This document shows positions 1 to 64,000 of a DNA stretch of 64,000 nt, piece by piece. The notes beneath the pieces are model-generated. The model was given only the letters and a program-made list of their open reading frames with translations. It was not told the origin of the DNA and did no database searches. Both the position numbers and the translations under genes were made by a program. This DNA is from Xanthobacteraceae bacterium. Its GTDB lineage: Bacteria; Pseudomonadota; Alphaproteobacteria; Rhizobiales; Xanthobacteraceae. The stretch covers positions 24,577 through 88,576 of the forward strand of contig JALHRD010000013.1 of the NCBI GenBank assembly GCA_022841625.1, in the 5' to 3' direction. Within the stretch, counting starts at the first letter, position 1. Each line of letters opens with the position of its first letter.

Positions 1-1690
1 CGGCCTTCTCGCGCATGGCGTGCTTGCCGGCAAAGCCGGCAAGCCGCACCAGGTTTTGGGCGGCTATGGCATTGGGATTGGGCGTGGCATCGTCGCTGGT
101 TGCGCTTGGCCGGATCACCAGGCCTTCGGCGTCGTCGGCGGTGAGGAAGTATCCACCGGAGCTCGGGTTGGCGTAATGGCGATCGAGCGCCGCCTGCCAG
201 ACCAGCGCGCGACCGAGGTCATCGCGCGCGCCGGTGGCCTCGTAGAGCGTGAGCGCTGCGCGGATCATGTGGGCATAGTCGGAGGCGAGGCCCGGAAACA
301 ACAGGCGGTCTTCGCGCCAGGAATGGCCGAGACGATCGCCGCGCGACATCTTATCGGCGACAAAATCGAATGCGCGCCTCGCCATGTCGAGCCATGACGG
401 CGCGTCGAAATGCACCCCGGCATTCACCAGCGCGGCAATCATCATGCCGTTCCAATCGGCCAGCACTTTGTCGTCGAGCCCAGGTCGAACGCGCTTGTCG
501 CGCACCGCCAGGAGCCGCCGCCGCAGCGCCGCCAGCCGCGACTCTTCCTCCGGGGTCGCCGAAACGCGGGCCAGCCGGTTGAGAATCGTATGGCCTTCGA
601 AATTGCCTTCGGCGGTGACGTCATAGTGGCGCGCGAAGAATGCCGCTTCGTCCTTACCGACGATGTGCTCGATTTCGGCCGGCGTCCAAACGTAGAATTT
701 GCCCTCCTCGCCTTCGCTATCGGCATCGAGCGAGGCGCAGAATGCGCCACCCGTGGTGGTCATTTCGCGGGCCAGCCAACTTACGGTTTCTTCCGCGCGC
801 GCCTTGAACAGCGGATTGCCGGAGCGCCCATGCGCGAGCGCGAGCAATTCGAGCAGTTGCGCATTGTCATAGAGCATCTTCTCAAAATGCGGCACCAGCC
901 AGCGCTCGTCGACCGCATAACGTGAGAAGCCGCCGCCGAGATGGTCGTAGATGCCGCCCTGGCAGATGCGCTCAAGCGTGAGCTCGACTGCCGCGAAGTA
1001 GCGCTGCTCGCCGGTGCGTTGGCCTGCCCGCCACAGGAATTCGAGCATCATGCAATTGGGGAATTTCGGCGCACCGCGCATGCCGCCATGGACCGGATCG
1101 ACCATACCGCCGATCTGCTGGGCGGCCCGATTGAGCTCGTTCGGCCCGACGGTGACCGCCGCGGTCGATGCGGCGCTGTCGGAGAGCTTTGCCATCAGCG
1201 CGCTGCGGTTTTGCTCGACGCTTTGCGGCTCCTCGCGGAACACCCGCGCGACTTCGCGCAGCAAGTCGGCAAATGCCGGTTTGCCGTAACGGCTGGTTTT
1301 GGGGAAATACGTGCCCCCCCAAAACGGCTCGCCGGCGGGCGTCAGGAACATGGTCAGCGGCCATCCGCCGTGTTGGCCCATCAAGTGCAGCGCCGCCATG
1401 TAAATCTGGTCGATGTCGGGTCGCTCCTCGCGGTCGACTTTGATATTGACGAACAGTTCGTTCATCACCGCGGCGGTGGCGTCGTCTTCGAAACTCTCAT
1501 GCGCCATGACATGGCACCAATGACAGGCGGCATAGCCGACCGAGAGCAGGATAGGTTTATGGGTCCGTTGCGCCTCCGCCAGGGCGGCGGGGGTCCATGG
1601 CCACCAGTCCACGGGATTGTGTTGATGCTGCAGGAGATAGGGCGAGGTTTCCTGCGCCAGGCGGTTCTGATGAGCGGACGGTGCGGCCAT
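1..1690 (-). CDS. Thioredoxin-domain protein, YyaL/DUF255 type. Only the 5' part is present; the ORF runs off the left edge and is therefore absent from the supplied ORF track.
   Basis: Own translation of the minus strand from the ATG at 1690-1688 gives [70 protein letters not shown]. This is the conserved N-terminus of the family (NPVDW.PW, CHWCHVM). None of the listed minus ORFs shares this frame. The plus-strand ORFs 410-925 and 941-1789 look like antisense shadows. Confidence 0.85.
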
Positions 1691-1749
1691 CGGCGGATAA
1701 TGCCTGAGCGGGAGGCTCGTTCAACCGCCTGCGGCCCGAGAATGGAAAG

Positions 1750-2160
1750 TCAATCCGGCAGGATGCACGGCACGACCTGTCGGCTGTGACGGCGGTAGAT
1801 ACGGAAATCCGAGTCAGTTGTCAGGAGGACCGCCCGCGGGACTGTCTCGCTCATGCGGACGAGACAAGCATCGGCAAAACTCATGGGGACGCTTGCATAT
1901 CGTCGCATGAGCGCCAGTACTTCCTCAAGATTGTCATCCAATCGAAACGCACAGGCAATCGTCTCACGAATGAGGAACTGAGAAAACGAGAGGCTGCCGC
2001 TTGGTCCTAGCAGGTGGAATACTTCGGATACGACAGCCTCGCATGTTCTCCAGGGCGGAGGATGCCGTTCGGAAATTGAACAGGCCCAGCGATGATTGGT
2101 GTCGCGGTCGGTGAGGATAGCGACAAGGAATCCTGCGTCAGCGAGGGCGTTTTCGGCCAT
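1750..2160 (-). CDS. vapC: PIN-domain toxin, VapC-like (type II toxin-antitoxin)
   Basis: 136-aa ORF with an acidic PIN-like N-terminus (LADAGFLVAILTDRD) and a C-terminal LLTTDSDF. It overlaps the upstream RHH ORF by 23 nt, the usual antitoxin-toxin arrangement. Confidence 0.78.
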   Translation of the reverse strand: MAENALADAGFLVAILTDRDTNHRWACSISERHPPPWRTCEAVVSEVFHLLGPSGSLSFSQFLIRETIACAFRLDDNLEEVLALMRRYASVPMSFADACLVRMSETVPRAVLLTTDSDFRIYRRHSRQVVPCILPD

Positions 2161-2395
2161 AGCCCGTGGCCTTGAGGTAATGCTTCTTGCGTGAGCTCAA
2201 ATCGGCAGGGAGGTTGCGGACAGAGCCGATGAGATCCGCGATAGCTTCTAGCGAAGCTGGCCGTTGCCGCGGAACATCCGGTGCGCGCGCCAATCGTTCG
2301 CGCACAATGTCCGACTTCGACAGCTTGCGCGCGCGCGACTCCGCCTCGATCTGGGCGACAAGGGTGTCGGGCAGGCGCACGGTCAGCGTTTTCAT
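2138..2395 (-). CDS. vapB: Ribbon-helix-helix (CopG/Arc-type) antitoxin, VapB-like
   Basis: 85-aa ORF. MKTLTVRLPDTLVAQIEAESRARKLSKSDIVRERL is a typical RHH N-terminus. It lies directly upstream of, and overlaps, the PIN gene. Confidence 0.75.
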   Translation of the reverse strand: MKTLTVRLPDTLVAQIEAESRARKLSKSDIVRERLARAPDVPRQRPASLEAIADLIGSVRNLPADLSSRKKHYLKATGYGRKRPR

Positions 2396-2433
2396 TGCCG
2401 CAGTGTATTACATTTCTGGCAGATACGCAATAC

Positions 2434-2449
2434 AGATGCTTAGATGCTT
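2434..2449. promoter_or_regulatory. Tandem 8-mer AGATGCTT AGATGCTT in the divergent vapB / membrane-protein promoter region; candidate antitoxin operator
   Basis: Read directly: agatgcttagatgctt lies about 40 nt upstream of the vapB start (2395). RHH antitoxins commonly autoregulate through short repeats. No functional evidence. Confidence 0.25.
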
Positions 2450-2493
2450 GCGTTGCGACGCCGATTTGGCTGTGCTCGGCGGGTGGGATCGCG

Positions 2494-3570
2494 ATGGCTC
2501 GGATGATTCACGACAAAGACGGCCTCGCCGCTCCGACGCCGGAGCGGTTCGTTCCGGGCATCGCGGACATCGCCATTGTTCCGCTGGCGGCGCTTGCCTT
2601 TGCGATCGCATGGCTGCTGCGCGCGCTGTTCCGCGGGCTGATCAATCTCATCGACTGGGCGTTCCCGATCCTTTTGCAGGCGATGCGGTTTCCGCTGTTC
2701 ACGCTGCGCATCCTCGGCGACGCCGTCGCCGCGCTGCTCAAGGGCGTCGCCCGGTTCTTGCCGATCGGCGGGGTCCGGCGGCAGGCCTGGCGGGACTTGG
2801 TGAGCCGGCAGTGGATGTGGCTCCGCCAGAAGATTAGCTACAAGGTGTTCGAAGAGTGGCTGCATCACCTGTTCGAAGACGGTATGGCCTGGGTGTTCCG
2901 CAAGTGTCGGACGCTGACGCCGCGTGCCGCGCTCTTAGTGCTCGCAGGCGCCATTCTCTGGTTCCCAATTTCGTTCGTGGTGGCGACGCTGATACATGCG
3001 GTGCTGTTCGCGCAGGCCTTGACATTGCCGGCCTGGATGCAACTCCTGCATCCAGTGGCGACCGTCATCGCCAAGAGCAAGCTCCTGGTGTTGCCAGTTT
3101 ACCCGGCAGCCTGGCCGCCGGCGAGGCAGCACCCGTCGGTGCAGGCGTTGATCCGATTGTGGGCCTGGATTACGGCGCACTATCTTGTTCGGAAGGCCGG
3201 CTATCGTTACCGGCAAGTTGAAGCCACCGCAGCGGCGTTGGCGGAGCGTTGGCGCGGCACCGCGGCCGGTGTTGGACTGCGCCGGCTTTGGAATGCCCTG
3301 CTCGATGGAATTAATGCTGCTGCGAGCCTTGTCGGTCGCAAGACCCGGACCGCGGCGCGCCACCTGGTTGAAGCGTTAGCCGCAATTCCGTGGTTGGGTG
3401 AGATCGTGCAGCGCTATTCGGCGCATTACGACCAGGTCAACCGGGAGCCAACCGAAAAATTCAGCCAGCGCGCGCGTGACTTTTTCGAGCGTTGGTCGGT
3501 CAAGTTCACCGTGGAATATTACGAAGCCAAGGAACGGCAGGATGCCGCGAAAATCGCCACCGGTGCGTGA
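2494..3570 (+). CDS. Hypothetical polytopic membrane protein
   Basis: Long ORF 2281-3570. The start was moved to the in-frame ATG at 2494 (MARMIHDKDG...) because the upstream part overlaps the vapB promoter region and is Arg/Cys-rich junk. Several hydrophobic helices are present (IAIVPLAALAFAIAWLL, AALLVLAGAILWFPISFVVATLIHAVLF). No family recognised. Confidence 0.55.
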   Translation: MARMIHDKDGLAAPTPERFVPGIADIAIVPLAALAFAIAWLLRALFRGLINLIDWAFPILLQAMRFPLFTLRILGDAVAALLKGVARFLPIGGVRRQAWRDLVSRQWMWLRQKISYKVFEEWLHHLFEDGMAWVFRKCRTLTPRAALLVLAGAILWFPISFVVATLIHAVLFAQALTLPAWMQLLHPVATVIAKSKLLVLPVYPAAWPPARQHPSVQALIRLWAWITAHYLVRKAGYRYRQVEATAAALAERWRGTAAGVGLRRLWNALLDGINAAASLVGRKTRTAARHLVEALAAIPWLGEIVQRYSAHYDQVNREPTEKFSQRARDFFERWSVKFTVEYYEAKERQDAAKIATGA

Positions 3571-3668
3571 GCCGCTGAGGGCCGGCGGCACCGCTGCGAG
3601 CCGATCGGAGGGCAAAGGCCACAGCCGTCCGTCGCGTTTCGGCGGCGTTCGCGCTACATCCTTGCATC

Positions 3669-5042
3669 ATGGCAGTTGCGCGCACTGACAATGACACCAT
3701 CTTTGCGCTCTCCTCCGGCCGACCGCCGGCGGCGATTGCGGTGGTGCGGGTGTCGGGGCCGCGCGGCCGCGCGGTGCTGACGGCGATGGTCGGCTTGGTG
3801 CCGGAGCCGCGCAAGGCGACGCTGGCGACAGTGCGCGACCCGGCAAGCCGCGCGCCGATCGATCAGGCACTGGTGTTATGGTTTCCGGGTCCACGCAGCG
3901 AGACCGGCGAGGATGTCGTGGAGTTTCAGCTCCATGGCGGCCAGGCCATCGTCGTAGCGGTGCTGGCGGCGCTGGGGCGGATGGAGGGCCTGCGGATGGC
4001 GGAGCCCGGCGAGTTCACGCGCCGCGCCTTCGAACATGGCCAGCTCGATCTCACCCAAGTCGAAGCGCTGGCCGATTTGATCGGCGCTGAAACCGAAGCG
4101 CAGCGCCGGCAGGCATTTCAGCAATTGCGCGGGCTACTTGGCGATCGCGCTGAGCATTGGCGAACGCGCGCCATCGAAGCGCTGGCGCAAGTTGAAGCGG
4201 CCATCGACTTCGCCGATGAAGGCGATGTGCCGAATGATTTGACTGCCCGCGCCGTGGCGATTGCTGGGCCGCTGGCCGAGGAAATCGCCGCGGCGGTGGC
4301 GGGCGCCGAACGTGGCGAGCGGCTGCGCGATGGGCTGTGTGTGGTGATCGCGGGTCCACCCAATGCGGGCAAGTCGACGCTGCTTAACAAGATCGCGCGC
4401 CGCGATGCGGCGATCGTTTCGCCGATCGCGGGCACGACGCGCGACCTGATCGAGGTACATCTCGATCTCAACGGCTATCCAGTCGTTCTGATCGATACCG
4501 CCGGCATTCGCGAATCCTCCACCGATCCGGTCGAGCGTGAGGGCATGCGGCGCGCGCGCGAGCAGGCGGCGCGCGCGAATCTGTTGCTGTGGATCGCCGA
4601 TGCAACCGCGGCGGATCCGGCCGCCGTGCCAGCGGCGGGACCAGGCGTTACGCGCATGGTCGTGCTCAACAAGATGGACTTGGTCCGGCCGCAAGAAATG
4701 CCGCGGCTGGATTGGCAATTCAAAAACAAGCTTGGCGCACATTTTATGTCGGCAACGACGGGCGAGGGGGTCGACGCGCTGATTAGCGCCGTGGTCGATT
4801 TCGTCGAACGCTATTTTACCGCCGAGCCAGCACTGGTGACGCGCGAGCGCCAGCGCAGGGTGTTAAATGAGGTTGTGCAATTTTTGGTTGAATCGATCGC
4901 CCTGGCGGAAAAGGCGGCTGGGGAAGAACTGGTGGCGGAGCAGCTTCGCCTAGCCGCCGCCGGCCTGGGTCGGCTCACCGGCCGGGTCGATGTCGAGGAT
5001 GTGCTCGAAGTCATTTTTCGGGATTTCTGCATTGGCAAATAA
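3669..5042 (+). CDS. mnmE: tRNA modification GTPase MnmE (TrmE)
   Basis: 457 aa with TIFALSSG..AIAVVRVSG at the N-terminus, G-domain motifs GPPNAGKST, DTAG and NKMD, and the hallmark C-terminal CIGK. Followed by mnmG-rsmG-parAB. Confidence 0.95.
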   Translation: MAVARTDNDTIFALSSGRPPAAIAVVRVSGPRGRAVLTAMVGLVPEPRKATLATVRDPASRAPIDQALVLWFPGPRSETGEDVVEFQLHGGQAIVVAVLAALGRMEGLRMAEPGEFTRRAFEHGQLDLTQVEALADLIGAETEAQRRQAFQQLRGLLGDRAEHWRTRAIEALAQVEAAIDFADEGDVPNDLTARAVAIAGPLAEEIAAAVAGAERGERLRDGLCVVIAGPPNAGKSTLLNKIARRDAAIVSPIAGTTRDLIEVHLDLNGYPVVLIDTAGIRESSTDPVEREGMRRAREQAARANLLLWIADATAADPAAVPAAGPGVTRMVVLNKMDLVRPQEMPRLDWQFKNKLGAHFMSATTGEGVDALISAVVDFVERYFTAEPALVTRERQRRVLNEVVQFLVESIALAEKAAGEELVAEQLRLAAAGLGRLTGRVDVEDVLEVIFRDFCIGK

Positions 5043-5107
5043 GTCGGCCGGCGACGGATGGGTCAGCGGCTGATCGGGTGATTCGAGACGGCCGCTGCGA
5101 TAGCCGC

Positions 5108-5123
5108 TGTTTCACGTGAAACA
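5108..5123. other. parS centromere-like site, perfect 16-mer TGTTTCACGTGAAACA
   Basis: Read directly in the mnmE-mnmG spacer. It matches the widely conserved ParB-binding palindrome exactly. Confidence 0.85.
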
Positions 5124-5205
5124 ATTTCTAAGGTGGATTGACGCACAGATTTTGACCCCCGCCGTAGGCCAAGCTAATAGCTGGCGGCTGGAGAGTTTCC
5201 GATAA

Positions 5206-7083
5206 ATGCAAATGCGGTTCGACGTCATTGTCGTGGGCGGAGGCCATGCCGGCTGCGAGGCTGCGGCGGCCGCGGCGCGTATGGGTGCGTCGACCGCGTT
5301 GGTTACGCATCGGTTTACCACGATCGGCGCCATGTCGTGCAACCCAGCCATCGGCGGATTGGGCAAGGGCCATCTGGTGCGGGAGATCGATGCCCTCGAC
5401 GGCTTGATGGGGCGGGTGGCGGATCGCGGCGGTATTCAGTTTCGCGTTTTGAATCGCCGAAAGGGTCCCGCGGTGCGCGGTCCGCGCGCGCAGGCCGACC
5501 GCCGGCTCTATGCCGCAGCCATGCAAGCGGCGATCGCGGCAACTCCCAATCTGACCGTCGTCGAAGGTGAGGCCGACGATCTAATCGTGACCGGTGGCCG
5601 GGTGGCCGGGTTTCGGCTCGCCGACGGCCGGGTGCTTTTGGCTGGGGCCGTCGTGCTCACCACCGGAACTTTTTTGCGCGGGCTGATCCATATCGGCGAG
5701 CGACAGACGCCGGCCGGCCGGGTCGGGGAGGCGCCGGCGGCGGGTTTGTCGCTCAGCCTGGAACGGATCGGCTTTGCGCTAGGACGACTCAAGACCGGCA
5801 CGCCACCGCGGATCGACGGATCCACCATCGACTGGGCAGCGCTCGAGATGCAGCCTGGCGACGAGCCGCCGGAGCCGTTTTCGGTGATGACCGATCGGAT
5901 CGAGAACCGGCAGATCGAATGTGGGATCACCCGGACCACCGATGCGACGCATCGGATTATCCGCGGTAATGTCCATCGTTCGCCGATGTATTCCGGACAG
6001 ATCGCTAGCCGGGGCCCGCGTTATTGTCCCTCGATCGAGGATAAGATTGTCCGCTTCGGGGAGCGCGATGGGCACCAGATTTTCCTGGAGCCCGAGGGCC
6101 TCGACGACACCACGGTCTATCCCAATGGGATCTCGACCTCGCTGCCGGAGGAGGTCCAGACCGCGCTGGTCGCGACCATCCCAGGGCTTGAGCGGGCGCG
6201 GATTGTACGGCCGGGATATGCCATCGAATATGATCACGTCGATCCACGCGAGCTCAAGGCCACGCTCGAGACCAAGCGAATGCCGGGACTGTTTCTGGCC
6301 GGCCAGATCAACGGCACCACCGGCTATGAGGAGGCCGCCGCCCAGGGTTTGGTGGCGGGGCTCAACGCCGCGTCGAAAGCCGGTGGCGGCGCCGATATCG
6401 TGTTCGATCGGGCCGAGGGCTATCTCGGCGTGATGATCGACGATCTCGTCACCAAGGGGGTCAGCGAGCCCTATCGGATGTTCACGTCACGGGCCGAATA
6501 TCGGCTGACCCTGCGTGCCGACAATGCCGATCAGCGGCTCACCACGCGCGGCGTGGCGATCGGCTGCGTGAGTTCGGAACGGTGCGAGCGCCACGTGGCC
6601 AAGATGGCGGCGCTGACCGAGGTCCGCGCATTCGCTGAAGCGATGTCGCTCACACCGACCGAAGGCGCCAAGCATGGCCTTGCGCTCAATCGCGACGGCC
6701 AGCGACGCACGGCGTTCGAGCTACTGTCGTTCCCGTCTATCGGCGTTGCGGAGGTCGCGCGCATCTGGCCGCGCTTCAATACGTTTCACGTGAAACATCT
6801 CGCGCAGATCGAGATCGATGCAAAATACGATGTCTATCTTTCGCGCCAGGCGGCGGACATTGCAGCGTTCCGTCGCGACGAGAATCTCGAACTGCCCGAC
6901 GATGTCGACTACGGCACCGTCAAAGGTCTCTCGAATGAAGCGCGCGCCAAGCTTGCCGCGATCCGTCCGCGCACCATCGGTCAGGCCGGCCGGATCGACG
7001 GCCTTACGCCCGTGGCCCTGACTCTGCTGGTCGGCCACATCCGACACAAACGAAAATCGCGCGCGGTCCAAACTTCGGCATGA
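5206..7083 (+). CDS. mnmG: tRNA uridine 5-carboxymethylaminomethyl modification enzyme MnmG (GidA)
   Basis: 625 aa with the FAD motif [16 protein letters not shown], plus [16 protein letters not shown] and a C-terminal GidA-associated region. Confidence 0.97.
6782..6797. other. parS-like site CGTTTCACGTGAAACA (15/16 to consensus) inside mnmG
   Basis: Read directly. The central 14-bp palindrome GTTTCACGTGAAAC is intact. Confidence 0.7.
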
Positions 7084-7754
7084 AGCGCTCTATCGATGTC
7101 ACGCCTGACCTGAGCGCCGACCGCGCCGCGGCGCTGCAGCTGACGCCTGTTTCACGTGAAACATTGGCGCGTCTTGATCGCTTGGTCGATTTGCTTTTGC
7201 AGTGGCGGGAGCGAACCAATCTGATCGGCGCGAGCACCATCCCGCAGATTTGGACGCGACACATCGCCGACTCGCTTCAGCTTCTCGACCTCGCGCCCGA
7301 TGCGCGAATCTGGATCGACCTCGGCAGCGGCGCCGGATTCCCCGGCATGGCGATCGCCTGCGCGCTGGCGGATATTCCGAACGCCGAAGTCCACTTGGTT
7401 GAGAGCAATACCAAGAAGGCGGCGTTCCTGCGCGAGGCTGCGCAGGTCACCGGCGCACCCGCGATTGTTCACGCCGAGCGAATCGAGAAATTTGTCGCGA
7501 ATTATGCGGGCCAAGCCGACGTTGTTACCGCCCGTGCGCTGAGCCCACTGAAAACTATTCTAGATCAATGCTTTATTCTGTTGAAAACTGGCGCCTTAGG
7601 GCTGTTTCCCAAGGGCCAGAGCGTTGCTGTCGAATTGACCGAAGCCAATAAATACTGGAACATCAACTCCACTCTCGCGCCCAGCAAGACTGATTCGAAC
7701 GGCCGTATCGTGGTCGTCCACGCTCTGGAGCGACGTGTAGCGGCAAAAAAATAA
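7080..7754 (+). CDS. rsmG: 16S rRNA (guanine527-N7)-methyltransferase RsmG (GidB)
   Basis: 224 aa. The start overlaps the mnmG stop (ATGA). SAM motif [10 protein letters not shown] is present, and the gene has the conserved position before parA. Confidence 0.93.
7148..7163. other. parS site, perfect TGTTTCACGTGAAACA inside rsmG
   Basis: Read directly at 7148-7163. Confidence 0.85.
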
Positions 7755-7800
7755 ACGTGTAAGTTGAGCGTTTGCGGCGCGCAACATATGAGGTGAGGCC

Positions 7801-8667
<867 letters not shown>

Positions 8668-8830
8668 CGATCGCTCGATCCTCTCTGGTGTGAGGCGCGG
8701 GGGTAGGCCGCGTCTCGAACGATGAGCAGTCGCAATCCTTCGCGACCGGTACTTCCGAGCAAGCGGGCAAACTAAGACCGGCAATCACGGGGCCACTGTT
8801 GGTGTGACAATGCGAGCAGGAGACAATGCC

Positions 8831-9709
8831 ATGGCCGATGACGGGAGATCGCGATTGGGACGCGGCCTCGCCGCGCTCATCGGCGACGTCGGCGACGAAT
8901 CTAAAACCGTCGACCGCACGCGCAGCAGCCGCAAGACGCCGATCGCATTCATCAGGCCCAATCCGCGCAATCCGCGGCGCAATTTTTCCGATACCGAGCT
9001 TGAAGAGCTTGCTTCGTCGATCAAAGAGCGCGGGATTATTCAGCCGATCATCGTGCGCGCGGTCAAAGGCGCCGCCGACAAGTTTGAGATTGTCGCCGGC
9101 GAGCGACGCTGGCAAGCAGCACAACGCGCAGGTCTGCACGAGGTCCCGACCATCACCGTCGAGGCGACCGATGCCGAGGCACTGGAACTTGCGATTATCG
9201 AGAACGTGCAGCGCGCCGACCTTAATGCGCTGGAGGAGGCGATGGGCTACCAGTCGCTGATCGACCACTACAAGCACAGCCAGAACGACGTGGCGCGGTT
9301 CGTCGGCAAGAGCCGCAGCCACATCGCCAATACGCTGCGGCTGTTGCAGCTCTCGGAAACGATCAAGGAGTTCATCCGTTTGGGCCAGCTCACCGCCGGC
9401 CATGCCCGCACCCTGATCGGTCAGCCCAACGCTGACGCGCTGGCGCACGACATTGTCAATCGCGGGCTCAACGTGCGGCAGGCCGAAGCACTGGCGCAGG
9501 AAAAATCCGGCCGACTTGGCGCGAAGGCGGGTAAGGGCAATTCACGCGGTAAGGATGCGGACACCATGGCGCTGGAACGGCGGGTGTCCGACGCGCTCGG
9601 CCTGATCGTCACCATCGACCATAAGAGCGGTGGCGGCGGGGTGGTGCATATCGCATACGAGGATCTCGAACAGCTTGATCACCTGACGCGGAAGTTGGAG
9701 CGATCGTAA
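8831..9709 (+). CDS. parB: Chromosome partitioning protein ParB
   Basis: Motifs RLGRGLAALIG, NPRNPRR and IVAGERRWQAAQRAG. The start was set at ATG 8831, preceded by AGGAG at 8818-8822. The ORF-track start at 8804 is an upstream alternative. Confidence 0.93.
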   Translation: MADDGRSRLGRGLAALIGDVGDESKTVDRTRSSRKTPIAFIRPNPRNPRRNFSDTELEELASSIKERGIIQPIIVRAVKGAADKFEIVAGERRWQAAQRAGLHEVPTITVEATDAEALELAIIENVQRADLNALEEAMGYQSLIDHYKHSQNDVARFVGKSRSHIANTLRLLQLSETIKEFIRLGQLTAGHARTLIGQPNADALAHDIVNRGLNVRQAEALAQEKSGRLGAKAGKGNSRGKDADTMALERRVSDALGLIVTIDHKSGGGGVVHIAYEDLEQLDHLTRKLERS

Positions 9710-9712
9710 CGC

Positions 9713-10582
9713 ATGGGTGAGCCGCACGGGCGCTTGCAGCAGTCGGCGCGGGACGACGCCATTCGGCAGGGGCTGGCGGCGATTCGAAGCAATCGGGCCG
9801 AGGAGGCCGAGCGGATTGCACGCACCGTTCTCGCCGGCGCGGCCCAGGATCCCGATGCGTTGCACATCCTCGGCATTTCACTGCTGGCGCGACAGCGCTG
9901 GAGCGACGCGATTGCGCCATTGCAGACGGCGGCTGGCACAAGCCGCGATCCGATCATGGAGACGCATTGCGCACTGGCGTTCCGCCAATGCGGTCGCATG
10001 GAGGAAGCGCTGACCTGGCTGCAACGCGCGGCGTCGCGCGAGCCAGTTTATGCGCAGGCTCTGCTTGAGCTCGGCGTCGTGCTGTGCGCCATGCAACGCT
10101 ACGACGAGGCGGAAGCGACGCTACAGCGCGGGCTGCGCGCCGACCCCAGCGCCGTCGAGATGTCGGTCGAATTGGGCGGCGTCTACATCTGCCGGGCCGA
10201 GCCGACCAAGGCGAGGGCGGTATTCGCACGGGCGCTCGCGCAGGCGCCGGGTCATCCGCGTGCGTTGCACGGCTCCGGCACCGCGCTGCTGTTCGAAGGT
10301 GAATTCGCGCGCGCTGCCGAACGGTTTCGCCAGGTGCTAGCATCGCAGCCCGGCCACGTCCGTGCGCACCTCGATCTCGCACATTGCCTGCTTGAGCTCG
10401 GCAAACGTGACGACGCGATCGCGGTCTTGCGCACGTTGATCGCGCTGGCGCCACAGCACTACGGTAAGGCATTGCAGATGCTGGTGTCGTCCGGGCGCGG
10501 CTGGTTCTGGCTCAAGCCCAGCGCCGCCGCCGCGGTGTTGATGCCTGCCAACGCTCCGCCTTCGCCGGGGCCGATCCATTGA
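9713..10582 (+). CDS. Tetratricopeptide-repeat (TPR) protein
   Basis: 289 aa with repeated A..L......P....AL..LG-type helices along the whole protein. It starts 4 nt after the parB stop. Confidence 0.72.
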   Translation: MGEPHGRLQQSARDDAIRQGLAAIRSNRAEEAERIARTVLAGAAQDPDALHILGISLLARQRWSDAIAPLQTAAGTSRDPIMETHCALAFRQCGRMEEALTWLQRAASREPVYAQALLELGVVLCAMQRYDEAEATLQRGLRADPSAVEMSVELGGVYICRAEPTKARAVFARALAQAPGHPRALHGSGTALLFEGEFARAAERFRQVLASQPGHVRAHLDLAHCLLELGKRDDAIAVLRTLIALAPQHYGKALQMLVSSGRGWFWLKPSAAAAVLMPANAPPSPGPIH

Positions 10583-11301
10583 CGGCCGAGCCGCAACAGC
10601 AAACGCTGACGTTCCGGTGCCCACCGGAGCTCGAACCGATTCTGCCGAAGCCGTCGCCCGCGATCCTCGGCCTGCCGGATTGGTTCAAGACCATGCCGGC
10701 CGCGGCCTTCAGCGCGCTCCAGCAGAGCGAGCAACTGACGCTTAAGAAATGTCCGCCTTTCATCGACGCGATGACGTCAGGATTTTTGCTTCCGTTGGTC
10801 TGCGATCTGCGCGTCGAAGGCGGCACTTTCAGTTGGGACTTCAGCCCGCCGTCCGGCGCGATCACCAGCTACACGCGCTCGCCGATCGATTTTCACGACA
10901 ACGTCCAGGTCGTCGGCACGCCCTACTTCGCCGACGATCGCTTCATCATCAAGTTCAACAATTTCTGGACCATTGAATCGCCGCCCGGATATTCGCTCTT
11001 GATCACTCATCCGATCAATCGCACCGACCTCCCCTTCACCACCCTCACCGGTCTGATCGACACCGATCTCTATCGTGACAACTTCATCAACTTCCCGGCT
11101 TGGTGGCGCGATGAAAACTTCGAAGGTGTGCTGGCGAAGGGCACGCCGATTGCGCAATGCATCCCGGTGAAGCGCGACCTTTGGGAGGCGCGGTTCGAGA
11201 CCATCACCGGCGACGGCGTGCGAAAGTTGCAGGAGACTTCGGTGGCGGTCACCAGCACGCGCGGCGTCTATCGCCGCCAGTTCCGGGCCCGGAAGAGATA
11301 A
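10579..11301 (+). CDS. Conserved hypothetical protein. It resembles an uncharacterised proteobacterial family I recall as DUF6065; I cannot verify that here.
   Basis: 240-aa ORF. Its TTG start at 10579 overlaps the TGA stop of the TPR gene (tTTGAc), implying translational coupling. Distinctive motifs: KKCPPFIDAMTSGFLLPL, LITHPINR, INFPAWW, GTPIAQCIPV. Confidence 0.6.
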   Translation: MTAEPQQQTLTFRCPPELEPILPKPSPAILGLPDWFKTMPAAAFSALQQSEQLTLKKCPPFIDAMTSGFLLPLVCDLRVEGGTFSWDFSPPSGAITSYTRSPIDFHDNVQVVGTPYFADDRFIIKFNNFWTIESPPGYSLLITHPINRTDLPFTTLTGLIDTDLYRDNFINFPAWWRDENFEGVLAKGTPIAQCIPVKRDLWEARFETITGDGVRKLQETSVAVTSTRGVYRRQFRARKR

Positions 11302-11502
11302 AGCGAACGACTCTATCCGATCGGCCAACTCCCCGATCCGTCATCCTGGGGCGCCCGAGCGGAGCGACTTCGGCGGGCACCTCAGATGATCAGGGATTGA
11401 GAATGAGTTCGAATCGGGTCAGAAAATTCAAGGCGCATCAATCCTTGCACGGCGCCGCCATCGACCGCGTTTGAGGGTACTTCCAGGGCGGAAGCCGATC
11501 TT

Positions 11503-11829
11503 TTGCACATCCTGATGACCAGCGCGGCGGAGCGATGGGGAGCTGAGGGCGCGCGCCGTTCCGCCTCGCTTCTCGCGGGGGCAATGCGCAAGGTGGCAAC
11601 CGACCCGCAGGGGCCGACGACGCGCGCGCGGAACGACCTCCATCCAGGTGTCCGAAGCGTTCACATACGCCATGCGCGCGGGGCCAATCCCGATTCGAAT
11701 GTGCGACGGCCAGTGCACATCCTTTCTTATCGCGCAGTCGCATCTGACCTCGTCGAGATTTTCCGCGTGCTGCATGAGCGGATGGAGCCGAGCCGACATT
11801 TGGGTGCGATTTTCGACGAGGGCGATTGA
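11503..11829 (+). pseudogene. ParE/RelE-family toxin-like ORF, orphan and probably degenerate
   Basis: The C-terminal part PVHILSYRAVASDLVEIFRVLHERMEPSRHLG matches the ParE signature (H.I.YR....V.I.RVLH.RM.....L). Upstream, RAEADLLHILMTSAAERWGAEGARR resembles the ParE N-terminal helices (A..DL..I..Y...RWG). The frame is open from 11407 but has no ATG near the expected start. Only about 160 bp separates it from the preceding gene, too little for an intact antitoxin. Confidence 0.4.
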
Positions 11830-11942
11830 CTGCAAGGCCATTGACCAAGGGAATTCACCGTGCCGACGGCTATTTTTGCTCGCCAGTGGCTTTACCAAGG
11901 GCGATTACATCCGGCCGGAACATGCAATAGGTGGAATTGCGC

Positions 11943-12328
11943 ATGGCGGGCGTGTTCAAGAGCTGGCGGATTGGGGCCTTTGGTCTCTTGTCCTGGGCAA
12001 TTCCCTTCGCTGCGTCTTTGGTTTTTTTGACCGATCGGGCGCGCTCGTCATTTCACAGCCGCTATTCAAATCGCTGATGACGATCATCGCTGGCGGCGCT
12101 GGCGCCTTGCTGCTGGTGCTGGCATTCCGGCAGATCGGTCCAACCGTGCAATCGGGCGTGGCGATTGGCGGCTATTGGCTCGCGATCAATTGGGTTCTCG
12201 ATTTTCTGATTCTCTTGCCGATCTCGGGCATGAGCGCCGGCGCATATTTCTATGACATCGGCTTGCGCTATCTGCTGATTCCGATCATGGCGGTCGCGAT
12301 CGGTAAGGTGGCGAAAGGCCGATCGTAG
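11943..12328 (+). pseudogene. Small 4-TM membrane protein interrupted by a frameshift at a T7 run (or a sequencing error)
   Basis: The ATG at 11943 opens MAGVFKSWRIGAFGLLSWAIPFAASLVF (a TM helix), and this frame stops at 12077. The hydrophobic remainder (DRSGALVISQPLFKSLMTIIAGGAGALLLVLAF...AIGKVAKGRS) continues in the frame of ORF 11648-12328. One extra T in the run 12022-12028 would fuse the two frames. Confidence 0.45.
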
Positions 12329-12357
12329 CATCGGGTAAGCGCGCCCTGCCCTGCCCG

Positions 12358-13377
12358 CTACGGCCGTCGCGCCGCCATTGCCACCGCCAGCAACAGTCGC
12401 TGCACAATCGGCTCAGCAAGATCGGCGCACAACCGCGACTGCAAGGTCGCGTCGGCGATCTGGGTCATGGCGGTCTGTAGCCGCGCCGCCGACCAGGCGC
12501 GCAATGCGGCCTGTGCGAGCGGCACGCGGCTGAAGTGCAGCCACATGCCGCCGACCGCGGCGTCGGCCGATTGCCCCTCGTCGACCGCGAGCCGCGCCTT
12601 GTGCAGCAGGCTGGCGTGGCGCCCGGCCGCGAACAGGATCGCACCCGCTGAGGTGCCGGCGTTGCGCGCCTTGGTGAATTGGAACTCGACCTCGGGAAGT
12701 TTCCCGCCGAAGGCGGCATCGATCAGGGCATCGAGCGCCAGCGCCGAGGCGTCGGTCACCACCGCGGCCACGTCCTCCAATTCGACACGCTTTTTGCCAT
12801 AGGCATAGAGCGCGAGCTTCTGCAATTCGCTGCGGGACGCCAGCCGATCGCCGCCCAGGAGTGGCACCAGCGCGGCGCGCGCCTCGGGCGCGATCGTCAG
12901 CCCGGCGGCCTGCATCTCGGCATCGATCAGGCGCGGCAAGTTTTTTTCGTCGTCGGGATAGCAAGGCAGCACCGCGGCGTTTTTGGCGCTCTCGCAGAGT
13001 GCGCGCAGCGGCGCGTTCTTGCGCAATTCGCCGGCCTCGATCACCACCCGGCATTCTCTCGGGGCTGCGCCAAGCAGGGTCTCGACCGCGGGGGCGAGAT
13101 TGCGCGTGCTGGATTTCACCCAAACCGCGCGTCGGCCGCCGAACAGCGGAATGGTGTTGGCCTCCTCCACCAGCCGCGACGGGTCCGACGCAATCAGATC
13201 GCCCTCCATCCGCACCAGTGAGAACGGATCGTCGATGTTGTCGACCGAGGCGCGGATCAAGGCTTCGGCGCGCTCGCGCACCAAGCCGGCATCGGCGCCA
13301 TACACCAGGACCACCGGCTGCGCCGGGTTGGGCTTGGCGACGAAGGCGTCGATCTGGGCGGCTTTGAGTGCGGTCAT
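12358..13377 (-). CDS. holA: DNA polymerase III subunit delta (HolA)
   Basis: 339 aa. The N-terminus VVLVYGADAGLVRERAEAL..IPLFGGRRAVWV and the overall length and layout are typical of alphaproteobacterial HolA. It lies downstream of leuS, as in the conserved leuS-lptE-holA cluster. Confidence 0.88.
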   Translation of the reverse strand: MTALKAAQIDAFVAKPNPAQPVVLVYGADAGLVRERAEALIRASVDNIDDPFSLVRMEGDLIASDPSRLVEEANTIPLFGGRRAVWVKSSTRNLAPAVETLLGAAPRECRVVIEAGELRKNAPLRALCESAKNAAVLPCYPDDEKNLPRLIDAEMQAAGLTIAPEARAALVPLLGGDRLASRSELQKLALYAYGKKRVELEDVAAVVTDASALALDALIDAAFGGKLPEVEFQFTKARNAGTSAGAILFAAGRHASLLHKARLAVDEGQSADAAVGGMWLHFSRVPLAQAALRAWSAARLQTAMTQIADATLQSRLCADLAEPIVQRLLLAVAMAARRP

Positions 13378-13383
13378 GGAAGA

Positions 13384-13446
13384 GCGAATAGCGAATAGGG
13401 AGTAGGGAGTAGGGAGTAGGGAGTAGGGAGTAGGGAGTAGTCAGTA
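13384..13446. repeat. Tandem heptamers: (GCGAATA)x2 followed by (GGGAGTA)x6 plus one degenerate unit
   Basis: Read directly: gcgaata at 13384 and 13391; gggagta at 13398, 13405, 13412, 13419, 13426 and 13433; gtcagta at 13440. The array begins 6 nt upstream of the holA ATG. Confidence 0.9.
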
Positions 13447-13460
13447 CAGCAGAACGGCCA

Positions 13461-13502
13461 TACTTACTATTCGCTATTCGCTATTCGCTATTCGCTATTC
13501 GC
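13461..13502. repeat. Tandem heptamers (TATTCGC)x5 preceded by a degenerate TACTTAC; reverse complement of the GCGAATA units at 13384-13397
   Basis: Read directly: tattcgc at 13468, 13475, 13482, 13489 and 13496. The array ends 5 nt from the leuS stop codon (13508-13510). Confidence 0.9.
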
Positions 13503-13507
13503 TTTCT

Positions 13508-16330
13508 TTACGCCACCACATTGACGATCCGGCCCGGCACCACGATCACTTTTTTGGGCGGCTTGCCTTCGAGCGCGCGCTGGATGGCGTCGAGTGCGAG
13601 CACCGCCGCCTCGATGTCGGGATTCTTGGCGTCGCGCGCCACGGTGATGTCGGCGCGCTTCTTGCCATTGACCTGCACCGGCAACGTGACGGTATTTTCA
13701 ACCAATAGCGCGGGCTCGAGTTCCGGCCAGGGTTGGGTGGCGAGCACGGTTGTATGGCCGAGCGCCGCCCAGCATTCCTCGGCCAAATGCGGCATCATCG
13801 GATTGAACAGTTTGATCAGAATTTCGGCGGCTTCCCGCATCGCCCAGCGGTAGTCCGACGTCGGTGCTTGCTCCTGCGAACCGATCGAGTCTGAGAACGC
13901 ATTGGCGAATTCATAGAGGTGCGCCACCGCCACATTGAAGTGCAGCTTCTCGATGGCGTCCGATACTTTGGCCAAAGCGCCATGCGCGGCCTTGCGCAGC
14001 GTTTGGGCGCCCTCCCCGAATTGCACCGGCCGTTGGTCTGGCGCTGTTGCTGCCACCTCCGCCGCCTCGCCGACCAGCCGCCACAGCCGTTGCGTAAAGC
14101 GCCAGGCGCCCTGCACGCCGCGCTCGGTCCATTCGACGTCGCGCTCGGGCGGCGAATCCGACAGCATGAACCAGCGCGCCACATCGGCACCGTAGCTCGC
14201 GATGATGTCGTCGGGATCGATGACGTTTTTCTTCGACTTCGACATTTTCTCGATCGCGCCGATCTCGACCGGCGCGCCGGTCGCGGTCAGCTTGGCGCGG
14301 CGCTGATCGCCCTCGGTCTCGATCGTCACCGAAGCCGGCTCGACCCACTCGCCGTCCTTGGACTTGTAGGTTTCATGCACCACCATGCCCTGGGTGAACA
14401 GGCCGGCGAACGGCTCGTCCAGGCCGACATGGCCGGTGGCCTTCATCGCGCGGGTGAAGAAGCGCGAATACAGCAGATGCAAAATCGCGTGCTCGATGCC
14501 GCCGATATATTGGTCGACCGGCAGCCAGCGATCGACCACCGCGCGGTCGGTCGGCGCGCTGTCGTTCCAGGGGTCGGTGAAGCGCGCGAAATACCAGGAC
14601 GAGTCCACAAAGGTGTCCATGGTGTCGGTCTCGCGCCGCGCCGGCTTGCGGCACTGCGGGCAGGTCACGTCGCGCCAGGTCGGGTGGCGGTCGAGCGGAT
14701 TGCCGGGGCGGTCGAAACTCACGTCCTCCGGCAGGGTCACCGGCAGGTCCTTGGCCGGCACCGGCACCACGCCGCAACTGGTGCAATGGATCACCGGGAT
14801 CGGGCAGCCCCAGTAGCGTTGCCGCGAAATGCCCCAGTCGCGCAGCCGGTAATTGACCTGCCGCTCGGCCACTGGCCGACTCTTCTCCCTCTCCCCGCTA
14901 GCGGGGAGAGGGTTGGGGTGAGGGGGGCGCTCCACGGTCGCGCTTTGTCGAGAGCCCCCCTCACCCGACCTCGCTCCGCTCGGTCGACCTCTCCCCGCAG
15001 GCGGGGAGAGGTGAATCCCGTCAGACCGATAGGTCCTTTCCAATTTGCGTGCGACTTCCTCTTTTGCGGCTTCGACCGTCATGCCGTTGAGGTCGATGAA
15101 ATCGTTCTTTGAATTAATCAGCGTGCCGTCGCCGTCATAGGCGGTCTTGGCGATGACGAACGACTTCGGATCCTGCCCGGGCGGGCAGACCACTGGGGTA
15201 TTACCCAGGCCGTATTTGTTGACGAAATCGAGGTCGCGCTGGTCGTGCGCCGGGCAGCCGAAGATCGCGCCGGTGCCGTAGTCCATCAGGATGAAGTTCG
15301 CAACATAGACCGGCAATTGCCAGGTCGGGTCGAACGGGTGGATCGCCTTGATACCGGTGTCGAAGCCTTGCTTCTCGGCGGTCTCGATCGCTTCCTGCGC
15401 GGTGCCGCCCCGTTTGCATTCGGCGATGAAGGCGGCGAGCGCCGGATTTTTCTTCGCCGCCGTCTGGGCGATCGGATGGTCGGGCGCGACCGCGACAAAG
15501 CGCGCGCCGAACAGCGTGTCGCCGCGGGTGGTGAATATTTCGAGTTCGCGTTCGCCGGCCGGCGTGGTTTTCGGGTCGAGCGCAAAGCGGACCAACAGGC
15601 CCTCGGAGCGGCCGATCCAGTTCTTCTGCATCAGCCGCACTTTTTCCGGCCAGCGCTCGAGCGTGTCGAGCTTGGTCAGGAGGTCTTCGGCGAAATCGCT
15701 GATCTTGAGGAACCATTGCGTGAGCTCGCGCTGCTCAACCGGTGCGCCCGAGCGCCAGCCGCGTCCCTCGATCACCTGTTCATTGGCGAGCACGGTCATA
15801 TCGACCGGATCCCAATTGACCTTTGATTGCTTGCGCTCGACCAGCCCGGCTTTGAGGAAATCGAGGAACATTTTCTGCTGGTGCTTGTAATAGGCCGGGT
15901 CGCAGGTCGCGATCTCGCGCGCCCAATCGAGCGACAGCCCCATCGATTGCAGCTGCGCCTTCATCGCCGCGATGTTCTGGTAGGTCCAGGCGCGCGGATG
16001 CACCTTGCGTTCCATGGCGGCGTTCTCGGCCGGCATGCCATGGGCGTCCCAGCCCATCGGATGCAGCACGGTAAAGCCGCGCGCGCGCTTATAGCGCGCG
16101 ACCACATCGCCCATGGTGTAGTTGCGCACATGCCCCATGTGGATGCGCCCGGACGGGTACGGGAACATCTCGAGCACGTAATAGGTCGGCTTGGCGGGCT
16201 TGCCGTTGGCGGCGGCCTTTAGCTCGTCATTTGACGTCGCGAAAATGCCGGCAGCGTCCCATTTCTGCTGCCAGCGCGGTTCGGCGGTGCGGGGGTTGTA
16301 ACGGTCGGGTTTGTGGGGTTCGGCGGTCAT
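13508..16330 (-). CDS. leuS: Leucine--tRNA ligase (LeuRS) carrying an in-frame 42-codon repeat insertion
   Basis: 940 aa with the HIGH-type motif [13 protein letters not shown], plus [16 protein letters not shown] and KMSKSKKN. The insertion is listed as a separate repeat feature. Confidence 0.97.
14887..15012. repeat. Nested-palindrome (REP/MITE-like) element embedded in frame in leuS
   Basis: It has three parts. CCCTCTCCCCGC-TA-GCGGGGAGAGGG occupies 14887-14912. GGGTGAGGGGGGC (14916-14928) pairs with GCCCCCCTCACCC (14954-14966). ACCTCTCCCCGC-AG-GCGGGGAGAGGT occupies 14987-15012. The total is 126 bp, or 42 codons, translated as [42 protein letters not shown]. Confidence 0.75.
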
Positions 16331-16479
16331 TGGCGGGCTGTTTTAGAGCCCGGCGGGGGGATGGGGAAGGGACATGAGCCGCGATTTTTCAGTTGCTTGG
16401 GCTCGCAGCGTTGTGCGTCCACCGTCCACTCGCTACCTTTGCGCCACAACAAACAAGCATCGCCCAAGGGAGGTCCCCC

Positions 16480-17421
16480 ATGCCATCACGTCGTGACGTC
16501 ACCAAAGGCCTAGCCGGCCTGATCGGCACAGGGATCGCCATGGCATCGCCGCAGACCGTCTCCGCCCAAACCTCCCCTGCCCCAACGGTCCCCGCCGCCC
16601 GGCGTCGCCTCATTGTCGACGCGCAGGTGCACCTGTGGCCGCCGAACACGCCGGATCTGCCATGGGTGCCCGGCGCAAAGCCGCAGCAGCCGGAGCCTTT
16701 CACCATCGAGCGGGTGCTGCCGCTGATGGACGAGGGCGGCGTCGACCGCGTCATCATCGTGCCGCCGACCTTGACCGGCACCCGCAACGACTACGGCATC
16801 GAAGCGGTCAAACGCTATCCCAACCGCTTCGCGGTAATGGGGCGCTTCCCGGTCAACGATCCGAAATCGGCGCCACTGCTGGCGACCTGGAAGCAACAGC
16901 CCGGCATGCTCGGGGTGCGGACCACCTTGCAGGGCAAACCGGGCAGCGAGCTGTTGGACGGCATGGACTGGTTCTGGGCCGCCGCCGAGAAGGCCGGCGT
17001 TCCGGTGATGTTTCATGGCGCCGGCAACCTGCCGCGGTTTGTGGCGATTGCCCAACGTCATCCTGCGCTCACGCTGATTGTCGATCACATCGGCATGTCG
17101 AACACCATCCCGCTGGCGCAGTCCGCCACCGACACCATTGCGCTGGCGAAATTTCCCAACGTTTCGGTGAAGATGAAAGCCGGCGCGCAATATGCGCCGG
17201 AGCCCTATCCTTATCGGGCAATGAATGTCCAAATCCGCCGCGTGTTCGACGCGTACGGGCCGCGCCGCTGCTATTGGGAAACCGACATCACCCAGACCCT
17301 GAACGAAGGCGGCTACCGCCACCGCATCGCGCATTTCACCCAGGAACTGGACTTCCTGTCGGAGGACGACAAGGACTGGATCATGGGCCGCGCGATTCTT
17401 GAGCGGCTGCAATGGGCGTAG
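16480..17421 (+). CDS. Amidohydrolase-2 family (metal-dependent hydrolase) protein with a twin-arginine signal peptide
   Basis: The start was set at ATG 16480 behind AAGGGAGG (16466-16473). The N-terminus MPSRRDVTKGLAGLIGTGIAMASPQTVSAQ is Tat-like. The body has VDAQVHLW, VDRVIIVPP and LIVDHIGM, typical of the amidohydrolase-2 TIM barrel. Confidence 0.78.
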   Translation: MPSRRDVTKGLAGLIGTGIAMASPQTVSAQTSPAPTVPAARRRLIVDAQVHLWPPNTPDLPWVPGAKPQQPEPFTIERVLPLMDEGGVDRVIIVPPTLTGTRNDYGIEAVKRYPNRFAVMGRFPVNDPKSAPLLATWKQQPGMLGVRTTLQGKPGSELLDGMDWFWAAAEKAGVPVMFHGAGNLPRFVAIAQRHPALTLIVDHIGMSNTIPLAQSATDTIALAKFPNVSVKMKAGAQYAPEPYPYRAMNVQIRRVFDAYGPRRCYWETDITQTLNEGGYRHRIAHFTQELDFLSEDDKDWIMGRAILERLQWA

Positions 17422-17470
17422 AGCATGATCCCGAAAAGTGGGAACCGGTTTTCGGAAAAGATCATACTCA
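17421..17470. repeat. Palindromic intergenic repeat of the Bradyrhizobiaceae type
   Basis: GAGCATGATC-CCGAAAA-GTGGGAACCGG-TTTTCGG-AAAA-GATCATACTC has outer arms matching 9/10 and perfect 7-nt inner arms. Its antisense translation gives EYDLFRKPVPTFRDHAL (seen in ORF 16510-17559). I recognise that peptide from many spurious hypothetical proteins in this family. Confidence 0.6.
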
Positions 17471-17598
17471 GACAATGAAGAGTAACGCCGTTGTCTTGAC
17501 GAACTTTCCGGGTTAGCTGTCGGCTTGCTCCGGTCGATCCGATCGCCGCTTTCCGACACTCCGCTTCATCCTGTCATTTTCCAGAGTTGGCGTCAGCC

Positions 17599-18564
17599 AT
17601 GCACTATACCACCCTCGGCCGCACCGGCCTTCGTGTCAGCGTCGCTGGGCTCGGTTGCGGCGGCTTCTCGCGGCTTGGGCTCAAGGCCGGCAAGACCGAG
17701 GACGATGCGGCGCGGCTGATCGAGGCGGCGTTCGATCTCGGCGTCAATTTTATCGACACCGCGCCGAGCTACGGCACCGAGGGCGTGGTCGGCAAGGCGC
17801 TGAGAACGATCCCACGTGACCAAGTGGTGATCGCCACCAAGGCGCAAGTTCACCGCAATAACGAATGGGCGCCGCCCGAGCGCGTGGTCGCGAGCCTCGA
17901 CAATTCGCTGCGGGTGATGGGCGTCGATACCATCGACGTGTTCAATCTGCACGGCATCGAAGCCGATGAATATGATTATTGCCTGGAGAAGATCGCGCCG
18001 GCGCTGTTGGAACAAAAGGCCAAGGGCAAGATCAAGCATATCGGGCTCACCGAAAATCCGATTGTCGACCACACCAATGAAATGCTGCTGCGCGCCATGC
18101 GCGATCCGGTGTGGGAGGTGGTCATGGTCGGCTTCCACATGATGCACCAGGGCGCGCGCCGCAATGTGTTCCCAATCACGCAGCAGAAGGGCATCGGCAC
18201 GCTTTTGATGTTCGCGGTGCGCAGCATCTTTGCCGATCCGCCACGGGTGGCGCGGGAAATGCGCGCGCTGGCCGATAAGGGTTTGGTGGAAAAATGGCTG
18301 GGCGAGGCCAAAGATCCGCTCGGCTTTCTGATTCACGAAGCCGGCGCCGCCAACATGACCGAGGCAGCCTATCGCTATGTGCGGCACGAGCCCGGCGTCG
18401 ACATCGTGCTGTTCGGCACCGGCAGCGTGGAGCATCTGCGCGCCAATATCGCCGCGATCGAAAAGCCGCCGCTGCCGGAGGCCGACCGGACGCAGCTTGC
18501 GAAACTGTTCGGCCACCTCGCGGTCGGCATCGGCCTCGACGGCCACGCCGTCGCACCGCGCTAA
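17599..18564 (+). CDS. Aldo/keto reductase family oxidoreductase
   Basis: MHYTTLGRTGLRVSVAGLGCGG, NFIDTAPSYGTEG and GLTEN are typical AKR motifs. The start was set at ATG 17599; the ORF-track TTG at 17587 is an alternative. Confidence 0.87.
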   Translation: MHYTTLGRTGLRVSVAGLGCGGFSRLGLKAGKTEDDAARLIEAAFDLGVNFIDTAPSYGTEGVVGKALRTIPRDQVVIATKAQVHRNNEWAPPERVVASLDNSLRVMGVDTIDVFNLHGIEADEYDYCLEKIAPALLEQKAKGKIKHIGLTENPIVDHTNEMLLRAMRDPVWEVVMVGFHMMHQGARRNVFPITQQKGIGTLLMFAVRSIFADPPRVAREMRALADKGLVEKWLGEAKDPLGFLIHEAGAANMTEAAYRYVRHEPGVDIVLFGTGSVEHLRANIAAIEKPPLPEADRTQLAKLFGHLAVGIGLDGHAVAPR

Positions 18565-19490
18565 TCCATTCCCGCAATCGACAGCACGCCGTCCATTGAA
18601 AGTCGGGTCGCGATCCGGGTCGGCAGGCCGCCGGCAGGTTTGGTCAATCGCTCTAAGAGCAATGACTGTACCGTGATGGTGCGCACCCGTTCGACCGGGA
18701 CCGCCGGGGCGCCGCTGCGCGCCAACACCGCCAACAATTCGGTTCGCCGGGCCGGCGAGGGATCGTTGCGATAGGCGATCAGGGCGTTGATGGTCTCGGC
18801 GGTGAGCACGAACGGATCGCCGTCGCGCGGCACGGACGGCTGTGGTGAGTGTATGGGCACGGCGGCGGACATTGGTGGCAGCATCGAAGTTTCGCGCATG
18901 ACGACGCCACTCGCGGGTCGATCCGCTGCCGGCGCGACTTGGGGCGCTGGCGATTGGACGGCCGGGCGAAGCGACGGACTCATATGAAGAGCAATGTCGA
19001 ATCCGACTGCGACAATGGCGATTGACGCCAGCGCTGAGGTTGCGATTGCCAGCCGCGGACGCGGCAGCAACCATTCGATGAATCCCGTGACGCCGGCGCG
19101 ACCAGCTGGCTTGGGCCCGTCTTCAAGCGCGATCGCCAGCGCGGTTAACGCGGCCGGCGGGTTTTCATTGCGCGTGGCGACCTCTTCGATCCACGCCACC
19201 GCGGCAATCAGCGCCTCGCGGCGGCCCGGCGATTGAGCGAGCGCGGCCTCGAAGGCGTCGCGCTCCATGGCCGTCATGGCGCCATCGAGATAGGCAGCCA
19301 GTTGCAAGGCATCGGCCGCCGGACCGTGATCGGGGGTTTGATCGGAGCGCTGGAAGCCGCCCTCGCCGGCTTCGCTTTCGACCATCGCACGCAAGCGCCG
19401 CGCCAGCGCAACGCCGGCCGCCGAAAGCGGGGCGGCGTGTTCGGCCTGTCCGGTAAGACGCGCTATGATCGGTTCAATCGACATGGTCAT
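18561..19490 (-). CDS. Putative anti-sigma factor, single-pass membrane protein
   Basis: 309 aa. The N-terminal ALQLAAYLDGAMTAMERDAFEAALAQSPGRREAL resembles the anti-sigma N-terminal helix pair but lacks the Zn ligands. One TM segment is present (LAIATSALASIAIVAVGFDIAL). It starts 14 nt downstream of the sigma gene. Confidence 0.55.
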   Translation of the reverse strand: MTMSIEPIIARLTGQAEHAAPLSAAGVALARRLRAMVESEAGEGGFQRSDQTPDHGPAADALQLAAYLDGAMTAMERDAFEAALAQSPGRREALIAAVAWIEEVATRNENPPAALTALAIALEDGPKPAGRAGVTGFIEWLLPRPRLAIATSALASIAIVAVGFDIALHMSPSLRPAVQSPAPQVAPAADRPASGVVMRETSMLPPMSAAVPIHSPQPSVPRDGDPFVLTAETINALIAYRNDPSPARRTELLAVLARSGAPAVPVERVRTITVQSLLLERLTKPAGGLPTRIATRLSMDGVLSIAGMD

Positions 19491-19504
19491 TGGTCCAGTG
19501 GCTA

Positions 19505-20650
19505 TTAGACGGACATGCCCAGAGTTTTAATGGCGGTATTGTCAGCGAGCGCCTGACGCAGCAAACGTTCGGCCTGCTGCCGCAACCGGTAGATTTCGGT
19601 CACCGGCCGGGCCATCAGCCGGGCGATATCGCGCGCCGGCAAGGCGCCGTTGCCGGACATGACGTATTGCAGATAAAGGCGGATGTCCTGCGGCATATGG
19701 GCGACGGCGGCCTTGAGCGCATCGGTCGCTTGCTCCAGGATTTCCTCCTCCTCCCGGGCGATGGCAGCGTCTTCCGGGGTCGGCCGTTCGTCGGAAATCT
19801 CACCGGCGCCGCTGCGGTCCTCGGCGGTGCCGGGCAGCGCCACCAGGCGCGGCCGGCGGACTTCTTCGCCAGCGCTGAAATTGCGCGGCAATGAAGCCCT
19901 GACCGCGGCGATGGTCGCGGCCAGCGACGGCGCGTCGAGTTCGATCTTGTGTGCGCGCAAGGCGGCGTCGAGGCGTTGCTCCGGACATTGCTCCCAATAG
20001 AGCTGCCGAAACACCTCCTGTCCGGCCTCCGGCAACCGCTTGATCGCGGCAGGAAGCCGCCGTCGCGGCAGGTCCTTGCGGAGCAGGTCGATGCAAAGAT
20101 TGGTCACGATCCGCAAAACGAAGCCGCCGAAGCTGCCCTGCCCGTCATAGGCCAGCACCCGGCGATAGCCGTTCTCGATGAGCGCCGCTGCGACCTCGTG
20201 ATAGATGTCGTCGTCGTCGGTGGTGGGGAAATAGCGCGCGACGATGCGCAGCATGTCGCGTTTGAAGAAATGTTCGAAGATGCGCCAGCCGCGCTCCGGA
20301 TTGTCAGACAGAAGCCGGGCGATGCGCTGCGACAACAGATCGCGCAAGACCAATCGCAGATAGGACGAGAACGCGGCGCGGCCGTCGAACGCGCGCAGTA
20401 GGGCGAAATCGTCGGCGCGCAGTCGCGCCATCATATCGATGAATGCATCATTGGCGTCGTTGCCGGTGAATGCCAGCCGGCAGGCGCCGTATACGTCGCC
20501 TTGGCACCGCCCCACGAACCGTGCCCATGCTCCGGGCTGGTGCGCGAACACCGCCTGCAGCATTTCGAGATCGGTTGTTGCTCGTGGTGGTGCGCCACTG
20601 ACCATGGCCGGGAATGTCGTCCTTCGGGCGAAAGTTGCGCACGACGGCAC
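19505..20650 (-). CDS. Sigma-70 family (ECF-like) sigma factor with apparently duplicated sigma-2/sigma-4 modules
   Basis: 381 aa, about twice normal ECF size. There are two sigma-2-like stretches: DAFIDMMARLRADDFALLRAFDGRAAFSSYLRLVLRDLL and IYHEVAAALIENGYRRVLAYDGQGSFGGFVLRIVTNLCIDLLRK. There are two sigma-4-like stretches: LPEAGQEVFRQLYWEQ and MPQDIRLYLQYVMSGNGALPARDIARLMARPVTEIYRLRQQAERLL. The true start is uncertain. Confidence 0.68.
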   Translation of the reverse strand: MPSCATFARRTTFPAMVSGAPPRATTDLEMLQAVFAHQPGAWARFVGRCQGDVYGACRLAFTGNDANDAFIDMMARLRADDFALLRAFDGRAAFSSYLRLVLRDLLSQRIARLLSDNPERGWRIFEHFFKRDMLRIVARYFPTTDDDDIYHEVAAALIENGYRRVLAYDGQGSFGGFVLRIVTNLCIDLLRKDLPRRRLPAAIKRLPEAGQEVFRQLYWEQCPEQRLDAALRAHKIELDAPSLAATIAAVRASLPRNFSAGEEVRRPRLVALPGTAEDRSGAGEISDERPTPEDAAIAREEEEILEQATDALKAAVAHMPQDIRLYLQYVMSGNGALPARDIARLMARPVTEIYRLRQQAERLLRQALADNTAIKTLGMSV

Positions 20651-20715
20651 AATGCCAGGCGGTCGCCCCTACACCCAGGCGCTCGAACTATAATGGCTTT
20701 GAACGGCAGCGTCGC

Positions 20716-22404
20716 CTATGCCGTGGCGCGGTTCGCTTCGCTCAGCACCACGGCGCTGTGCGCGACCACGGCGTTGCGGCCGCGCCGTTTGGCGCTATAG
20801 AGGGCAATGTCGGCCGCATCGACCAGCTGCTCGGCCGGTTCGGACAGCGCCGGAATGAGCGAGGCCGCCCCGATGCTGACGGTGACTTGGCCATTTGGCG
20901 ACGATGCGTGAGCGATGCAGAGTTCCTCGACGGTGCGTCGCAACCGCTCCGCCACCTGGAGTGCGGCGTCGATTGAGGCGCCGGGGAGCAGCAGCGCGAA
21001 CTCTTCGCCGCCATAGCGGGCCGGCAGGTCATCCGTGCCGGTTACGATTTCCTTCAGCAGCTTGCCGATGCGGCGCAGGCAAATGTCGCCCTCAAGATGG
21101 CCATAACGGTCGTTGAACAATTTGAAATGATCGACGTCGATCATGAGCAGTGCCAGCGGGCGGCCAAGCTTGCCGGCGCGCTGCCAATCGGCAGCGATCC
21201 GTGAGTCAAAGCTGCGTCGGTTCGCAAGACCCGACAGGGCGTCGCTGGAGGCAAGCTCCTGCAAATGACTGTTGGCGTCGCGCAACTGCTGTTCGCGTTC
21301 GGCGAGACGGATCGCCATATTGCTGAGCGCCGCGGTCAATGGCGCAAATTCCTTGGCCCAGGCCGTGCGCGTGGGCCGCGCCTGCAGCTCGCCGCGACCG
21401 AAGCGCTCGGCAACGCGTGCCAGCGACCGGATCGGAGCGACGATCAGGCGCTCGCCGCCGAACCAGGCGATCAACAACACCATCAGGCCGAATAGACCGA
21501 GCTGCAAATAGGCCAGTGAGATCTCGCGATCGATGCTGGAGAGTGCTTCCGCTTCGTTGAGTCCGACAATCAGGCGTGCGTCGGTCGACGCGATGCGCAC
21601 GAATCCGAAAATGCGGCGTTCGCCGTCGAGGCCGTCGCCGCGTAGGGTGCCTTCGTCGCCCTGGCTGATGCGCTTAAAGAACGGTGTGTCATCGAGCCGT
21701 TTGCCGGTCCAGTCGGTCTTGCCGAGACCGCCGGCGATCACGGTGCCGGCGCTGTCGACCAGGAGCACGCTGGATCCCGTATGACGCTTCAACGCGGCGA
21801 TCAGGCCGTTGACCCATTGCAAGTCGACTGAGGTCATGACGGCCGCCCGAACGCTGGGATTGATTGCATGCGTCGGATAGACCGCAACGAAAGTCGGCAC
21901 TTTATGCAGGCGGCCGATCGTGTATTTTCCGACGGTGAATTCGCCGGTTTCCATCGCGCTGCGCAAATGCAGCTGATCGGACAGGTCGAGGCCGATCGCG
22001 CGGGGAACCGTCGAGCATTTAACCTTGCCGTCGGCGTCGACAATCGTGATACCGTTGACCCAGGGCATGCCGGCAACGAGATCAGACAAATAGAAATTGC
22101 AGGTGGTACCGCTGGCGAGCGAGCCGATATAGGCGCGCGCCAATACCTGCAACATGGTCTTGGTGGTAAGGATCATCTCGCGCTGGCCGTCGGCGCCGCG
22201 GCGCGCCAATTCCAACGCGTTGGCGGCAGCGCTGTCGATGCGTTCGGTGCGACCTTGCTCGAGCAAGCGCACACGGTCGAGCATCAGCGGCACAACCGCC
22301 AGCAGCGCGAGAATGACGAGTCGAGCGCGGATGCTGAGAGTCGGCTTGCGCTTTTGCGGCGTGCTATAGCAACTGTCTGCGGCGTCCATCTGGCGATCCA
22401 CCAT
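20716..22404 (-). CDS. Membrane sensor diguanylate cyclase (periplasmic Cache-like domain, HAMP, GGDEF)
   Basis: 562 aa with two TM segments flanking a roughly 270-aa periplasmic domain. The C-terminus has DALSGLANRRSF....DVDHFKLFNDRYGHLEGD...RYGGEEFALLL (a GGEEF active site). Confidence 0.88.
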   Translation of the reverse strand: MVDRQMDAADSCYSTPQKRKPTLSIRARLVILALLAVVPLMLDRVRLLEQGRTERIDSAAANALELARRGADGQREMILTTKTMLQVLARAYIGSLASGTTCNFYLSDLVAGMPWVNGITIVDADGKVKCSTVPRAIGLDLSDQLHLRSAMETGEFTVGKYTIGRLHKVPTFVAVYPTHAINPSVRAAVMTSVDLQWVNGLIAALKRHTGSSVLLVDSAGTVIAGGLGKTDWTGKRLDDTPFFKRISQGDEGTLRGDGLDGERRIFGFVRIASTDARLIVGLNEAEALSSIDREISLAYLQLGLFGLMVLLIAWFGGERLIVAPIRSLARVAERFGRGELQARPTRTAWAKEFAPLTAALSNMAIRLAEREQQLRDANSHLQELASSDALSGLANRRSFDSRIAADWQRAGKLGRPLALLMIDVDHFKLFNDRYGHLEGDICLRRIGKLLKEIVTGTDDLPARYGGEEFALLLPGASIDAALQVAERLRRTVEELCIAHASSPNGQVTVSIGAASLIPALSEPAEQLVDAADIALYSAKRRGRNAVVAHSAVVLSEANRATA

Positions 22405-22469
22405 CCCAGCGCGACCTTAGCAGCGAGGAATGAAGCGGCCTTTGGCGCGATCGTTAAGGTTTTAGGGAA

Positions 22470-23153
22470 GTGACCGGCTTGAAAGTGGTAACCACGATTG
22501 ACGAACGCCTCGTCGCGGTACGCGCGGACATCGCCCGGGCTTGTCGCGAAGCCGGCCGGGACCCTGGTTCAGTGACCCTGGTGGCGGTTTCCAAGACCTT
22601 CGGGCCCGAGGCAATCGCGCCGGTCATCGCCACCGGTCAACGGGTCTTTGGCGAGAACCGGGTCCAGGAGGCCAAAGCCAAGTGGCCTGGCCTGCGTGAG
22701 CGCCACGCGGGGATAGAGTTGCATCTGGTCGGTCCGCTGCAGTCCAACAAGGCTAAGGAGGCGGTTGCGTTATTTGATGCGATTCATTCCTTGGACCGGC
22801 CCAGCCTGGCTGAGGCGCTGGCCAAAGAAATGGCCCGCCAGGGCAGGGCGCCGCTGCTTTTTGTTGAAATCAACACCGGCGGCGAACCACAGAAATCTGG
22901 CGTTTTGCCGCAAGAAGCAGACAATTTTATCAAGAATTGTCGCGAATCATACGGTTTGAAGGTGGCTGGCGTGATGTGCCTGCCGCCGCTCGAAGAGCCG
23001 CCCGCACCCCATTTTGCGCTGGCGGCAAAGATCGCGCGACGCAATGAAATGAATCTTCTTTCAATGGGAATGAGTCGGGATTTTCCGGCCGCTATCGCCC
23101 TGGGGGCCACCCATGTCCGGATCGGGACCGCTATTTTTGGCGAGCGGGATTAG
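22470..23153 (+). CDS. yggS: YggS-family pyridoxal-phosphate homeostasis protein
   Basis: 227 aa with a GTG start. Motifs VTLVAVSKT, FGENRVQE, LHLVGPLQSNK and SMGMS.DF..AI..GAT.VRIGTAIFG. Confidence 0.88.
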   Translation: MTGLKVVTTIDERLVAVRADIARACREAGRDPGSVTLVAVSKTFGPEAIAPVIATGQRVFGENRVQEAKAKWPGLRERHAGIELHLVGPLQSNKAKEAVALFDAIHSLDRPSLAEALAKEMARQGRAPLLFVEINTGGEPQKSGVLPQEADNFIKNCRESYGLKVAGVMCLPPLEEPPAPHFALAAKIARRNEMNLLSMGMSRDFPAAIALGATHVRIGTAIFGERD

Positions 23154-23692
23154 AAATGAATTATGATTTTTGTTTTTGGCGATAGAAATTTCAGGAGCCG
23201 CTGGAGCTCCCCAACCGCCATCGCCACACAGCCGGCCGTCGCTGCGCGATCCGGGCGCGCCACATGCAGGAATACCGCGCTGCCGCGCCCTGCCACGCGC
23301 GGTCGGGTGTTGTGGTCGATTTCGACTAAAAGGTCGTAGAGTCGGTCACTGCGCCATAGCCGGTCGCCTGGTTCATTGGCCGCCCGGCGAAACGGTCGGT
23401 TGTAGCGGCGATCGTTCGGGTCCTCACACCAGGCCAAGCTCGGTTCGATCCGGCTAACCGGCAGCTGCGTCCGTGGTCGTGGCCCGCGATCAGGCCGCCA
23501 CCAGACCCGCAGCGGGCGGAAGCGGCCCGACGGCGTTGCGCCGTCGCCCTCGCGCTTATTCGCCCGGATGCCGGTGCGGCCCAGCACCACGGGGATGCCG
23601 CGGTGCGCCAGCGTCATGATCCCCTGGCGGCGGTCTCCCGGTCGCGCGTGTATCCTGAGTATTGTCAGTCCGATCGGCCGCTTGCCACGCAT
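23150..23692 (-). CDS. L,D-transpeptidase (YkuD) catalytic-domain protein
   Basis: GSAVFLHVARPDRAATAGCVAM matches the H...GC catalytic motif. The start was set at ATG 23692, which has GGAG about 10 nt upstream. The ORF-track start is 23725. Confidence 0.72.
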   Translation of the reverse strand: MRGKRPIGLTILRIHARPGDRRQGIMTLAHRGIPVVLGRTGIRANKREGDGATPSGRFRPLRVWWRPDRGPRPRTQLPVSRIEPSLAWCEDPNDRRYNRPFRRAANEPGDRLWRSDRLYDLLVEIDHNTRPRVAGRGSAVFLHVARPDRAATAGCVAMAVGELQRLLKFLSPKTKIIIHF

Positions 23693-23809
23693 CCTTTGGG
23701 TCTCCGCTGCGTAATGAGCGAGCAAGCACCGCTTGCTCTTTTGGGCTCGAATGCTCTACTTCGCGCAACGCTGTATATGTCCCAGGAATTGCTCAAGGCA
23801 CATCGCGAT

Positions 23810-24496
23810 ATGTCCAACATCCGTAAAATTCTGATCGTCGATGACGACGCGCAGCTACGCGACGCCTTGGTGGAGCAGCTGGCGCTGCACGAGGAATTCA
23901 ATACCACCGCGGTCGAAACCGGCTCCAAGGGGATCCAGTTCGCCAAAGCGGAGCAGGTTGACCTCCTGATCATGGACGTTGGCCTGCCCGATATCGATGG
24001 CCGCGAAGCGGTACGGCTCCTGCGCAAGGGCGGTTTCAAGGCACCGATTATCATGCTGACCGGCCACGACACCGATTCCGATACCATTCTTGGGTTGGAA
24101 TCCGGCGCCAATGACTACGTCACAAAACCGTTCCGGTTTGCCGTCTTGCTGGCGCGGGTCCGGGCGCAGTTGCGCCAACACGAGGCGAGCGAGGATGCGG
24201 TGTTCACGATCGGTCCGTATTCCTTCCGCCCGAGCTCTAAAATTTTGCTCGCCCCAAAGGCGAGCAAGGTCCGCCTGACTGAAAAAGAAACCGCAATCTT
24301 GCGCTATCTCTACCGCGCCGGTCAGCGTCCGGTGGCGCGCGAAACGCTGTTGCAGGAAGTCTGGGGTTATAATTCCGGCGTCACCACCCACACGCTGGAA
24401 ACCCATATCTACCGTCTGCGGCAGAAGATCGAAAAGGACGCCGGCGCGCCCGCAATTCTCGTCACCGAAGCGGGCGGCTACAAATTGGTGCCATGA
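23810..24496 (+). CDS. OmpR-family winged-helix response regulator
   Basis: The receiver domain has KILIVDDD, DLLIMDVGLPDIDG and IIMLTG. The C-terminal winged helix has LTEKETAILRYLYRAGQRPVARETLL..VWGY.....TLETHIYRLRQKI. An alternative start is 23777. The conserved neighbourhood (cNMP-domain gene, xthA) is reminiscent of CenR/PetR-type regulators, but that assignment is not established here. Confidence 0.87.
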   Translation: MSNIRKILIVDDDAQLRDALVEQLALHEEFNTTAVETGSKGIQFAKAEQVDLLIMDVGLPDIDGREAVRLLRKGGFKAPIIMLTGHDTDSDTILGLESGANDYVTKPFRFAVLLARVRAQLRQHEASEDAVFTIGPYSFRPSSKILLAPKASKVRLTEKETAILRYLYRAGQRPVARETLLQEVWGYNSGVTTHTLETHIYRLRQKIEKDAGAPAILVTEAGGYKLVP

Positions 24497-24969
24497 GTTT
24501 GTCGATCATGACGCTTGAAGACGATATCACATTTTTTGAACACGTGCCGACACTCAATGTTTTGGGGCGCGCCGCGCTGCGTATTCTCGCGATTGGTTCC
24601 GAAAGTCGGCTTATTCACGCAGGCGAAGTTCTGTTTCACGCCGGCGATCTGGCCGACGCCGGCTTTGTGATTCAGGAAGGGCGCTTTGAGTTGTCAACAC
24701 GCCAGTTTGAGGGCGGCCACATTGTTACGGTCGGGCGCGGCACATTGCTCGGGGAACTTGCATTGTTGACCGAAACCGTGCGTCCGGTCACCGCAACCGC
24801 GAAGGAACCGTCGACGGTGTTGCGGATTCCGCGCGCGCTGTTTCTCAAGATGTTGGATGGCTATCCGGAGGCCGCGGCAAAGCTTCGTGATGTTATCGCC
24901 GTGCGTACCGACCAATCGGCGCACGAAGTGTTTGGCGTGCGGCCGTTGTTTGACGAGCGACAAATCTGA
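24493..24969 (+). CDS. Cyclic-nucleotide-binding-domain protein
   Basis: 158 aa. The ATGA overlap with the regulator gene implies coupling. GEVLFHAGDLADAGFVIQEGRFEL....GTLLGELALL is a typical cNMP beta-barrel motif. Confidence 0.8.
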   Translation: MSLSIMTLEDDITFFEHVPTLNVLGRAALRILAIGSESRLIHAGEVLFHAGDLADAGFVIQEGRFELSTRQFEGGHIVTVGRGTLLGELALLTETVRPVTATAKEPSTVLRIPRALFLKMLDGYPEAAAKLRDVIAVRTDQSAHEVFGVRPLFDERQI

Positions 24970-24994
24970 TCCTTCGTCGGCCGAGCAGTATTAT

Positions 24995-25816
24995 TCAGAG
25001 TTCTATGGTTGCCGTGACCGGCACGTGGTCGGAGGGCCGCGGGACCCCGCGATAGGTCTTGGCGATTGCTATGGCCGAAATTCGATCCGCGAGCGCTGGC
25101 GAGGTCCAGACATGGTCGAGCCGTCGTCCGCGATCGGCGGCTTTCCAGTCCGCGGCGCGATAACTCCACCAAGTAAAAAGCTTGGCAGGTTCCGGAACGA
25201 GCATGCGCATCGCATCAATCCAATGGCCGGCCCTCTGCACGGCTGCGAGCTTTTCGCACTCGATCGGCGTGTGCGAGACCACTTTCAGCATTTGCTTGTG
25301 ACTCCAGACGTCATGCTCAAGCGGTGCGACATTCAAGTCGCCCACCAAGACCATGCGGTCTGACGCACCGCCGCGCAGGGCCGCCGATTCACGCATCTCA
25401 TCAAGAAATGCTAGTTTATGGGCGAATTTGGGGTTGATCGACGGGTCGGGAATATCGCCGCCCGCCGGCACGTAGAAATTATGCAGTGAAATGGGATTGC
25501 GTACGCCGGCGCGTTCACCGAGCACCACTGAAACATGCCGACAGTCATTTTTGGCGCAGAATTCCTGCCGGGTGACCGATTCGAATGGCAGCCGGGATAT
25601 GACCACGACGCCGTGATACCCCTTCTGACCATTCATCGCGATGTGTTCGTAGCCAAGCCGGTGGAACCGCTTGAGCGGGAATTTGTCGTCTGGGCATTTG
25701 GTCTCTTGCAGGCACAGCACGTCAGGACGGACCGCCTTGATGAATTTGGCGACCAGATCGATGCGCAGGCGCACCGAGTTTATGTTCCATGTGCTGATCG
25801 TGAAGGGCATGTGCAA
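24995..25816 (-). CDS. xthA: Exodeoxyribonuclease III
   Basis: 273 aa with TWNINSVR, LCLQETK, GDLNVAP and a C-terminal SDHVPV. Confidence 0.92.
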   Translation of the reverse strand: MHMPFTISTWNINSVRLRIDLVAKFIKAVRPDVLCLQETKCPDDKFPLKRFHRLGYEHIAMNGQKGYHGVVVISRLPFESVTRQEFCAKNDCRHVSVVLGERAGVRNPISLHNFYVPAGGDIPDPSINPKFAHKLAFLDEMRESAALRGGASDRMVLVGDLNVAPLEHDVWSHKQMLKVVSHTPIECEKLAAVQRAGHWIDAMRMLVPEPAKLFTWWSYRAADWKAADRGRRLDHVWTSPALADRISAIAIAKTYRGVPRPSDHVPVTATIEL

Positions 25817-25905
25817 CTATTTAGCGTGCGCGGTCGCGGTGGCAAGCGCGGCGTTGCGTCGGGCGATTGAAACGATGGGATAAGCGTCCGAGGCCGCCGC
25901 TATAA

Positions 25906-26739
25906 TCAGCGGTCGCGTCGATAGTCGGTGTAATCGATCCTGAACATATTAGGATCGGGGCGCCGATTGCTGTCGAGATTGGAGACGGCGATGGTCGTAT
26001 CGAAGCCCTGTGGGTCGGTCACCACCCATTGTCGCAATTCCAGGCTCTTGGCATCGAACATCATCATCAGGCGGCTAGTGCCGATCAAGGCCTGCTTTTC
26101 TTCGACCACGATCGAGACAAACAATTCGTCCGAGGTAACCGCCGTGACTTGGGTGTCACGCATGAGGTCGATACGGTCCGCCAACAAGAAACGCAGCGGG
26201 GTCTGCGACAGCGGATAAAGATCTTGGGTCGACAATCGGCGGTCGCGCACGACCACCGAGGAGCCATCCGCAATGATGTCGATCGGACTCGGCGGATCGT
26301 ACTCAAAGCGAACCTTGCCAGGCTTCTGCAGATAGAAATTACCACTGGCGCGACGACCGTCGGCGCCAATCTGCGCGAACGATCCGGACATGACATGCAC
26401 GCGCGACAAGTATCCGCTGACTTTGTCCACCAGCGCGCGCTGCTGGGCATTGAAGTTTACTGTGGTGCGTGCCGGTGGCGGGGCTGATGGGGCACCGCCG
26501 AGGAATGACGGCAGCCATGACGGGCTGCTTGGTGCGGCAGGTTGAGCCTGGGGCTGCGGATTTGGCTGCGCGCTTGGTCGCGCATCGGGAATGGCGGCCG
26601 GCGGCGGTGGAACCGCGCCGCTGCGGGGCTGCGGGCCGGGCGTTGGGAGGGGGATTTGCTGCGCTGTCACCGGAATCGCGGCTACGATCAATCCTGCGAG
26701 CAATGTTGAAATGAACGCGGCCTGGCGACTGCCACTCAT
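25906..26739 (-). CDS. LolA-like outer-membrane lipoprotein carrier protein
   Basis: The start was set at ATG 26739 behind GGAGAGGA. It has a signal peptide (MSGSRQAAFISTLLAGLIVAAIPVTAQ), a Pro/Ala-rich linker, and then FAQIG.DG....G.FYLQKPGKVRFEYD. It sits downstream of ftsK, as in many alphaproteobacteria. Confidence 0.72.
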   Translation of the reverse strand: MSGSRQAAFISTLLAGLIVAAIPVTAQQIPLPTPGPQPRSGAVPPPPAAIPDARPSAQPNPQPQAQPAAPSSPSWLPSFLGGAPSAPPPARTTVNFNAQQRALVDKVSGYLSRVHVMSGSFAQIGADGRRASGNFYLQKPGKVRFEYDPPSPIDIIADGSSVVVRDRRLSTQDLYPLSQTPLRFLLADRIDLMRDTQVTAVTSDELFVSIVVEEKQALIGTSRLMMMFDAKSLELRQWVVTDPQGFDTTIAVSNLDSNRRPDPNMFRIDYTDYRRDR

Positions 26740-26904
26740 CGTCTTCGGTCCTCTCCACTTTCGCCCAATCACTGTCGGTCCGCTCATCCGTTAGCCGCAA
26801 CCTGTGGCGAGATCGCGGCTGCGCGACAAAATTTTACCTAATTTCAATACCGGCAGGTGGGATGGATCTCAATCCGCGCGCAAGGCACTTTACGTCTAAT
26901 ACCG

Positions 26905-29325
26905 TCAGTCGGTGTCGTTGCCCATCAAAATTTCGCGCTTTCCGGCATGATTGGGCTGCCCAATCACGCCTTCGTGCTCCATCCGTTCTATCAGCGAAGC
27001 CGCGCGATTGTAGCCGATCTGCAATCGGCGCTGGATGTAGCTGGTCGAAGCTTTCTTGTCGCGCAGCACAATCTGCACCGCCTGCTGGTAGAGGTCCGTT
27101 GCATCGCCGGTCGCGCCCATGCTGGTGGCGTCGAATATCGGGTTGCCGTTTTCGTCGACTTCCTCGTCCGGGGTCGTTACCGCGTCGAGATATTGCGGTG
27201 TGCCCTGGGCCTTGAGGTGGCGCACGACCTTCTCGACTTCCTCGTCGGAAACGAACGGCCCGTGAACGCGGCTGATTCGACCGCCGCCGGCCATGTAAAG
27301 CATGTCGCCCTGACCGAGCAGTTGCTCGGCGCCTTGTTCGCCCAGGATGGTTCGACTGTCGATCTTGGACGTTACCTGGAACGAAATACGCGTTGGGAAA
27401 TTCGCCTTGATCGTGCCGGTGATGACGTCGACGGACGGACGTTGCGTGGCGAGGATCACATGCAGGCCGGCGGCGCGCGCCATCTGCGCAAGCCGCTGCA
27501 CGGCGCCTTCGATGTCCTTGCCGGCCACCATCATCAGGTCGGCCATTTCGTCCACGATGATGACGATAAAGGGCAGGGGCTCAAGATCGAGCTGTTCATC
27601 CTCGTAGATCGCCTCGCCGCTGTCTTTGTCGTAACCGGTATGAACTGTGCGGGACAGCTTCTCACCCTTGCTCTTGGCTTCCACAACGCGTGCATTGTAG
27701 CCTTCGATATTGCGCACGCCGAGTTTCGACATCTTCTTGTAGCGTTCCTCCATCTCGCGCACGGCCCATTTGAGCGCGACGATGGCCTTTTTCGGGTCGG
27801 TCACGACCGGCGTCAGAAGATGAGGGATTGCATCGTAGACCGACAGCTCGAGCATCTTGGGGTCAACCATGATCAGCCGGCATTGCTCCGGTGTGAGCCG
27901 GTAAAGCAAGCTCAGGATCATTGTGTTGATGGCGACCGATTTGCCGGAGCCGGTGGTGCCAGCGATCAAAAGATGTGGCATGCGCGTGAGATCGACAATG
28001 ACCGGCTCGCCCCCGATGGTCTTGCCGAGGCAGAGCGGCAGTTTGGCGGAGCTCTTGGTGTAATCTTCCACCGCCAGCAATTCGCGCAAATATACTTTTT
28101 CGCGTTGCGGATTGGGCAGCTCGATGCCGATGGCGTTGCGTCCGAAGACGACCGCGACACGCGCGGACAACGCGCTCATGGAGCGGGCGATGTCATCGGC
28201 CAATGCAATGACGCGCGACGACTTGATGCCGGGCGCGGGTTCCAACTCATAGAGCGTTACAACCGGGCCCGGCCGGGCATTGATGATTTCGCCGCGCACC
28301 CCGAAATCGCCCAAGACGCCTTCCAGGGCGGTGGCGTTTTCCTCGATGATGTCGTTGCTGAGGGTCGTGCGTTCGCGAGATTTCGGAGCCGACAGCAGCT
28401 CGAGTGCCGGCATCTTATATCCGGCGCGGCGCTGCTGTGCAGTAAGACGCGATTTACGCGGGGCCTCTTCCTCTTCGTCCTCTTCGTCGTCGTCCTCTTC
28501 GTCGTCCTCGTCTTCGGCGTCGTCCTTGACCGGTGCGCCCTTAAAGCCATCGAAACGCGGTTCGACACGCCCTGCTGCCGCCTGTTGTAGTGCGACGCGT
28601 TCGCTTCGGCGGCGCTCCATCCAGCGGGCCAATCGGGATTTGAGACTGAGGAATCCGTGGGTAATGAAGCCGAGCGAAATCAGACCGCGGCTCGGTCGCG
28701 ACGCCGTTTCTTCATCGTCTTCGTCTTCCTCAACAGCATCGACTTCAGGGGGCGTGCGCCAGCCAAATCCAAATGTCAAAGCCAGGGCGATGGAGGCGCC
28801 GACGCAGGTCGCGGCGCCAATGATTATGCGGGCGATGCCGAGCGCATCGTTGCCGGCGATCCAGATCGCGAACCGCAGCAGGGCATCGCCGGTGACGCCA
28901 CCCAGGCCGGCCGGCAGCGGCCAAGCCGATGTGCGCGGCAGGCATGCGGCAAAGCTTGCCACCAGCACGACGGCGACAACCCATGCGATCACGCGCAGCC
29001 ACTCGCGGCAGAGTTCGCGATGGGTGGTCAAGCGCCAGCCCCAAACGCCGATCGGGAGAATGAGCGCAATCGAGGCGACGCCGAACAACTGCATCATCAA
29101 GTCGGCGGCAATGGCGCCTGAAAAGCCGAGTAGGTTGCGTGCCGGGGCTTGGGTTGCGTGACTCAAGGATGGGTCTTGCGCGGACCAGGACGCGAGCGCG
29201 ATGGCGAACAGGACCGCGAGCAGGATCAAGCTAACGCCAACCAATTCCCGCACGCGCCGCCGCAGCGCGTCGCGCAGGCTGTCGGCGAAACTGAGACTGT
29301 CATAATCGCGGTCGATGGCCGACAT
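26905..29325 (-). CDS. ftsK: DNA translocase FtsK
   Basis: 806 aa with N-terminal TM helices and an acidic linker ([16 protein letters not shown]). The motor domain has Walker A GTTGSGKS and [12 protein letters not shown]. The gamma domain has [26 protein letters not shown]. Confidence 0.96.
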
Positions 29326-29334
29326 GTGCGATCC

Positions 29335-30552
29335 TCAACCCAGTGTCCCAACCAGGCGATGTAGGGCCTCGGCCGTCGTATGATTGTCTTGGACCATGGC
29401 GACACGGATATAGCCGGCGCCGGGATTGAAGCCGTCATTCTGCTCGCGCGCGAGGTAGCTACCCGGAATGACGCGCAGTCCGGCCTCCGTCCATAACCGC
29501 AGGGTGACGGCCTCGTCGCCGCCATGCGCGGAGACATCGAGCCAAAGCAGGAATCCGCCGGCCGGGCGCCGGTAGCCGTAGCGATCGCCGAGAATCTGGT
29601 CGGCGAGATCGAATTTCTGAACGTAAAGTCTCCGGCTTTCCGCGACGTGGCTTTCGTCATTATAGGCGGCGATGGCGACACGCTGCGCCGGCAGGGGGAC
29701 CTGCGGCGATGACACGTTTCGCAATTCCAGGAAGCGTGCAAGAAACTTGCGATCGCCGGCGGCAAAGCCAACGCGCAGCCCCGGCAGGTTCGAGCGTTTC
29801 GACAGCGATTGGAAGGCGACGACGTTCTCGAAGTTGGGCCCGGAATGCTCGAGCATGCTGGGCGGCGGCGTCAGGGTGTAGATTTCCGAGTAACATTCAT
29901 CGCTGAACACGATGAAGCCGTAGCGGCGGGCAAGCTCTGCAAGTCGTGCGAAGTAGCCGGGGCTCGCAACCGATCCCTGAGGGTTGGCCGGCGACGCAAG
30001 GTAAAATGCCACCGTTCGTGACAGCAGCGCCTCGGACAGGGCGTCGAGGTCCGGCAGGAAGCCGGTGCGGGCGGTGGCCGGCAGGAACACCGGCTCGGCG
30101 TGGGCGGCGACCGCGCCAGCCTCGTAGGCGCCGTAAAATGGGTTGGGCATTAGAATGGCGGGCGGGCCGGATCGGCCATTGGCCCAGCGCTCGGCGGCGA
30201 TCCCGGCCAAGAACAACCCCTCGCGCGAGCCGTTGAGGATCAAGACCTCGGTCATTGGATCGACCGGACGGGGCAGGGTGAACCGCCGTCCCAGCCACGC
30301 CGCGGCTGCGGCGCAGAATTCGTCGAGTCCTTTGTTCATCGGATACTTGCCGAATTCGTCGATCGCGCCGGCCAGGACTGGGCCAACGAACGACGGTACC
30401 CCGTGCTGGGGCTCGCCAACCGCGAGGCTGATGGCGGGTTTGCCGGGCGGGGTGTCGCCCAATAGTTCGCGCAGCCGCACAAATGGCGAGCGCATGGCGA
30501 GGGCCCGGTTGGGCGCGGGCGGGGACTGTCTTTCGGCGGGACTCATATACAT
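29335..30552 (-). CDS. Class I/II PLP-dependent aminotransferase, possibly DapC-like
   Basis: 405 aa with LAVGEPQ, NGSREGL, NPANPQG and FSDECYSEIY. The stop lies 9 nt before the ftsK start, so it may be co-transcribed. The start codon is uncertain (30552, 30546 or 30495). Confidence 0.83.
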   Translation of the reverse strand: MYMSPAERQSPPAPNRALAMRSPFVRLRELLGDTPPGKPAISLAVGEPQHGVPSFVGPVLAGAIDEFGKYPMNKGLDEFCAAAAAWLGRRFTLPRPVDPMTEVLILNGSREGLFLAGIAAERWANGRSGPPAILMPNPFYGAYEAGAVAAHAEPVFLPATARTGFLPDLDALSEALLSRTVAFYLASPANPQGSVASPGYFARLAELARRYGFIVFSDECYSEIYTLTPPPSMLEHSGPNFENVVAFQSLSKRSNLPGLRVGFAAGDRKFLARFLELRNVSSPQVPLPAQRVAIAAYNDESHVAESRRLYVQKFDLADQILGDRYGYRRPAGGFLLWLDVSAHGGDEAVTLRLWTEAGLRVIPGSYLAREQNDGFNPGAGYIRVAMVQDNHTTAEALHRLVGTLG

Positions 30553-30609
30553 CGACTAATCGGCGCGCATGCCGCCGCACAAGGGTTTTCCCACCATAGG
30601 CGCGACCGG

Positions 30610-30625
30610 GTTAAGGGCCGTTTAA
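30610..30625. promoter_or_regulatory. Exact match to the CtrA-box consensus TTAA-N7-TTAAC
   Basis: Read directly: TTAAgggccgtTTAAC lies 58 nt upstream of the aminotransferase ORF start. An AT-only 9-base motif is improbable by chance in such GC-rich DNA. No functional evidence. Confidence 0.3.
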
Positions 30626-30796
30626 CCAATGGGCGAATGCGGGTCTCTGATTACGCCGGTCGCAGCGGCTCGATCCGTATCCCCCGCACGGGGGATGGTT
30701 CACAAAGAACAAGGGGCCCTGGCTTGCGCCAGGACCCCCCAGACGGCGGGGGCGGTTGCCGGGTATCCGCCCCCACTGTGTTGGGCGTTCCGTCGA

Positions 30797-32263
30797 TTAC
30801 ATCGTGTAGGCGCGCTCGCCGTGGTTCACGATGTCGAGGCCTTCGCGCTCCTGCTCGACCGTGACCCGCAGGCCGACCAGGATGTCCACCACCTTGAAGA
30901 TGATGACCGAGCCGACGCCGCTCCACACCAATGTCAGCAGCACGGCCTTGGCTTGCGCAATCATCTGCGTGTCGAAGGCGTATTCGGCGATTTTGCCAGT
31001 CTCGTAGTTCATGATGCCGGTGCCGCCGAGCGACGGATTCACCAGGATGCCGGTAAGGAGGGCGCCCAGGATGCCGCCGACGCAATGCACGCCGAACACA
31101 TCGAGCGCATCGTCGTAGCCGAGCATGTTCTTGATCGTGGTGCAGAACATGAGGCACACAATGCCGGCGATCAGACCGAGCACGATTGCGCCCATCGGGC
31201 CGGCATAGCCGGCGGCGGGTGTAATCGCCACCAGGCCTGCGATGCAGCCCGACAAGGCGCCAAGCAACGAGGCTTTGCCCTTGATCAGCCATTCGGCAAA
31301 CAACCAGGACAATGCCGCCGCTGCGGTTGCGACGAAGGTGTTGATCATTGCAAGGCCGGCGGCGGCGCCGGTTGCTTCAAGCGCCGAACCGGCGTTGAAG
31401 CCGAACCAGCCGACCCACAGCAGCGCCGCGCCAATCATGGTCATGACCAGCGAGTGGGGAGGCATCAGTTCCTTGCCATAGCCGGTGCGACGGCCGACCA
31501 TGATTGCGCCGATCAAGCCGGCGAGTCCGGCATTGATGTGCACCACGGTGCCGCCCGCGAAGTCGATCGCGCCCCAGCCGAAGATCAGGCCGGCGTCGGC
31601 ATTGACCGCTTCGAGTTTGGCCGCCAATTCGGCTTTGTTGGCCGGGGTTGCCGCTGCCAGGGCCTTGGCAGCTTCGGCGATGGCGTCTGGGCCGGCCCAA
31701 TACCAGACCATGTGGGCGATCGGGAAATAGATGAAGGTCACCCACAGCGGAACAAACAGCACCACGGCGGAGAACTTCATGCGTTCCGCGAAAGCGCCGA
31801 CGATCAGCGCCGGCGTAATCACCGCAAACGTCATCTGGAAGCAAACATAGATGATTTCGGACAACGGCACGCCGACCGAGAAGGTGGCGGCGGGCGAATC
31901 GCCGGTGACGCCGCGCAGGAAGAGTTTGTCGAAGCCGCCGATAATCGAGGTGCCACCGGTGAAGGTGAGGCTGTAGCCGTAGATCACCCAGATCAACATC
32001 ACGATGCAGACCGTGTAGAAAACATGGGTGAGCACCGACAGGGCATTCTTGGGCCGCACCAGGCCGGCATAGAACAAGGCCAGGCCGGGGATGGTCATCA
32101 ACAGAACCAGCACCGTCGAGGTCATCATCCAGGCCGCGTCGCCCTTGTTGAAATTGGGCGGCGGCGGCGCGGCCGGTTCGGCGAGGCCGGGAACGGTGAG
32201 CAGGAACGCCGCACCGGCCAAAGTCAGTGCCGCCAGTCCCGCGCGGGTGAGTGTGTTAAGCAT
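30797..32263 (-). CDS. amtB: Ammonium transporter AmtB (copy 1, 488 aa)
   Basis: It has a signal peptide and the Amt signature stretches FAGGTVVHINAGLAGL and DDALDVFGVHCVGGILGALLTG. It lies immediately downstream of a P-II gene. Confidence 0.95.
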   Translation of the reverse strand: MLNTLTRAGLAALTLAGAAFLLTVPGLAEPAAPPPPNFNKGDAAWMMTSTVLVLLMTIPGLALFYAGLVRPKNALSVLTHVFYTVCIVMLIWVIYGYSLTFTGGTSIIGGFDKLFLRGVTGDSPAATFSVGVPLSEIIYVCFQMTFAVITPALIVGAFAERMKFSAVVLFVPLWVTFIYFPIAHMVWYWAGPDAIAEAAKALAAATPANKAELAAKLEAVNADAGLIFGWGAIDFAGGTVVHINAGLAGLIGAIMVGRRTGYGKELMPPHSLVMTMIGAALLWVGWFGFNAGSALEATGAAAGLAMINTFVATAAAALSWLFAEWLIKGKASLLGALSGCIAGLVAITPAAGYAGPMGAIVLGLIAGIVCLMFCTTIKNMLGYDDALDVFGVHCVGGILGALLTGILVNPSLGGTGIMNYETGKIAEYAFDTQMIAQAKAVLLTLVWSGVGSVIIFKVVDILVGLRVTVEQEREGLDIVNHGERAYTM

Positions 32264-32295
32264 TGTGATGGACTCCTTGATTTGGATGCGCGGGC

Positions 32296-32685
<390 letters not shown>

Positions 32686-32740
32686 TCACTTCGCTTCTCC
32701 GCGCGAAGGAACCGCCCGTGGGCAATGCAGGGACTCTCTA

Positions 32741-32757
32741 ATCAAGCCCCGTGCCAG
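32741..32757 (-). promoter_or_regulatory. Candidate sigma-54 (-24/-12) promoter for glnK-amtB copy 1
   Basis: The minus strand reads CTGGCACGGGGCTTGAT against the consensus TGGCAC-N5-TTGC. The -24 element and the spacing are exact, and the -12 reads TTGA instead of TTGC. It lies about 107 nt upstream of the glnK ATG. Confidence 0.35.
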
Positions 32758-33016
32758 ATCGTTGCCACGAGCCTAAGTTATTGGAAAAGCCAAACAATGC
32801 TGCGGGCGCGCATAAACCCAGCAGCGCCGCTGTGGCCGCTCGCTTAAACGCCAGTCAGGGCTGCCCAATTAGTAGGCAGTATCTATTTGGCAACCAGCCC
32901 CGCTCCCAGCCGGCTTGAAAACGTTATTCCGTGATGGCCATCACAGCCGGTCGCCGTTGCCGCCCGTAGGTATTCCGCATCAGCCCGACGATCGGGCGCT
33001 AGAGAGGAGCACCATC

Positions 33017-33910
33017 ATGGCGACGTTGACCAAATTGACTGCGGCCTCCAATCCGGGCCTTTACAATCTGGGCCTTTACATCAATGGCACCGATCTCAAC
33101 GACACGTTGTTTGGCACCGCCTATGCGGACGAGATCCACGGCGGGTTCGGCGCGGATGTTCTGTTCGGCTATGCCGGCAATGATCGGCTGTTCGGCGAGG
33201 CCGGCAACGATACGCTGAATGGCGGCATCGGTGACGACGTCCTCGACGGCGGCACGGGCAATGACCTGCTGATCGGCGGCGCGGGCGCCGACGCCTTTAT
33301 CGGCGGTGGCGGCTTCGACACCGTCAGCTACGCCTCGGCTGGCACCGCTGTGTCTATCAATGTCGCTGTCGGTGGCGCGATCGGCGACGCCCAGGGCGAT
33401 ACGTTTAACGGCATTGATAAGTTCATTGGATCGTCCTTCAGCGATACGCTGGTTGCCGACGACAGCGGCGTGGCGATCAACGGCGGCGCTGGCAACGACG
33501 ATATCTGGGGCGGTGCCGGACTCGACGTTCTCAACGGCGGCTCCGGCGACGACTGGATCGAAGGTGGCGGCGGGCTCGACGTGCTAACCGGCGGTACCGG
33601 AAACGATCACTTTGTGTTCAACCGGGGTGACGGTCCCGATCTTGTGACCGACTTTCAATCAGGCATTGACAAGATCGCTCTGCGTGATGGACTCAACTAC
33701 TTCCCCTTGGGCACTGATGGCCAACTCTGGACTGGCACCGAACTTCCTCCAGAACGCAATGGTGTTGGAGGCGGGCATCAGTTCCAGGACAAGCTGTTCT
33801 ACGACACCAACGACCACCAGCTCTATTATTTGAGCCCGTTCTATGAAGCGACGCTGATCGCGTCGTTCGGTAACGGCGCTCAATTGCAATCGAGCGACTT
33901 CATTTTCTGA
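33017..33910 (+). CDS. RTX-type (hemolysin-type) calcium-binding repeat protein
   Basis: The start was set at ATG 33017 behind AGAGGAG. It has two blocks of GGxGxD nonapeptides (GGFGADVLFGYAGNDRLFGEAGNDTLNGGIGDDVLDGGTGNDLLIGGAGAD and GGAGNDDIWGGAGLDVLNGGSGDDWIEGGGGLDVLTGGTGND). There is no N-terminal signal peptide, which is consistent with a type I secretion substrate. Confidence 0.85.
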   Translation: MATLTKLTAASNPGLYNLGLYINGTDLNDTLFGTAYADEIHGGFGADVLFGYAGNDRLFGEAGNDTLNGGIGDDVLDGGTGNDLLIGGAGADAFIGGGGFDTVSYASAGTAVSINVAVGGAIGDAQGDTFNGIDKFIGSSFSDTLVADDSGVAINGGAGNDDIWGGAGLDVLNGGSGDDWIEGGGGLDVLTGGTGNDHFVFNRGDGPDLVTDFQSGIDKIALRDGLNYFPLGTDGQLWTGTELPPERNGVGGGHQFQDKLFYDTNDHQLYYLSPFYEATLIASFGNGAQLQSSDFIF

Positions 33911-33920
33911 GCAAGGCAAT

Positions 33921-33961
33921 CTCAAATAAAAGAAGTCCCCAGCCGGATCACGGCTGGGGAC
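33921..33961 (-). terminator. Intrinsic terminator for amtB copy 2 (the hairpin may also stop the convergent RTX gene)
   Basis: GTCCCCAGCCG-gatca-CGGCTGGGGAC (33935-33961) has a perfect 11-bp stem. On the minus-strand RNA it is followed by UUCUUUUAUUUGAG. Confidence 0.65.
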
Positions 33962-33983
33962 CAGCTTCAAAGGACAGTAAAAT

Positions 33984-35318
33984 CTACTGCAACGCTTCGC
34001 CGTGCTGGGTAACGTCCAGGCCCTCGATCTCGCTCTGCTGGCTGACCCGCAGCGGCACGATCAGCGCGATCACTTTGAGGATCACAAACGTCGCAAGGCC
34101 CGACCAGACCGCGGTGACCGCTATGCCGTAGAGCTGAATCAGAACTTGCCCACCATTGCCTTCGAGCAGTCCCGCGGTGCCCGGGGTTCCCGGCGCATCC
34201 GACAGGGCGGCAACGGCGAACACGCCGCACAGCAAAGTGCCGAGCGCGCCGCCGACGCCGTGGATGCCGAACACGTCAAGCGAGTCGTCATAGCGCAATT
34301 TCTGTTTGAGCCAGGTGCAGGCCCAGTAGCAGATCCCGCCGGCCAAGAGACCGATGACCATGGCCTGCCACGGCAGCACAAAGCCCGATGCCGGGGTGAT
34401 GGTGCCGAGGCCGGCGACCGCGCCAGAGATCATGCCGAGCACCGAGGGTTTGCCGCGGGTCCACCATTCGATCGCCATCCAGGTGAGGGCGCCGACGGCG
34501 GCAGCGAGATGGGTCGCCACGATCGCAAACACCGCGCGCGAGCCCGCGCCGAGCGCGGAGCCGCCGTTGAAGCCGAACCAGCCGACCCACAACAGCCCGG
34601 TGCCGATCACCGCGAGCGCCAGGTTATAAGGCGAGAAATTATCGTTGCCGTAGCCGTGACGCGCGCCAATCACATAGGCGGCGACCAGGCCGGCAATGCC
34701 GGCATTAAGGTGCACGACCAAGCCGCCTGCGAAGTCGAGTACGCCCGCCGTCATCAGGAAGCCGCCGCCCCAGACCCAATGGGCGAGCGGCACATAAACC
34801 AGGAACAACCAGAGGATTGCGAACCATACGAAGGCGGAGAACCGCATCCGGTCGGCGACGGCTCCGGCGACCAGCGCGACGGTGATGATCGCGAAGGTCA
34901 TCTGGTAGAGCATGAACAGCATTTCGGGAATGGTCTTGGCGGCCGAATGGATGGTCTCCAGACCGATGCCTTGCAGCAGCAGCCGGTCGAGATTGCCGAG
35001 GATCGGCCCTTCGCCGCCAAAGGCCAGCGAGTAGGCGCCGACGGCCCACAGCACCGAGACCAGCGCCGCGCAGAGCAAACTTTGCGCCATGGTGGCCAGC
35101 ACATTTTTCTTGCGCACCATGCCGCAATAAAACAGCGCCAAGCCGGGTACGGTCATCAGCAGCACCAGCGCGGTGGCCGCGATCATCCAGGCGGTATCGG
35201 CGGCGTCGATCTTGGGCGGCGGCGCCGCTTCGGCGAATGCCGGCCCGATGCTGCCAAGCAACATTAGAAAAGCCGCGATGCCGGACAGCACGCGGACAGG
35301 TGACGCCTTCGTCGTCAT
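33984..35318 (-). CDS. amtB: Ammonium transporter AmtB (copy 2, 444 aa)
   Basis: It has a signal peptide, FAGGLVVHLNAGIAGL and DDSLDVFGIHGVGGALGTLLCG. It is clearly diverged from copy 1. Confidence 0.95.
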   Translation of the reverse strand: MTTKASPVRVLSGIAAFLMLLGSIGPAFAEAAPPPKIDAADTAWMIAATALVLLMTVPGLALFYCGMVRKKNVLATMAQSLLCAALVSVLWAVGAYSLAFGGEGPILGNLDRLLLQGIGLETIHSAAKTIPEMLFMLYQMTFAIITVALVAGAVADRMRFSAFVWFAILWLFLVYVPLAHWVWGGGFLMTAGVLDFAGGLVVHLNAGIAGLVAAYVIGARHGYGNDNFSPYNLALAVIGTGLLWVGWFGFNGGSALGAGSRAVFAIVATHLAAAVGALTWMAIEWWTRGKPSVLGMISGAVAGLGTITPASGFVLPWQAMVIGLLAGGICYWACTWLKQKLRYDDSLDVFGIHGVGGALGTLLCGVFAVAALSDAPGTPGTAGLLEGNGGQVLIQLYGIAVTAVWSGLATFVILKVIALIVPLRVSQQSEIEGLDVTQHGEALQ

Positions 35319-35408
35319 CGATGTTCCCCCCAGTTAAGCGCCGTTAACGGCGCCAGAGCATTCCGTTGGTCACGCTTCTGCGCGGACGAATGATATTTCG
35401 AATGACAT

Positions 35409-35798
<390 letters not shown>

Positions 35799-35956
35799 TC
35801 ACGGCGGGGCATGGATTTTGGCCCCGCAGCACCGGGTGCACGATATCGGCAACGCCAACAAAGATTAAGGCCCCAGCGCTGAAATAGTTATAGGCTGTGC
35901 CCAGAATTTGTCAGTGACAAGGTCAGGGGCGCTGACCGATGGAGTAAGAGCGGTGG

Positions 35957-36829
35957 TTAGCCCCCCGTCCGTCGCTCGCGCACCAGGCCTTCCTGCGCCA
36001 CCGAGGCTACCAGGGTGCCGTCACGCGCAAAGATCAGCCCGCGCGAAAAGCCGCGGGCGCCGGCCATGTTGGGCGAGTCCTGCGCATAGAGCAGCCAGTC
36101 GTCGGCGCGGAACGGCCGGTGCAGCCACAGCGCGTGATCGAGGCTTGCCGCCATGATGGTCTTTTCAAACACGCTGCGGCCGTGCGGCGTCAGCGCGGAA
36201 TCGAGCAGCGTCATGTCGGAGGCATAGGCCAGCACGCATTGGTGGATTGCCGGCTCGTCCGGCAATGTGCCGGTGGCGCGGATCCAGACATTGAAACGGC
36301 CGCCTTCGATCGCTTTGCCAAGATAGCGGTCATACTCGACCGGGCGCAGCTCGATCGGCCGTTCGCGCTCGTAATAACGCCGCACCGGCTCCGGCATTAG
36401 CGGCAGCACGCGCTCCCGGATTTCGGCCTCGGTCGGCAGTTCGTCGGGGGAGGGGACATCCGGCATCTTGGCCTGATGCGCGAAGCCGTCCTCGTCGCGG
36501 TGGAACGAAACCGACATGATGAAGATCGGCTGGCCGTGCTGGATCGCCTTGACCCGGCGGGTGGTGAAGCTCTTGCCGTCGCGCACGCGCTCGACGTCGT
36601 AGATGATCGGCACCTTGGGATCGCCCGGAAGCAGGAAATAGGCGTGCATCGAATGCGGCGGCCGCTCCGCGACATCGACGGTGCGGCAGGCCGCGACCAG
36701 CGCCTGCCCGATCACCTGGCCGCCGAACACCCGCTGCCAGGTCACCTGCGGCGAGCGGCCCTGGAACAGGTTCACCTCGAGCTGTTCGAGGTTGAGCGTG
36801 TCGAGCAGGGCTTGGAGGGCGGAGGACAT
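35957..36829 (-). CDS. tesB: Acyl-CoA thioesterase II
   Basis: 290 aa. Length and motifs (LFQGRSP...RVFGGQVIGQAL, HSMHAYFL, double hot-dog layout) fit TesB. tesB next to glnK-amtB is also the E. coli arrangement. Confidence 0.88.
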   Translation of the reverse strand: MSSALQALLDTLNLEQLEVNLFQGRSPQVTWQRVFGGQVIGQALVAACRTVDVAERPPHSMHAYFLLPGDPKVPIIYDVERVRDGKSFTTRRVKAIQHGQPIFIMSVSFHRDEDGFAHQAKMPDVPSPDELPTEAEIRERVLPLMPEPVRRYYERERPIELRPVEYDRYLGKAIEGGRFNVWIRATGTLPDEPAIHQCVLAYASDMTLLDSALTPHGRSVFEKTIMAASLDHALWLHRPFRADDWLLYAQDSPNMAGARGFSRGLIFARDGTLVASVAQEGLVRERRTGG

Positions 36830-37073
36830 GGCTAATAGGGATGCCGGGGTTGTAGCGGAGTCAGGTATAGACTTACTGCGCTTGATACAACTCTATTGCA
36901 CGAGGTCCCTCTCCTGTGAGGAACTCCACGCCTCTCTTGTGAGGAAGCTGTAAAGTGACTCAGTATACCTCTACATTATGCCTCCCCATTTGAGGCGTAA
37001 CCAATGTCGCTTGGTGGTGCCAGATCGACCTTGCTGGCGGTCGCGCCCGGCTGGGCCTAAGGAGCGCTCGCCG

Positions 37074-37763
37074 ATGGAATGGGATGTCTGGTTTCAGGAC
37101 AAGACCTTCACCACCGATTGGTCTTCGAGCAATTATGCCCACTGGGCGCGAAACTGTGAAAAGTTTCGCCAGCGCGCCGTTTCGGTTTTGGAGATCGGCT
37201 CGTGGGAGGGCCGGTCGGCGATCTTCTTTCTTGAGTTTCTGCCAAAGTGCCGGATCAGCTGCATCGACACGTTCGCGGCCGGGCCTGGCTACGCCTACTT
37301 GGGCGATGCGGTCGTTAACTCCATCGAGGCTCGGTTCGACTCCAATCTTTCGCCTTATCGGGATCGGGTGCGGAAGTTGACATCGCGGTCGCTTCCGGCG
37401 CTCGACCAGCTCGCGCAGGAAAACGCGACATTCGATTTGATCTATATCGACGGCAGCCATGCCCGCGACGACGTTCTGATGGACTCGGTTCAGGCTTGGC
37501 GTCTGCTCGCGCCCAACGGCATTTGCATTTGGGACGACTATACCTGGGGCTTACCCGACATGCCGTCTGCAGAGCGGCCCCAGCACGCCATCGACGCCTT
37601 CCTGGATTCGCATGCCGACGAGTTTCAGATCCTCCACACCTCCGCCCAGATCGTTGTAGAAAAGCGCCCCGGCGGCCGAGCGAATCGTGGAAACCGCCTT
37701 ACATTTCCGCGCACGGCGGCGAACTTGATGCGGTTTCTCACCCGCCGGCCGATGCGGCATTAG
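37074..37763 (+). CDS. Class I SAM-dependent methyltransferase (O-methyltransferase / Methyltransf_24-like), island MT1
   Basis: The start was set at ATG 37074 behind AAGGAG. Motif I is VLEIGSWEGRSAIFFLEF, followed by FDLIYIDGSHARDDVLMD and NGICIWDDY. Confidence 0.72.
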   Translation: MEWDVWFQDKTFTTDWSSSNYAHWARNCEKFRQRAVSVLEIGSWEGRSAIFFLEFLPKCRISCIDTFAAGPGYAYLGDAVVNSIEARFDSNLSPYRDRVRKLTSRSLPALDQLAQENATFDLIYIDGSHARDDVLMDSVQAWRLLAPNGICIWDDYTWGLPDMPSAERPQHAIDAFLDSHADEFQILHTSAQIVVEKRPGGRANRGNRLTFPRTAANLMRFLTRRPMRH

Positions 37764-37785
37764 CAAAGCGGAGATCAGCAGCACC

Positions 37786-38619
37786 ATGACAGAGCGCCAC
37801 CGGCCGCGGGTCTACGACTGCTTTACGTTCTTCAACGAACTGGATGTTTTGGATATTAGGCTTGCTGAGCTTGATATGCTGGTGGATTATTTCGTGATCG
37901 TCGAGTCCACGCGAACGTTCACGGCAAAGCCAAAGCCGCTCTATTACGCCGAGAATCGGAAGCGGTACGATCGCTACGCCCACAAGATCATCCATGTGGT
38001 TGTAGACGACCTTCCCCTCGACGCTCCGACTCATTGGATCAGAGAATGGCATCAGCGCGACGCGATCTTGCGTGGCCTCAGCACCGCTCGTCCGGACGAT
38101 CGCATCATCGTTTCCGATTGCGATGAAATCCCAAAACCTGAAGCGTTGCGGCAAGCGCTGTTGCTTCGGGGCATGTCGCGCCGGATTGTGATGTTTTGGT
38201 GTGAAAACTATTTCTGCAAATTAAATCTACGCAATGACGCGCACGACCATCGCTTGGGTCCGTGCCTCCTAGCCATGAAAAATCTCAAGTCGCCGCAACG
38301 GTTGCGCGAGATTCCGTTTCGTTTCTCGAAGCGCCGCTACTTGCGAAAAGTGGCCGCGCCGGTTGCATGCTATCGGCTGTCCCGCCGTCTTCGAACGGCT
38401 CTTTGGCCAAAGATCTTCTGGAACGGTGCTTGGCATTTCACCTGCATCGGCGACGCGACCGCCGTCAATCTGAAGTTCTCATCATTTAGCCATGTCGATG
38501 AGATCGGGGAGTTCACGGACAAGGAATATCAAAATCTTCTGTCGACACTTAGGAAGCGCCCGCTTGTCGATTTGCCGCAGTCGATCCAGCAAGCGAAATT
38601 TGCCCACTTGATTGCGTAG
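37786..38619 (+). CDS. Glycosyltransferase family 17-like protein (bisecting GlcNAc-transferase fold)
   Basis: VYDCFTFFNELDVLDIRLAELDMLVDYFVIVESTRTFTAKPKPLYY, then W.REWHQRDAI and IIVSDCDEIPKP. These match my recollection of the GT17 signature (DCF.F.NE.D.L..RL.EL...VD.FV..E...TF.G..KPL, D.DEIP). Confidence 0.72.
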   Translation: MTERHRPRVYDCFTFFNELDVLDIRLAELDMLVDYFVIVESTRTFTAKPKPLYYAENRKRYDRYAHKIIHVVVDDLPLDAPTHWIREWHQRDAILRGLSTARPDDRIIVSDCDEIPKPEALRQALLLRGMSRRIVMFWCENYFCKLNLRNDAHDHRLGPCLLAMKNLKSPQRLREIPFRFSKRRYLRKVAAPVACYRLSRRLRTALWPKIFWNGAWHFTCIGDATAVNLKFSSFSHVDEIGEFTDKEYQNLLSTLRKRPLVDLPQSIQQAKFAHLIA

Positions 38620-38634
38620 GCGAAATTATATCGT

Positions 38635-38998
38635 TCGGGCGGTGACCCCGCGCGGCGGGTCTCCCAGCAACGCCAGAACGGGTTCAACGTGCGGTCGCCG
38701 CCGGTTCATCTGCCGGGATCGCTGCCCGATGGTTGCAGGCAGTTCGGACGTCCGCGCGAGGTCTGCTCGGTTATCGAGGCGGTCGGAAAGATCGCTCAGC
38801 TGGTTTAAGAGGTATGAAACGGTGTCGTGAGCCTTGTGATAGTGCTGCCGCAGTGTGCGAAGTTCGTTGGAGGTGTCGCCGTAGATGACGAACTCATCCG
38901 GCCGCTACGTCTGCGCGACATAACTGTCGAGCATCTCCCGGAGGAACCGCTCGGAGTTGTAGGCGCACATGGCGACGGCAATCGAAGACGAAAGCATG
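38635..38998 (-). pseudogene. Family-2 glycosyltransferase remnant with a frameshift and an in-frame TAG
   Basis: Own minus-strand translation from ATG 38998 gives MLSSSIAVAMCAYNSERFL. After a 1-nt shift in the CCCGGG run (about 38938-38941) it continues REMLDSYVAQT, then a stop (TAG, complement of cta at 38905-38907), then RPDEFVIYGDTSNELRTLRQHY. This is the GT2 N-terminal pattern (S...YN.E.FL...L.S...QT..P.E.I..DD.S.D.T...L..Y). The rest of the frame has no GT2 features. Confidence 0.5.
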
Positions 38999-39094
38999 CC
39001 CACCACTGGAATGACGCAAGTCAGCACGTTAACGTCGCACATCTGGCCGTTAACTTACATGGTGAGAGGGTGCGTCAGGGTTAGGAGCGCGGTC

Positions 39095-39352
39095 CTATGA
39101 ATAAGTGTATTTTCGCGCCCCTGCGCGATCTTTTCGCCCAGGCTCCGCATTTTCGTAGAGCTGGATGCACGCCTGGGCGGTTTGTTGGGATTCCTCGCAA
39201 CACAAAATGTCGATGTCGGCACGCCATCCTAAATAGGCGTCGACCTCGTCAGTGATCGTGACCGGGACGCCGTGCGCTGCGGCTTCGGGAATCTTGACCG
39301 GTACGCAATAGCTAACGCGGTTGGCGGCGACGAGCGCGCGCTGCCAGGTCAC
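39095..39352 (-). pseudogene. C-terminal fragment of a GT-B (GT4-like) glycosyltransferase
   Basis: The 85-aa ORF reads ...VKIPEAAAHGVPVTITDEVDAYLG....ILCCEESQQTAQACIQLYENAE. This resembles the last roughly 80 residues of GT4 enzymes (..EA.A.G.PV..T........G.........LA..I..L..N). No N-terminal domain is present upstream. Confidence 0.4.
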
Positions 39353-39480
39353 CGGCGGCCAGCGGCCGTGGTCGCGTCAAGGCCGGTCTTGACGCAGGTT
39401 ATGTTGACGTTCGGCGCGCCTCTTGTGAGGACAAGAGAAAGCCATTTCAATAGGTTCCGCGAAAGGAGAACATAAGCAAG

Positions 39481-40239
39481 ATGGTTGCCAGTGGTCCCAC
39501 CCCTCGCCGAGTCGTCTATACGGCGATTTATGGTGGGTTTGATCGGCCTAAGCCTCATGCGGCGTTGCCCGGTGTTGATTTTCTTTGCTTTACGGACAAT
39601 CCAAATCTCAGCCATCCGGACTGGGAGGTCTGCTACGAGCCGTCACGCTACCCGCATCCGAGGATGGCGGCCAAATTCCATAAGCTGGTCGGTCACGAGC
39701 GACTTGCGGGATACGACCAAAGCGTTTGGATCGATGGGTCAGTGGAACTTCACGACGGGCATTTTGTCGAACTTGCGACTTCGTATTTGCGGCACAGCAG
39801 CCTTGCGATGTTCGCGCACCCATGGCGCTGCGATATTTTTCAGGAACTCGACGCTTCGCTCAAATTGGAGAAATATAAGGGTCTCCCGCTACGCGAGCAG
39901 GTCGAGTATTACCACAAGCAAGGCTTCAACTCCGACAACGGTCTATACCATTGCGGGGTTCTGATCCGGGATCTGCGCGACCCTTTCCTTACGACGTTGG
40001 GGCAGGCCTGGATGCAGGAAAACCTCGATTGGACGTATCAGGATCAGATCAGCTTTCCTTACGTCATCTGGCGGCATGATTTTCGCCCGGCAGTCCTGCC
40101 GTATCCAGCGATCGGCAATCGATGGATTGAATGGCACCCGCACGAACGCGAGGAACGCAGGAAGAAAACGCTGTTCTCTCGAACGCGCGACGAATTGTTG
40201 CGATTCCACCAGCGCATGGCCAATGCCAGATCAAGGTAG
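39481..40239 (+). CDS. DUF616 / TOD1-MUCI70-like glycosyltransferase-domain protein
   Basis: The ATG follows AAAGGAG. VVYTAIYGGFD, FLCFTD and K......L......S.WIDGS fit my recollection of the DUF616 N-terminal signature (IYT.I.GGYD). Confidence 0.65.
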   Translation: MVASGPTPRRVVYTAIYGGFDRPKPHAALPGVDFLCFTDNPNLSHPDWEVCYEPSRYPHPRMAAKFHKLVGHERLAGYDQSVWIDGSVELHDGHFVELATSYLRHSSLAMFAHPWRCDIFQELDASLKLEKYKGLPLREQVEYYHKQGFNSDNGLYHCGVLIRDLRDPFLTTLGQAWMQENLDWTYQDQISFPYVIWRHDFRPAVLPYPAIGNRWIEWHPHEREERRKKTLFSRTRDELLRFHQRMANARSR

Positions 40240-40972
40240 TACCTTCGTGACCCAGCCGCCCCCCGATCTCTTGGAAAATTACAGCGGGACGTTTCATCGC
40301 GCGATCAAGGAAGGATCCCTTCGCAGCGCGCGCCGCACATGGCCAGTTGTTCTTGCGGGGGCGACAGCACCGGCCAGCGCCGTCGATATCGGTTGCGGAC
40401 TGGGAACGTGGCTTGCCGCGCTACGTGAAATCGTCCCGGGGTGCGAGGTTACCGGCGTAGACCATCCGGGAGTCGTCAAGTCGGATCTGTTGATCCCATC
40501 GGAGCGGTTCATTGGCCGCGACTTGACGAAGCCCATAGAACTTGGGCGACGATTTGATCTTTGTCTGTCGCTTGAGGTAGCCGAGCACTTGGCACCGGAA
40601 CACAGCTTGGGATTTGTACGGTCACTCGCTGATCAGTCCGACAACATCCTTTTTTCGGCTGCTGTGCCGGGTCAGGGCGGAGAATCTCATTTGAACGAGC
40701 AATGGCCATCCTATTGGATTGGACTCTTCTCCAGTCATGGGTATCGCTGCTTTGATTTCATTCGCCCGAACATCTGGAAGGACCGGCAAATCGAATGTTG
40801 CTATCGCCAAAACATTCTATTTTTCACCAAACAGGACATTCATCTTGAATCCGTTCAGCAGAATTGGCACGGCGCCGATATTGTGCATCCTGAGATGTTC
40901 ATTATCCACCACAGGAGCACGTTGCCGCGAACGGCAAAAAACTTGTTCCGGTTCCTTGCGAAGCGGCTTTGA
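40223..40972 (+). CDS. Class I SAM-dependent methyltransferase (Methyltransf_11/23-like), island MT2
   Basis: The start at ATG 40223 overlaps the end of the preceding gene by 17 nt. Motif I is AVDIGCGLGTWLAAL, followed by FDLCLSLEVAEHL. Confidence 0.72.
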   Translation: MPDQGSTFVTQPPPDLLENYSGTFHRAIKEGSLRSARRTWPVVLAGATAPASAVDIGCGLGTWLAALREIVPGCEVTGVDHPGVVKSDLLIPSERFIGRDLTKPIELGRRFDLCLSLEVAEHLAPEHSLGFVRSLADQSDNILFSAAVPGQGGESHLNEQWPSYWIGLFSSHGYRCFDFIRPNIWKDRQIECCYRQNILFFTKQDIHLESVQQNWHGADIVHPEMFIIHHRSTLPRTAKNLFRFLAKRL

Positions 40973-41034
40973 GATGCCAACGACGCTTGCCGATTCGGCG
41001 CCTGCTTGCAAATAGACGATCTGGGAGTCTTGAG

Positions 41035-41862
41035 ATGTATGATTGGCGCAATTCTCCTCATGAATTATCGGAACTCGCAGACCTGTTTCCAATTCCCTCG
41101 CAAACGTCGATCAATGATAAGCTGTTTTTACTTGGATCAATTCGATTGGCTCGCGACACCGGGGCGTATGCATACCTCGAAATCGGCTCTCTGCTCGGCG
41201 GAAGCCTTACACCATTCTTGAAGGACCCGGCTTGCAAGTTGGTGCTGTCGGTCGATGACAGGGGGAGGGTGCAGCCGGACGAGCGCGGGACCAGCTACGA
41301 CTATTCCGGTATTACGACTCAGTCGATGCTGGACGAACTAAATCGTTGCAGGATAGGAACTGAAAAGTTGCGGACGTTTGACGGGTCCATCCACGCGTTG
41401 CCCGACAATTACGACGGCGCGTTCGACATGGCGCTCCTAGACGGCGAGCATACGGACGAAGCGTGCTTTCGCGACTTTCTCTGGACGCTTCCCCTGATGA
41501 AGTCCGACGCCGCGATAATGTTTCACGATAGCACCTTGGTCTATAAGTCGTTGAAATTGATTATGGTGTATCTCGACAAAGCGAAGATTGAATATTCGTT
41601 CTTTAAACGGGCGAACTCAGAGATGTCGATCCTTGTTTTGGGAGAATACGCCCGTAGGGACATTGCCCAATATGTCGGACCCCAGGAAGATCCGGCGACT
41701 TTTTTCGCGGGTGCCGAAGCGCTCATGATCAAGTGTCAGTATGAGAACCGCGCGCGATTGCGCTTCGCTCCGGCCAAGTTGTTGAAGCTGAAAATTCCCG
41801 TCGCCGTCGATATCGAGACTCCGAAAGTAGAGAAAATTCATTTGGCTAGATCGATCGCTTGA
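41035..41862 (+). CDS. Class I SAM-dependent methyltransferase (Methyltransf_24-like), island MT3
   Basis: The start at ATG 41035 follows GGGAG. Motifs YLEIGSLLGGSLTPFL, FDMALLDGEHTDEACFRDF and AAIMFHD. Confidence 0.68.
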   Translation: MYDWRNSPHELSELADLFPIPSQTSINDKLFLLGSIRLARDTGAYAYLEIGSLLGGSLTPFLKDPACKLVLSVDDRGRVQPDERGTSYDYSGITTQSMLDELNRCRIGTEKLRTFDGSIHALPDNYDGAFDMALLDGEHTDEACFRDFLWTLPLMKSDAAIMFHDSTLVYKSLKLIMVYLDKAKIEYSFFKRANSEMSILVLGEYARRDIAQYVGPQEDPATFFAGAEALMIKCQYENRARLRFAPAKLLKLKIPVAVDIETPKVEKIHLARSIA

Positions 41863-41926
41863 GCCGCCGTTACTTTGCCCATTCGCCATGCTATCGAACC
41901 GGGAGCGAAGACTCAAGGAGAGCTGA

Positions 41927-42832
41927 ATGGGGATCGATATTCCGTCAATGCAATTCCTGTGCTGTGCAAGGAGCATCGGTGTCGATTTCTCGGAAACGAT
42001 GACGGTCGGGCGACAGACCGTGGTGGGAACGCCGGACGCCGTCGCTTCGGTCCTAAGCGCGATCAAAATTCCGCGCGAACAAGCCTCCGCTATCTCGAAC
42101 GGTCAGTTTGCTGAACCGCTTTTTACCCTTCTTGGCGCAAGGCAGGTTTCGTCAGTGGATGCGTCCGACTATGAGCAGGCGACCCACGTTCATGACTTTA
42201 ACCAGCCGATACCGGCGACTCTGGTAAATCGATTCTCCGTCGTTCACGATGGCGGGACCATCGAGCATGTCTTCAATGTCCCGCAGGCGTTCAAGAACTG
42301 CATGGAGATGGTTCGCGTGGGCGGTCATTTCATCCAAGTTAATGTTGCCAATAACTGCATGGGGCACGGGTTCTGGCAATTCTGTCCGGAATTGATCTAC
42401 CGCATATTTTCGCGAGAGAACGGATTTCAAATCAAGGCCGTCTTGTTGCACGAGTTGAACACGGGTGTGAGCGGAGCGTCACGCGGCAGATGGTACAAGG
42501 TCGATGATCCTGCCGCCGATCACAACCAAGTCGCACTGATCAACCGTCGGACCACATACATCTGTACGATCGCGCAGCGCGTGGCGGAGGCCAAGATTTT
42601 CTCACGTTTTCCTCAGCAGTCGAATTACGTCGAAGCCTGGAAACAAGCGCGCGAACCGCGTTCGCAGTCCCCAAACAAACGGCGGGAGATGATCCGAGGG
42701 ATGATCCCGCGTCCCGTCAGGAATTTGACTCGCTGGGGTCGCGTCACCATTCGAAAGGCGCGCAATCCGTTTAACCGCCCGTACTATCACCGCATCGCCG
42801 CCGACGACGTCGTGCGCGGCCGGATTGATTGA
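41927..42832 (+). CDS. Probable class I methyltransferase-fold protein with a weak motif I, island MT4
   Basis: The ATG follows AAGGAGAG. FSVVHDGGTIEHVFNVPQAFKNCMEMVRVGGHFI is a typical post-I/II methyltransferase stretch. The N-terminal MTVGRQ resembles O-antigen-cluster methyltransferases. No clear GxGxG motif is present. Confidence 0.5.
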   Translation: MGIDIPSMQFLCCARSIGVDFSETMTVGRQTVVGTPDAVASVLSAIKIPREQASAISNGQFAEPLFTLLGARQVSSVDASDYEQATHVHDFNQPIPATLVNRFSVVHDGGTIEHVFNVPQAFKNCMEMVRVGGHFIQVNVANNCMGHGFWQFCPELIYRIFSRENGFQIKAVLLHELNTGVSGASRGRWYKVDDPAADHNQVALINRRTTYICTIAQRVAEAKIFSRFPQQSNYVEAWKQAREPRSQSPNKRREMIRGMIPRPVRNLTRWGRVTIRKARNPFNRPYYHRIAADDVVRGRID

Positions 42833-42966
42833 TCCAGAGCACGGAATTAACGGGCTGGCTTGGGGTTTGCTTGCCGCGCGCCGCCGTAGGGTTGCTGTCG
42901 GCCGCCATTCGTCCCGCGCTGTCTATGTTGGCTGTACCTTGGCCGTGTTCGCCGGACGCAAGCCCG

Positions 42967-43782
42967 TTAACTGCCCATCTGGACGTGAAACGGCCTGCGG
43001 ATCGGGCGCTTCTCGATTACGACGACATCGAGATAGAAAAATATGCCGTAGGTCGTTTCGGCAAACGGCATGGCGGCGGCTTGTGCTTCACCGTCCAGGT
43101 ACCATCCCTGCAATCGGTCAATCAGCGTCTTCGTATGCTCGGCGAACGTACCCGAGCGACCCAAACCGCCTTCGTGCGTCGGCCAGTAGGAACAGTGCAA
43201 GTCTTCGCAGACATAGATGCCGCGCTCCGAAATTCGGGGATAGAGATATTCGAAGGTGGGAATCTGATGTCGGCCGAGATGGCTGCCGTCATCGATCACC
43301 AGATCGATCGCTCCGCCGAGGCGCTCGATGGCGGCGCTGAGCACCGCGGGGTCGGATTGGTCGCCGATGATCACCGTGTTCTCGGGATCGACGCGTTGCG
43401 CACATTCGGGGTCAATGTCGATGCCAACGATGCGTGCCCGCGGTCCAAAATACTTTCGCCAGACTTCAAGCGAACCGCCGCGGCTCACGCCAAGTTCCAA
43501 AATGCGCAACGGCTCCTCTTGTTGCCGCAGTGGTTCGAAGTGTCGTTCATAGATTTCGAGATAGTGATGCCATTTCTGAGCGATGCGTCCCCGATGCCCG
43601 TAGAAAAGTGCTTCTAACGCGCCGGCTGGCTGGACCAGTCTGCGCGCATCGTCGGGCGACCGGCTCCATGCGTCGGCGGGGTCGGTCTGACGCTCCTTCC
43701 CGCGTATGCGATCGATAACGGCCTGAATCTTGCGTCCGAAGGAGACACTCATGTGAGCTTTGAAGGGCTGGTATGAATACAC
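42967..43782 (-). CDS. Class I SAM-dependent methyltransferase, CmcI / sugar O-methyltransferase-like, island MT5
   Basis: KWHHYLEIYERHF, ILELGVSRGGSLEVWRKYFG, IVGIDIDP and LVIDDGSH. A GTG start lies at 43782 and an alternative ATG at 43752. Confidence 0.72.
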   Translation of the reverse strand: MYSYQPFKAHMSVSFGRKIQAVIDRIRGKERQTDPADAWSRSPDDARRLVQPAGALEALFYGHRGRIAQKWHHYLEIYERHFEPLRQQEEPLRILELGVSRGGSLEVWRKYFGPRARIVGIDIDPECAQRVDPENTVIIGDQSDPAVLSAAIERLGGAIDLVIDDGSHLGRHQIPTFEYLYPRISERGIYVCEDLHCSYWPTHEGGLGRSGTFAEHTKTLIDRLQGWYLDGEAQAAAMPFAETTYGIFFYLDVVVIEKRPIRRPFHVQMGS

Positions 43783-43951
43783 GACGGAACGGGCATATCT
43801 TGCCGATCATTTTGACACCGGTGGTCGGGATGCGCCAGTAGGGATGCAATTTCACATTCACGTCTCCTCACCCAGTGAGTAAAGTGAGGCCGATGATGGA
43901 GCTGCTCTCGCCCTCTCATCAAAGCACCGTCATAAGCAATTCATTGCGATC

Positions 43952-45193
43952 ATGACCACCGCCACTAACACACGGACCGACATCCTCATCGCCGGCGCGG
44001 GCTTTGCCGGGCTGGCGCTGGCGATTGCGCTCAAGCAGGCGCTGGGGGCGTCGTTTGCGGTGGTGGTCGCCGATCCAGCGCTGGCGCGTAGCGGTGACGA
44101 TCCGCGCGCCTCGGCGATTGTGGCGGCCGCGCGCCGGCTGTTCGAGACCCTCGGGGTGTGGCACGAGATCGCGCCCCGCGCCCAGCCGATCCTGGACATG
44201 GCGGTCACCGACAGCCGGCTCAACGACGCCATGCGGCCGACCTTCCTGACCTTCGACGGCGAAGTCGCGCCGGACGAGCCGTTCGCGCATATGGTCGAGA
44301 ACGACCCGTTGCTAAAGGCGCTGTTGGCGAAGGCACGGGCGGAAAATGTCACATTGCTGAACACCGCCGTTGCCGATTTTGCGGCTGCGCCGGATCGCAT
44401 CGCGGTTCACCTTCGTGACGGCACAACGCACGCCGCCCGCTTATTGGTGGCGGCCGATGGCGCACGCTCGTCAATCCGCGAACGCGCCGGCATCGCAACC
44501 CACGGCTGGGATTACGCCCAATCGAGCATCGTGACCACAGTGCGGCACGAACGCGATCACCACGGCCGTGCCGAAGAGCATTTCTTGCCGGCCGGGCCGT
44601 TTGCGATCCTGCCGCTCAAGCGCGACGCCACGGGGCACCGTTCGTCCATCGTCTGGACCGAAGCATCGGCCGAGGCCGAGCGCATCGTCGCGCTGGACGA
44701 CGCGGGGTTTCACGCTGAACTCGAAAAGCGCTTCGGGCTGCGTCTGGGTGAGATCGAAGCGGTCGGGCCGCGCCGTGCTTTCCCGCTGGGGCTGTCGGTT
44801 GCGCGTAGTTTCGTCGCCGAACGCATCGCGCTGATTGGCGACGCCGCGCATGTGATCCATCCGATCGCGGGGCAGGGGCTCAATATGGGTCTCAAGGATG
44901 TCGCGGCGCTGGCCGAGGCGATTGTCGATGCGGCGCGGCTTGGGCTCGACCCGGGATCGCCGGTGACGCTCGATCGCTACCAGCGCTGGCGGCGCTTCGA
45001 CACCATGGTGATGGGCGTCGCCACCGATGGACTGAACCGGCTGTTCTCAAACCATTCGGATGCGCTGCGGCTTGCGCGCGATGTTGGATTGGGCTTGGTC
45101 GATCGCCTGCCGGCGCTTAAGCAATTGTTCATTCGCGAGGCTGCCGGGCTTGCCGGTGAGGTGCCGAAGCTGCTCAGGGGCGAGGCGCTATAA
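43952..45193 (+). CDS. UbiH/UbiF/VisC/COQ6-family FAD-dependent hydroxylase (ubiquinone biosynthesis type)
   Basis: 413 aa with DILIAGAGFAGLALA, LLVAADGARS and LIGDAAHVIHPIAGQGLNMGLKD. Confidence 0.87.
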   Translation: MTTATNTRTDILIAGAGFAGLALAIALKQALGASFAVVVADPALARSGDDPRASAIVAAARRLFETLGVWHEIAPRAQPILDMAVTDSRLNDAMRPTFLTFDGEVAPDEPFAHMVENDPLLKALLAKARAENVTLLNTAVADFAAAPDRIAVHLRDGTTHAARLLVAADGARSSIRERAGIATHGWDYAQSSIVTTVRHERDHHGRAEEHFLPAGPFAILPLKRDATGHRSSIVWTEASAEAERIVALDDAGFHAELEKRFGLRLGEIEAVGPRRAFPLGLSVARSFVAERIALIGDAAHVIHPIAGQGLNMGLKDVAALAEAIVDAARLGLDPGSPVTLDRYQRWRRFDTMVMGVATDGLNRLFSNHSDALRLARDVGLGLVDRLPALKQLFIREAAGLAGEVPKLLRGEAL

Positions 45194-45196
45194 GCC

Positions 45197-45829
45197 TCAG
45201 GTAAACGGCACCGGCAGGATTTGCTCCCTGAACGCCTTGCGCTGTTCGAGGCCGAGGAACCAGCGTTCGACATTGTCGAGCCCGAGCCCCTGCCGGTCCG
45301 GCACCAGCTTGCGATAGCGATAGGCGATCAATCCGACCGGAATGTCGCCCATCGAAAACGCACTGCCGGCAACGAAGGCGGTCTTGCCGAGCTGGGCGTC
45401 GAGCATTCGCAGGGCTTCGGTAGTCTTCTCGCGCGCTTCGTCGATGTGCTTGTGGTCGCGTTTTTCCGGCGGGGTGCGGATCAGGCCCCAGAACAGGCCA
45501 TGGATCGCCGGCGCGCAAACCGTGAGCATCCAGTCCATCCACTGGCTGGCGCGGGCGCGCTCTTGCAGGCTTTGAGGCTCGAGTGTGCCGGCGCCATATT
45601 TGGCGGCGAGATAGCGCACGATCGAGTTGGATTCCCACAGCGTAAAGCCGTCGTCTTCTTCCAGCGTCGGAACCAGCGAGTTGGGGTTCATCGCCAGATA
45701 GAATGGCTCCTTGGTGCGGCCGAAAGCGCCACCGACATCGATGCGTTCGTGCGGGAGATTAAGCTCGCCGATCGCCCACATCACCTTCTGCACATTGATC
45801 GAAGTGTTCCGTCCCCAGATCTTCAGCAT
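45197..45829 (-). CDS. Glutathione S-transferase
   Basis: 210 aa. It has an N-terminal thioredoxin-like domain (VPTLEEDDGFTLWESNSIVRYLA) and a helical C-terminal domain. Confidence 0.87.
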   Translation of the reverse strand: MLKIWGRNTSINVQKVMWAIGELNLPHERIDVGGAFGRTKEPFYLAMNPNSLVPTLEEDDGFTLWESNSIVRYLAAKYGAGTLEPQSLQERARASQWMDWMLTVCAPAIHGLFWGLIRTPPEKRDHKHIDEAREKTTEALRMLDAQLGKTAFVAGSAFSMGDIPVGLIAYRYRKLVPDRQGLGLDNVERWFLGLEQRKAFREQILPVPFT

Positions 45830-45845
45830 GATTGTCTCCGCGCCA

Positions 45846-46049
45846 CTAATCCAGCCGGCGGGCTTCTTCGGGCAGCATGATCGGAATTCCGTCGCGGATT
45901 GGGTAGGCGAGCTTGGCGGAGCGTGAGATCAACTCCTGCCGGGCGCTATCATATTCCAACGGCCCCTTACTCACGGGGCAGACCAGAATCTCCAGTAGCT
46001 TCGGGTCGACGCCGCCGCCGGTGGGGCGATCGGATGTTGCTTCGGTCAT
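45846..46049 (-). CDS. Trm112-family small protein (UPF0434/YcaR-like)
   Basis: [17 protein letters not shown]....[25 protein letters not shown]. The start was set at ATG 46049 with GGAG 8 nt upstream. The ORF-track start is 46070. Confidence 0.75.
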
Positions 46050-46088
46050 TACACACTCCAATAAATACAAGCAGATGCGTGCAACGGG

Positions 46089-46367
46089 TCAGCGTCGGCG
46101 GACGCTCTGCTGACGGCGGGTTGGGGGCGAGCCCATCGGGCGGTTGGTGTCCTTGTGGCGGAAATTGATTCGGCCGCGGTTGAGGTCGTAGGGCGAGACC
46201 TCAATCACCACCCGGTCGCCAACGCCGGTGCGGATGCGGAATTTGCGCATCTTGCCGGACATGTAAGCCAACAGCTCGTGATCGTTATCGAGCCGGACGC
46301 GGAAATTGCCGTCCGGCAAGACTTCGGTCACGGTGCCGTCGAACTCAAGCAAGTCTTCTTTCGACAT
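46089..46367 (-). CDS. infA: Translation initiation factor IF-1 with a basic C-terminal extension
   Basis: 92 aa. The S1/OB core is [66 protein letters not shown]. It is followed by about 20 extra residues ([20 protein letters not shown]). Confidence 0.87.
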
Positions 46368-46387
46368 GGTTCGGTTCTCCCATCCCG

Positions 46388-47893
<1,506 letters not shown>

Positions 47894-48192
47894 CTGATAA
47901 TCTTTCGTAAAGCGAGGCCGGCCTGCGCCACCGATGTCGGATTATCCGAAATCGGCAAAACGACGGCGGCCGCCATCGCGGGGAGATTGGACACCCCGCG
48001 TGTCTGGGCTGTCGATGAATGTGCTGGATGCGAAGGGTCGAAGACCAGGACGTGGAATTCGTTCACGCGACCCATATGCGGCCGACTAGCGGCCAAATCG
48101 CTCTCAACGCCATTCACATAGCGGTCTAATGCGGAGAATTCAAGGCCATTGCGGGCCACATGGCTAACGGCCGGTAACGTATGTCAGGCGTG

Positions 48193-48864
48193 CTATTGCA
48201 GCGCCGTCTCGCCGCCGCCGGCGGTTTTCTTCGCGATTTCGATCTCGGTGACCGCCACCAAGAGCGCGGCGCGGGTCTTGAGGTCGGGCGCCTCGAGCAG
48301 TGCCTGCTTTTCGGCCGCGCCATAGGGCGACATCATCGCGAGCGCATTGACCAGCGCTTCGTTGGGCGCGTTCTCAATGCCCTGCCAATCGGCCTTGAGA
48401 TTGTTGGATTCGAGGAACGCCTTGAGCGCCTTGAGCAGGCTGTCGCGGTCGACCGCGCTCTCGCCCTTACGGGCGCTAAAGTCGTCCGTGAACGACGTGA
48501 AACTGACGCGGCATTGTCGGTAGGGCGTGGCGACGTCGAGTTCCTGCTCAATCCGATAACGCGCGATGCCGGTGAGTTGAACCAGGTAGCGCCCGTCGCC
48601 GGACTCGGCGATCTGGGTCAGGCGGCCGACGCAGCCGACCTTGTAGAGGCCGGGCCGCTCTTCGATTCCCGGACGGCTCGGATCGGGCTGGATCATGCCG
48701 ATGAGCCGAACGCCGGAACGCAACGCATCGTCGATCATTGCGAGATAACGCGGCTCGAAAATGTTGAGCGGCAATTGCCCGCGCGGCAATAGCAGCGCGC
48801 CCGCTAGCGGGAATACCGGGATTACGTCGGGCAGGTCGCCAGGACCGTGATAGGTCACGTTCAT
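48193..48864 (-). CDS. LON substrate-binding (LonN) domain protein
   Basis: IPVFPLAGALLLPRGQLPLNIFEPRYLAMIDDAL. The start was set at ATG 48864 behind GGAG. It lies downstream of the thioredoxin-TPR gene, a pairing common in alphaproteobacteria. Confidence 0.8.
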   Translation of the reverse strand: MNVTYHGPGDLPDVIPVFPLAGALLLPRGQLPLNIFEPRYLAMIDDALRSGVRLIGMIQPDPSRPGIEERPGLYKVGCVGRLTQIAESGDGRYLVQLTGIARYRIEQELDVATPYRQCRVSFTSFTDDFSARKGESAVDRDSLLKALKAFLESNNLKADWQGIENAPNEALVNALAMMSPYGAAEKQALLEAPDLKTRAALLVAVTEIEIAKKTAGGGETALQ

Positions 48865-49052
48865 CGCCGTCACTCCAGGTCGACGACAGGTCCGCTCCGC
48901 CCTCATCCTGAGGAAGCGCGAAGCGCTGTCTCGAAGGATGGGGCGGCCCCCGCTTCGAGACGCGTTGCCATAGCGCGTCGAAGACGCGCGTAAACGCGCT
49001 TATGGCAACGCTCCTCAGCATGAGGCCGATTTGGACCTCATCTGCCGCACCA

Positions 49053-49991
49053 TCACGCAAACAGGATCGACGACAGCCGCTTGCGGCCATCCACGGTGGC
49101 GTCGTCGGTCGGACCCCAGGCCTCGAAAAATTGCACCAGTTGCTTACGCGCGCCATCGTCGTTCCATTTCCGGTCGCGGCGCACGATCTCGATCAGATTG
49201 TCGACCGCTTCCTGGCGCTTGCCCTTGCCGTTGAGCGCGACCGCAAAATCGAAGCGCGCCTGATGGTCGAGCGGATTGGCGTCGACCTTCTGTTTCAGCT
49301 CATCGAGCGGACCGACCGATTGCGCCTGCTCGGCGACCTCAAGGGCGGCGCGCGCGGCGGCGACCGCGGCGTCATTGCGCTTGGCCTCCGGCACCAGCGC
49401 GAGCGTTTGCTTGGCCTGTTCCAGCGCGCCGGTTTGCAGATACGAGCGCGATAGTCCGGCCAGCGCCGCGATGTTGCTGCTGTCTTGCGCCAGTAGCGCG
49501 GCATAGAGGCTGGCGGCGGTGGTGGCATCGCCTTGCGCCAGCGCCGCATCGGCCGCCGCCAGCGCATCTTTTTCCTCGCCGCCGACTTTGCCCTTGGTGA
49601 GCCGCTCCAGGAATTGCGTCACCTGGCTTTCCGGCAGCGCACCCATAAAGCCGTCGGCCGGCTGGCCGTTGACGAAAGCAATCACCGCCGGGATCGATTG
49701 AATGCCCATTTGTCCGGGAATCGCGGGATGCTCGTCGATATTCATTTTGACGAGCTTGACCTTGCCCTTGGCGGCCTTCACCGCTTTTTCCAGGATCGGC
49801 GTGAGCTGCTTGCAGGGTCCGCACCACGGCGCCCAGAAATCGATCAGCACCGGCTGGCGCTTCGACTCCTCGATCACGTCCTTCATGAATGTTTGCGTGG
49901 TGGTGTCCTTGATCAATCCGTCGCCCGCCGCGGGCGCTGCCCCGCCGGCGTTGACGGTAACCTTCATGTTGGACCCTGTATCCTGAAACAT
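49053..49991 (-). CDS. Thioredoxin-domain plus TPR co-chaperone (YbbN/CnoX-like)
   Basis: PVLIDFWAPWCGPCKQL is followed by TPR-like helices. The start is ATG 49991 or 49967. The ORF-track start at 50111 overlaps the upstream gene and is unlikely. Confidence 0.82.
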   Translation of the reverse strand: MFQDTGSNMKVTVNAGGAAPAAGDGLIKDTTTQTFMKDVIEESKRQPVLIDFWAPWCGPCKQLTPILEKAVKAAKGKVKLVKMNIDEHPAIPGQMGIQSIPAVIAFVNGQPADGFMGALPESQVTQFLERLTKGKVGGEEKDALAAADAALAQGDATTAASLYAALLAQDSSNIAALAGLSRSYLQTGALEQAKQTLALVPEAKRNDAAVAAARAALEVAEQAQSVGPLDELKQKVDANPLDHQARFDFAVALNGKGKRQEAVDNLIEIVRRDRKWNDDGARKQLVQFFEAWGPTDDATVDGRKRLSSILFA

Positions 49992-50082
49992 GTCGTACTG
50001 CCCTAAAGAGGTCCTGCCCTGGCGGGTCGTGCCCCGTGTGAGCCCCGCCCTGCGCGGCCCGGATTGATTGGAGTATGCCTGA

Positions 50083-50646
50083 TTAAATGGTGTCGGTGGA
50101 ATGGTTTGCAATCGTCTCCACGGCCAAAGCGTCCAGCCCGGAGACCGCCACGATCCGCGGCGGGTGACCGGTGGCGGTAAGGAACCGTATCAGGTCGTCC
50201 CGCGCAATGGCGGTGGTCATGGTGTTGCGCAGGGGGTGAAAGTTGATCCGCGGCTGCGCCATCAGGGCGGCGTCCAGCACCACCGTCACCCGGCCGGCAT
50301 TGTCGTTGAGTACGGCGAACGGGGTCACCGCGCCGGGCGCGATGCCCAGGGTTTCGTGCATCAGGTCGGCGGAACCGAACGAAAAACGGCCGCTGGCTCC
50401 CAGGGTTCGATGCAGGGATTTGAGGTCGATTGCGGCATCCTCAAGCGCGCTGACCAGGAACAGGGCGCCCTTTTTGTCGCGCAGGAACAGGTTCTTGGAA
50501 TGCCCGCCGGGGATCTGGCCGCGCAGCGCACGCGATTGCTCGACCGTAAACAACGGCGCATGCGTCACCGTGGTCACGGCGATGCCGAGCCGATCGAGCG
50601 TGGCGAACAGGTCGTCGGGGGTCGCGGGCGGGGTGGTCATTGGCAA
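50083..50646 (-). CDS. YbaK/ProX-type aminoacyl-tRNA deacylase domain protein
   Basis: 187 aa with GHSKNLFLRDKKG.LFLV and PGAVTPFA, typical of prolyl-tRNA-synthetase-associated editing domains. Confidence 0.78.
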   Translation of the reverse strand: MPMTTPPATPDDLFATLDRLGIAVTTVTHAPLFTVEQSRALRGQIPGGHSKNLFLRDKKGALFLVSALEDAAIDLKSLHRTLGASGRFSFGSADLMHETLGIAPGAVTPFAVLNDNAGRVTVVLDAALMAQPRINFHPLRNTMTTAIARDDLIRFLTATGHPPRIVAVSGLDALAVETIANHSTDTI

Positions 50647-50872
50647 GGCGACTTATGCCGGCGCGCGCGGCAAGGCAAATTTCTGCCGTCGCGGGGTCGC
50701 CCCGGGGTGCGCGGGCCGGGGGCCGGGTTGGGCTGGCGCTAACAGATCCTTCAGATCAGGGGGTTAGAAGCGTATCGATGGGCGACGGTTGCATTGCCTG
50801 GTGTCCTTTGGCATAGCTTCGCCAGGGCGGCTCGGGTTCCGGTTCGGACCTGCCGCCCATACCCACTCGGAT

Positions 50873-50947
<75 letters not shown>

Positions 50948-50971
50948 GTTTGGTTTTTGTCCAGCCCGGAC

Positions 50972-51008
50972 ACATGGGTGACAGATCGTACCTAAGACAT
51001 GGGTGACA
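50972..51008. repeat. Two copies of the 12-mer ACATGGGTGACA, 25 nt apart, just downstream of tRNA-Gly
   Basis: Read directly at 50972-50983 and 50997-51008. Confidence 0.6.
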
Positions 51009-51357
51009 ACCTCGGGCCGAACGGGTTGTCGAGGGGTTGCAAGGTATTCTGTGCCTGACGTGGTCCCCTACTGGTTCCCGATTTTAAAATTTGTCAGCGG
51101 CCCTTGGAGCGAAATCCAAGAACCCATCTACGAAAAATGCGATTCCTGCGGCCCGGATCGCCGCCACGCCGCGCCAGCCGGTCAATCGCCATTTTTGTGA
51201 TCGCCGTCACATCGGCGCGCGCGCCGCGCAGCTATTATCGGCGCACCCTGAACCCGGTGGAACTGCGTCATGGGCCTCACCAGGCTAGGGCGTTCTTAGG
51301 GCAGACAGGAGCGACGACGACCACGCATCGGTTGTCAACGCATTTGCCGCTGCCGCA

Positions 51358-51744
51358 ATGGAGTGGAATCCCATGCTTCGCGACGCAGTGCATATTGTGG
51401 GAACGATTGTCGGCATCGGTGTCGGTTTGGCCGCACTCGTCTACATGCCTTATTGCGCCATCAGAAGCCTCGGTGCGCGACTGCGTGCTCTTGCGCATTT
51501 GAAGCGGGGTTGGTTGTTTCCCCTTTTCTTTCTCATTCCGTATGGAGGCATTCTGACCGAAGCCGGTCAGAAGCACCTCATAGCATCATACAAGTGGTTT
51601 GGGCGCAGTGTGCTGTCGGCGATGGTGGCTGCGCTCGCACTGCTCATCTTTGCATTGGTTCAGCCTCGCATCGAGCCATGGTGCGCGGGATCGACGGTGG
51701 AAGCCCCCAGGGCCGGCTGCCCGGCACCCGCGATCTCTAGATAA
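51358..51744 (+). CDS. Hypothetical small membrane protein
   Basis: 128-aa ORF with three hydrophobic segments (IVGTIVGIGVGLAALVYM, WLFPLFFLIPYGGIL, VLSAMVAALALLIFALV). It lies in a lower-GC stretch after the tRNA. No family recognised. Confidence 0.35.
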   Translation: MEWNPMLRDAVHIVGTIVGIGVGLAALVYMPYCAIRSLGARLRALAHLKRGWLFPLFFLIPYGGILTEAGQKHLIASYKWFGRSVLSAMVAALALLIFALVQPRIEPWCAGSTVEAPRAGCPAPAISR

Positions 51745-52022
51745 AGCCGTCGCGACGGTCCGCGCCGGCGGGTTCAAAGGCTGTGAAAGACTTTTCGGCC
51801 GTGACTTGCCGATTCGTCTCGGTCAAGGCTTGCGAGCGCTTGGCGGATGACTTGCGTGCCATGGACCTTCTGCGCGGATCATGATGGCATCGCGGTTGGG
51901 AGTTGTATAAGAAAGAAAATCGCTGAACACACGGAGCGAGGAACTTTGTTTTCCGCGGTGATTGCTTGAATAAGCAACGTGGCTCCGGCTTCGCAATATT
52001 CGCCACCGTCCGACAAAAACGA

Positions 52023-53612
52023 TCACCGCCCGACGACCTTGCCGATCACCCTGGCCGCGTCGGCGGCGGCATCGTTGCCGGCCCAGACGACGTAACGGTC
52101 GGGACGGACCAGCATCAGGCGCGCTTCATAAGCCTCACGCCCGCCGGCGAAACTGTCGCGCACGATCTTCAACGGCACGCGAAGCGACGTGGCCGCCGTC
52201 GCGAATGCCGCGACGGCCACATCGTCGGCGCCGAACGCCAGCAAGGTGAAATCGGGGCCAAGCGCCCCGAACACATGCCGCCCGTTCGAGAGCAACTGCG
52301 GCGGCAGGTGATGTCCGGCCCTGGCCGTGAACGCATGCGTGCCGATTGCGCTGCACGCGCTCCCCGGCGGTCCCCACACGATCGACGCGCCTTCATAGTG
52401 CGGTGCGTAGGTCATCGCCCGTGTTGGCGTCGCGGTCTGGGATTGTTTCCAGGCGCGTTCGAATTCCTCGCGGTCGCGCTCCGGGCTGTAGCGATCGAGG
52501 AAATCCCGGTCGGCCTCGATGCGCGCGAGAATGAAATCCTTGGCCGTTTCCCAGAAGATCGGTTGCCGCTCTTCCGAATAAGTGTCCAGCAAAGCCTCGC
52601 TGCCCCAGCCGTGCAGGCGCGCCGCAAGCTTCCAGCCGAGATTGACGACATCGTCGAGGCCATTGTTGAGTCCGTAGCCGCCATAGGGCGGATGGCTGTG
52701 CGCGGCATCTCCGGCGATGAAGACGCGGCCGACCCGGTATTTGTCGGCGACCGCGATGCGCAAGTCCCAGAAGCCCACATAGTCGAACTCGCACCTGAAC
52801 TTGTATCCTGTCGCCTTCTCCATCAGGCCCTGGAAGTCGTAGTTGTCGCGCGTGGTGTTGTGCGGCACCGGCGCATGGAAGAAGAAGGTGTCCTGCGCAT
52901 CGACGCGCCCGAAAAACCGCCAGTGGCCCTTCAGTTCCGGGTCCATCGCCCGATAGGTGGCGCGCGGCGGGAAACGCTTCAGGCCGGCTTCCAGCTCCGG
53001 TGAGCGGATGACCGTGAGCACCATGAGCTGGTCGAAGTCTTCTCCGCCCCGCTCGATGCCGGTTTGCTCGCGCACGATCGAGTGGCTGCCGTCACAACCG
53101 ATGGCGTAGTCCCCTTCGAGCACCTCGCGCTTGCCATCCTGTGCAACCATGCCGACGCGAACGCGGTTCTGATCCTGCTCGATAGCATCGACCGTCCAGC
53201 CCGCCCAGCTTTCGATGTTGGGGAACTCCGACATCCGGTCACGCAACGCACGTTCGGTCAGATATTGCGGGACCCGCTCGCTGTTCTGGAAATAATACTG
53301 GTTGACCACCTCGCGAAATGGCGGCGAGTACCAGTATTCGGTGCTCAGGTTCATATACGCCGTCACCCCGCTCAGCGAAAAGTCGGGCGGCAGCACCCGG
53401 GCGGCGCGGATCTTCTCAAGCAAACCCCAGGCATAGAAATGTTCCATGGTGCGCTGCTGGAGCCCCTGTCCCTTCGGGATGCGATGCTCCTGCGCGCGCT
53501 TTTCGACGATCGCGCTCGCGATCCCGCGTTGGGCGAGCTCAATGGCCATCGCCATGCCAACCGGACCGCCGCCGACAATCACGACTTGTTGTTTCTTCTT
53601 TGCCGGCGACAT
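52023..53612 (-). CDS. FAD-dependent aromatic-ring monooxygenase (PheA/TfdB-like)
   Basis: 529 aa with [47 protein letters not shown] and a C-terminal thioredoxin-like domain. Confidence 0.87.
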
Positions 53613-53913
53613 GTATGTACCAAAAACCTGATCGAGGCGTGCCGACTTTCATACGCGGCGGTCGGTCGCTGGTCCATAGATCGCGGTCCTTCCGTCGTCT
53701 GTCAGGTTTCGGCGCATCGGCAAAAGAACGCGGTGTCCCTAAGAACCTCACGCGACTCTCCGCCGTATCCGAGCCGGCAATGACGTGAGCGCCGCGGGGG
53801 CGGGCCGTCGGCTTTAGTGGATTGGCCGCGCGCTAAGGGCTTGAGCGCAACCATGGACCTTGCGTGCGGATGATGTACGGTACGCAACGCATCGGATCGC
53901 CGGGAGAATATTG

Positions 53914-54900
53914 ATGATACGTATTGCTCGCGCCGCCGCGCTGGCTGCGGGAATCTTGCTGGCATGGTCGGGCGGCGCATTCGCGCAGCCAGGGTCGACA
54001 CAGACCTGGCCCGACAAGCCGGTCCGCATGATCGTCGCGTTCGGCGCGGGCGGCACGCTCGACACCCTGGCGCGGATCGTCTCAGCCAAGCTCAGCGAAA
54101 TCTGGGGCCAGCAGGTTGTGGTCGAGAACCGCGCCGGCGCCGGCGGCAATATTGGCGCGGCGCAGGCGTCGCAAGCGGTGGCGGACGGCTACACGCTGCA
54201 TTTCGGGGCGCAGACGCTGGCGGTGAACGTCACCATCGCGCCGCATAAGGGCTTCGACCCAGTGCGCGATCTAGCGCCGGTGGTGTTCGTCGGCACCGCG
54301 CAGGATGTGCTGATGGTGCCGCCGGATTCCCCGGCCAAGACCGTGCCGGAACTCATCGCCATTGCAAAAAAGCAACCGGGCGAATTGAACTACGCCTCCG
54401 CCGGCCCGGGTTCGTCGGGTCATCTCGCCACCGTGCTGTTTAGCGAACTGACCGGGGTCAAGCTCCAGCACGTGCCCTACAATTCACTGAGCCAGGGCGT
54501 GATGGACATCATGAGCGGCCGCATCTCGGTGTGGATCGTCACGCTTGGCGGCCATCTCGGCAATATCACCTCCGGCAAGGTGCGGGCGCTGGCGGTATCG
54601 GGCGAGAGCCGCGCCGAACAGCTTCCCAATGTTCCGACCTTCAAGGAAATCGGCGTGCCGTTTGTCGCCGAAACCAGTTGGTATGGCGTCTTCGCGCCCA
54701 AGGGCACGCCGCGGACCGTTGTCGAGAGGGTCAATCGCGACGTCAACGCGGTGCTGGCATTGCCAGACGTCCAGGCGCGCGGCGCTACGCTCGGCTATCG
54801 CTTCGCCGGCGGTGCGCCAGAGCGGCTGGGTGAACTGCTCAAGAGTGAAATCGTCAAATGGGCGGAGATTGCGGATCGGGCCAGCCTGGCCAAGCGATGA
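53914..54900 (+). CDS. Tripartite tricarboxylate transporter substrate-binding protein (TctC/Bug family)
   Basis: The start was set at ATG 53914 behind GGGAG. It has a signal peptide (MIRIARAAALAAGILLAWSGGAFAQ), then WPDKPVRMIVAFGAGGTLD, VVENRAGAGGNIG and [14 protein letters not shown]. Confidence 0.85.
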   Translation: MIRIARAAALAAGILLAWSGGAFAQPGSTQTWPDKPVRMIVAFGAGGTLDTLARIVSAKLSEIWGQQVVVENRAGAGGNIGAAQASQAVADGYTLHFGAQTLAVNVTIAPHKGFDPVRDLAPVVFVGTAQDVLMVPPDSPAKTVPELIAIAKKQPGELNYASAGPGSSGHLATVLFSELTGVKLQHVPYNSLSQGVMDIMSGRISVWIVTLGGHLGNITSGKVRALAVSGESRAEQLPNVPTFKEIGVPFVAETSWYGVFAPKGTPRTVVERVNRDVNAVLALPDVQARGATLGYRFAGGAPERLGELLKSEIVKWAEIADRASLAKR

Positions 54901-54978
54901 GCCAAGACGGGCGCTTCGCGCCGTCCTCAGGTGAGGGCAAGTTGGAGCTGCCTAAGAACAACAAAATGGAAAGAACAA

Positions 54979-55992
54979 ATGCTTGGGGGGTTTCTCGCTT
55001 TATTGTCGGCGGCGACATTTGCCTTTGAGAATGCCATCGCGCGTCGCGGCGTATTGACTGGCTCGGTGGCGCAAGCCTTGGCCATTACCGTGCCGCTCGG
55101 CGTACCGATCTTTTTTCTGGTCGCGGTGGTGTCCGGATCGCTCGGCGCGGTCCTCGGCTTTTCATGGATGGCGATCGTCTACCTCGCGCTTGCCGGCATT
55201 CTGCATTTCGTCTGGGGCCGCTATTGCAACTACCGTGCGTCCAAGGCGATGGGCGCGAATCTCGTAGCGCCGGTGCAGCAATCGAACTTGCTGGTCACGC
55301 TGGCGCTCGCGATCTGGATTTTGGGCGAGCATCTGACGCCGTTGCGGGTGCTCGGGATCGCGCTGGTGGTGCTCGGCCCGACGCTGACCTATGAACGAAA
55401 GCAGAAGCCGCAACCGCAAACGTCATCGGACGCGGAAGTCGCCGCGCCAGCCGTGCGCGACGCCCACGCCGTGTTCCAGCCGAAATATGCCGAAGGCTAT
55501 CTGTTCGCGCTCTTGTCCTCGACCGGCTACGGCATCAGTCCGGTGCTGGTGCGGTTGGCGCTTGAGCATGGCGGGCTGCAAGCGAGTATTGCCGGCGGCC
55601 TGGTCTCGTACATCGCTGCAACGCTTGCGTTTGCGCTGATCTTGCTGTGGCCCGGACAGTGGCGTCATGTGCGCGCGCTCGACCGTGAGCCCGCGAAATG
55701 GTTCACGATCTCCGCCGTCGGCGTCTGCTTCGCCCAGATGCTGCGTTATATGGCGCTGGCGTTGGCGCCGGTATCGGTGGTGACGCCGATCCAGCGGTTG
55801 TCGCTGGTGTTTCGGGTCTATTTCGGCCGGCTGATCAATCCGCATCACGAAGTATTCGGCGGGCGAATGTTCGCAGCGACCGTGGTATCGCTGTTCGGTG
55901 CGCTGGCGCTGACGGTCAGCACCGAACTGGTACAGTCGCTGGTGCCGCTGCCGGGTTGGGCGACAACGCTGCTTAACTGGCATTGGCCGTGA
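54979..55992 (+). CDS. EamA/DMT-superfamily transporter (tandem paralog 1)
   Basis: About 10 predicted TM segments. MLGGFLALLSAATFAFENAIARRGVL. The start was set at ATG 54979. Confidence 0.8.
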   Translation: MLGGFLALLSAATFAFENAIARRGVLTGSVAQALAITVPLGVPIFFLVAVVSGSLGAVLGFSWMAIVYLALAGILHFVWGRYCNYRASKAMGANLVAPVQQSNLLVTLALAIWILGEHLTPLRVLGIALVVLGPTLTYERKQKPQPQTSSDAEVAAPAVRDAHAVFQPKYAEGYLFALLSSTGYGISPVLVRLALEHGGLQASIAGGLVSYIAATLAFALILLWPGQWRHVRALDREPAKWFTISAVGVCFAQMLRYMALALAPVSVVTPIQRLSLVFRVYFGRLINPHHEVFGGRMFAATVVSLFGALALTVSTELVQSLVPLPGWATTLLNWHWP

Positions 55993-56012
55993 TCGAAAGG
56001 AATTGATCGCGC

Positions 56013-57026
56013 GTGCTTGGGGGTTTTCTGGCGATCTGCTCGGCTGCTTGCTTTGCATTCAACAATGCGAGCGTGAGACGTGGCGTGCTGACCGCGTCGA
56101 TCATCCAGGGAATGGCGATCACGGTGCCGCTCGGCGTGCCGCTGTTCTTCATCGCGACGCTGGTTTCCGGCAATTTGGCAGCGGTGATGGGATTCTCACC
56201 AATCGCGCTGGCGGCATTGGCGGCGGCCGGCATTATGCATTTCGTGTGGGGCCGCTACTGCAACTACCGCGCCACCCGTGCGATCGGCACCAATCTGGTC
56301 GCGCCGATCCAGCAGTTCAATCTTCTGGTCACGCTGGCGCTGGCGGTCTGGCTATTGGGCGAATACCTCACGCCGCTGAAAATTCTTGGCATCGGTCTGA
56401 TCCTGCTTGGGCCCACGCTGACGATGTCGGGCAAGCAAGCACTGCCCGGCGAGCGGGCGGTTTCCGATGAGAAGATCACGCCGATCGACGCGGAAAAGCC
56501 CGCGGCGTTCCAGCCGAAATACGCCGAGGGCTACACGTTCTCGCTGCTGTCGGCGATCGGCTATGGGCTGAGCCCGATCCTGGTGCGGGTCGGGCTCGAG
56601 AACCAAGGCATCGGGGTCAGCCTCGCCGGCGGGCTCGTCGCCTACAGCGCGGCGACCGCGGTGTTCGCGCTGATCCTGCTGTGGCCCGGACGGTGGCGGC
56701 ATGTGTGCTCAACCGATCCCGGAGCGATGAAGTGGTTCACCTTCTCCGGCTTTCTGGTGTTTTTCTCACAGATGTTTCTCTATATGGCGATGTCGATCGC
56801 GCCGGTAACGGTGGTGTCGCCGATCAACCGGCTGTCGATCCTGTTTCGGCTGTACTTCAGTCGGCTGCTGAACCCGCGGCATGAAGTGTTCGGCGGCTCG
56901 GTGGTGCTGGCGACCGTGGTGTCGCTCACAGGCGCTCTTGCGCTGACGCTGAGCGTCGAGCTGGTACAATCGCTGCTTCCGCTGCCGGAGCGCGTGGTGA
57001 GCGCGCTGAACTGGCGCTGGCCCTAA
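56013..57026 (+). CDS. EamA/DMT-superfamily transporter (tandem paralog 2)
   Basis: GTG start. MLGGFLAICSAACFAFNNASVRRGVL. It is colinear with paralog 1 along its whole length, including HFVWGRYCNYRA, FQPKYAEGY and the C-terminal LNW.WP. Confidence 0.8.
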   Translation: MLGGFLAICSAACFAFNNASVRRGVLTASIIQGMAITVPLGVPLFFIATLVSGNLAAVMGFSPIALAALAAAGIMHFVWGRYCNYRATRAIGTNLVAPIQQFNLLVTLALAVWLLGEYLTPLKILGIGLILLGPTLTMSGKQALPGERAVSDEKITPIDAEKPAAFQPKYAEGYTFSLLSAIGYGLSPILVRVGLENQGIGVSLAGGLVAYSAATAVFALILLWPGRWRHVCSTDPGAMKWFTFSGFLVFFSQMFLYMAMSIAPVTVVSPINRLSILFRLYFSRLLNPRHEVFGGSVVLATVVSLTGALALTLSVELVQSLLPLPERVVSALNWRWP

Positions 57027-58714
57027 TACCCTGCCGCCAGCGCGCCGCGGGTGCGTGGGTCGGCTGCGCCGACATAGCCACGCGGCGTCACCAGGATGGT
57101 ATTGGCCGAAGTGCCGGGCGGCCGGCGCTCGACCTTGTGGCCGCGGCCTTCCAGCCCTGCAACCACGTCATTCGGCAATGCCGGTTCGACCAGCACACGG
57201 TCCGGCGACCATTGGTGGTGGATGCGCGGCGCCGCCACCGCGTCGGCGGCGCTCATATTGCGATCGATCACATTGACGACAATTTGCAGCACTGCGGTGA
57301 TGATCCGGCTACCGCCCGGCGAACCGGTGACGATCACGGGCTGGCCGTTCTTGGTAACGATGGTCGGGGTCATGGACGACAGCGGGCGCTTGTTGGGGCC
57401 TGGCGCATTGGCGTCGCCGCCGATCAGTCCATAGGCATTGGGCGTGGCGGGTCGGGCGGCAAAGTCATCTAGCTCGTTGTTGAGCAGTACGCCGGTGCCT
57501 TCCGCGACCAGACCGACGCCATAGCTGAAATTGAGCGTATAGGTGTTGGCCACGGCGTTGCCATGGCGATCGATCACCGAAAAATGCGTCGTGTTTTCGC
57601 CCTCGCGCGGCAATACCACGTCGTCGCGGATTTCGCTGGACGGCGTGGCGCGCGCCGGGTCGATCCCGGCGCGCAGCTGCGCGGCATAGCGTTTCGACAT
57701 CAGCCGCGTCAGCGGCGCGCTCACCACCGCGGGGTCGCCGAGATAGGCGGCGCGGTCGGCATAGGCGCGCCGCATTGCCTCGATCATCAGGTGCAGGCGC
57801 GCGGCATCGTCGAGCGTGCCAAGCTTGTAGCCTTCCAGAATGTTGAGCATCTCGATCAGCACCACGCCGCCCGACGACGACGGCGGCATCGAGATGATTT
57901 CGTGCCCGCGGTAACGGCCGCGCACCGGCCGGCGGAGGTGGGCGCGATAGTTTTTCAGATCGTCGGCCGTCATGATGCCGCCGGCGGCCTGCACCGCGGC
58001 GGCGAGGTTCTCGGCGATCGGTCCCTCGTAGAAGGCGCGTGGTCCATGCAGCGCAATCGCTTCCAAAGTGTCGGCGAGATCGCGCTGCACCAAAGTGTCG
58101 CCGGGCGCCAGGGCATCGCCATTGGGTCGCAGGAAAATCTTGGCCGATGACGGCCAGCGCGCGAGGCGCGCCCGCGCGCGCGGCAGCGAGTCCGCGATGT
58201 CGTCCTCGACCGTAAAACCGCCGCGCGCCAATGCGATTGCCGGCGCCATCAGCTCCGCGAGGCTCAAGCGACCGGAGCCAAAGCGGCGGTGCGCCAAAGC
58301 GAGCCCCGCCACCGTTCCGGGCACGCCGATGGCAAGCGCCGAATCGCGCGAGCGGCGCGGATCGGCATTGCCTTTTTCGTCGAGGAACATTTCTCGTGTT
58401 GCGGCCGCCGGCGCGGTCTCGCGATAGTCGATGGCGATGGACTGCGCGCCGCGCTGCCGCTCGTTGAGGCGGATGACCATGTAGCCGCCGCCGCCGATAT
58501 TGCCGGCGCGCGGATAAGTTACCGCCATCGCGAAGCCAGTGGCGACCGCGGCATCGACCGCATTACCGCCGCGCTCGAGCACCGCGAGGCCGATGCGCGC
58601 CGCCCGCGCTTCTTGCGCAACAACCATGCCATGGCGTGCCGCGCCCTCCGCATAAGCGCTCGGCGGCGACAAGGCGAAGATCGTAGCGAGCAGCCAAAAG
58701 GCAAGATGGGGCAT
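57023..58714 (-). CDS. ggt: Gamma-glutamyltransferase
   Basis: 563 aa with a signal peptide, GGNAVDAAVA, the autoprocessing site ENTTHFSV, and SSMTPTIV..GSPGGSRI. Confidence 0.93.
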   Translation of the reverse strand: MPHLAFWLLATIFALSPPSAYAEGAARHGMVVAQEARAARIGLAVLERGGNAVDAAVATGFAMAVTYPRAGNIGGGGYMVIRLNERQRGAQSIAIDYRETAPAAATREMFLDEKGNADPRRSRDSALAIGVPGTVAGLALAHRRFGSGRLSLAELMAPAIALARGGFTVEDDIADSLPRARARLARWPSSAKIFLRPNGDALAPGDTLVQRDLADTLEAIALHGPRAFYEGPIAENLAAAVQAAGGIMTADDLKNYRAHLRRPVRGRYRGHEIISMPPSSSGGVVLIEMLNILEGYKLGTLDDAARLHLMIEAMRRAYADRAAYLGDPAVVSAPLTRLMSKRYAAQLRAGIDPARATPSSEIRDDVVLPREGENTTHFSVIDRHGNAVANTYTLNFSYGVGLVAEGTGVLLNNELDDFAARPATPNAYGLIGGDANAPGPNKRPLSSMTPTIVTKNGQPVIVTGSPGGSRIITAVLQIVVNVIDRNMSAADAVAAPRIHHQWSPDRVLVEPALPNDVVAGLEGRGHKVERRPPGTSANTILVTPRGYVGAADPRTRGALAAGY

Positions 58715-58924
58715 GGCGTTCTTTCATTGTCGACTTGGATCATGGCCCGGGCCGGGCGATGGAACAAGCTTTCGCCCGGATGCGCACATATCTGTGTGTA
58801 GGTCCTTCGTGGTTCGGGCGAATACTCTCGCTGGCGACACATGGGTGCTAAAGACTTTCGAACGGTCGCGACCGGGAAGCCACATCGCGGTGGCTCGGGA
58901 CGGCGCGGCCGGCGGGGACGAACC

Positions 58925-61900
58925 ATGCAGCATTCTGTCGGCACCGAAGAGGAACGTTCCGCGGCATTGCTGATTGCCGCGGCGGAGGCGCTCGTGACGG
59001 CGAAAAACCCCGCCATAACCAAAGACTTTGTCGAGCTTCTGTACGGCCACGCCGCACCGGAGGACCTGATTCGTTTCGAGGCCCGGGATATTGCCGCGCT
59101 CGCCGATGCCGCTTGGAGTTTCCTGGCGCAGCGCACCCCCGGCACGCCGAAATCGCGGATTACCGTGCCGCCGGCCGCCACTGGCGAAAGCCAGCACCAA
59201 ACGGCGGTGCTTGAAATCATCAACGACGACATGCCGTTCCTGCTCGATTCGGTGATGGGGGAACTGGCCGCGCAAGGCGTCGAGGTCCGGCTGGTCGCGC
59301 ATCCGGTGATCACGGTTCAGCGCGACAAATCGGGTCGGCTCACCGGCCTTCGCGCCGAGGGCGATACGGCCAAGGGGGCCATCCGCGAAAGCTTTATCCA
59401 CATCCACTGCGATGACCTCGGCGAAGCGAAAAAACGCGACGCTGTGGTTGCCGCGCTCGAATCGGTGCTCGCCGACGTGCGCCTCGGCGTCCAGGATTGG
59501 CGCGCCATGGCGGATCGCGTTGGCGAAATCACCGCCGCGCTTAAAAGCAATCCACCGCCGCTGCCGAAGGACGCGGTCGATGAGGCCATCGCGTTCCTGG
59601 AATGGCTGGCCGCCGACCATTTCACCTTCCTCGGAATGCGCAGCTATGCGTTCGCGGAAAAGGGCGATGGGTTTGAGCCGGAGCATGAAACCGGACTCGG
59701 CCTGTTGCGGTCGCCGGAGCGACGCGTATTGCGCACTGGGGCCCAGTTGGTCGTCGTTACGCCGGAAATCCGCGCCTTCCTGATGGAGCCAAAGCTCCTG
59801 ATCGTCACCAAGTCGGCGGTGCGCTCGCGCGTTCACCGGCGTGTGCATATGGATTACGTCGGGATCAAGCGCTTCGATGCCCGCGGCAAGCTCGTCGGCG
59901 AATTGCGGATCGTCGGACTGTTTACGTCCACGGTCTATACGCGGTCGGCGCGCTCCATCCCCTATCTGCGCCGCAAGATCGATGCGGTGATCGAGCGCGC
60001 CGGCTTTGAGCCGGGCAGCCATTCCGGCAAGGCGCTCGCTAATGTTCTCGATACCTATTCGCGCGACGAGCTGTTTCAGATCGACGAGGACACGCTGTTC
60101 CAATTCGCCAAGCTGATCCTCCAGCTTGACGAGCGCCCGCGCGTGCGGGTGCTCGCGCGCTACGATCGGTTTGACCGATTTGTCTCGGTCCTGGTCTACG
60201 TGCCGCGCGATCGCTACAACAGTTCGGTGCGGATCGCCATCGGCGACTATCTCGCCGAGGTCTATCAAGGCCGCATGAGCGCGTATTATCCGTTCTTCCC
60301 GGAAGGTCCGCTGGCGCGCGTCCATTTTATCATCGGCCGCGATAGCGGCGAATGTCCGCGGCCGGATCGTGCGACGCTCGAAGAAACCATCGGGGCGATC
60401 ATCCGGACCTGGACCGATGGGCTCGCCGATGCGCTGTCGCTGACCCATGATTCGGTCGCGGCGCGGGCGCTGTTGGAGCGCTATCGCGACGCCTTTTCGG
60501 AGGGCTACCGCGCGAGCTATTCGCCGCTGGTGGCGGTGGATGACATCAAGGTGATCGTCGGTTTATCGGCGGCGCGCCCTTTGAGCGCCGATTTCCACCC
60601 GCGCAGCGAAACCGCCGACGGCGGCATCGGCCTCAAGGTGTTCAGTCACGGCCGCCCAATTCCGCTGTCGGAACGTGTGCCGATCTTGGAAAACATGGGC
60701 TTCCGTGTGGTGGACGAGCAGACCCATCACATCGATTTCGATGCCGCGCCCGATGTCTGGCTGCACGACATGGTGTTGGAACGCACCGGCGCCGATATGG
60801 CCGATCTCATCGATGCCAAAGGTCGTCTGGAGGCTTGCTTCCTGGTGACCATGACCGGCGGCGCCGAAAATGACGGTTATAACGCGTTGGTGTTGTCGGC
60901 GGGGCTGGCTTGGCGTGATGTCGCGCTGATCCGCACGATCTCGCGCTTTCTACGCCAAATTCGCGTGCCGTATTCGCAAGACTATCTGTGGGACACCCTG
61001 GTGCGGCACGCGTCGCTCGCGGCGCAGGTTGCGCAGCTGTTTCATGCGCGGTTCGATCCGAGGCTCGACGCGGACTCACGTGCCAAGCGTCAGGGTGCGC
61101 TGCATGCTGCGATCGAGCAGGCGTTGGCGGCGGTTCAAAGCTTGGACGAGGATCGCATCCTGCGGCACTTCGTCAACGCGGTGCAGTCGGCGGTGCGCAC
61201 CAATTTCTATCAGCTTGATGCCGAGGGCCGGCCAAAGGCGCAGATCGCGATCAAGTTCGCCAGCCGCAAGCTTGATGGACTGCCGCTGCCGAAGCCGCTT
61301 TATGAAATTTTTGTCTACTCACCGCGGGTCGAGGGCGTGCATCTGCGCTTTGGCAAGGTTGCGCGTGGCGGCATTCGCTGGTCGGACCGGCCGCAGGATT
61401 TCAGGACCGAGGTTCTCGGCCTGGTAAAGGCACAGCAGGTCAAGAATGCGGTTATTGTGCCGGTCGGCGCCAAGGGTGGCTTCGTCCCGAAGCAACTGCC
61501 GAAGGGCGGGAGCCGCGAGCAGGTGCAGGCCGAAGGCACGGCCGCCTACAGGCTGTTCATTTCGACGCTGCTCGATGTCACCGACAACCTCGTCGATGCC
61601 GGCGTGGCGCCGCCTGACAATGTCGTGCGGCACGATGACGACGACCCATATCTGGTGGTTGCGGCCGATAAAGGCACCGCGACATTCTCCGATATCGCCA
61701 ATGGGATTGCGCAGGAGCGCGGCTTTTGGCTTGGCGACGCGTTTGCCTCCGGCGGTTCGGTCGGTTACGACCACAAGAAAATGGGCATCACCGCGCGCGG
61801 CGCCTGGGAATCGGTGAAGCGTCATTTCCGCGAGATGGACATCGATATCGGTGCGACACCGTTTACCGCGGTGGGCGTTGGCGACATGTCCGGTGACGTG

Positions 61901-63748
61901 TTTGGCAATGGCTTGCTGCGGGAAATGACCACCAAGCTGATCGCCGCGTTCGATCATCGCGATATCTTTATCGACCCCGATCCGGATCCGACGCGCAGCT
62001 TCGGCGAGCGCAAACGCCTGTTCGAGCTGCCGCGATCAAGCTGGCAGGACTATGACAAGGCGCTGATTTCGGCCGGCGGCGGCATCTATTCGCGCGCGCT
62101 CAAGGAGATCGCCCTGTCGGCGCAAGCGCAGGCGGCGATCGGGCTGGCCAAGGCCAAGGCGACGCCGCAGGAAGTGATGAATGCGATCCTGAAAGCCCCC
62201 GCCGACCTGCTGTTCTTCGGCGGTATCGGCACCTATGTGCGGGCCTCGACCGAAACCGACGATGCGGCGGGCGACCGCGCCAACGACGCCATCCGTGTGT
62301 CCGGCGCCGATCTGCGCTGCAAAGTCGTCGGCGAGGGCGCCAATCTCGGCATGACACAGCGTGGCCGGATCGAGGCCGCCATGCGCGGCGTGCGGCTTAA
62401 CACCGACGCCATCGACAATTCGGCCGGCGTCAACACCTCCGACATTGAGGTCAATATCAAGATCGCGCTGACGCTGCCGGTGCGAAACGGTCAACTAAAG
62501 GGCGCCGCGCGCAACGCACTGCTGGCCGAGATGACCGACGATGTGGCGGCTTTGGTGCTGCGAAATAATTACCTTCAGTCGCTGTCATTGTCGCTCGCCG
62601 AGCGGCAGGGGGTTGGCGATCTGGGGTTCCATCAGCGCTTGATGCAATCGCTTGAAGGCCGGCAATTGCTCGACCGTGCGGTCGAATTCCTGCCCGACGA
62701 CAAGGAACTCGACGAACGGCGGCGGCGGTCGGTGGGGCTTGCGCGGCCGGAACTGTCGGTGCTTTTGGCCTATGCCAAGCTAACGCTCAAGGACGCGTTG
62801 CTGGAATCCAACGTTCCCGACGATCCGTATCTGGCGCGCGAGCTTGGGCGGTATTTCCCCGGTCCGGTCGCCGAACGATTTCCGGACGCGCTTCCTCGTC
62901 ACCGGCTGAGCCGCGAAATCATCGCGACGCAACTCGCGAATTCGATCATCAACCGCGGCGGGCCGCAATTCGTGGTGCGGATTGAGGATCAGACCGGTTC
63001 ATCGGCGGCGGCGATCGCCACAGCGTTTGCAGCCGTGCGCGACAGTTACGGCATGACCGCGCTCAATACCGAGATCGATGGGTTGGACAACAGGGTCGCC
63101 GGCAACCTGCAGCTCGAACTCTATTCGTCCGTGCAGCGGTTGTTGCGCGACCGCGTGGTCTGGTTCCTGCGCAATGTCGATCTGACGCGCGGGCTGGCCG
63201 ACCTGGTCAAGCACTATCGCGAAGGGATCGCCGCGGTGGCATCGGCGCTCGACCGGGTTTTGACGCCCGAGGCATTGGCGGCGCGCGATACGCGCATTGC
63301 CGAGCTCACCACAGCGGGCGTGCCGAGCGATCTCGCCGGTCGGCTCGCGGGCCTGCCGACGCTCACCGCCGCGCCCGACATCGTGTCGGTTGCCGACCGC
63401 ACCGACAAGGCCATCGCCGATGTGGCAGCGACCTATTTCGCGTCCGAGGCGTTCTTTCGGCTCGATCGCATCACCCCGGCGGCGCGCGAGATCAAGGTCT
63501 CGGATTATTTCGACCGGTTGGCGCTTGATCGAGCGCTTGATGGAATTGGCGATGCCGAACGTCGGCTGGCCGCCGCAATGCTGGCGGGTGGCGCGGCCGG
63601 TTCCGCGGCGGTCGATGCCTGGGTCGCGACCCGCGCCGCGGATGTCCAGCGCATCCGTGCGGCGGTGCATGAGATCGCCAATTCTGGATTGACGCTGTCG
63701 AAACTGTCGGTTGCCGCAAGCCTGCTCGGCGATCTGGTCCGGCAATAA
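58925..63748 (+). CDS. gdhB: NAD-specific glutamate dehydrogenase, large (about 1600 aa) type
   Basis: The giant ORF has the catalytic core RFGKVARGGIRWSDR, VKNAVIVPVGAKGGF, VVAADKGTATFSD and EGANLGMTQ. The start was set at ATG 58925; the ORF-track start at 58841 adds an Arg/Gly-rich leader. Confidence 0.92.
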   Translation: MQHSVGTEEERSAALLIAAAEALVTAKNPAITKDFVELLYGHAAPEDLIRFEARDIAALADAAWSFLAQRTPGTPKSRITVPPAATGESQHQTAVLEIINDDMPFLLDSVMGELAAQGVEVRLVAHPVITVQRDKSGRLTGLRAEGDTAKGAIRESFIHIHCDDLGEAKKRDAVVAALESVLADVRLGVQDWRAMADRVGEITAALKSNPPPLPKDAVDEAIAFLEWLAADHFTFLGMRSYAFAEKGDGFEPEHETGLGLLRSPERRVLRTGAQLVVVTPEIRAFLMEPKLLIVTKSAVRSRVHRRVHMDYVGIKRFDARGKLVGELRIVGLFTSTVYTRSARSIPYLRRKIDAVIERAGFEPGSHSGKALANVLDTYSRDELFQIDEDTLFQFAKLILQLDERPRVRVLARYDRFDRFVSVLVYVPRDRYNSSVRIAIGDYLAEVYQGRMSAYYPFFPEGPLARVHFIIGRDSGECPRPDRATLEETIGAIIRTWTDGLADALSLTHDSVAARALLERYRDAFSEGYRASYSPLVAVDDIKVIVGLSAARPLSADFHPRSETADGGIGLKVFSHGRPIPLSERVPILENMGFRVVDEQTHHIDFDAAPDVWLHDMVLERTGADMADLIDAKGRLEACFLVTMTGGAENDGYNALVLSAGLAWRDVALIRTISRFLRQIRVPYSQDYLWDTLVRHASLAAQVAQLFHARFDPRLDADSRAKRQGALHAAIEQALAAVQSLDEDRILRHFVNAVQSAVRTNFYQLDAEGRPKAQIAIKFASRKLDGLPLPKPLYEIFVYSPRVEGVHLRFGKVARGGIRWSDRPQDFRTEVLGLVKAQQVKNAVIVPVGAKGGFVPKQLPKGGSREQVQAEGTAAYRLFISTLLDVTDNLVDAGVAPPDNVVRHDDDDPYLVVAADKGTATFSDIANGIAQERGFWLGDAFASGGSVGYDHKKMGITARGAWESVKRHFREMDIDIGATPFTAVGVGDMSGDVFGNGLLREMTTKLIAAFDHRDIFIDPDPDPTRSFGERKRLFELPRSSWQDYDKALISAGGGIYSRALKEIALSAQAQAAIGLAKAKATPQEVMNAILKAPADLLFFGGIGTYVRASTETDDAAGDRANDAIRVSGADLRCKVVGEGANLGMTQRGRIEAAMRGVRLNTDAIDNSAGVNTSDIEVNIKIALTLPVRNGQLKGAARNALLAEMTDDVAALVLRNNYLQSLSLSLAERQGVGDLGFHQRLMQSLEGRQLLDRAVEFLPDDKELDERRRRSVGLARPELSVLLAYAKLTLKDALLESNVPDDPYLARELGRYFPGPVAERFPDALPRHRLSREIIATQLANSIINRGGPQFVVRIEDQTGSSAAAIATAFAAVRDSYGMTALNTEIDGLDNRVAGNLQLELYSSVQRLLRDRVVWFLRNVDLTRGLADLVKHYREGIAAVASALDRVLTPEALAARDTRIAELTTAGVPSDLAGRLAGLPTLTAAPDIVSVADRTDKAIADVAATYFASEAFFRLDRITPAAREIKVSDYFDRLALDRALDGIGDAERRLAAAMLAGGAAGSAAVDAWVATRAADVQRIRAAVHEIANSGLTLSKLSVAASLLGDLVRQ

Positions 63749-63755
63749 GTCGTTT

Positions 63756-64000
63756 CTAATGCCGGAAATGCCGCGTGCCGGTGAACACCATGGCAATGCC
63801 ATGGTCGTCGGCGGCTCTGATGACTTCGTTGTCGCGCATCGAGCCGCCGGGTTGAATGACGGCGGTGGCGCCGGCTTCGATCGTCACCAGGAGCCCATCC
63901 GCAAAGGGAAAGAACGCGTCGGAGGCGACGACCGATCCTTTGGTCAGCGGTTCCTTGAGGCCCGCTTCCTTGGCGGCATCCTCGGCCTTGCGGGCGGCGA
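63756..64000 (-). CDS. purH: Bifunctional purine biosynthesis protein PurH. Only the 3' end is present; the ORF enters from the right edge.
   Basis: Own minus-strand translation gives ...[55 protein letters not shown] then a stop (complement of cta at 63756-63758). This is the classic PurH C-terminus. Confidence 0.88.

Follow-up and report, generated by a model that had tools for sequence, protein, structure and literature searches.

A BoxC-like composite palindromic repeat read in frame in the leucyl-tRNA synthetase gene of a Xanthobacteraceae bacterium, in a loop that is recurrently occupied among relatives

The window, i.e., the whole stretch of 64,000 nucleotides of DNA from a Xanthobacteraceae bacterium that was analysed, contains the leucyl-tRNA synthetase (LeuRS) gene leuS. 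The encoded protein matches LeuRS clusters at 73–86% identity (BLASTP), their Pfam domains being tRNA-synt_1, tRNA-synt_1_2 and Anticodon_1, and is 91% identical over the aligned columns to the ortholog P0002; its PDB matches are the LeuRS of E. coli and T. thermophilus. The KMSKS motif is found at residues 695–699, the invariant motifs are kept, and holA lies downstream of leuS, which is the usual gene neighbourhood. The class I core, the CP1 editing domain, KMSKS, the anticodon-binding domain and the neighbourhood being all in place, the host gene is that of a bacterial LeuRS.

Within leuS, the stretch 14887–15012 consists of two perfect palindromes with 12-bp arms, placed around a hairpin with a 13-bp stem (Table 1). 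This anatomy had been described in a first-pass annotation, made by a model from the sequence, and a direct check of the sequence bore it out, including the observation that the TAG in the centre of the first palindrome is avoided by the frame (it is out of frame and read GCT AGC); the block was also said to be exactly 42 codons, and the length of 126 bp is correct, but the codon register is not, being shifted one base from the codon boundaries. All of the block lies inside one 940-aa ORF on the minus strand, as had been proposed. Since the ORF is intact in an essential, syntenic gene, and since indels within the element are frame-compensated, the ribosome must, judging from the sequence, read through the element.

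Table 1. Features of leuS and of the palindromic insert (window coordinates).
Feature	Position	Strand	Description
leuS (leucyl-tRNA synthetase)	13508..16330	-	940 aa, intact ORF, holds the insert
Whole indel	14879..15037	-	residues 432-484, 53 aa (RTYRSDGIH...SGEREKS)
BoxC/TMECO-like unit 1	14887..14924	+ (template strand of leuS)	CCCTCTCCC-CGCTAGCG-GGGAGAGGG-TTG-GGGTGAGGG
Terminal palindrome, gene-distal (3' in leuS)	14887..14912		CCCTCTCCCCGC-TA-GCGGGGAGAGGG; encodes PLPASGER
Inner hairpin	14916..14966		perfect 13-nt arms GGGTGAGGGGGGC (14916-14928) and GCCCCCCTCACCC (14954-14966); 25-nt loop
BoxC-like unit 2	14958..15011	- (coding strand), inverted orientation	20-nt second loop
Linker mini-hairpin (GACC...GGTC)	14967..14986		20 nt; belongs to the element
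Terminal palindrome, gene-proximal (5' in leuS)	14987..15012		ACCTCTCCCCGC-AG-GCGGGGAGAGGT; encodes LSPPAGRG

Chance does not account for the palindromic structure of the block: when 3 mismatches are tolerated, its pattern occurs twice in the window against 0.01 occurrences expected from shuffles. The 141-nt region has a predicted folding energy of -100.4 kcal/mol for RNA (z = -7.7) and of -51.5 kcal/mol for DNA (z = -7.2), and none of 200 shuffles was as stable in either case. An Rfam search of the element returned only sub-threshold matches to generic miRNA hairpins, so the element falls under no curated RNA family, and no intrinsic terminator or promoter was found in or near the insert.

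By its motif content, the block is a non-coding, GC-rich composite repeat in which two BoxC/PIT/TMECO-like units are inverted relative to each other; each unit has a hairpin and a G-rich third block, and the arms of the inner hairpin are the third blocks of the two units. BoxC/PIT/'TMECO' repeats, known from E. coli and from other Proteobacteria, are of the intrastrand-triplex type (Holder et al. 2015, PMC4666352, where earlier work by Bergler, Bachellier and Maher is cited); the family shows extreme copy-to-copy conservation, has no known transposase and is linked to local genomic instability (PMC4666352). Its published pattern comprises CCCTCNCCC, a loop of 3–6 nt, GGGNGAGGG, 3 nt and again GGGNGAGGG, and at five E. 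coli K-12 loci the BoxC units are paired in inverted orientation and belong to two sub-types (PMC4666352). The motif grammar of the window element is nearly the same, and its units are likewise an inverted pair of two sub-types. The C-rich block and its complement are present (CCCTCTCCC at 14887–14895, GGGAGAGGG at 14904–14912), and unit 1 also has the 3-nt second loop and the G-rich block (TTG and GGGTGAGGG, 14913–14924), whereas the second loop of unit 2 has 20 nt and holds the linker mini-hairpin. The first loop, however, comprises 8 nt (CGCTAGCG) instead of 3–6, six of which are paired (CGC/GCG), extending the stem to 12 bp and leaving a 2-nt loop; the strict published pattern has no match in the window, and among the loci compared it matches only in L075. 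The E. coli K-12 copies were reported to be always intergenic (PMC4666352), whereas the window element lies inside the leuS ORF of an alphaproteobacterial host and is read through in an essential gene. The purine-motif triplex is a feature of the E. coli repeats; for the window element, the analysis covered the sequence and the hairpin energetics.

Intergenic copies of the composite were found in related Hyphomicrobiales (L011:6681-6842, L014:9073-9195, L001:18100-18240, L004:14255-14372, L022:4684-4814), and the architecture of unit 2 is that of intergenic units with a long linker (L001:18104-18156, L004:14257-14301, L022:4684-4733). The composite was also matched in at least 120 metagenome stretches. 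Among alphaproteobacterial plasmids or chromids, 235 records together have 773 matching places, and nearly all of these 773 fall under no annotated gene. None of the 80 metagenome stretches that were taken out is a leuS copy, and only three are in frame in real CDSs; an in-frame copy was also found in an annotated gene of the finished genome of a cultured Azospirillum brasilense strain. Thus, the family is overwhelmingly intergenic elsewhere and is read through in other genes only occasionally. The first-pass annotation had taken the block for a dispersed, mostly intergenic GC-rich palindromic repeat, with other copies to be expected in this or related genomes, and the copies in Hyphomicrobiales, metagenomes and plasmids or chromids agree with this view. 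No second copy of any sub-family was found in the 64-kb window, the part of the host genome that was covered, beyond which further copies or a second leuS without the insert may lie; a non-exhaustive search identified no transposase near the copies examined; we infer the mobility of the window's repeat family only from the dispersal of its copies. The intergenic copies resident near leuS in relatives represent a sub-family with a 9–10-bp stem and not the CGC-extended one, which is found in every leuS allele of type A (see below).

In practice, segments of this kind give rise to 'conserved' peptides that are spurious, and they cause gene calls in long-read assemblies to be split.

The true indel in LeuRS exceeds the 126-nt block named in the first-pass annotation: a low-complexity loop of 53 residues (P8, G8, R8, S8) takes the place of the 6-residue KETRGG of insert-free orthologs, a net gain of 47 codons. 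On the E. coli LeuRS, the insertion site falls between ...AIADKL and KVNYRLRDW, and the loop connects the final CP1 helix with the β-strand (β-linker) that returns to the catalytic core. The junction of CP1 and the core, named earlier as the site, is indeed the place; the insert falls right on the C-terminal boundary of CP1, the editing domain, N-terminal of a conserved 21-residue stretch. Structure prediction, which had been suggested as a check, predicted an unstructured loop: in the AlphaFold 2 model, which is poor overall (mean pLDDT 66.5), residues 436–482 have pLDDT values of 27–32 and no secondary structure, directly after the helix 419–432. Such a surface loop would be permissive, and extra residues would, for that reason, be tolerated by the enzyme.

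Alignment of the closest LeuRS orthologs (P0002–P0008, 80–86% identical, BLASTP) revealed no insert in them, as expected for a lineage-specific insert. Nevertheless, the notion of a one-off landing was not upheld, since 36 of the 120 nearest ortholog clusters (about 30%) have an insert in this loop, which runs from the last CP1 helix to the β-linker; other indel sites in the alignment are few. Homologous segments of non-palindromic DNA in the orthologs had been named as evidence that would count against a repeat, and the ortholog segments proved to be palindromic at the DNA level. The inserts belong to two unrelated hairpin families, one BoxC-like (types A and C and solo units) and one resembling CGTC-tagged REPs (type B). 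Type B inserts (RPRESGDP...LDSRLRGNE; in L085, CGTCCCCGCGAAAGCGGGGAC, with CGTC at the first hairpin) look like CGTC REP dimers; decayed or truncated relics are present in P0026, P0113, P0013 and P0129. The window allele has a short variant of the linker mini-hairpin, with 4 nt gone from each arm compared with most type A alleles, and this symmetric deletion is common only to it and L001. A contig search with LeuRS found relatives that are 48–77% identical, and, among the matches listed, the insert was present only in L080, a 2.3-kb fragment; a search with the insert and its flanks returned only LeuRS fragments and revealed no closer relative or donor of the window allele. Several long-read assemblies call leuS as fragments near the insert loop. 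A link to small GIY-YIG nuclease genes, which occur near some loci, was considered and rejected; one of them adjoins the empty allele L213, and there is none in the window.

Across lineages, the palindrome arms are 0.99 identical and the inner stem 0.94, compared with 0.55 for the insert centre and 0.42 for the loops, whereas leuS itself is 0.81 identical in the same comparison (0.67 at third positions). All 14 third-codon positions in the palindrome arms are invariant, against a 33% divergence at the other synonymous sites of leuS. The gene-proximal arms are invariant among eight leuS alleles save for mismatches in L083 and L080, and the gene-distal arms are identical in seven of the eight, with a 2-nt loop that varies freely (TA, GC, AA). 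In the inner hairpin, conservation is 94% over the proximal 11 bp, and the changes of the distal stem are compensatory between lineages; altogether, seven base pairs have compensatory double changes, and the linker mini-hairpin shows compensatory CG<->UA changes at alignment columns 66/88. Alleles differ in the frame in which the inner arm is read (GEG vs RVRG), and the frame is restored downstream. As judged by these comparisons, the constraint is on the nucleotide sequence of the stems and not on the peptide. Candidate causes of the stem invariance are self-correction among the four arm copies of the element, conversion from genomic copies, or selection; alternatively, the arms could be invariant through having been replaced, repeatedly and recently, by copies of a conserved source family.

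Several features of the allele bear on its origin. The left junction, RLE-N/R-T-F/Y, is leuS-specific: it is common across clades, where it varies synonymously, and its N-T-F/Y part is absent from seven non-leuS copies. The window and L001 have common -4/-4/-1 indels, though their LeuRS backbones belong to different clades. The 5' flank of the window allele is anomalously diverged, and comparison of filled and empty alleles indicated an excess of flank divergence (L212/L213, p=0.0098; left flank of window/L002, p=6e-8), compared with p=0.27 in the empty-vs-empty control; the left flank of the window also has a private 4-aa indel, so that locally faster evolution could give the look of an imported patch. 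L212/L213 is the only clean pair of a filled and an empty allele; there, 46 nt replace 16 nt, and no target-site duplication (TSD) was found there or at the window junctions, where only an ambiguous GGAG/GGAGAA overlaps the element end. In the neighbour-joining tree, the window LeuRS nests in an otherwise insert-free clade as the sister of P0002. The leuS-specific junction, the common derived indels and the excess flank divergence suggest an old filled allele that was passed on by recombination rather than a fresh insertion; this suggestion draws on two filled/empty pairs and the tree, and the searches found no donor lineage.

The preferred reading, to which we would assign a probability of roughly 0.7, is that a composite BoxC-like repeat lies in frame in a tolerated loop between CP1 and the core, as an old allele spread by recombination. 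A BoxC-type filled allele with the left junction described above would have arisen long ago in Xanthobacteraceae-like bacteria, would since have diversified into types A and C, solo units and decayed relics, and may have passed from lineage to lineage as the highly conserved flanks in leuS recombined homologously, by which route the lineage of the window most likely obtained its copy; an unrelated CGTC-type REP would have come into this loop in a separate event, at a point three codons further along. The alternative, that a resident repeat or MITE transposed afresh into leuS of the window's lineage, the same-site cases in other lineages being separate hits that passed a selection for a permissive loop, or else a target preference, appears unlikely, although it has points in its favour: the position of the window LeuRS inside an insert-free clade, the dispersal and abundance of the repeat family and the perfect stems of the window copy, which would fit a young one, are consistent with it, and two unrelated hairpin families in one loop mean that at least two independent entries did occur. 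A fresh insertion is opposed by the lack of a resident copy of any sub-family in the 64 kb, by the copies beside leuS in relatives being of the other, 9–10-bp-stem sub-family, by the leuS-specific junction with synonymous variation across clades, by the excess flank divergence and by a clean pair that shows a 16-nt to 46-nt replacement and no TSD. The landing of a repeat or MITE in this lineage, as read in the first-pass annotation, needs revision in view of the junction and indels common across clades, the diverged 5' flank and the lack of a TSD, a transposase or another sign of MITE-type transposition in the searches made.

Could the hairpins be kept for a role in leuS at the nucleic-acid level, such as a slowing of the ribosome at the CP1/core boundary that would aid co-translational folding, a tuning of LeuRS mRNA stability or expression, or a recombination-promoting DNA triplex or cruciform? 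The arms more conserved than the surrounding essential gene, with their frozen third positions, the compensatory changes of the variable stems, the extreme stability of the fold (z = -7.7) and the convergence of two unrelated hairpin families on a single loop between domains, filled in 30% of the related clusters, all point that way, but the closest relatives and 70% of the orthologs do without the insert, decayed relics exist, no terminator-like or promoter-like signal was found, and extreme conservation is family-wide, including intergenic E. coli BoxC, so that conservation of the arms need not mean a leuS-specific function; such a role seems rather improbable. Its most specific form, a selected device at the CP1/core boundary that would have been recruited repeatedly from two repeat families and would pause translation while the inserted editing domain folds, or otherwise tune LeuRS expression, would account for stems better conserved than the essential gene in which they lie, and it is a shade more doubtful again. 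Idiosyncratic insertions in LeuRS are known in general, the loop lies at the hinge of the mobile CP1 domain, and LSPPAGRG and PLPASGER are conserved as amino acids, which would accord with a lineage-specific loop or domain adapted for tRNA binding, editing control or moonlighting, the palindromic DNA being incidental. This reading is very improbable: the conserved peptides coincide exactly with the palindrome arms, where synonymous sites are frozen too, identical DNA is present intergenically, and the loop is low-complexity and predicted to be disordered; as a protein domain, it was rejected because the loop centre is unconstrained (55% identical, below the synonymous sites of the gene) and the inner-arm frame differs among alleles. 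A repeat mis-joined into leuS during assembly or binning of a metagenome-assembled genome is hardly credible at all. A single NCBI contig has the exact LeuRS protein of the window, and leuS calls near the loop are fragmented in several long-read assemblies, but at least 36 independent clusters, drawn from JGI, ENA and NCBI, have homologous inserts in frame at this codon position, with the reading frame preserved in every case, and the in-frame copy in the finished A. brasilense genome also argues against an artefact.

In-frame palindromic repeats have precedents. Rickettsia palindromic elements (RPEs), as Ogata et al. are cited in PMC3733652, are about 100–150 bp long and lie in frame in ORFs that remain functional, including genes of the translation apparatus, where the peptide is tolerated as a surface segment. 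With a palindromic repeat in frame in an intact ORF, they are the best analogy for the behaviour of the insert, as the first-pass annotation had recognised; at the same time, RPEs come from obligate intracellular Rickettsia, whereas the window element is GC-rich and BoxC-like, belongs to free-living soil Hyphomicrobiales and occupies a loop, one site of one gene, that is filled recurrently. The sequence families of RPEs are presumably unrelated to it. GTAG/CGTC-tagged REPs occur in genes as singletons or dimers of about 7–43 aa and as clusters of up to 82 aa, and are found in the aminoacyl-tRNA synthetases IleRS (E. litoralis ELI_13550, residues 467–488) and GlyRS-beta; two Xanthomonas species have different REPs at roughly one and the same site of recB (Di Nocera et al. 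2013, PMC3733652). The type B LeuRS inserts of the relatives resemble the CGTC dimers of this group, whereas the window palindromes bear no such tag (with the palindrome ends marked by bars, they read TTC|ACC...GGT|CGA and AAC|CCT...GGG|AGA), LeuRS is not in the list of Di Nocera et al., and that study describes neither a hot spot for two families nor stems more conserved than the host gene (PMC3733652). The first-pass annotation knew of no described case in an aminoacyl-tRNA synthetase of this lineage; REPs inside synthetase genes are thus already published for IleRS and GlyRS-beta, though not for LeuRS. Br-REP1 and Br-REP2 of Bradyrhizobium and Rhodopseudomonas are three-palindrome composites found in 3'-UTRs and intergenic regions, and closely related genomes have them in strongly differing abundance (Hahn et al. 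2016, PMC5082802); they share the composite architecture and come from a sister group, but have other consensus sequences (CCGGAATCTCGAGATTCCGG and others) and are not reported inside genes (PMC5082802). Like REPINs and MITEs, the window element is an inverted doublet of hairpin units, foldable as one long hairpin, non-autonomous and dispersed; it has inverted terminal palindromes, but no GTAG head, and neither a RAYT or transposase gene nor a terminal TSD was seen. Apart from Holder et al. 2015, literature searches on the sequence of the element, on the peptides that it encodes and on BoxC inside genes yielded nothing.

Given the RPEs and the REPs in IleRS and GlyRS, what is unusual here is the hot spot. 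The finding extends the read-through of repeats in essential genes to a repeat of the BoxC/triplex-motif type, previously reported only between genes, and to free-living soil Alphaproteobacteria, the phenomenon having been familiar mainly from the RPEs of Rickettsia and from tagged REPs. A single loop between LeuRS domains would be a natural, highly permissive insertion site, with 10–60 extra residues in about 30% of the related enzymes, which may be useful for the engineering of loops and tags and for reading length variation in phylogenies of aminoacyl-tRNA synthetases. Stems frozen inside a diverged gene would also offer an unusually clean natural experiment on how repeats are maintained, be it by conversion, self-correction or function.

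Direct reading of the window sequence confirmed the two perfect palindromes, the hairpin between them, their coordinates and arms, and the leuS reading frame reported in the first-pass annotation; the central TAG of the palindrome is out of frame in leuS. The 126-nt block described there is read in frame, but it lies one base off the codon boundaries, and the real indel is larger, with 53 residues in place of six and a linker mini-hairpin that also belongs to the structure. The element structure is far above chance expectation: 0.01 occurrences of the palindrome pattern would be expected and two are present, and the computed folding energy of the element region is -100.4 kcal/mol for RNA (z = -7.7) and -51.5 kcal/mol for DNA (z = -7.2). 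Nothing resembling a terminator or a promoter was found at the insert. Alignment to the solved E. coli and T. thermophilus leucyl-tRNA synthetases (LeuRS) bore out the proposed location at the junction of the CP1 editing domain and the catalytic core, placing the insert between the last CP1 helix (end ...AIADKL in E. coli) and the β-strand linker back to the core (KVNYRLRDW). AF2 modelling, based on a shallow alignment and mediocre overall (mean pLDDT 66.5), predicted a helix at residues 419-432, after which residues 436-482 lack secondary structure (pLDDT 27-32); no other low-confidence stretch in the protein is as long, and the result agrees with the suggested loop, in which Pro, Gly, Arg and Ser make up 60% of the composition.

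Features of the window leuS region and related repeats at other loci (L handles, DNA loci of relatives and other genomes)
Feature	Position	Strand	Remark
leuS ORF, 940 aa	window 13508-16330	minus	unmistakable LeuRS
holA	window 12358-13377		
leuS-holA gap, 131 bp	window 13377-13508		no lptE
Palindrome CCCTCTCCCCGC-TA-GCGGGGAGAGGG	window 14887-14912		perfect
Inner hairpin arms GGGTGAGGGGGGC and GCCCCCCTCACCC	window 14916-14928 and 14954-14966		perfect pairing
Linker mini-hairpin, 20 nt	window 14967-14986		
Palindrome ACCTCTCCCCGC-AG-GCGGGGAGAGGT	window 14987-15012		perfect
Indel, residues 432-484	window 14879-15037		replaces KETRGG of insert-free orthologs
KNDF insertion, residues 408-411	window 15098-15109		CP1 domain
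Second variable LeuRS site, residues ~35-48	window ~16190-16230		
9-10-bp-stem sites	L001 6310-6451, 13327-13377, 18104-18238		
9-10-bp-stem sites	L209 7079-9174		
Intergenic copy	L011 6681-6842		directly 3' of stop codon
Intergenic copy	L014 9073-9195		
~54-bp imperfect direct duplication	L014 9010-9250		7 mismatches
Intergenic copy	L001 18100-18240		parB-parA spacer; leuS of this genome also filled
Intergenic copy	L004 14255-14372		cultured Bradyrhizobium
Intergenic copy	L022 4684-4814		Methylobacterium
In-frame CGC-extended copy	L091 ~5289-5322		ValRS, 1018 aa; ...SPSPRGRGEGKGEG... ahead of LTRDPDVLDTWFSS
In-frame CGC-extended copy	L101 ~2317-2351		membrane protein
In-frame CGC-extended copy	L125 ~2026-2059		MiaB/MtaB-like enzyme, linker between N-terminal and radical-SAM domains
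In-frame full composite	L211 1965-2085		Azospirillum brasilense MTCC4038 plasmid p4, NZ_CP032343.1; WP_059399692.1

As proposed, the insert is missing from the nearest orthologs, LeuRS protein clusters P0002-P0008 (80-86% identity by BLASTP, 84-91% over aligned columns). The idea of a one-off landing in leuS did not survive, since 36 of the 120 best LeuRS clusters carry extra residues in the same loop, between RLE and R/A-P-V; LeuRS indels outside the loop are few in these 120 clusters, mainly low-complexity linkers. The inserts comprise type A (window-like, LSPPAGRG...), type C (locus L084; the type A scaffold combined with the palindrome CCTCCCCCT and blocks of GGGTGGGGG), solo inserts (single BoxC-like units, as in L212, CCCTCCCCCGC-CT-GCGGGGGAGGG-TA-GGGTGGGGG), decayed relics, and type B (L085), a pair of CGTC-headed hairpins unrelated to the others, whose peptides (RPRESGDP...LDSRLRGNE) agree with published CGTC REPs (Di Nocera et al. 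2013, PMC3733652). The left junction RLE-N/R-T-F/Y is common to types A, C and solo, whereas type B is placed after K-E-T-R, which indicates at least two independent entries a few codons apart. In the LeuRS tree computed with the insert columns left out, filled and empty alleles are interleaved, and the window protein is nested in an insert-free clade. The second variable LeuRS site, near the N-terminus, has 21-29 extra residues with repeat-like peptides (SPQGGGGPALRSPQGEGG; SRRSRQGEG) in clusters P0110 and P0047; repeats may have inserted there as well. The loop is spanned by many LeuRS fragments (P0127-P0163; 83-222 aa) on ENA contigs of up to 415 kb, which indicates that gene callers split leuS near it, possibly because long reads have indel errors in G/C runs or because the frameshifts are real.

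The predicted other, mostly intergenic copies do exist in relatives. The same composite lies between genes at five loci of other Hyphomicrobiales, and the CGC-extended sub-family (12-bp stem, as in the window) occurs in at least 120 metagenome stretches; 80 loci inspected among those listed were mostly intergenic or at gene ends, none (0/80) in leuS. BLASTN against plasmids and chromids gave 773 places in 235 records, mainly from Rhizobium, Sinorhizobium, Azospirillum, Shinella and Sphingobium, nearly all outside any annotated gene; an Aminobacter copy occupies an operon-internal spacer starting at the stop codon of an ABC-transporter gene. The L014 copy is bracketed by a duplication of the 3' end of the adjacent yggS-like gene, possibly a footprint left when elements of this kind enter gene ends or rearrange them. 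Three further genes are read through CGC-extended copies, all three (3/3) with a genuine coding GC3 signal on either side. The full composite is also in frame in an annotated bio-operon α/β hydrolase, BioH-like (insert peptide ...VPRPSGERVAPKAPGEGG...NPLTLTLSPGGRGDG...), of Azospirillum brasilense MTCC4038, and since this genome is the finished one of a cultured bacterium, a metagenomic artefact is ruled out.

In each half of the block, a G-rich third block comes after a hairpin. The window plus-strand half, CCCTCTCCC-CGCTAGCG-GGGAGAGGG-TTG-GGGTGAGGG, is built like the BoxC/PIT/"TMECO" intrastrand-triplex repeat of E. coli, CCCTCNCCC-N3-6-GGGNGAGGG-N3-GGGNGAGGG (Holder et al. 2015, PMC4666352), the longer stem (CGC/GCG added) being its sole departure; the opposite-strand half has a second loop of 20 nt. 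According to the same study, all 23 BoxC copies of E. coli K-12 are intergenic, five loci combine two sub-types as an inverted pair, as the window element does, and no transposase association was found. BoxC-type repeats have so far been described between genes only. No Rfam family covers the element, and the literature search for its characteristic peptides or for intragenic BoxC returned no paper. In-frame palindromic repeats are an already published general phenomenon, other synthetases included: they are established as Rickettsia palindromic elements (as cited in PMC3733652), and the catalogue of intragenic GTAG/CGTC REPs of Di Nocera et al. (2013, PMC3733652) also records different REPs at about the same site of recB in two Xanthomonas species. 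IleRS and GlyRS-beta are on that list; LeuRS is absent from it.

The order leuS-lptE-holA, with lptE overlapping the leuS 3' end, is usual in relatives (L001, L083, L084, L206-L209); L002, like the window, has no lptE there, and in L212 and L213 a small GIY-YIG ORF takes its position. Units with a 9-10-bp stem (CCTCTCCCCTTGTGGGAGAGG) are abundant around relatives' leuS, whereas none were found in the 64-kb window and L002, so close lineages differ sharply in repeat load.

The window insert is one of the alleles of a polymorphism that recurs at a LeuRS hot spot and is probably old and exchanged. The CP1/core junction does tolerate an intergenic-type repeat in frame; transposition is only a putative route, and several observations argue against a fresh landing of a resident repeat or MITE. 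The N/R-T-F/Y junction is missing from seven non-leuS copies and varies synonymously among lineages; lying outside the element, it points to an old common origin of types A, C and solo within leuS. The window and L001 have the derived -4/-4/-1 indels in common, with LeuRS backbones in different clades. Filled and empty alleles show excess divergence near the site (L212/L213, 10% vs 6.4%, p=0.0098; left flank of window/L002, 28% vs 12%, p=6e-8), unlike the empty-vs-empty control (p=0.27). Outside the leuS element, the 64-kb window has neither a unit of any sub-family nor a perfect hairpin of at least 12 bp; intergenic units beside relatives' leuS belong to the 9-10-bp-stem sub-family, and leuS type A alleles are all CGC-extended. 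The clean L212/L213 pair has 46 nt in place of 16 nt, with no target-site duplication.

The window left-flank divergence could also reflect local rate acceleration, a possibility kept alive by the private KNDF insertion, which precedes the repeat insert by 24 residues in that flank, at a site reading INSRF----LDG in 119/119 other homologs; this indel itself adds to the unusual divergence. With moderate confidence, the most economical reading of these sequences is that an old filled leuS allele persists and would travel between lineages by homologous recombination via the highly conserved leuS flanks. No donor lineage of the window allele was found.

Eight type A leuS inserts were aligned and compared pairwise over seven lineages. 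Mean nucleotide identity is 0.99 in the four palindrome arms, 0.94 in the inner stem, 0.84 in the linker, 0.55 in the insert centre and 0.42 in the two-nucleotide loops; the host gene has 0.81 at all positions and 0.67 at third positions. All 14 third-codon positions within the arms are invariant (283/283 pairwise matches), and seven pairs of the linker hairpin and distal inner stem are altered on both sides and still paired. The inner arm is read in an allele-dependent frame, as GEG in both the window and L001 and as RVRG in the remaining alleles, and frame is regained via -4/-4 in the linker arms, symmetrically, and -1 in the centre; because the indels are frame-compensated, we infer that the insert segment is translated. 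The frozen arms, compensatory pairs and shifting inner-arm frame point to constraint on DNA or RNA structure and sequence rather than on the peptide, and the palindrome stems are more conserved than leuS, the essential gene that hosts them.

Follow-up and report, generated by a model that had tools for sequence, protein, structure and literature searches.

A hypervariable locus between tesB and ubiH, probably for surface-glycan tailoring, in a clade of soil Xanthobacteraceae

The O-antigen and capsule loci that lie between housekeeping genes, e.g. galF-gnd in Enterobacteriaceae, are variable surface-polysaccharide loci that hold the whole pathway, i.e. sugar-nucleotide genes, an initiating transferase and Wzx/Wzy or Wzm/Wzt. 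Gtr clusters and phage-borne glycosyl- and acetyltransferases are accessory modules for O-antigen modification and lysogenic conversion, the Gtr systems relying on membrane proteins with a periplasmic site of action. The mycobacterial methylmannose polysaccharide (MMP) cluster is compact: one glycosyltransferase, two methyltransferases, one hydrolase and no export genes. In E. coli O9a, which uses the ABC-transporter pathway, O-polysaccharide methylation depends on WbdD, one terminator with a kinase domain and a coiled-coil ruler (PMC3447403, PMC3482155). Here we describe an island at 36830-43951 of a 64-kb stretch of Xanthobacteraceae DNA (the window), which we consider to be, on balance, the clade's interchangeable, hypervariable locus for tailoring a surface glycan, probably LPS. 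The island and its anchors comprise the following features:

35957..36829, minus strand: tesB (acyl-CoA thioesterase II), left anchor of the hotspot (TIGR00189, 1e-93)
36931..36967, plus strand: promoter-like leader, copy 1 (CTTGTGAGGA ... CAGTATA), upstream of MT1, from a motif count
37074..37763, plus strand: MT1, class I SAM methyltransferase (Methyltransf_24, 1.1e-18), C-terminal tail FPRTAANLMRFLTRR
37786..38619, plus strand: GT17-like glycosyltransferase (PF04724, 6.5e-27) with a DCDE (DxD-type) motif
38716..38997, minus strand: decayed GT2, N-terminal third only (PF00535, 5.6e-5, model positions 2-58 of 168)
39098..39334, minus strand: decayed GT4, C-terminal about 80 codons only (Glyco_trans_1_4, E=0.006, a weak match; model positions 81-142 of 142)
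39328..39371, minus strand: tesB' scar, 44 nt copied from tesB codons about 22-37, 84% identical to 36721-36764
39372..39480, plus strand: old tesB-DUF616 intergenic region including leader copy 2 (39417-39452), aligning with the tesB-DUF616 spacer of L003
39481..40239, plus strand: DUF616 / TOD1-MUCI70 glycosyltransferase, GT-A fold (PF04765, 5e-12), C-terminal tail FSRTRDELLRFHQR
40223..40972, plus strand: MT2, class I SAM methyltransferase (Methyltransf_23, 30.1 bits, cut-off 27), C-terminal tail LPRTAKNLFRFLAKR
41035..41862, plus strand: MT3, class I SAM methyltransferase (Methyltransf_24, 33.8 bits, cut-off 26.3)
41927..42832, plus strand: MT4, divergent predicted class I methyltransferase fold, of a family without Pfam annotation, amphipathic helix IPRPVRNLTRWGRV
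42967..43782, minus strand: MT5, MycE/TylE-like sugar O-methyltransferase (Methyltransf_24 and FtsJ, above cut-off)
43952..45193, plus strand: UbiH-family ubiquinone hydroxylase, right anchor (NF005599, 3.5e-193)

The GC content of the island is 56.4%, against 63.4% in the remaining window, and it is the minimum among all 7.1-kb windows, the runner-up without overlap having 60.3%. Comparing the seven island genes to the 44 other genes of the window, gene GC (0.558 vs 0.633, Mann-Whitney p=1e-6), GC3 (0.66 vs 0.76, p=4e-4) and synonymous codon usage (p=0.0015) all differ. The lower GC claimed in an earlier note on this DNA was thus borne out, and its hand counts of 28/60 and 46/60 were both exact on recount. 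That note had also seen no genes for export, polymerisation, initiation or sugar-nucleotide synthesis and no integrase or transposase, and our survey of the island's ORFs and Pfam matches agrees: the island has no integrase-, transposase- or exporter-like ORF and no polymerase, initiating transferase or sugar-nucleotide gene. No tRNA was found in the island or within about 7 kb, and no flanking direct repeat of the integration type around it. There was no polysaccharide machinery among the sampled genes of the 64-kb window, and no prophage or integrase in the window. An RTX-repeat gene lies at 32915-33910, 3 kb from the island.

The site was followed across relatives as a set of comparison loci (L-numbers), several of them taken from long-read MAGs that show apparent frameshifts. 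Across about 70 related species the gap between tesB and ubiH is 70-320 bp, so that the two genes are indeed adjacent in relatives, as the earlier note had proposed to check, and one clade alone has cargo. The filled sites (the window, L001-L004 and L085) form this single monophyletic clade of uncultured soil Xanthobacteraceae, and in the sister lineages L025 and L052 the site is empty. The cargo differs in nearly every clade member, and locus size among members ranges from 0.8 to 8.7 kb:

L001: GT17 and GT11
L002: GT2 and two giant GT/MT proteins
L003: DUF616, GT11 and MT5
L004: GT17, GT11, GT2, GT47-like and MT5
L084: Methyltransf_21, GT17, a 687-aa Methyltransf_13/14/21 protein and an epimerase
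L085: GT17, GT11, an unknown protein and MT5
L099: MT5, radical SAM, TylF and SGNH-like
L102: MT5 alone

A one-off recent insertion was considered and rejected; the site is an old, clade-wide hotspot with repeated cargo exchange. As in the galF-gnd type of locus, the GC is sub-genomic, the position in the chromosome does not change, close relatives differ in gene content, and the alleles diverge more than the flanks do, the dS of island genes being 2-5 times that of tesB and ubiH, part of which could be due to a weaker codon bias and not to exchange. At the galF-gnd-type loci exchange proceeds through homologous recombination in the flanks; at tesB-ubiH the cargo swaps between relatives would take the same route, with the conserved flanks, the shared promoter-like leader and MT5 as anchors. 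Unlike those loci, which encode a whole pathway, the island holds tailoring enzymes only, and the tesB-ubiH locus is just a few kilobases long, shrinking to a single methyltransferase in L102. With the Gtr and lysogenic-conversion modules it has in common that tailoring genes stand apart from the main cluster, vary between strains and have phage-borne relatives: a GT17 homolog, 57% identical, lies in a Bradyrhizobium prophage between lysin and tail-fibre genes, and relatives of the DUF616 protein, which occur on phage-like contigs, have matches to a PHROG 'moron' glycosyltransferase family. However, the Gtr proteins are membrane proteins whereas those of the island are all predicted to be soluble, and the window has neither an integrase nor a prophage.

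From its alignments, the window's version of the island is a composite of two modules. The older, right module is leader-DUF616-MT2-MT3-MT4, with MT5 on the opposite strand, and would originally have adjoined tesB; the left module, leader-MT1-GT17-GT2'-GT4', probably arrived later with a new tesB 5' end, leaving behind the 44-nt tesB scar, which is also seen in a three-way alignment with L003. The leader motif occurs 3 times in the window vs 0.03 expected, and its core, TTGTGA-N17-TTCAAT, precedes the first plus-strand gene in L001, L003, L004 and L093; in a consensus scan it was not above chance, and we take it as a putative promoter. The decayed GT2 carries an in-frame stop at 38905-38907 and, at the DNA level, is 72% identical to the L002 GT2 gene. 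Two dead glycosyltransferase genes mid-block, a leftover tesB fragment and a GC below that of the flanks could be read as decaying, non-functional horizontally acquired DNA without a current role, but this is highly improbable. All seven intact genes have dN/dS of 0.05-0.18 (orthologs at dS about 1 or more), similar to the housekeeping flanks, and so are under purifying selection and functional; catalytic-type motifs are kept in the island proteins; and L093, a metagenome contig, keeps all seven genes at about 70-85% amino acid identity (MT1 63-80%), with GT17 and MT1 swapped in order relative to the window. MT3 is 78% identical to its L093 ortholog with a dN/dS of 0.08, the value for MT1 is 0.13, the GT17 orthologs at the tesB-ubiH site (L001, L004, L084, L085 and L093) give 0.14-0.18, and the DUF616 ortholog in L003 has 83% identity.

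The earlier note had assigned five class I methyltransferase-fold proteins, a GT17-like and a DUF616-like protein and two decayed glycosyltransferase genes, and each of these assignments held: four of the methyltransferases and both intact glycosyltransferases pass Pfam cut-offs, MT4 was placed via AlphaFold and Foldseek, and the remnants are those of a GT2 and, by a weak match, a GT4. The Pfam matches of MT4 are all sub-threshold, and its AlphaFold model (pLDDT 87) finds exclusively class I SAM methyltransferases in the PDB, which supports a class I methyltransferase fold. The five methyltransferases represent four or five unrelated lineages. The gene for MT2, a member of a large family, overlaps the DUF616 gene by 17 nt. 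GT17 (GnT-III) and TOD1/MUCI70 are eukaryote-type families; the island proteins score above the Pfam gathering thresholds, yet are short and soluble and lack a membrane anchor. Of the GT17 protein, only the first about 120 residues align with the Pfam model. The DUF616 model (pLDDT 92.8) has GT6 alpha-1,3-Gal/GalNAc transferases as its top PDB matches (E about 5e-8), and RGGAT1, of the plant TOD1/MUCI70 family, is a galacturonosyltransferase with rhamnogalacturonan I as its acceptor (PMC10576798).

Azospirillum brasilense Sp7 encodes the GT17 domain within a 1286-aa GT4+GT17+TPR protein, whose neighbours are a GT2-TPR, two GT41-TPR proteins and a GT4. TPR-glycosyltransferase fusions, like GT41, typically belong to protein glycosylation, and this context is more typical of that process. 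Islands for flagellin glycosylation, too, are polymorphic and methyltransferase-rich, and the island has the RTX-repeat gene nearby, so that the enzymes could decorate a protein-linked glycan (flagellin, pilin, surface-layer or RTX-type protein) and not a polysaccharide. We consider this unlikely, since none of the seven island proteins has a TPR or other protein-recognition domain, no flagellar, pilus or S-layer genes are among the sampled window genes, and MT4 relatives occur in clusters with flippases, polymerases and ABC exporters. Three types of polysaccharide locus contain MT4 relatives: a Wzx/Wzy/NeuB cluster, one in which the neighbours are Bac_transf, a GT4 and a NusG paralog, and a Wzm/Wzt cluster that includes a GT9 heptosyltransferase fusion. 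Since the sampled genes of the window include no polysaccharide machinery, the link to LPS comes from these homolog contexts in other organisms.

Of all hotspot genes MT5 is retained most widely, being present in L003, L004, L085, L093, L098-L100, L102 and L112. Its residues 72-258 align to the catalytic domains of the macrolide sugar 2'-O-methyltransferases MycE and TylE (PDB 3ssm, 1.9e-23; 8ia9, 8e-20), which implies that it O-methylates a (deoxy)hexose in glycosidic linkage. At 271 aa, against 397-419 aa for MycE/TylE, it is without their N-terminal domain, and no macrolide pathway lies near it. That its closest solved homologs act on macrolide sugars, and that a homolog is found on a Streptomyces plasmid, could point to the tailoring of glycosylated small molecules, for instance glycolipids, glycosides of hopanoids or carotenoids, or macrolide-like natural products. 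This is very unlikely, because PKS, NRPS, terpene and lipid-synthesis genes are absent from the island and its flanks, and both the GT11, GT2 and GT47-like cargo of the sister loci and the polysaccharide-cluster contexts of the homologs fit polymers better.

No transmembrane segment was predicted in any island protein, and all seven are predicted to be soluble. Together with the absence of export and initiation genes from the island and the high methyltransferase-to-glycosyltransferase ratio, this would suit a cytoplasmic polymethylated oligo- or polysaccharide, made or finished by the island, similar to the mycobacterial methylmannose and methylglucose polysaccharides; such a product would explain why neither an exporter nor a lipid-linked initiator is needed. 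The MMP cluster is a precedent, likewise combining a glycosyltransferase with several O-methyltransferases, and similar exporter-less MT+GT islets elsewhere, e.g. on Aminobacter pSR1, would fit a cytoplasmic product equally well. Nevertheless, we regard this as quite unlikely. The island lacks a hydrolase, a primer-forming enzyme and detectable homology to the mycobacterial cluster; no solved-structure homologs of island proteins were found beyond MycE, TylE and CmcI; relatives lie in exported-polysaccharide clusters; and cargo turnover between strains and phage-borne relatives are expected of a surface structure and not of a housekeeping polymer. The basic amphipathic C-terminal tail or helix of four of the seven proteins (MT1, MT2, MT4 and DUF616) also suggests a membrane. 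The tail motif pattern had 13 matches in 1.7 million residues of six-frame ORFs, 6 of them in tails of hotspot proteins. Such tails are generic in character, terminate many members of the MT2 family, and are absent from some cargo proteins. By analogy, we read them as a putative membrane or complex anchor, as described for WbdD, whose helix is a precedent (PMC3447403). Unlike WbdD, the island has five separate small methyltransferases and no kinase domain or coiled-coil ruler, and no sequence homology to WbdD was seen.

The earlier suggestion that the island tailors a glycan, the core machinery for which is encoded outside it, is supported indirectly, by the likeness of MT5 to MycE/TylE and by the polysaccharide clusters that hold MT4 relatives. 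On this preferred reading of a surface-glycan locus, the island would supply soluble decorating enzymes only, two glycosyltransferases and five SAM methyltransferases, acting on a polysaccharide, lipid-linked or still growing, for which initiation, polymerisation and export would be encoded elsewhere, and side sugars and O-methyl groups would be added prior to export. Of the candidate acceptors, the O-antigen or core of LPS would be the most likely and an exopolysaccharide less so; methylated sugars, in non-stoichiometric amounts, are documented in the LPS core of Bradyrhizobium (PMC5542761). For these bacteria, the pay-off of so interchangeable a set of enzymes is likely to be a variable surface antigen and phage receptor.

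The block of genes between tesB and the gene for a UbiH-family hydroxylase (ubiH), at 36830-43951, is most likely a tailoring-only, recombination-driven variable glycan locus of uncultured soil Xanthobacteraceae. Measured in steps of 1 kb, GC is 0.62-0.68 on either side of the island and 0.52-0.59 within 37-44 kb, and at 300-nt resolution the drop begins at ~36830, the start codon of tesB, and ends at ~43950, where ubiH starts. The island as a whole has a GC content of 56.4%, against 63.4% for the remaining window, and is the minimum among all 7.1-kb windows. Its seven intact genes differ from the 44 other genes of the window in GC (0.558 vs 0.633, p=1e-6), in GC3 (0.66 vs 0.76, p=4e-4) and in synonymous codon usage (p=0.0015). 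Thus windowed GC, GC3 and codon usage all bear out the deviating composition that an earlier note had proposed from two hand counts of GC, which were themselves exact on recount. There is a second, milder dip at 24001-28000 (GC 58-60%, GC3 0.64-0.71), where a response regulator, an endonuclease/exonuclease/phosphatase-family gene, lolA and the start of ftsK are encoded.

The island encodes five methyltransferases (MT1-MT5) and two glycosyltransferases, with two dead glycosyltransferase genes placed between GT17 and DUF616.

Genes of the island (coordinates, strand, feature)
37074-37763, +, MT1; matches Methyltransf_24 at 1e-18, above the Pfam cut-off
37786-38619, +, GT17; matches PF04724 at 6.5e-27, 95 bits (cut-off 26), model positions 71-191 of 348
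38716-38997, -, dead GT2 N-terminal fragment; in-frame stop; PF00535, 5.6e-5
39098-39334, -, dead GT4 C-terminal fragment; weak profile support, E=0.006
39481-40239, +, DUF616; matches PF04765 (TOD1/MUCI70) at 5e-12, 46 bits (cut-off 21.4)
40223-40972, +, MT2; matches Methyltransf_23, above the Pfam cut-off
41035-41862, +, MT3; matches Methyltransf_24, above the Pfam cut-off
41927-42832, +, MT4; sub-threshold Pfam scores only
42967-43782, -, MT5; matches Methyltransf_24 and FtsJ, above the Pfam cut-offs

In the case of MT4, whose 457 homologs are nearly all without annotation and whose motif I has the unusual form G-R-Q, an AlphaFold model built from a 33-sequence alignment (pLDDT 87) was compared with the PDB by Foldseek, and the top 50 matches were all class I SAM methyltransferases (E ~3e-6, TM 0.4-0.48); MT4 is, on this model, a predicted divergent methyltransferase family. 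All five class I methyltransferase calls made in the earlier note therefore stand, four by Pfam cut-offs and MT4 by its structural model, and there is no recent paralogy among the five. The GT17 protein, in which an acidic DxD-type motif, SDCDEIP, is retained in the orthologs, can be placed in the GT17 family by its profile match. The DUF616 protein is likewise a member of the TOD1/MUCI70 glycosyltransferase family by its profile match, and its AlphaFold model (pLDDT 92.8) has a GT-A fold with the GT6 alpha-1,3-Gal/GalNAc transferases as nearest structures. PDB sequence searches gave no match for MT1, MT3, MT4, GT17 or DUF616 and only E>0.03 for MT2. The catalytic domain of MT5 is homologous to MycE (3ssm, 1.9e-23), TylE (8ia9, 8e-20) and CmcI (1.6e-3), so that MT5 appears to belong to the MycE/TylE/CmcI sugar O-methyltransferase group, of which MycE and TylE are macrolide sugar 2'-O-methyltransferases. 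Tailoring of a small-molecule glycoside is a reading to which this MycE/TylE homology of MT5 is the only pointer.

Two further arrangements of related genes were seen on plasmids. In an unannotated stretch of Azospirillum brasilense Sp7 plasmid p1 (L095, 1547-18620), an ORF scan revealed a cluster of giant TPR-fused glycosyltransferases, namely a GT4+GT17+TPR protein of 1286 aa, a GT2+TPR protein, two GT41+TPR proteins and one GT4. In Aminobacter sp. SR38 plasmid pSR1 (L096, 8992-13304), an exporter-less islet amid unrelated catabolic genes holds an MT5 homolog (44% identity), two more methyltransferases and one glycosyltransferase.

The ORF and Pfam scans also confirmed that the island is devoid of an exporter, polymerase, initiating transferase, sugar-nucleotide gene, integrase and transposase, as had been claimed. 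No island ORF matched an initiating phosphoglycosyl transferase of the WecA/WbaP/Bac_transf type in Pfam, neither a Wzx/Wzy nor a Wzm/Wzt export/polymerisation system nor any transmembrane protein is encoded in 36830-43951, and the island has no nucleotide-sugar synthesis genes, an epimerase being present in some sister loci. It is on these three counts that we rejected a complete O-antigen/EPS biosynthesis cluster. A Gtr-type seroconversion module was rejected because the membrane proteins GtrA, GtrB and GtrC are missing and none of the seven proteins has a transmembrane segment (19-residue hydropathy maximum <1.5 in 7/7). An integrase-mediated island or prophage was dismissed since there is no integrase ORF, the only tRNA lies at 50873 and the repeats correspond to a tesB fragment rather than att. 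A DNA methyltransferase or restriction-modification function does not agree with the missing (D/N/S)PP(Y/F/W) motif in all five methyltransferases; MT1 has weak PHROG 'DNA methyltransferase' matches only, and PADLOC found no defence system, its sole match being a weak one of the methyltransferase domain of MT5 to mad2 (4.8e-5). Compared with the mycobacterial MMP-type cluster, the island has no hydrolase, and PDB sequence searches, which covered proteins of solved structure, gave no ManT/MeT1/MeT3/MmpH-type match. Rfam gave no RNA family, and hence no SAM riboswitch, at E<=1 within 35.5-45.5 kb, and the ops/JUMPStart-like GGCGGTAGnnTG does not occur near the island, with counts across the window at chance level.

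The genomic contexts of the homologs point, indirectly, to enzymes that would act on an exported polysaccharide. MT4 relatives are encoded in polysaccharide clusters of three kinds. The first has Wzx/Wzy along with NeuB, a CMP-sugar synthetase, GT4s and a methyltransferase of the TylF type; in the second, the MT4 relative adjoins an initiating transferase (Bac_transf), a NusG paralog and a GT4; and the third combines Wzm/Wzt with a flippase (Polysacc_synt), GT2, GT4 and a fusion of GT2 with GT9, the heptosyltransferase family. In Polymorphum gilvum, a GT17 homolog adjoins a CmcI-type methyltransferase, GT2 and deoxysugar-nucleotide genes, and the occurrence of GT11 genes, of the fucosyltransferase family, in four of the sister loci hints at a glycan that is fucosylated or carries another deoxyhexose. 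A GT17 homolog of 57% identity is found in a Bradyrhizobium sp. prophage (contigs L082/L083; L082 10001-10843) flanked by a lysin gene (Amidase_2/SH3) and a tail-fibre gene of the GP38 type, with an integrase and a DNA methylase upstream; such a position, between lysin and tail-fibre genes, is typical of lysogenic-conversion genes. Some contigs that resemble phages or giant viruses carry relatives of DUF616, and among the PHROG families DUF616 itself has a match to one of 'moron' glycosyltransferases. O-antigen methylation in Rhizobium etli is a parallel that we do not count as evidence. The idea that the block tailors a glycan whose core machinery is encoded elsewhere gains support from the homology of MT5 to MycE/TylE and from the MT4 relatives in polysaccharide clusters. 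The LPS core of Bradyrhizobium contains methylated sugars in non-stoichiometric amounts (PMC5542761).

Two other targets have to be weighed against this exported polysaccharide. Protein glycosylation is kept alive by Azospirillum, where one protein, encoded amid GT41-TPR genes, combines a GT17 domain with GT4 and TPR modules; however, no flagellar genes, TPR, Maf or OGT-type protein glycosyltransferases occur in the island or the sampled flanks, and a flagellin or protein glycosylation island was rejected on that ground. A cytoplasmic polymethylated polysaccharide would explain the absent export genes, and exporter-less islets of methyltransferases and glycosyltransferases are known elsewhere, but it leaves the turnover of cargo and the links to phages unexplained.

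The UbiH protein was used to scan one genome per species, which gave 80 loci. In ~70 of these, tesB and ubiH stand next to each other in divergent orientation, 70-320 bp apart. The closest four relatives, L001-L004, have a filled site, as do L084, L085 and L093, which were located via homologs. Nearly every filled locus has its own cargo set.

Cargo between tesB and ubiH in comparison loci (L-numbers) from other genomes and metagenome contigs
L001: GT17, GT11
L002: GT2 and two multi-domain GT/MT proteins of 643 aa and 858 aa
L003: DUF616, GT11, MT5
L004: GT17, GT11, GT2, a GT47-like gene, MT5
L084: Methyltransf_21, GT17, a 687-aa Methyltransf_13/14/21 protein, an epimerase
L085: GT17, GT11, a 498-aa unknown, MT5
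L093: all seven window genes (7/7) at 70-85% amino-acid identity; order of GT17 and MT1 reversed, dead genes missing
L099: MT5, a radical SAM protein, a TylF-type methyltransferase, an SGNH-like protein
L102: MT5 only

The block is accessory, as had been predicted, since the site is empty in ~70 loci and the cargo varies among the filled ones; MT5 is its most persistent occupant. In a neighbour-joining tree of TesB+UbiH, the filled loci that could be included (the window, L001-L004 and L085) form one clade, and the site is empty in the sister lineages L025 and L052. A recent single insertion was rejected in favour of an old hotspot in which the exchange of cargo continues.

Several observations concern the neighbourhood. 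In L078 (8893-9837), the site holds a gene for a 314-aa collagen-like (Gly-X-Y repeat) putative lipoprotein, unrelated to the glycan cargo. In six loci (L018, L019, L035, L058, L063 and L070), distant MT4-like genes (26-30% identity over ~120-135 aa) lie just downstream of tesB, on its other side, in species with an empty tesB-ubiH site. The ubiH ortholog of L004 (8024-9415) has 463 aa vs 413, with a Gly/Pro-rich insert of ~50 residues mid-protein that could be genuine or could stem from the assembly. At 30797-35747 of the window there are two tandem amtB-glnK-like pairs, ORF calls assigned by synteny with L085, with a gene for an RTX calcium-binding repeat protein (32915-33910) between them; RTX-repeat genes are nearby in L084 and L093 too.

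The window's version of the island holds a record of its own assembly. The 44 nt at 39328-39371 share 84% identity with tesB codons ~22-37 (36721-36764), and the 109 nt next to them can be aligned to the spacer that separates tesB from DUF616 in L003, a locus in which DUF616 is the gene immediately after tesB. This alignment speaks against a chance resemblance to tesB, and the two features together imply that the right module once abutted tesB, the stranded fragment being the scar of stepwise assembly. On this reading, the older right module, DUF616-MT2-MT3-MT4 with MT5 on the opposite strand, was in place first, the left module (MT1, GT17 and the dead GT2 and GT4) came later and brought a replacement tesB 5' end, and its arrival was followed by an 87-nt deletion. 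Both modules are headed by the same promoter-like element, with the core CTTGTGAGGA-N-AAAG-GATTTCAATA read as TTGTGA-N17-TTCAAT within CTTGTGAGGA...ATTTCAATA, in copies at 36931-36967 and 39417-39452 and a half-copy at 36908-36922. This leader lies upstream of the first plus-strand gene, whatever its identity, in L001 (~7890-7925), L003 (~7213-7250), L004 and L093, and we infer that it may act as a promoter. A generic scan for consensus promoters and terminators gave counts equal to those of shuffles.

Non-functional DNA is contradicted by the dN/dS of the seven intact genes against their orthologs, 0.05-0.18, with 0.11-0.18 in tesB and ubiH. The dS of the seven genes, 0.8-3.1, is 2-5x that of the flanks (0.33-0.74); this fits alleles drawn from a wider pool, and weaker codon bias may contribute.

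MT1, MT2, MT4 and DUF616 are mutually non-homologous, yet their C-termini resemble one another: all four have there a basic amphipathic segment, with the consensus [hydrophobic]-P-R-T-x-x-N-L-x-R-F, that is helical by prediction and forms the peak helical hydrophobic moment of its protein.

C-terminal tail segments
MT1, aa 211-225: FPRTAANLMRFLTRR
MT2, aa 234-248: LPRTAKNLFRFLAKR
MT4, aa 260-273: IPRPVRNLTRWGRV
DUF616, aa 232-245: FSRTRDELLRFHQR

The pattern matched 13 times in 1.7 million residues (six-frame ORFs of the window and 96 loci), 6/13 being C-terminal tails of hotspot proteins. The tails are retained in the L093 orthologs and throughout the MT4 family, including the Wzx/Wzy-cluster member, and comparable cationic amphipathic tails end many members of the large MT2 family; GT17, GT11, GT2 and the GT47-like cargo have no such tail. 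In MT5, a comparable helix lies at the opposite end, the N-terminus (aa 14-29). Conservation is at the peptide and not the DNA level; attC-type recombination sites at the shared gene ends were rejected since these ends vary at synonymous positions and share no recurrent inverted repeat, and an integron-type cassette array because, in addition to that lack of a recurrent inverted repeat, there is no integrase. The tails would favour action on a lipid-linked glycan. A bolder scenario, which we regard as rather unlikely, is that tesB-ubiH is a plug-and-play slot in which the tail signal would recruit unrelated methyltransferases and glycosyltransferases to one inner-membrane glycan-assembly machine, so that a cassette placed behind the leader immediately re-decorates the surface polymer; as phages carry relatives of the island enzymes, the locus would then form one side of an arms race over receptor modification in the soil Xanthobacteraceae.

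That phage and host pressure shapes variable low-GC glycan loci is a well-known general principle, and the advance would therefore be incremental; the concrete leads added are a methyltransferase family that lacks annotation, GT17 and DUF616 enzymes from bacteria, and the amphipathic tail common to several of the proteins. If our reading is true, the locus would be a compact, tractable model for how LPS O-methylation patterns are generated and varied, and for the roles of bacterial members of the 'eukaryotic' GT17 and TOD1/MUCI70 families and of the unannotated MT4 family. It would also test whether a short amphipathic tail is all that a new enzyme needs to join a glycan assembly line, and strains of these MAG lineages could be typed with it as a marker. 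Abundant uncultured soil relatives of Bradyrhizobium would then diversify their surface glycan in an unusual way, by shuffling a few soluble decorating enzymes at one fixed chromosomal slot rather than by swapping whole clusters.
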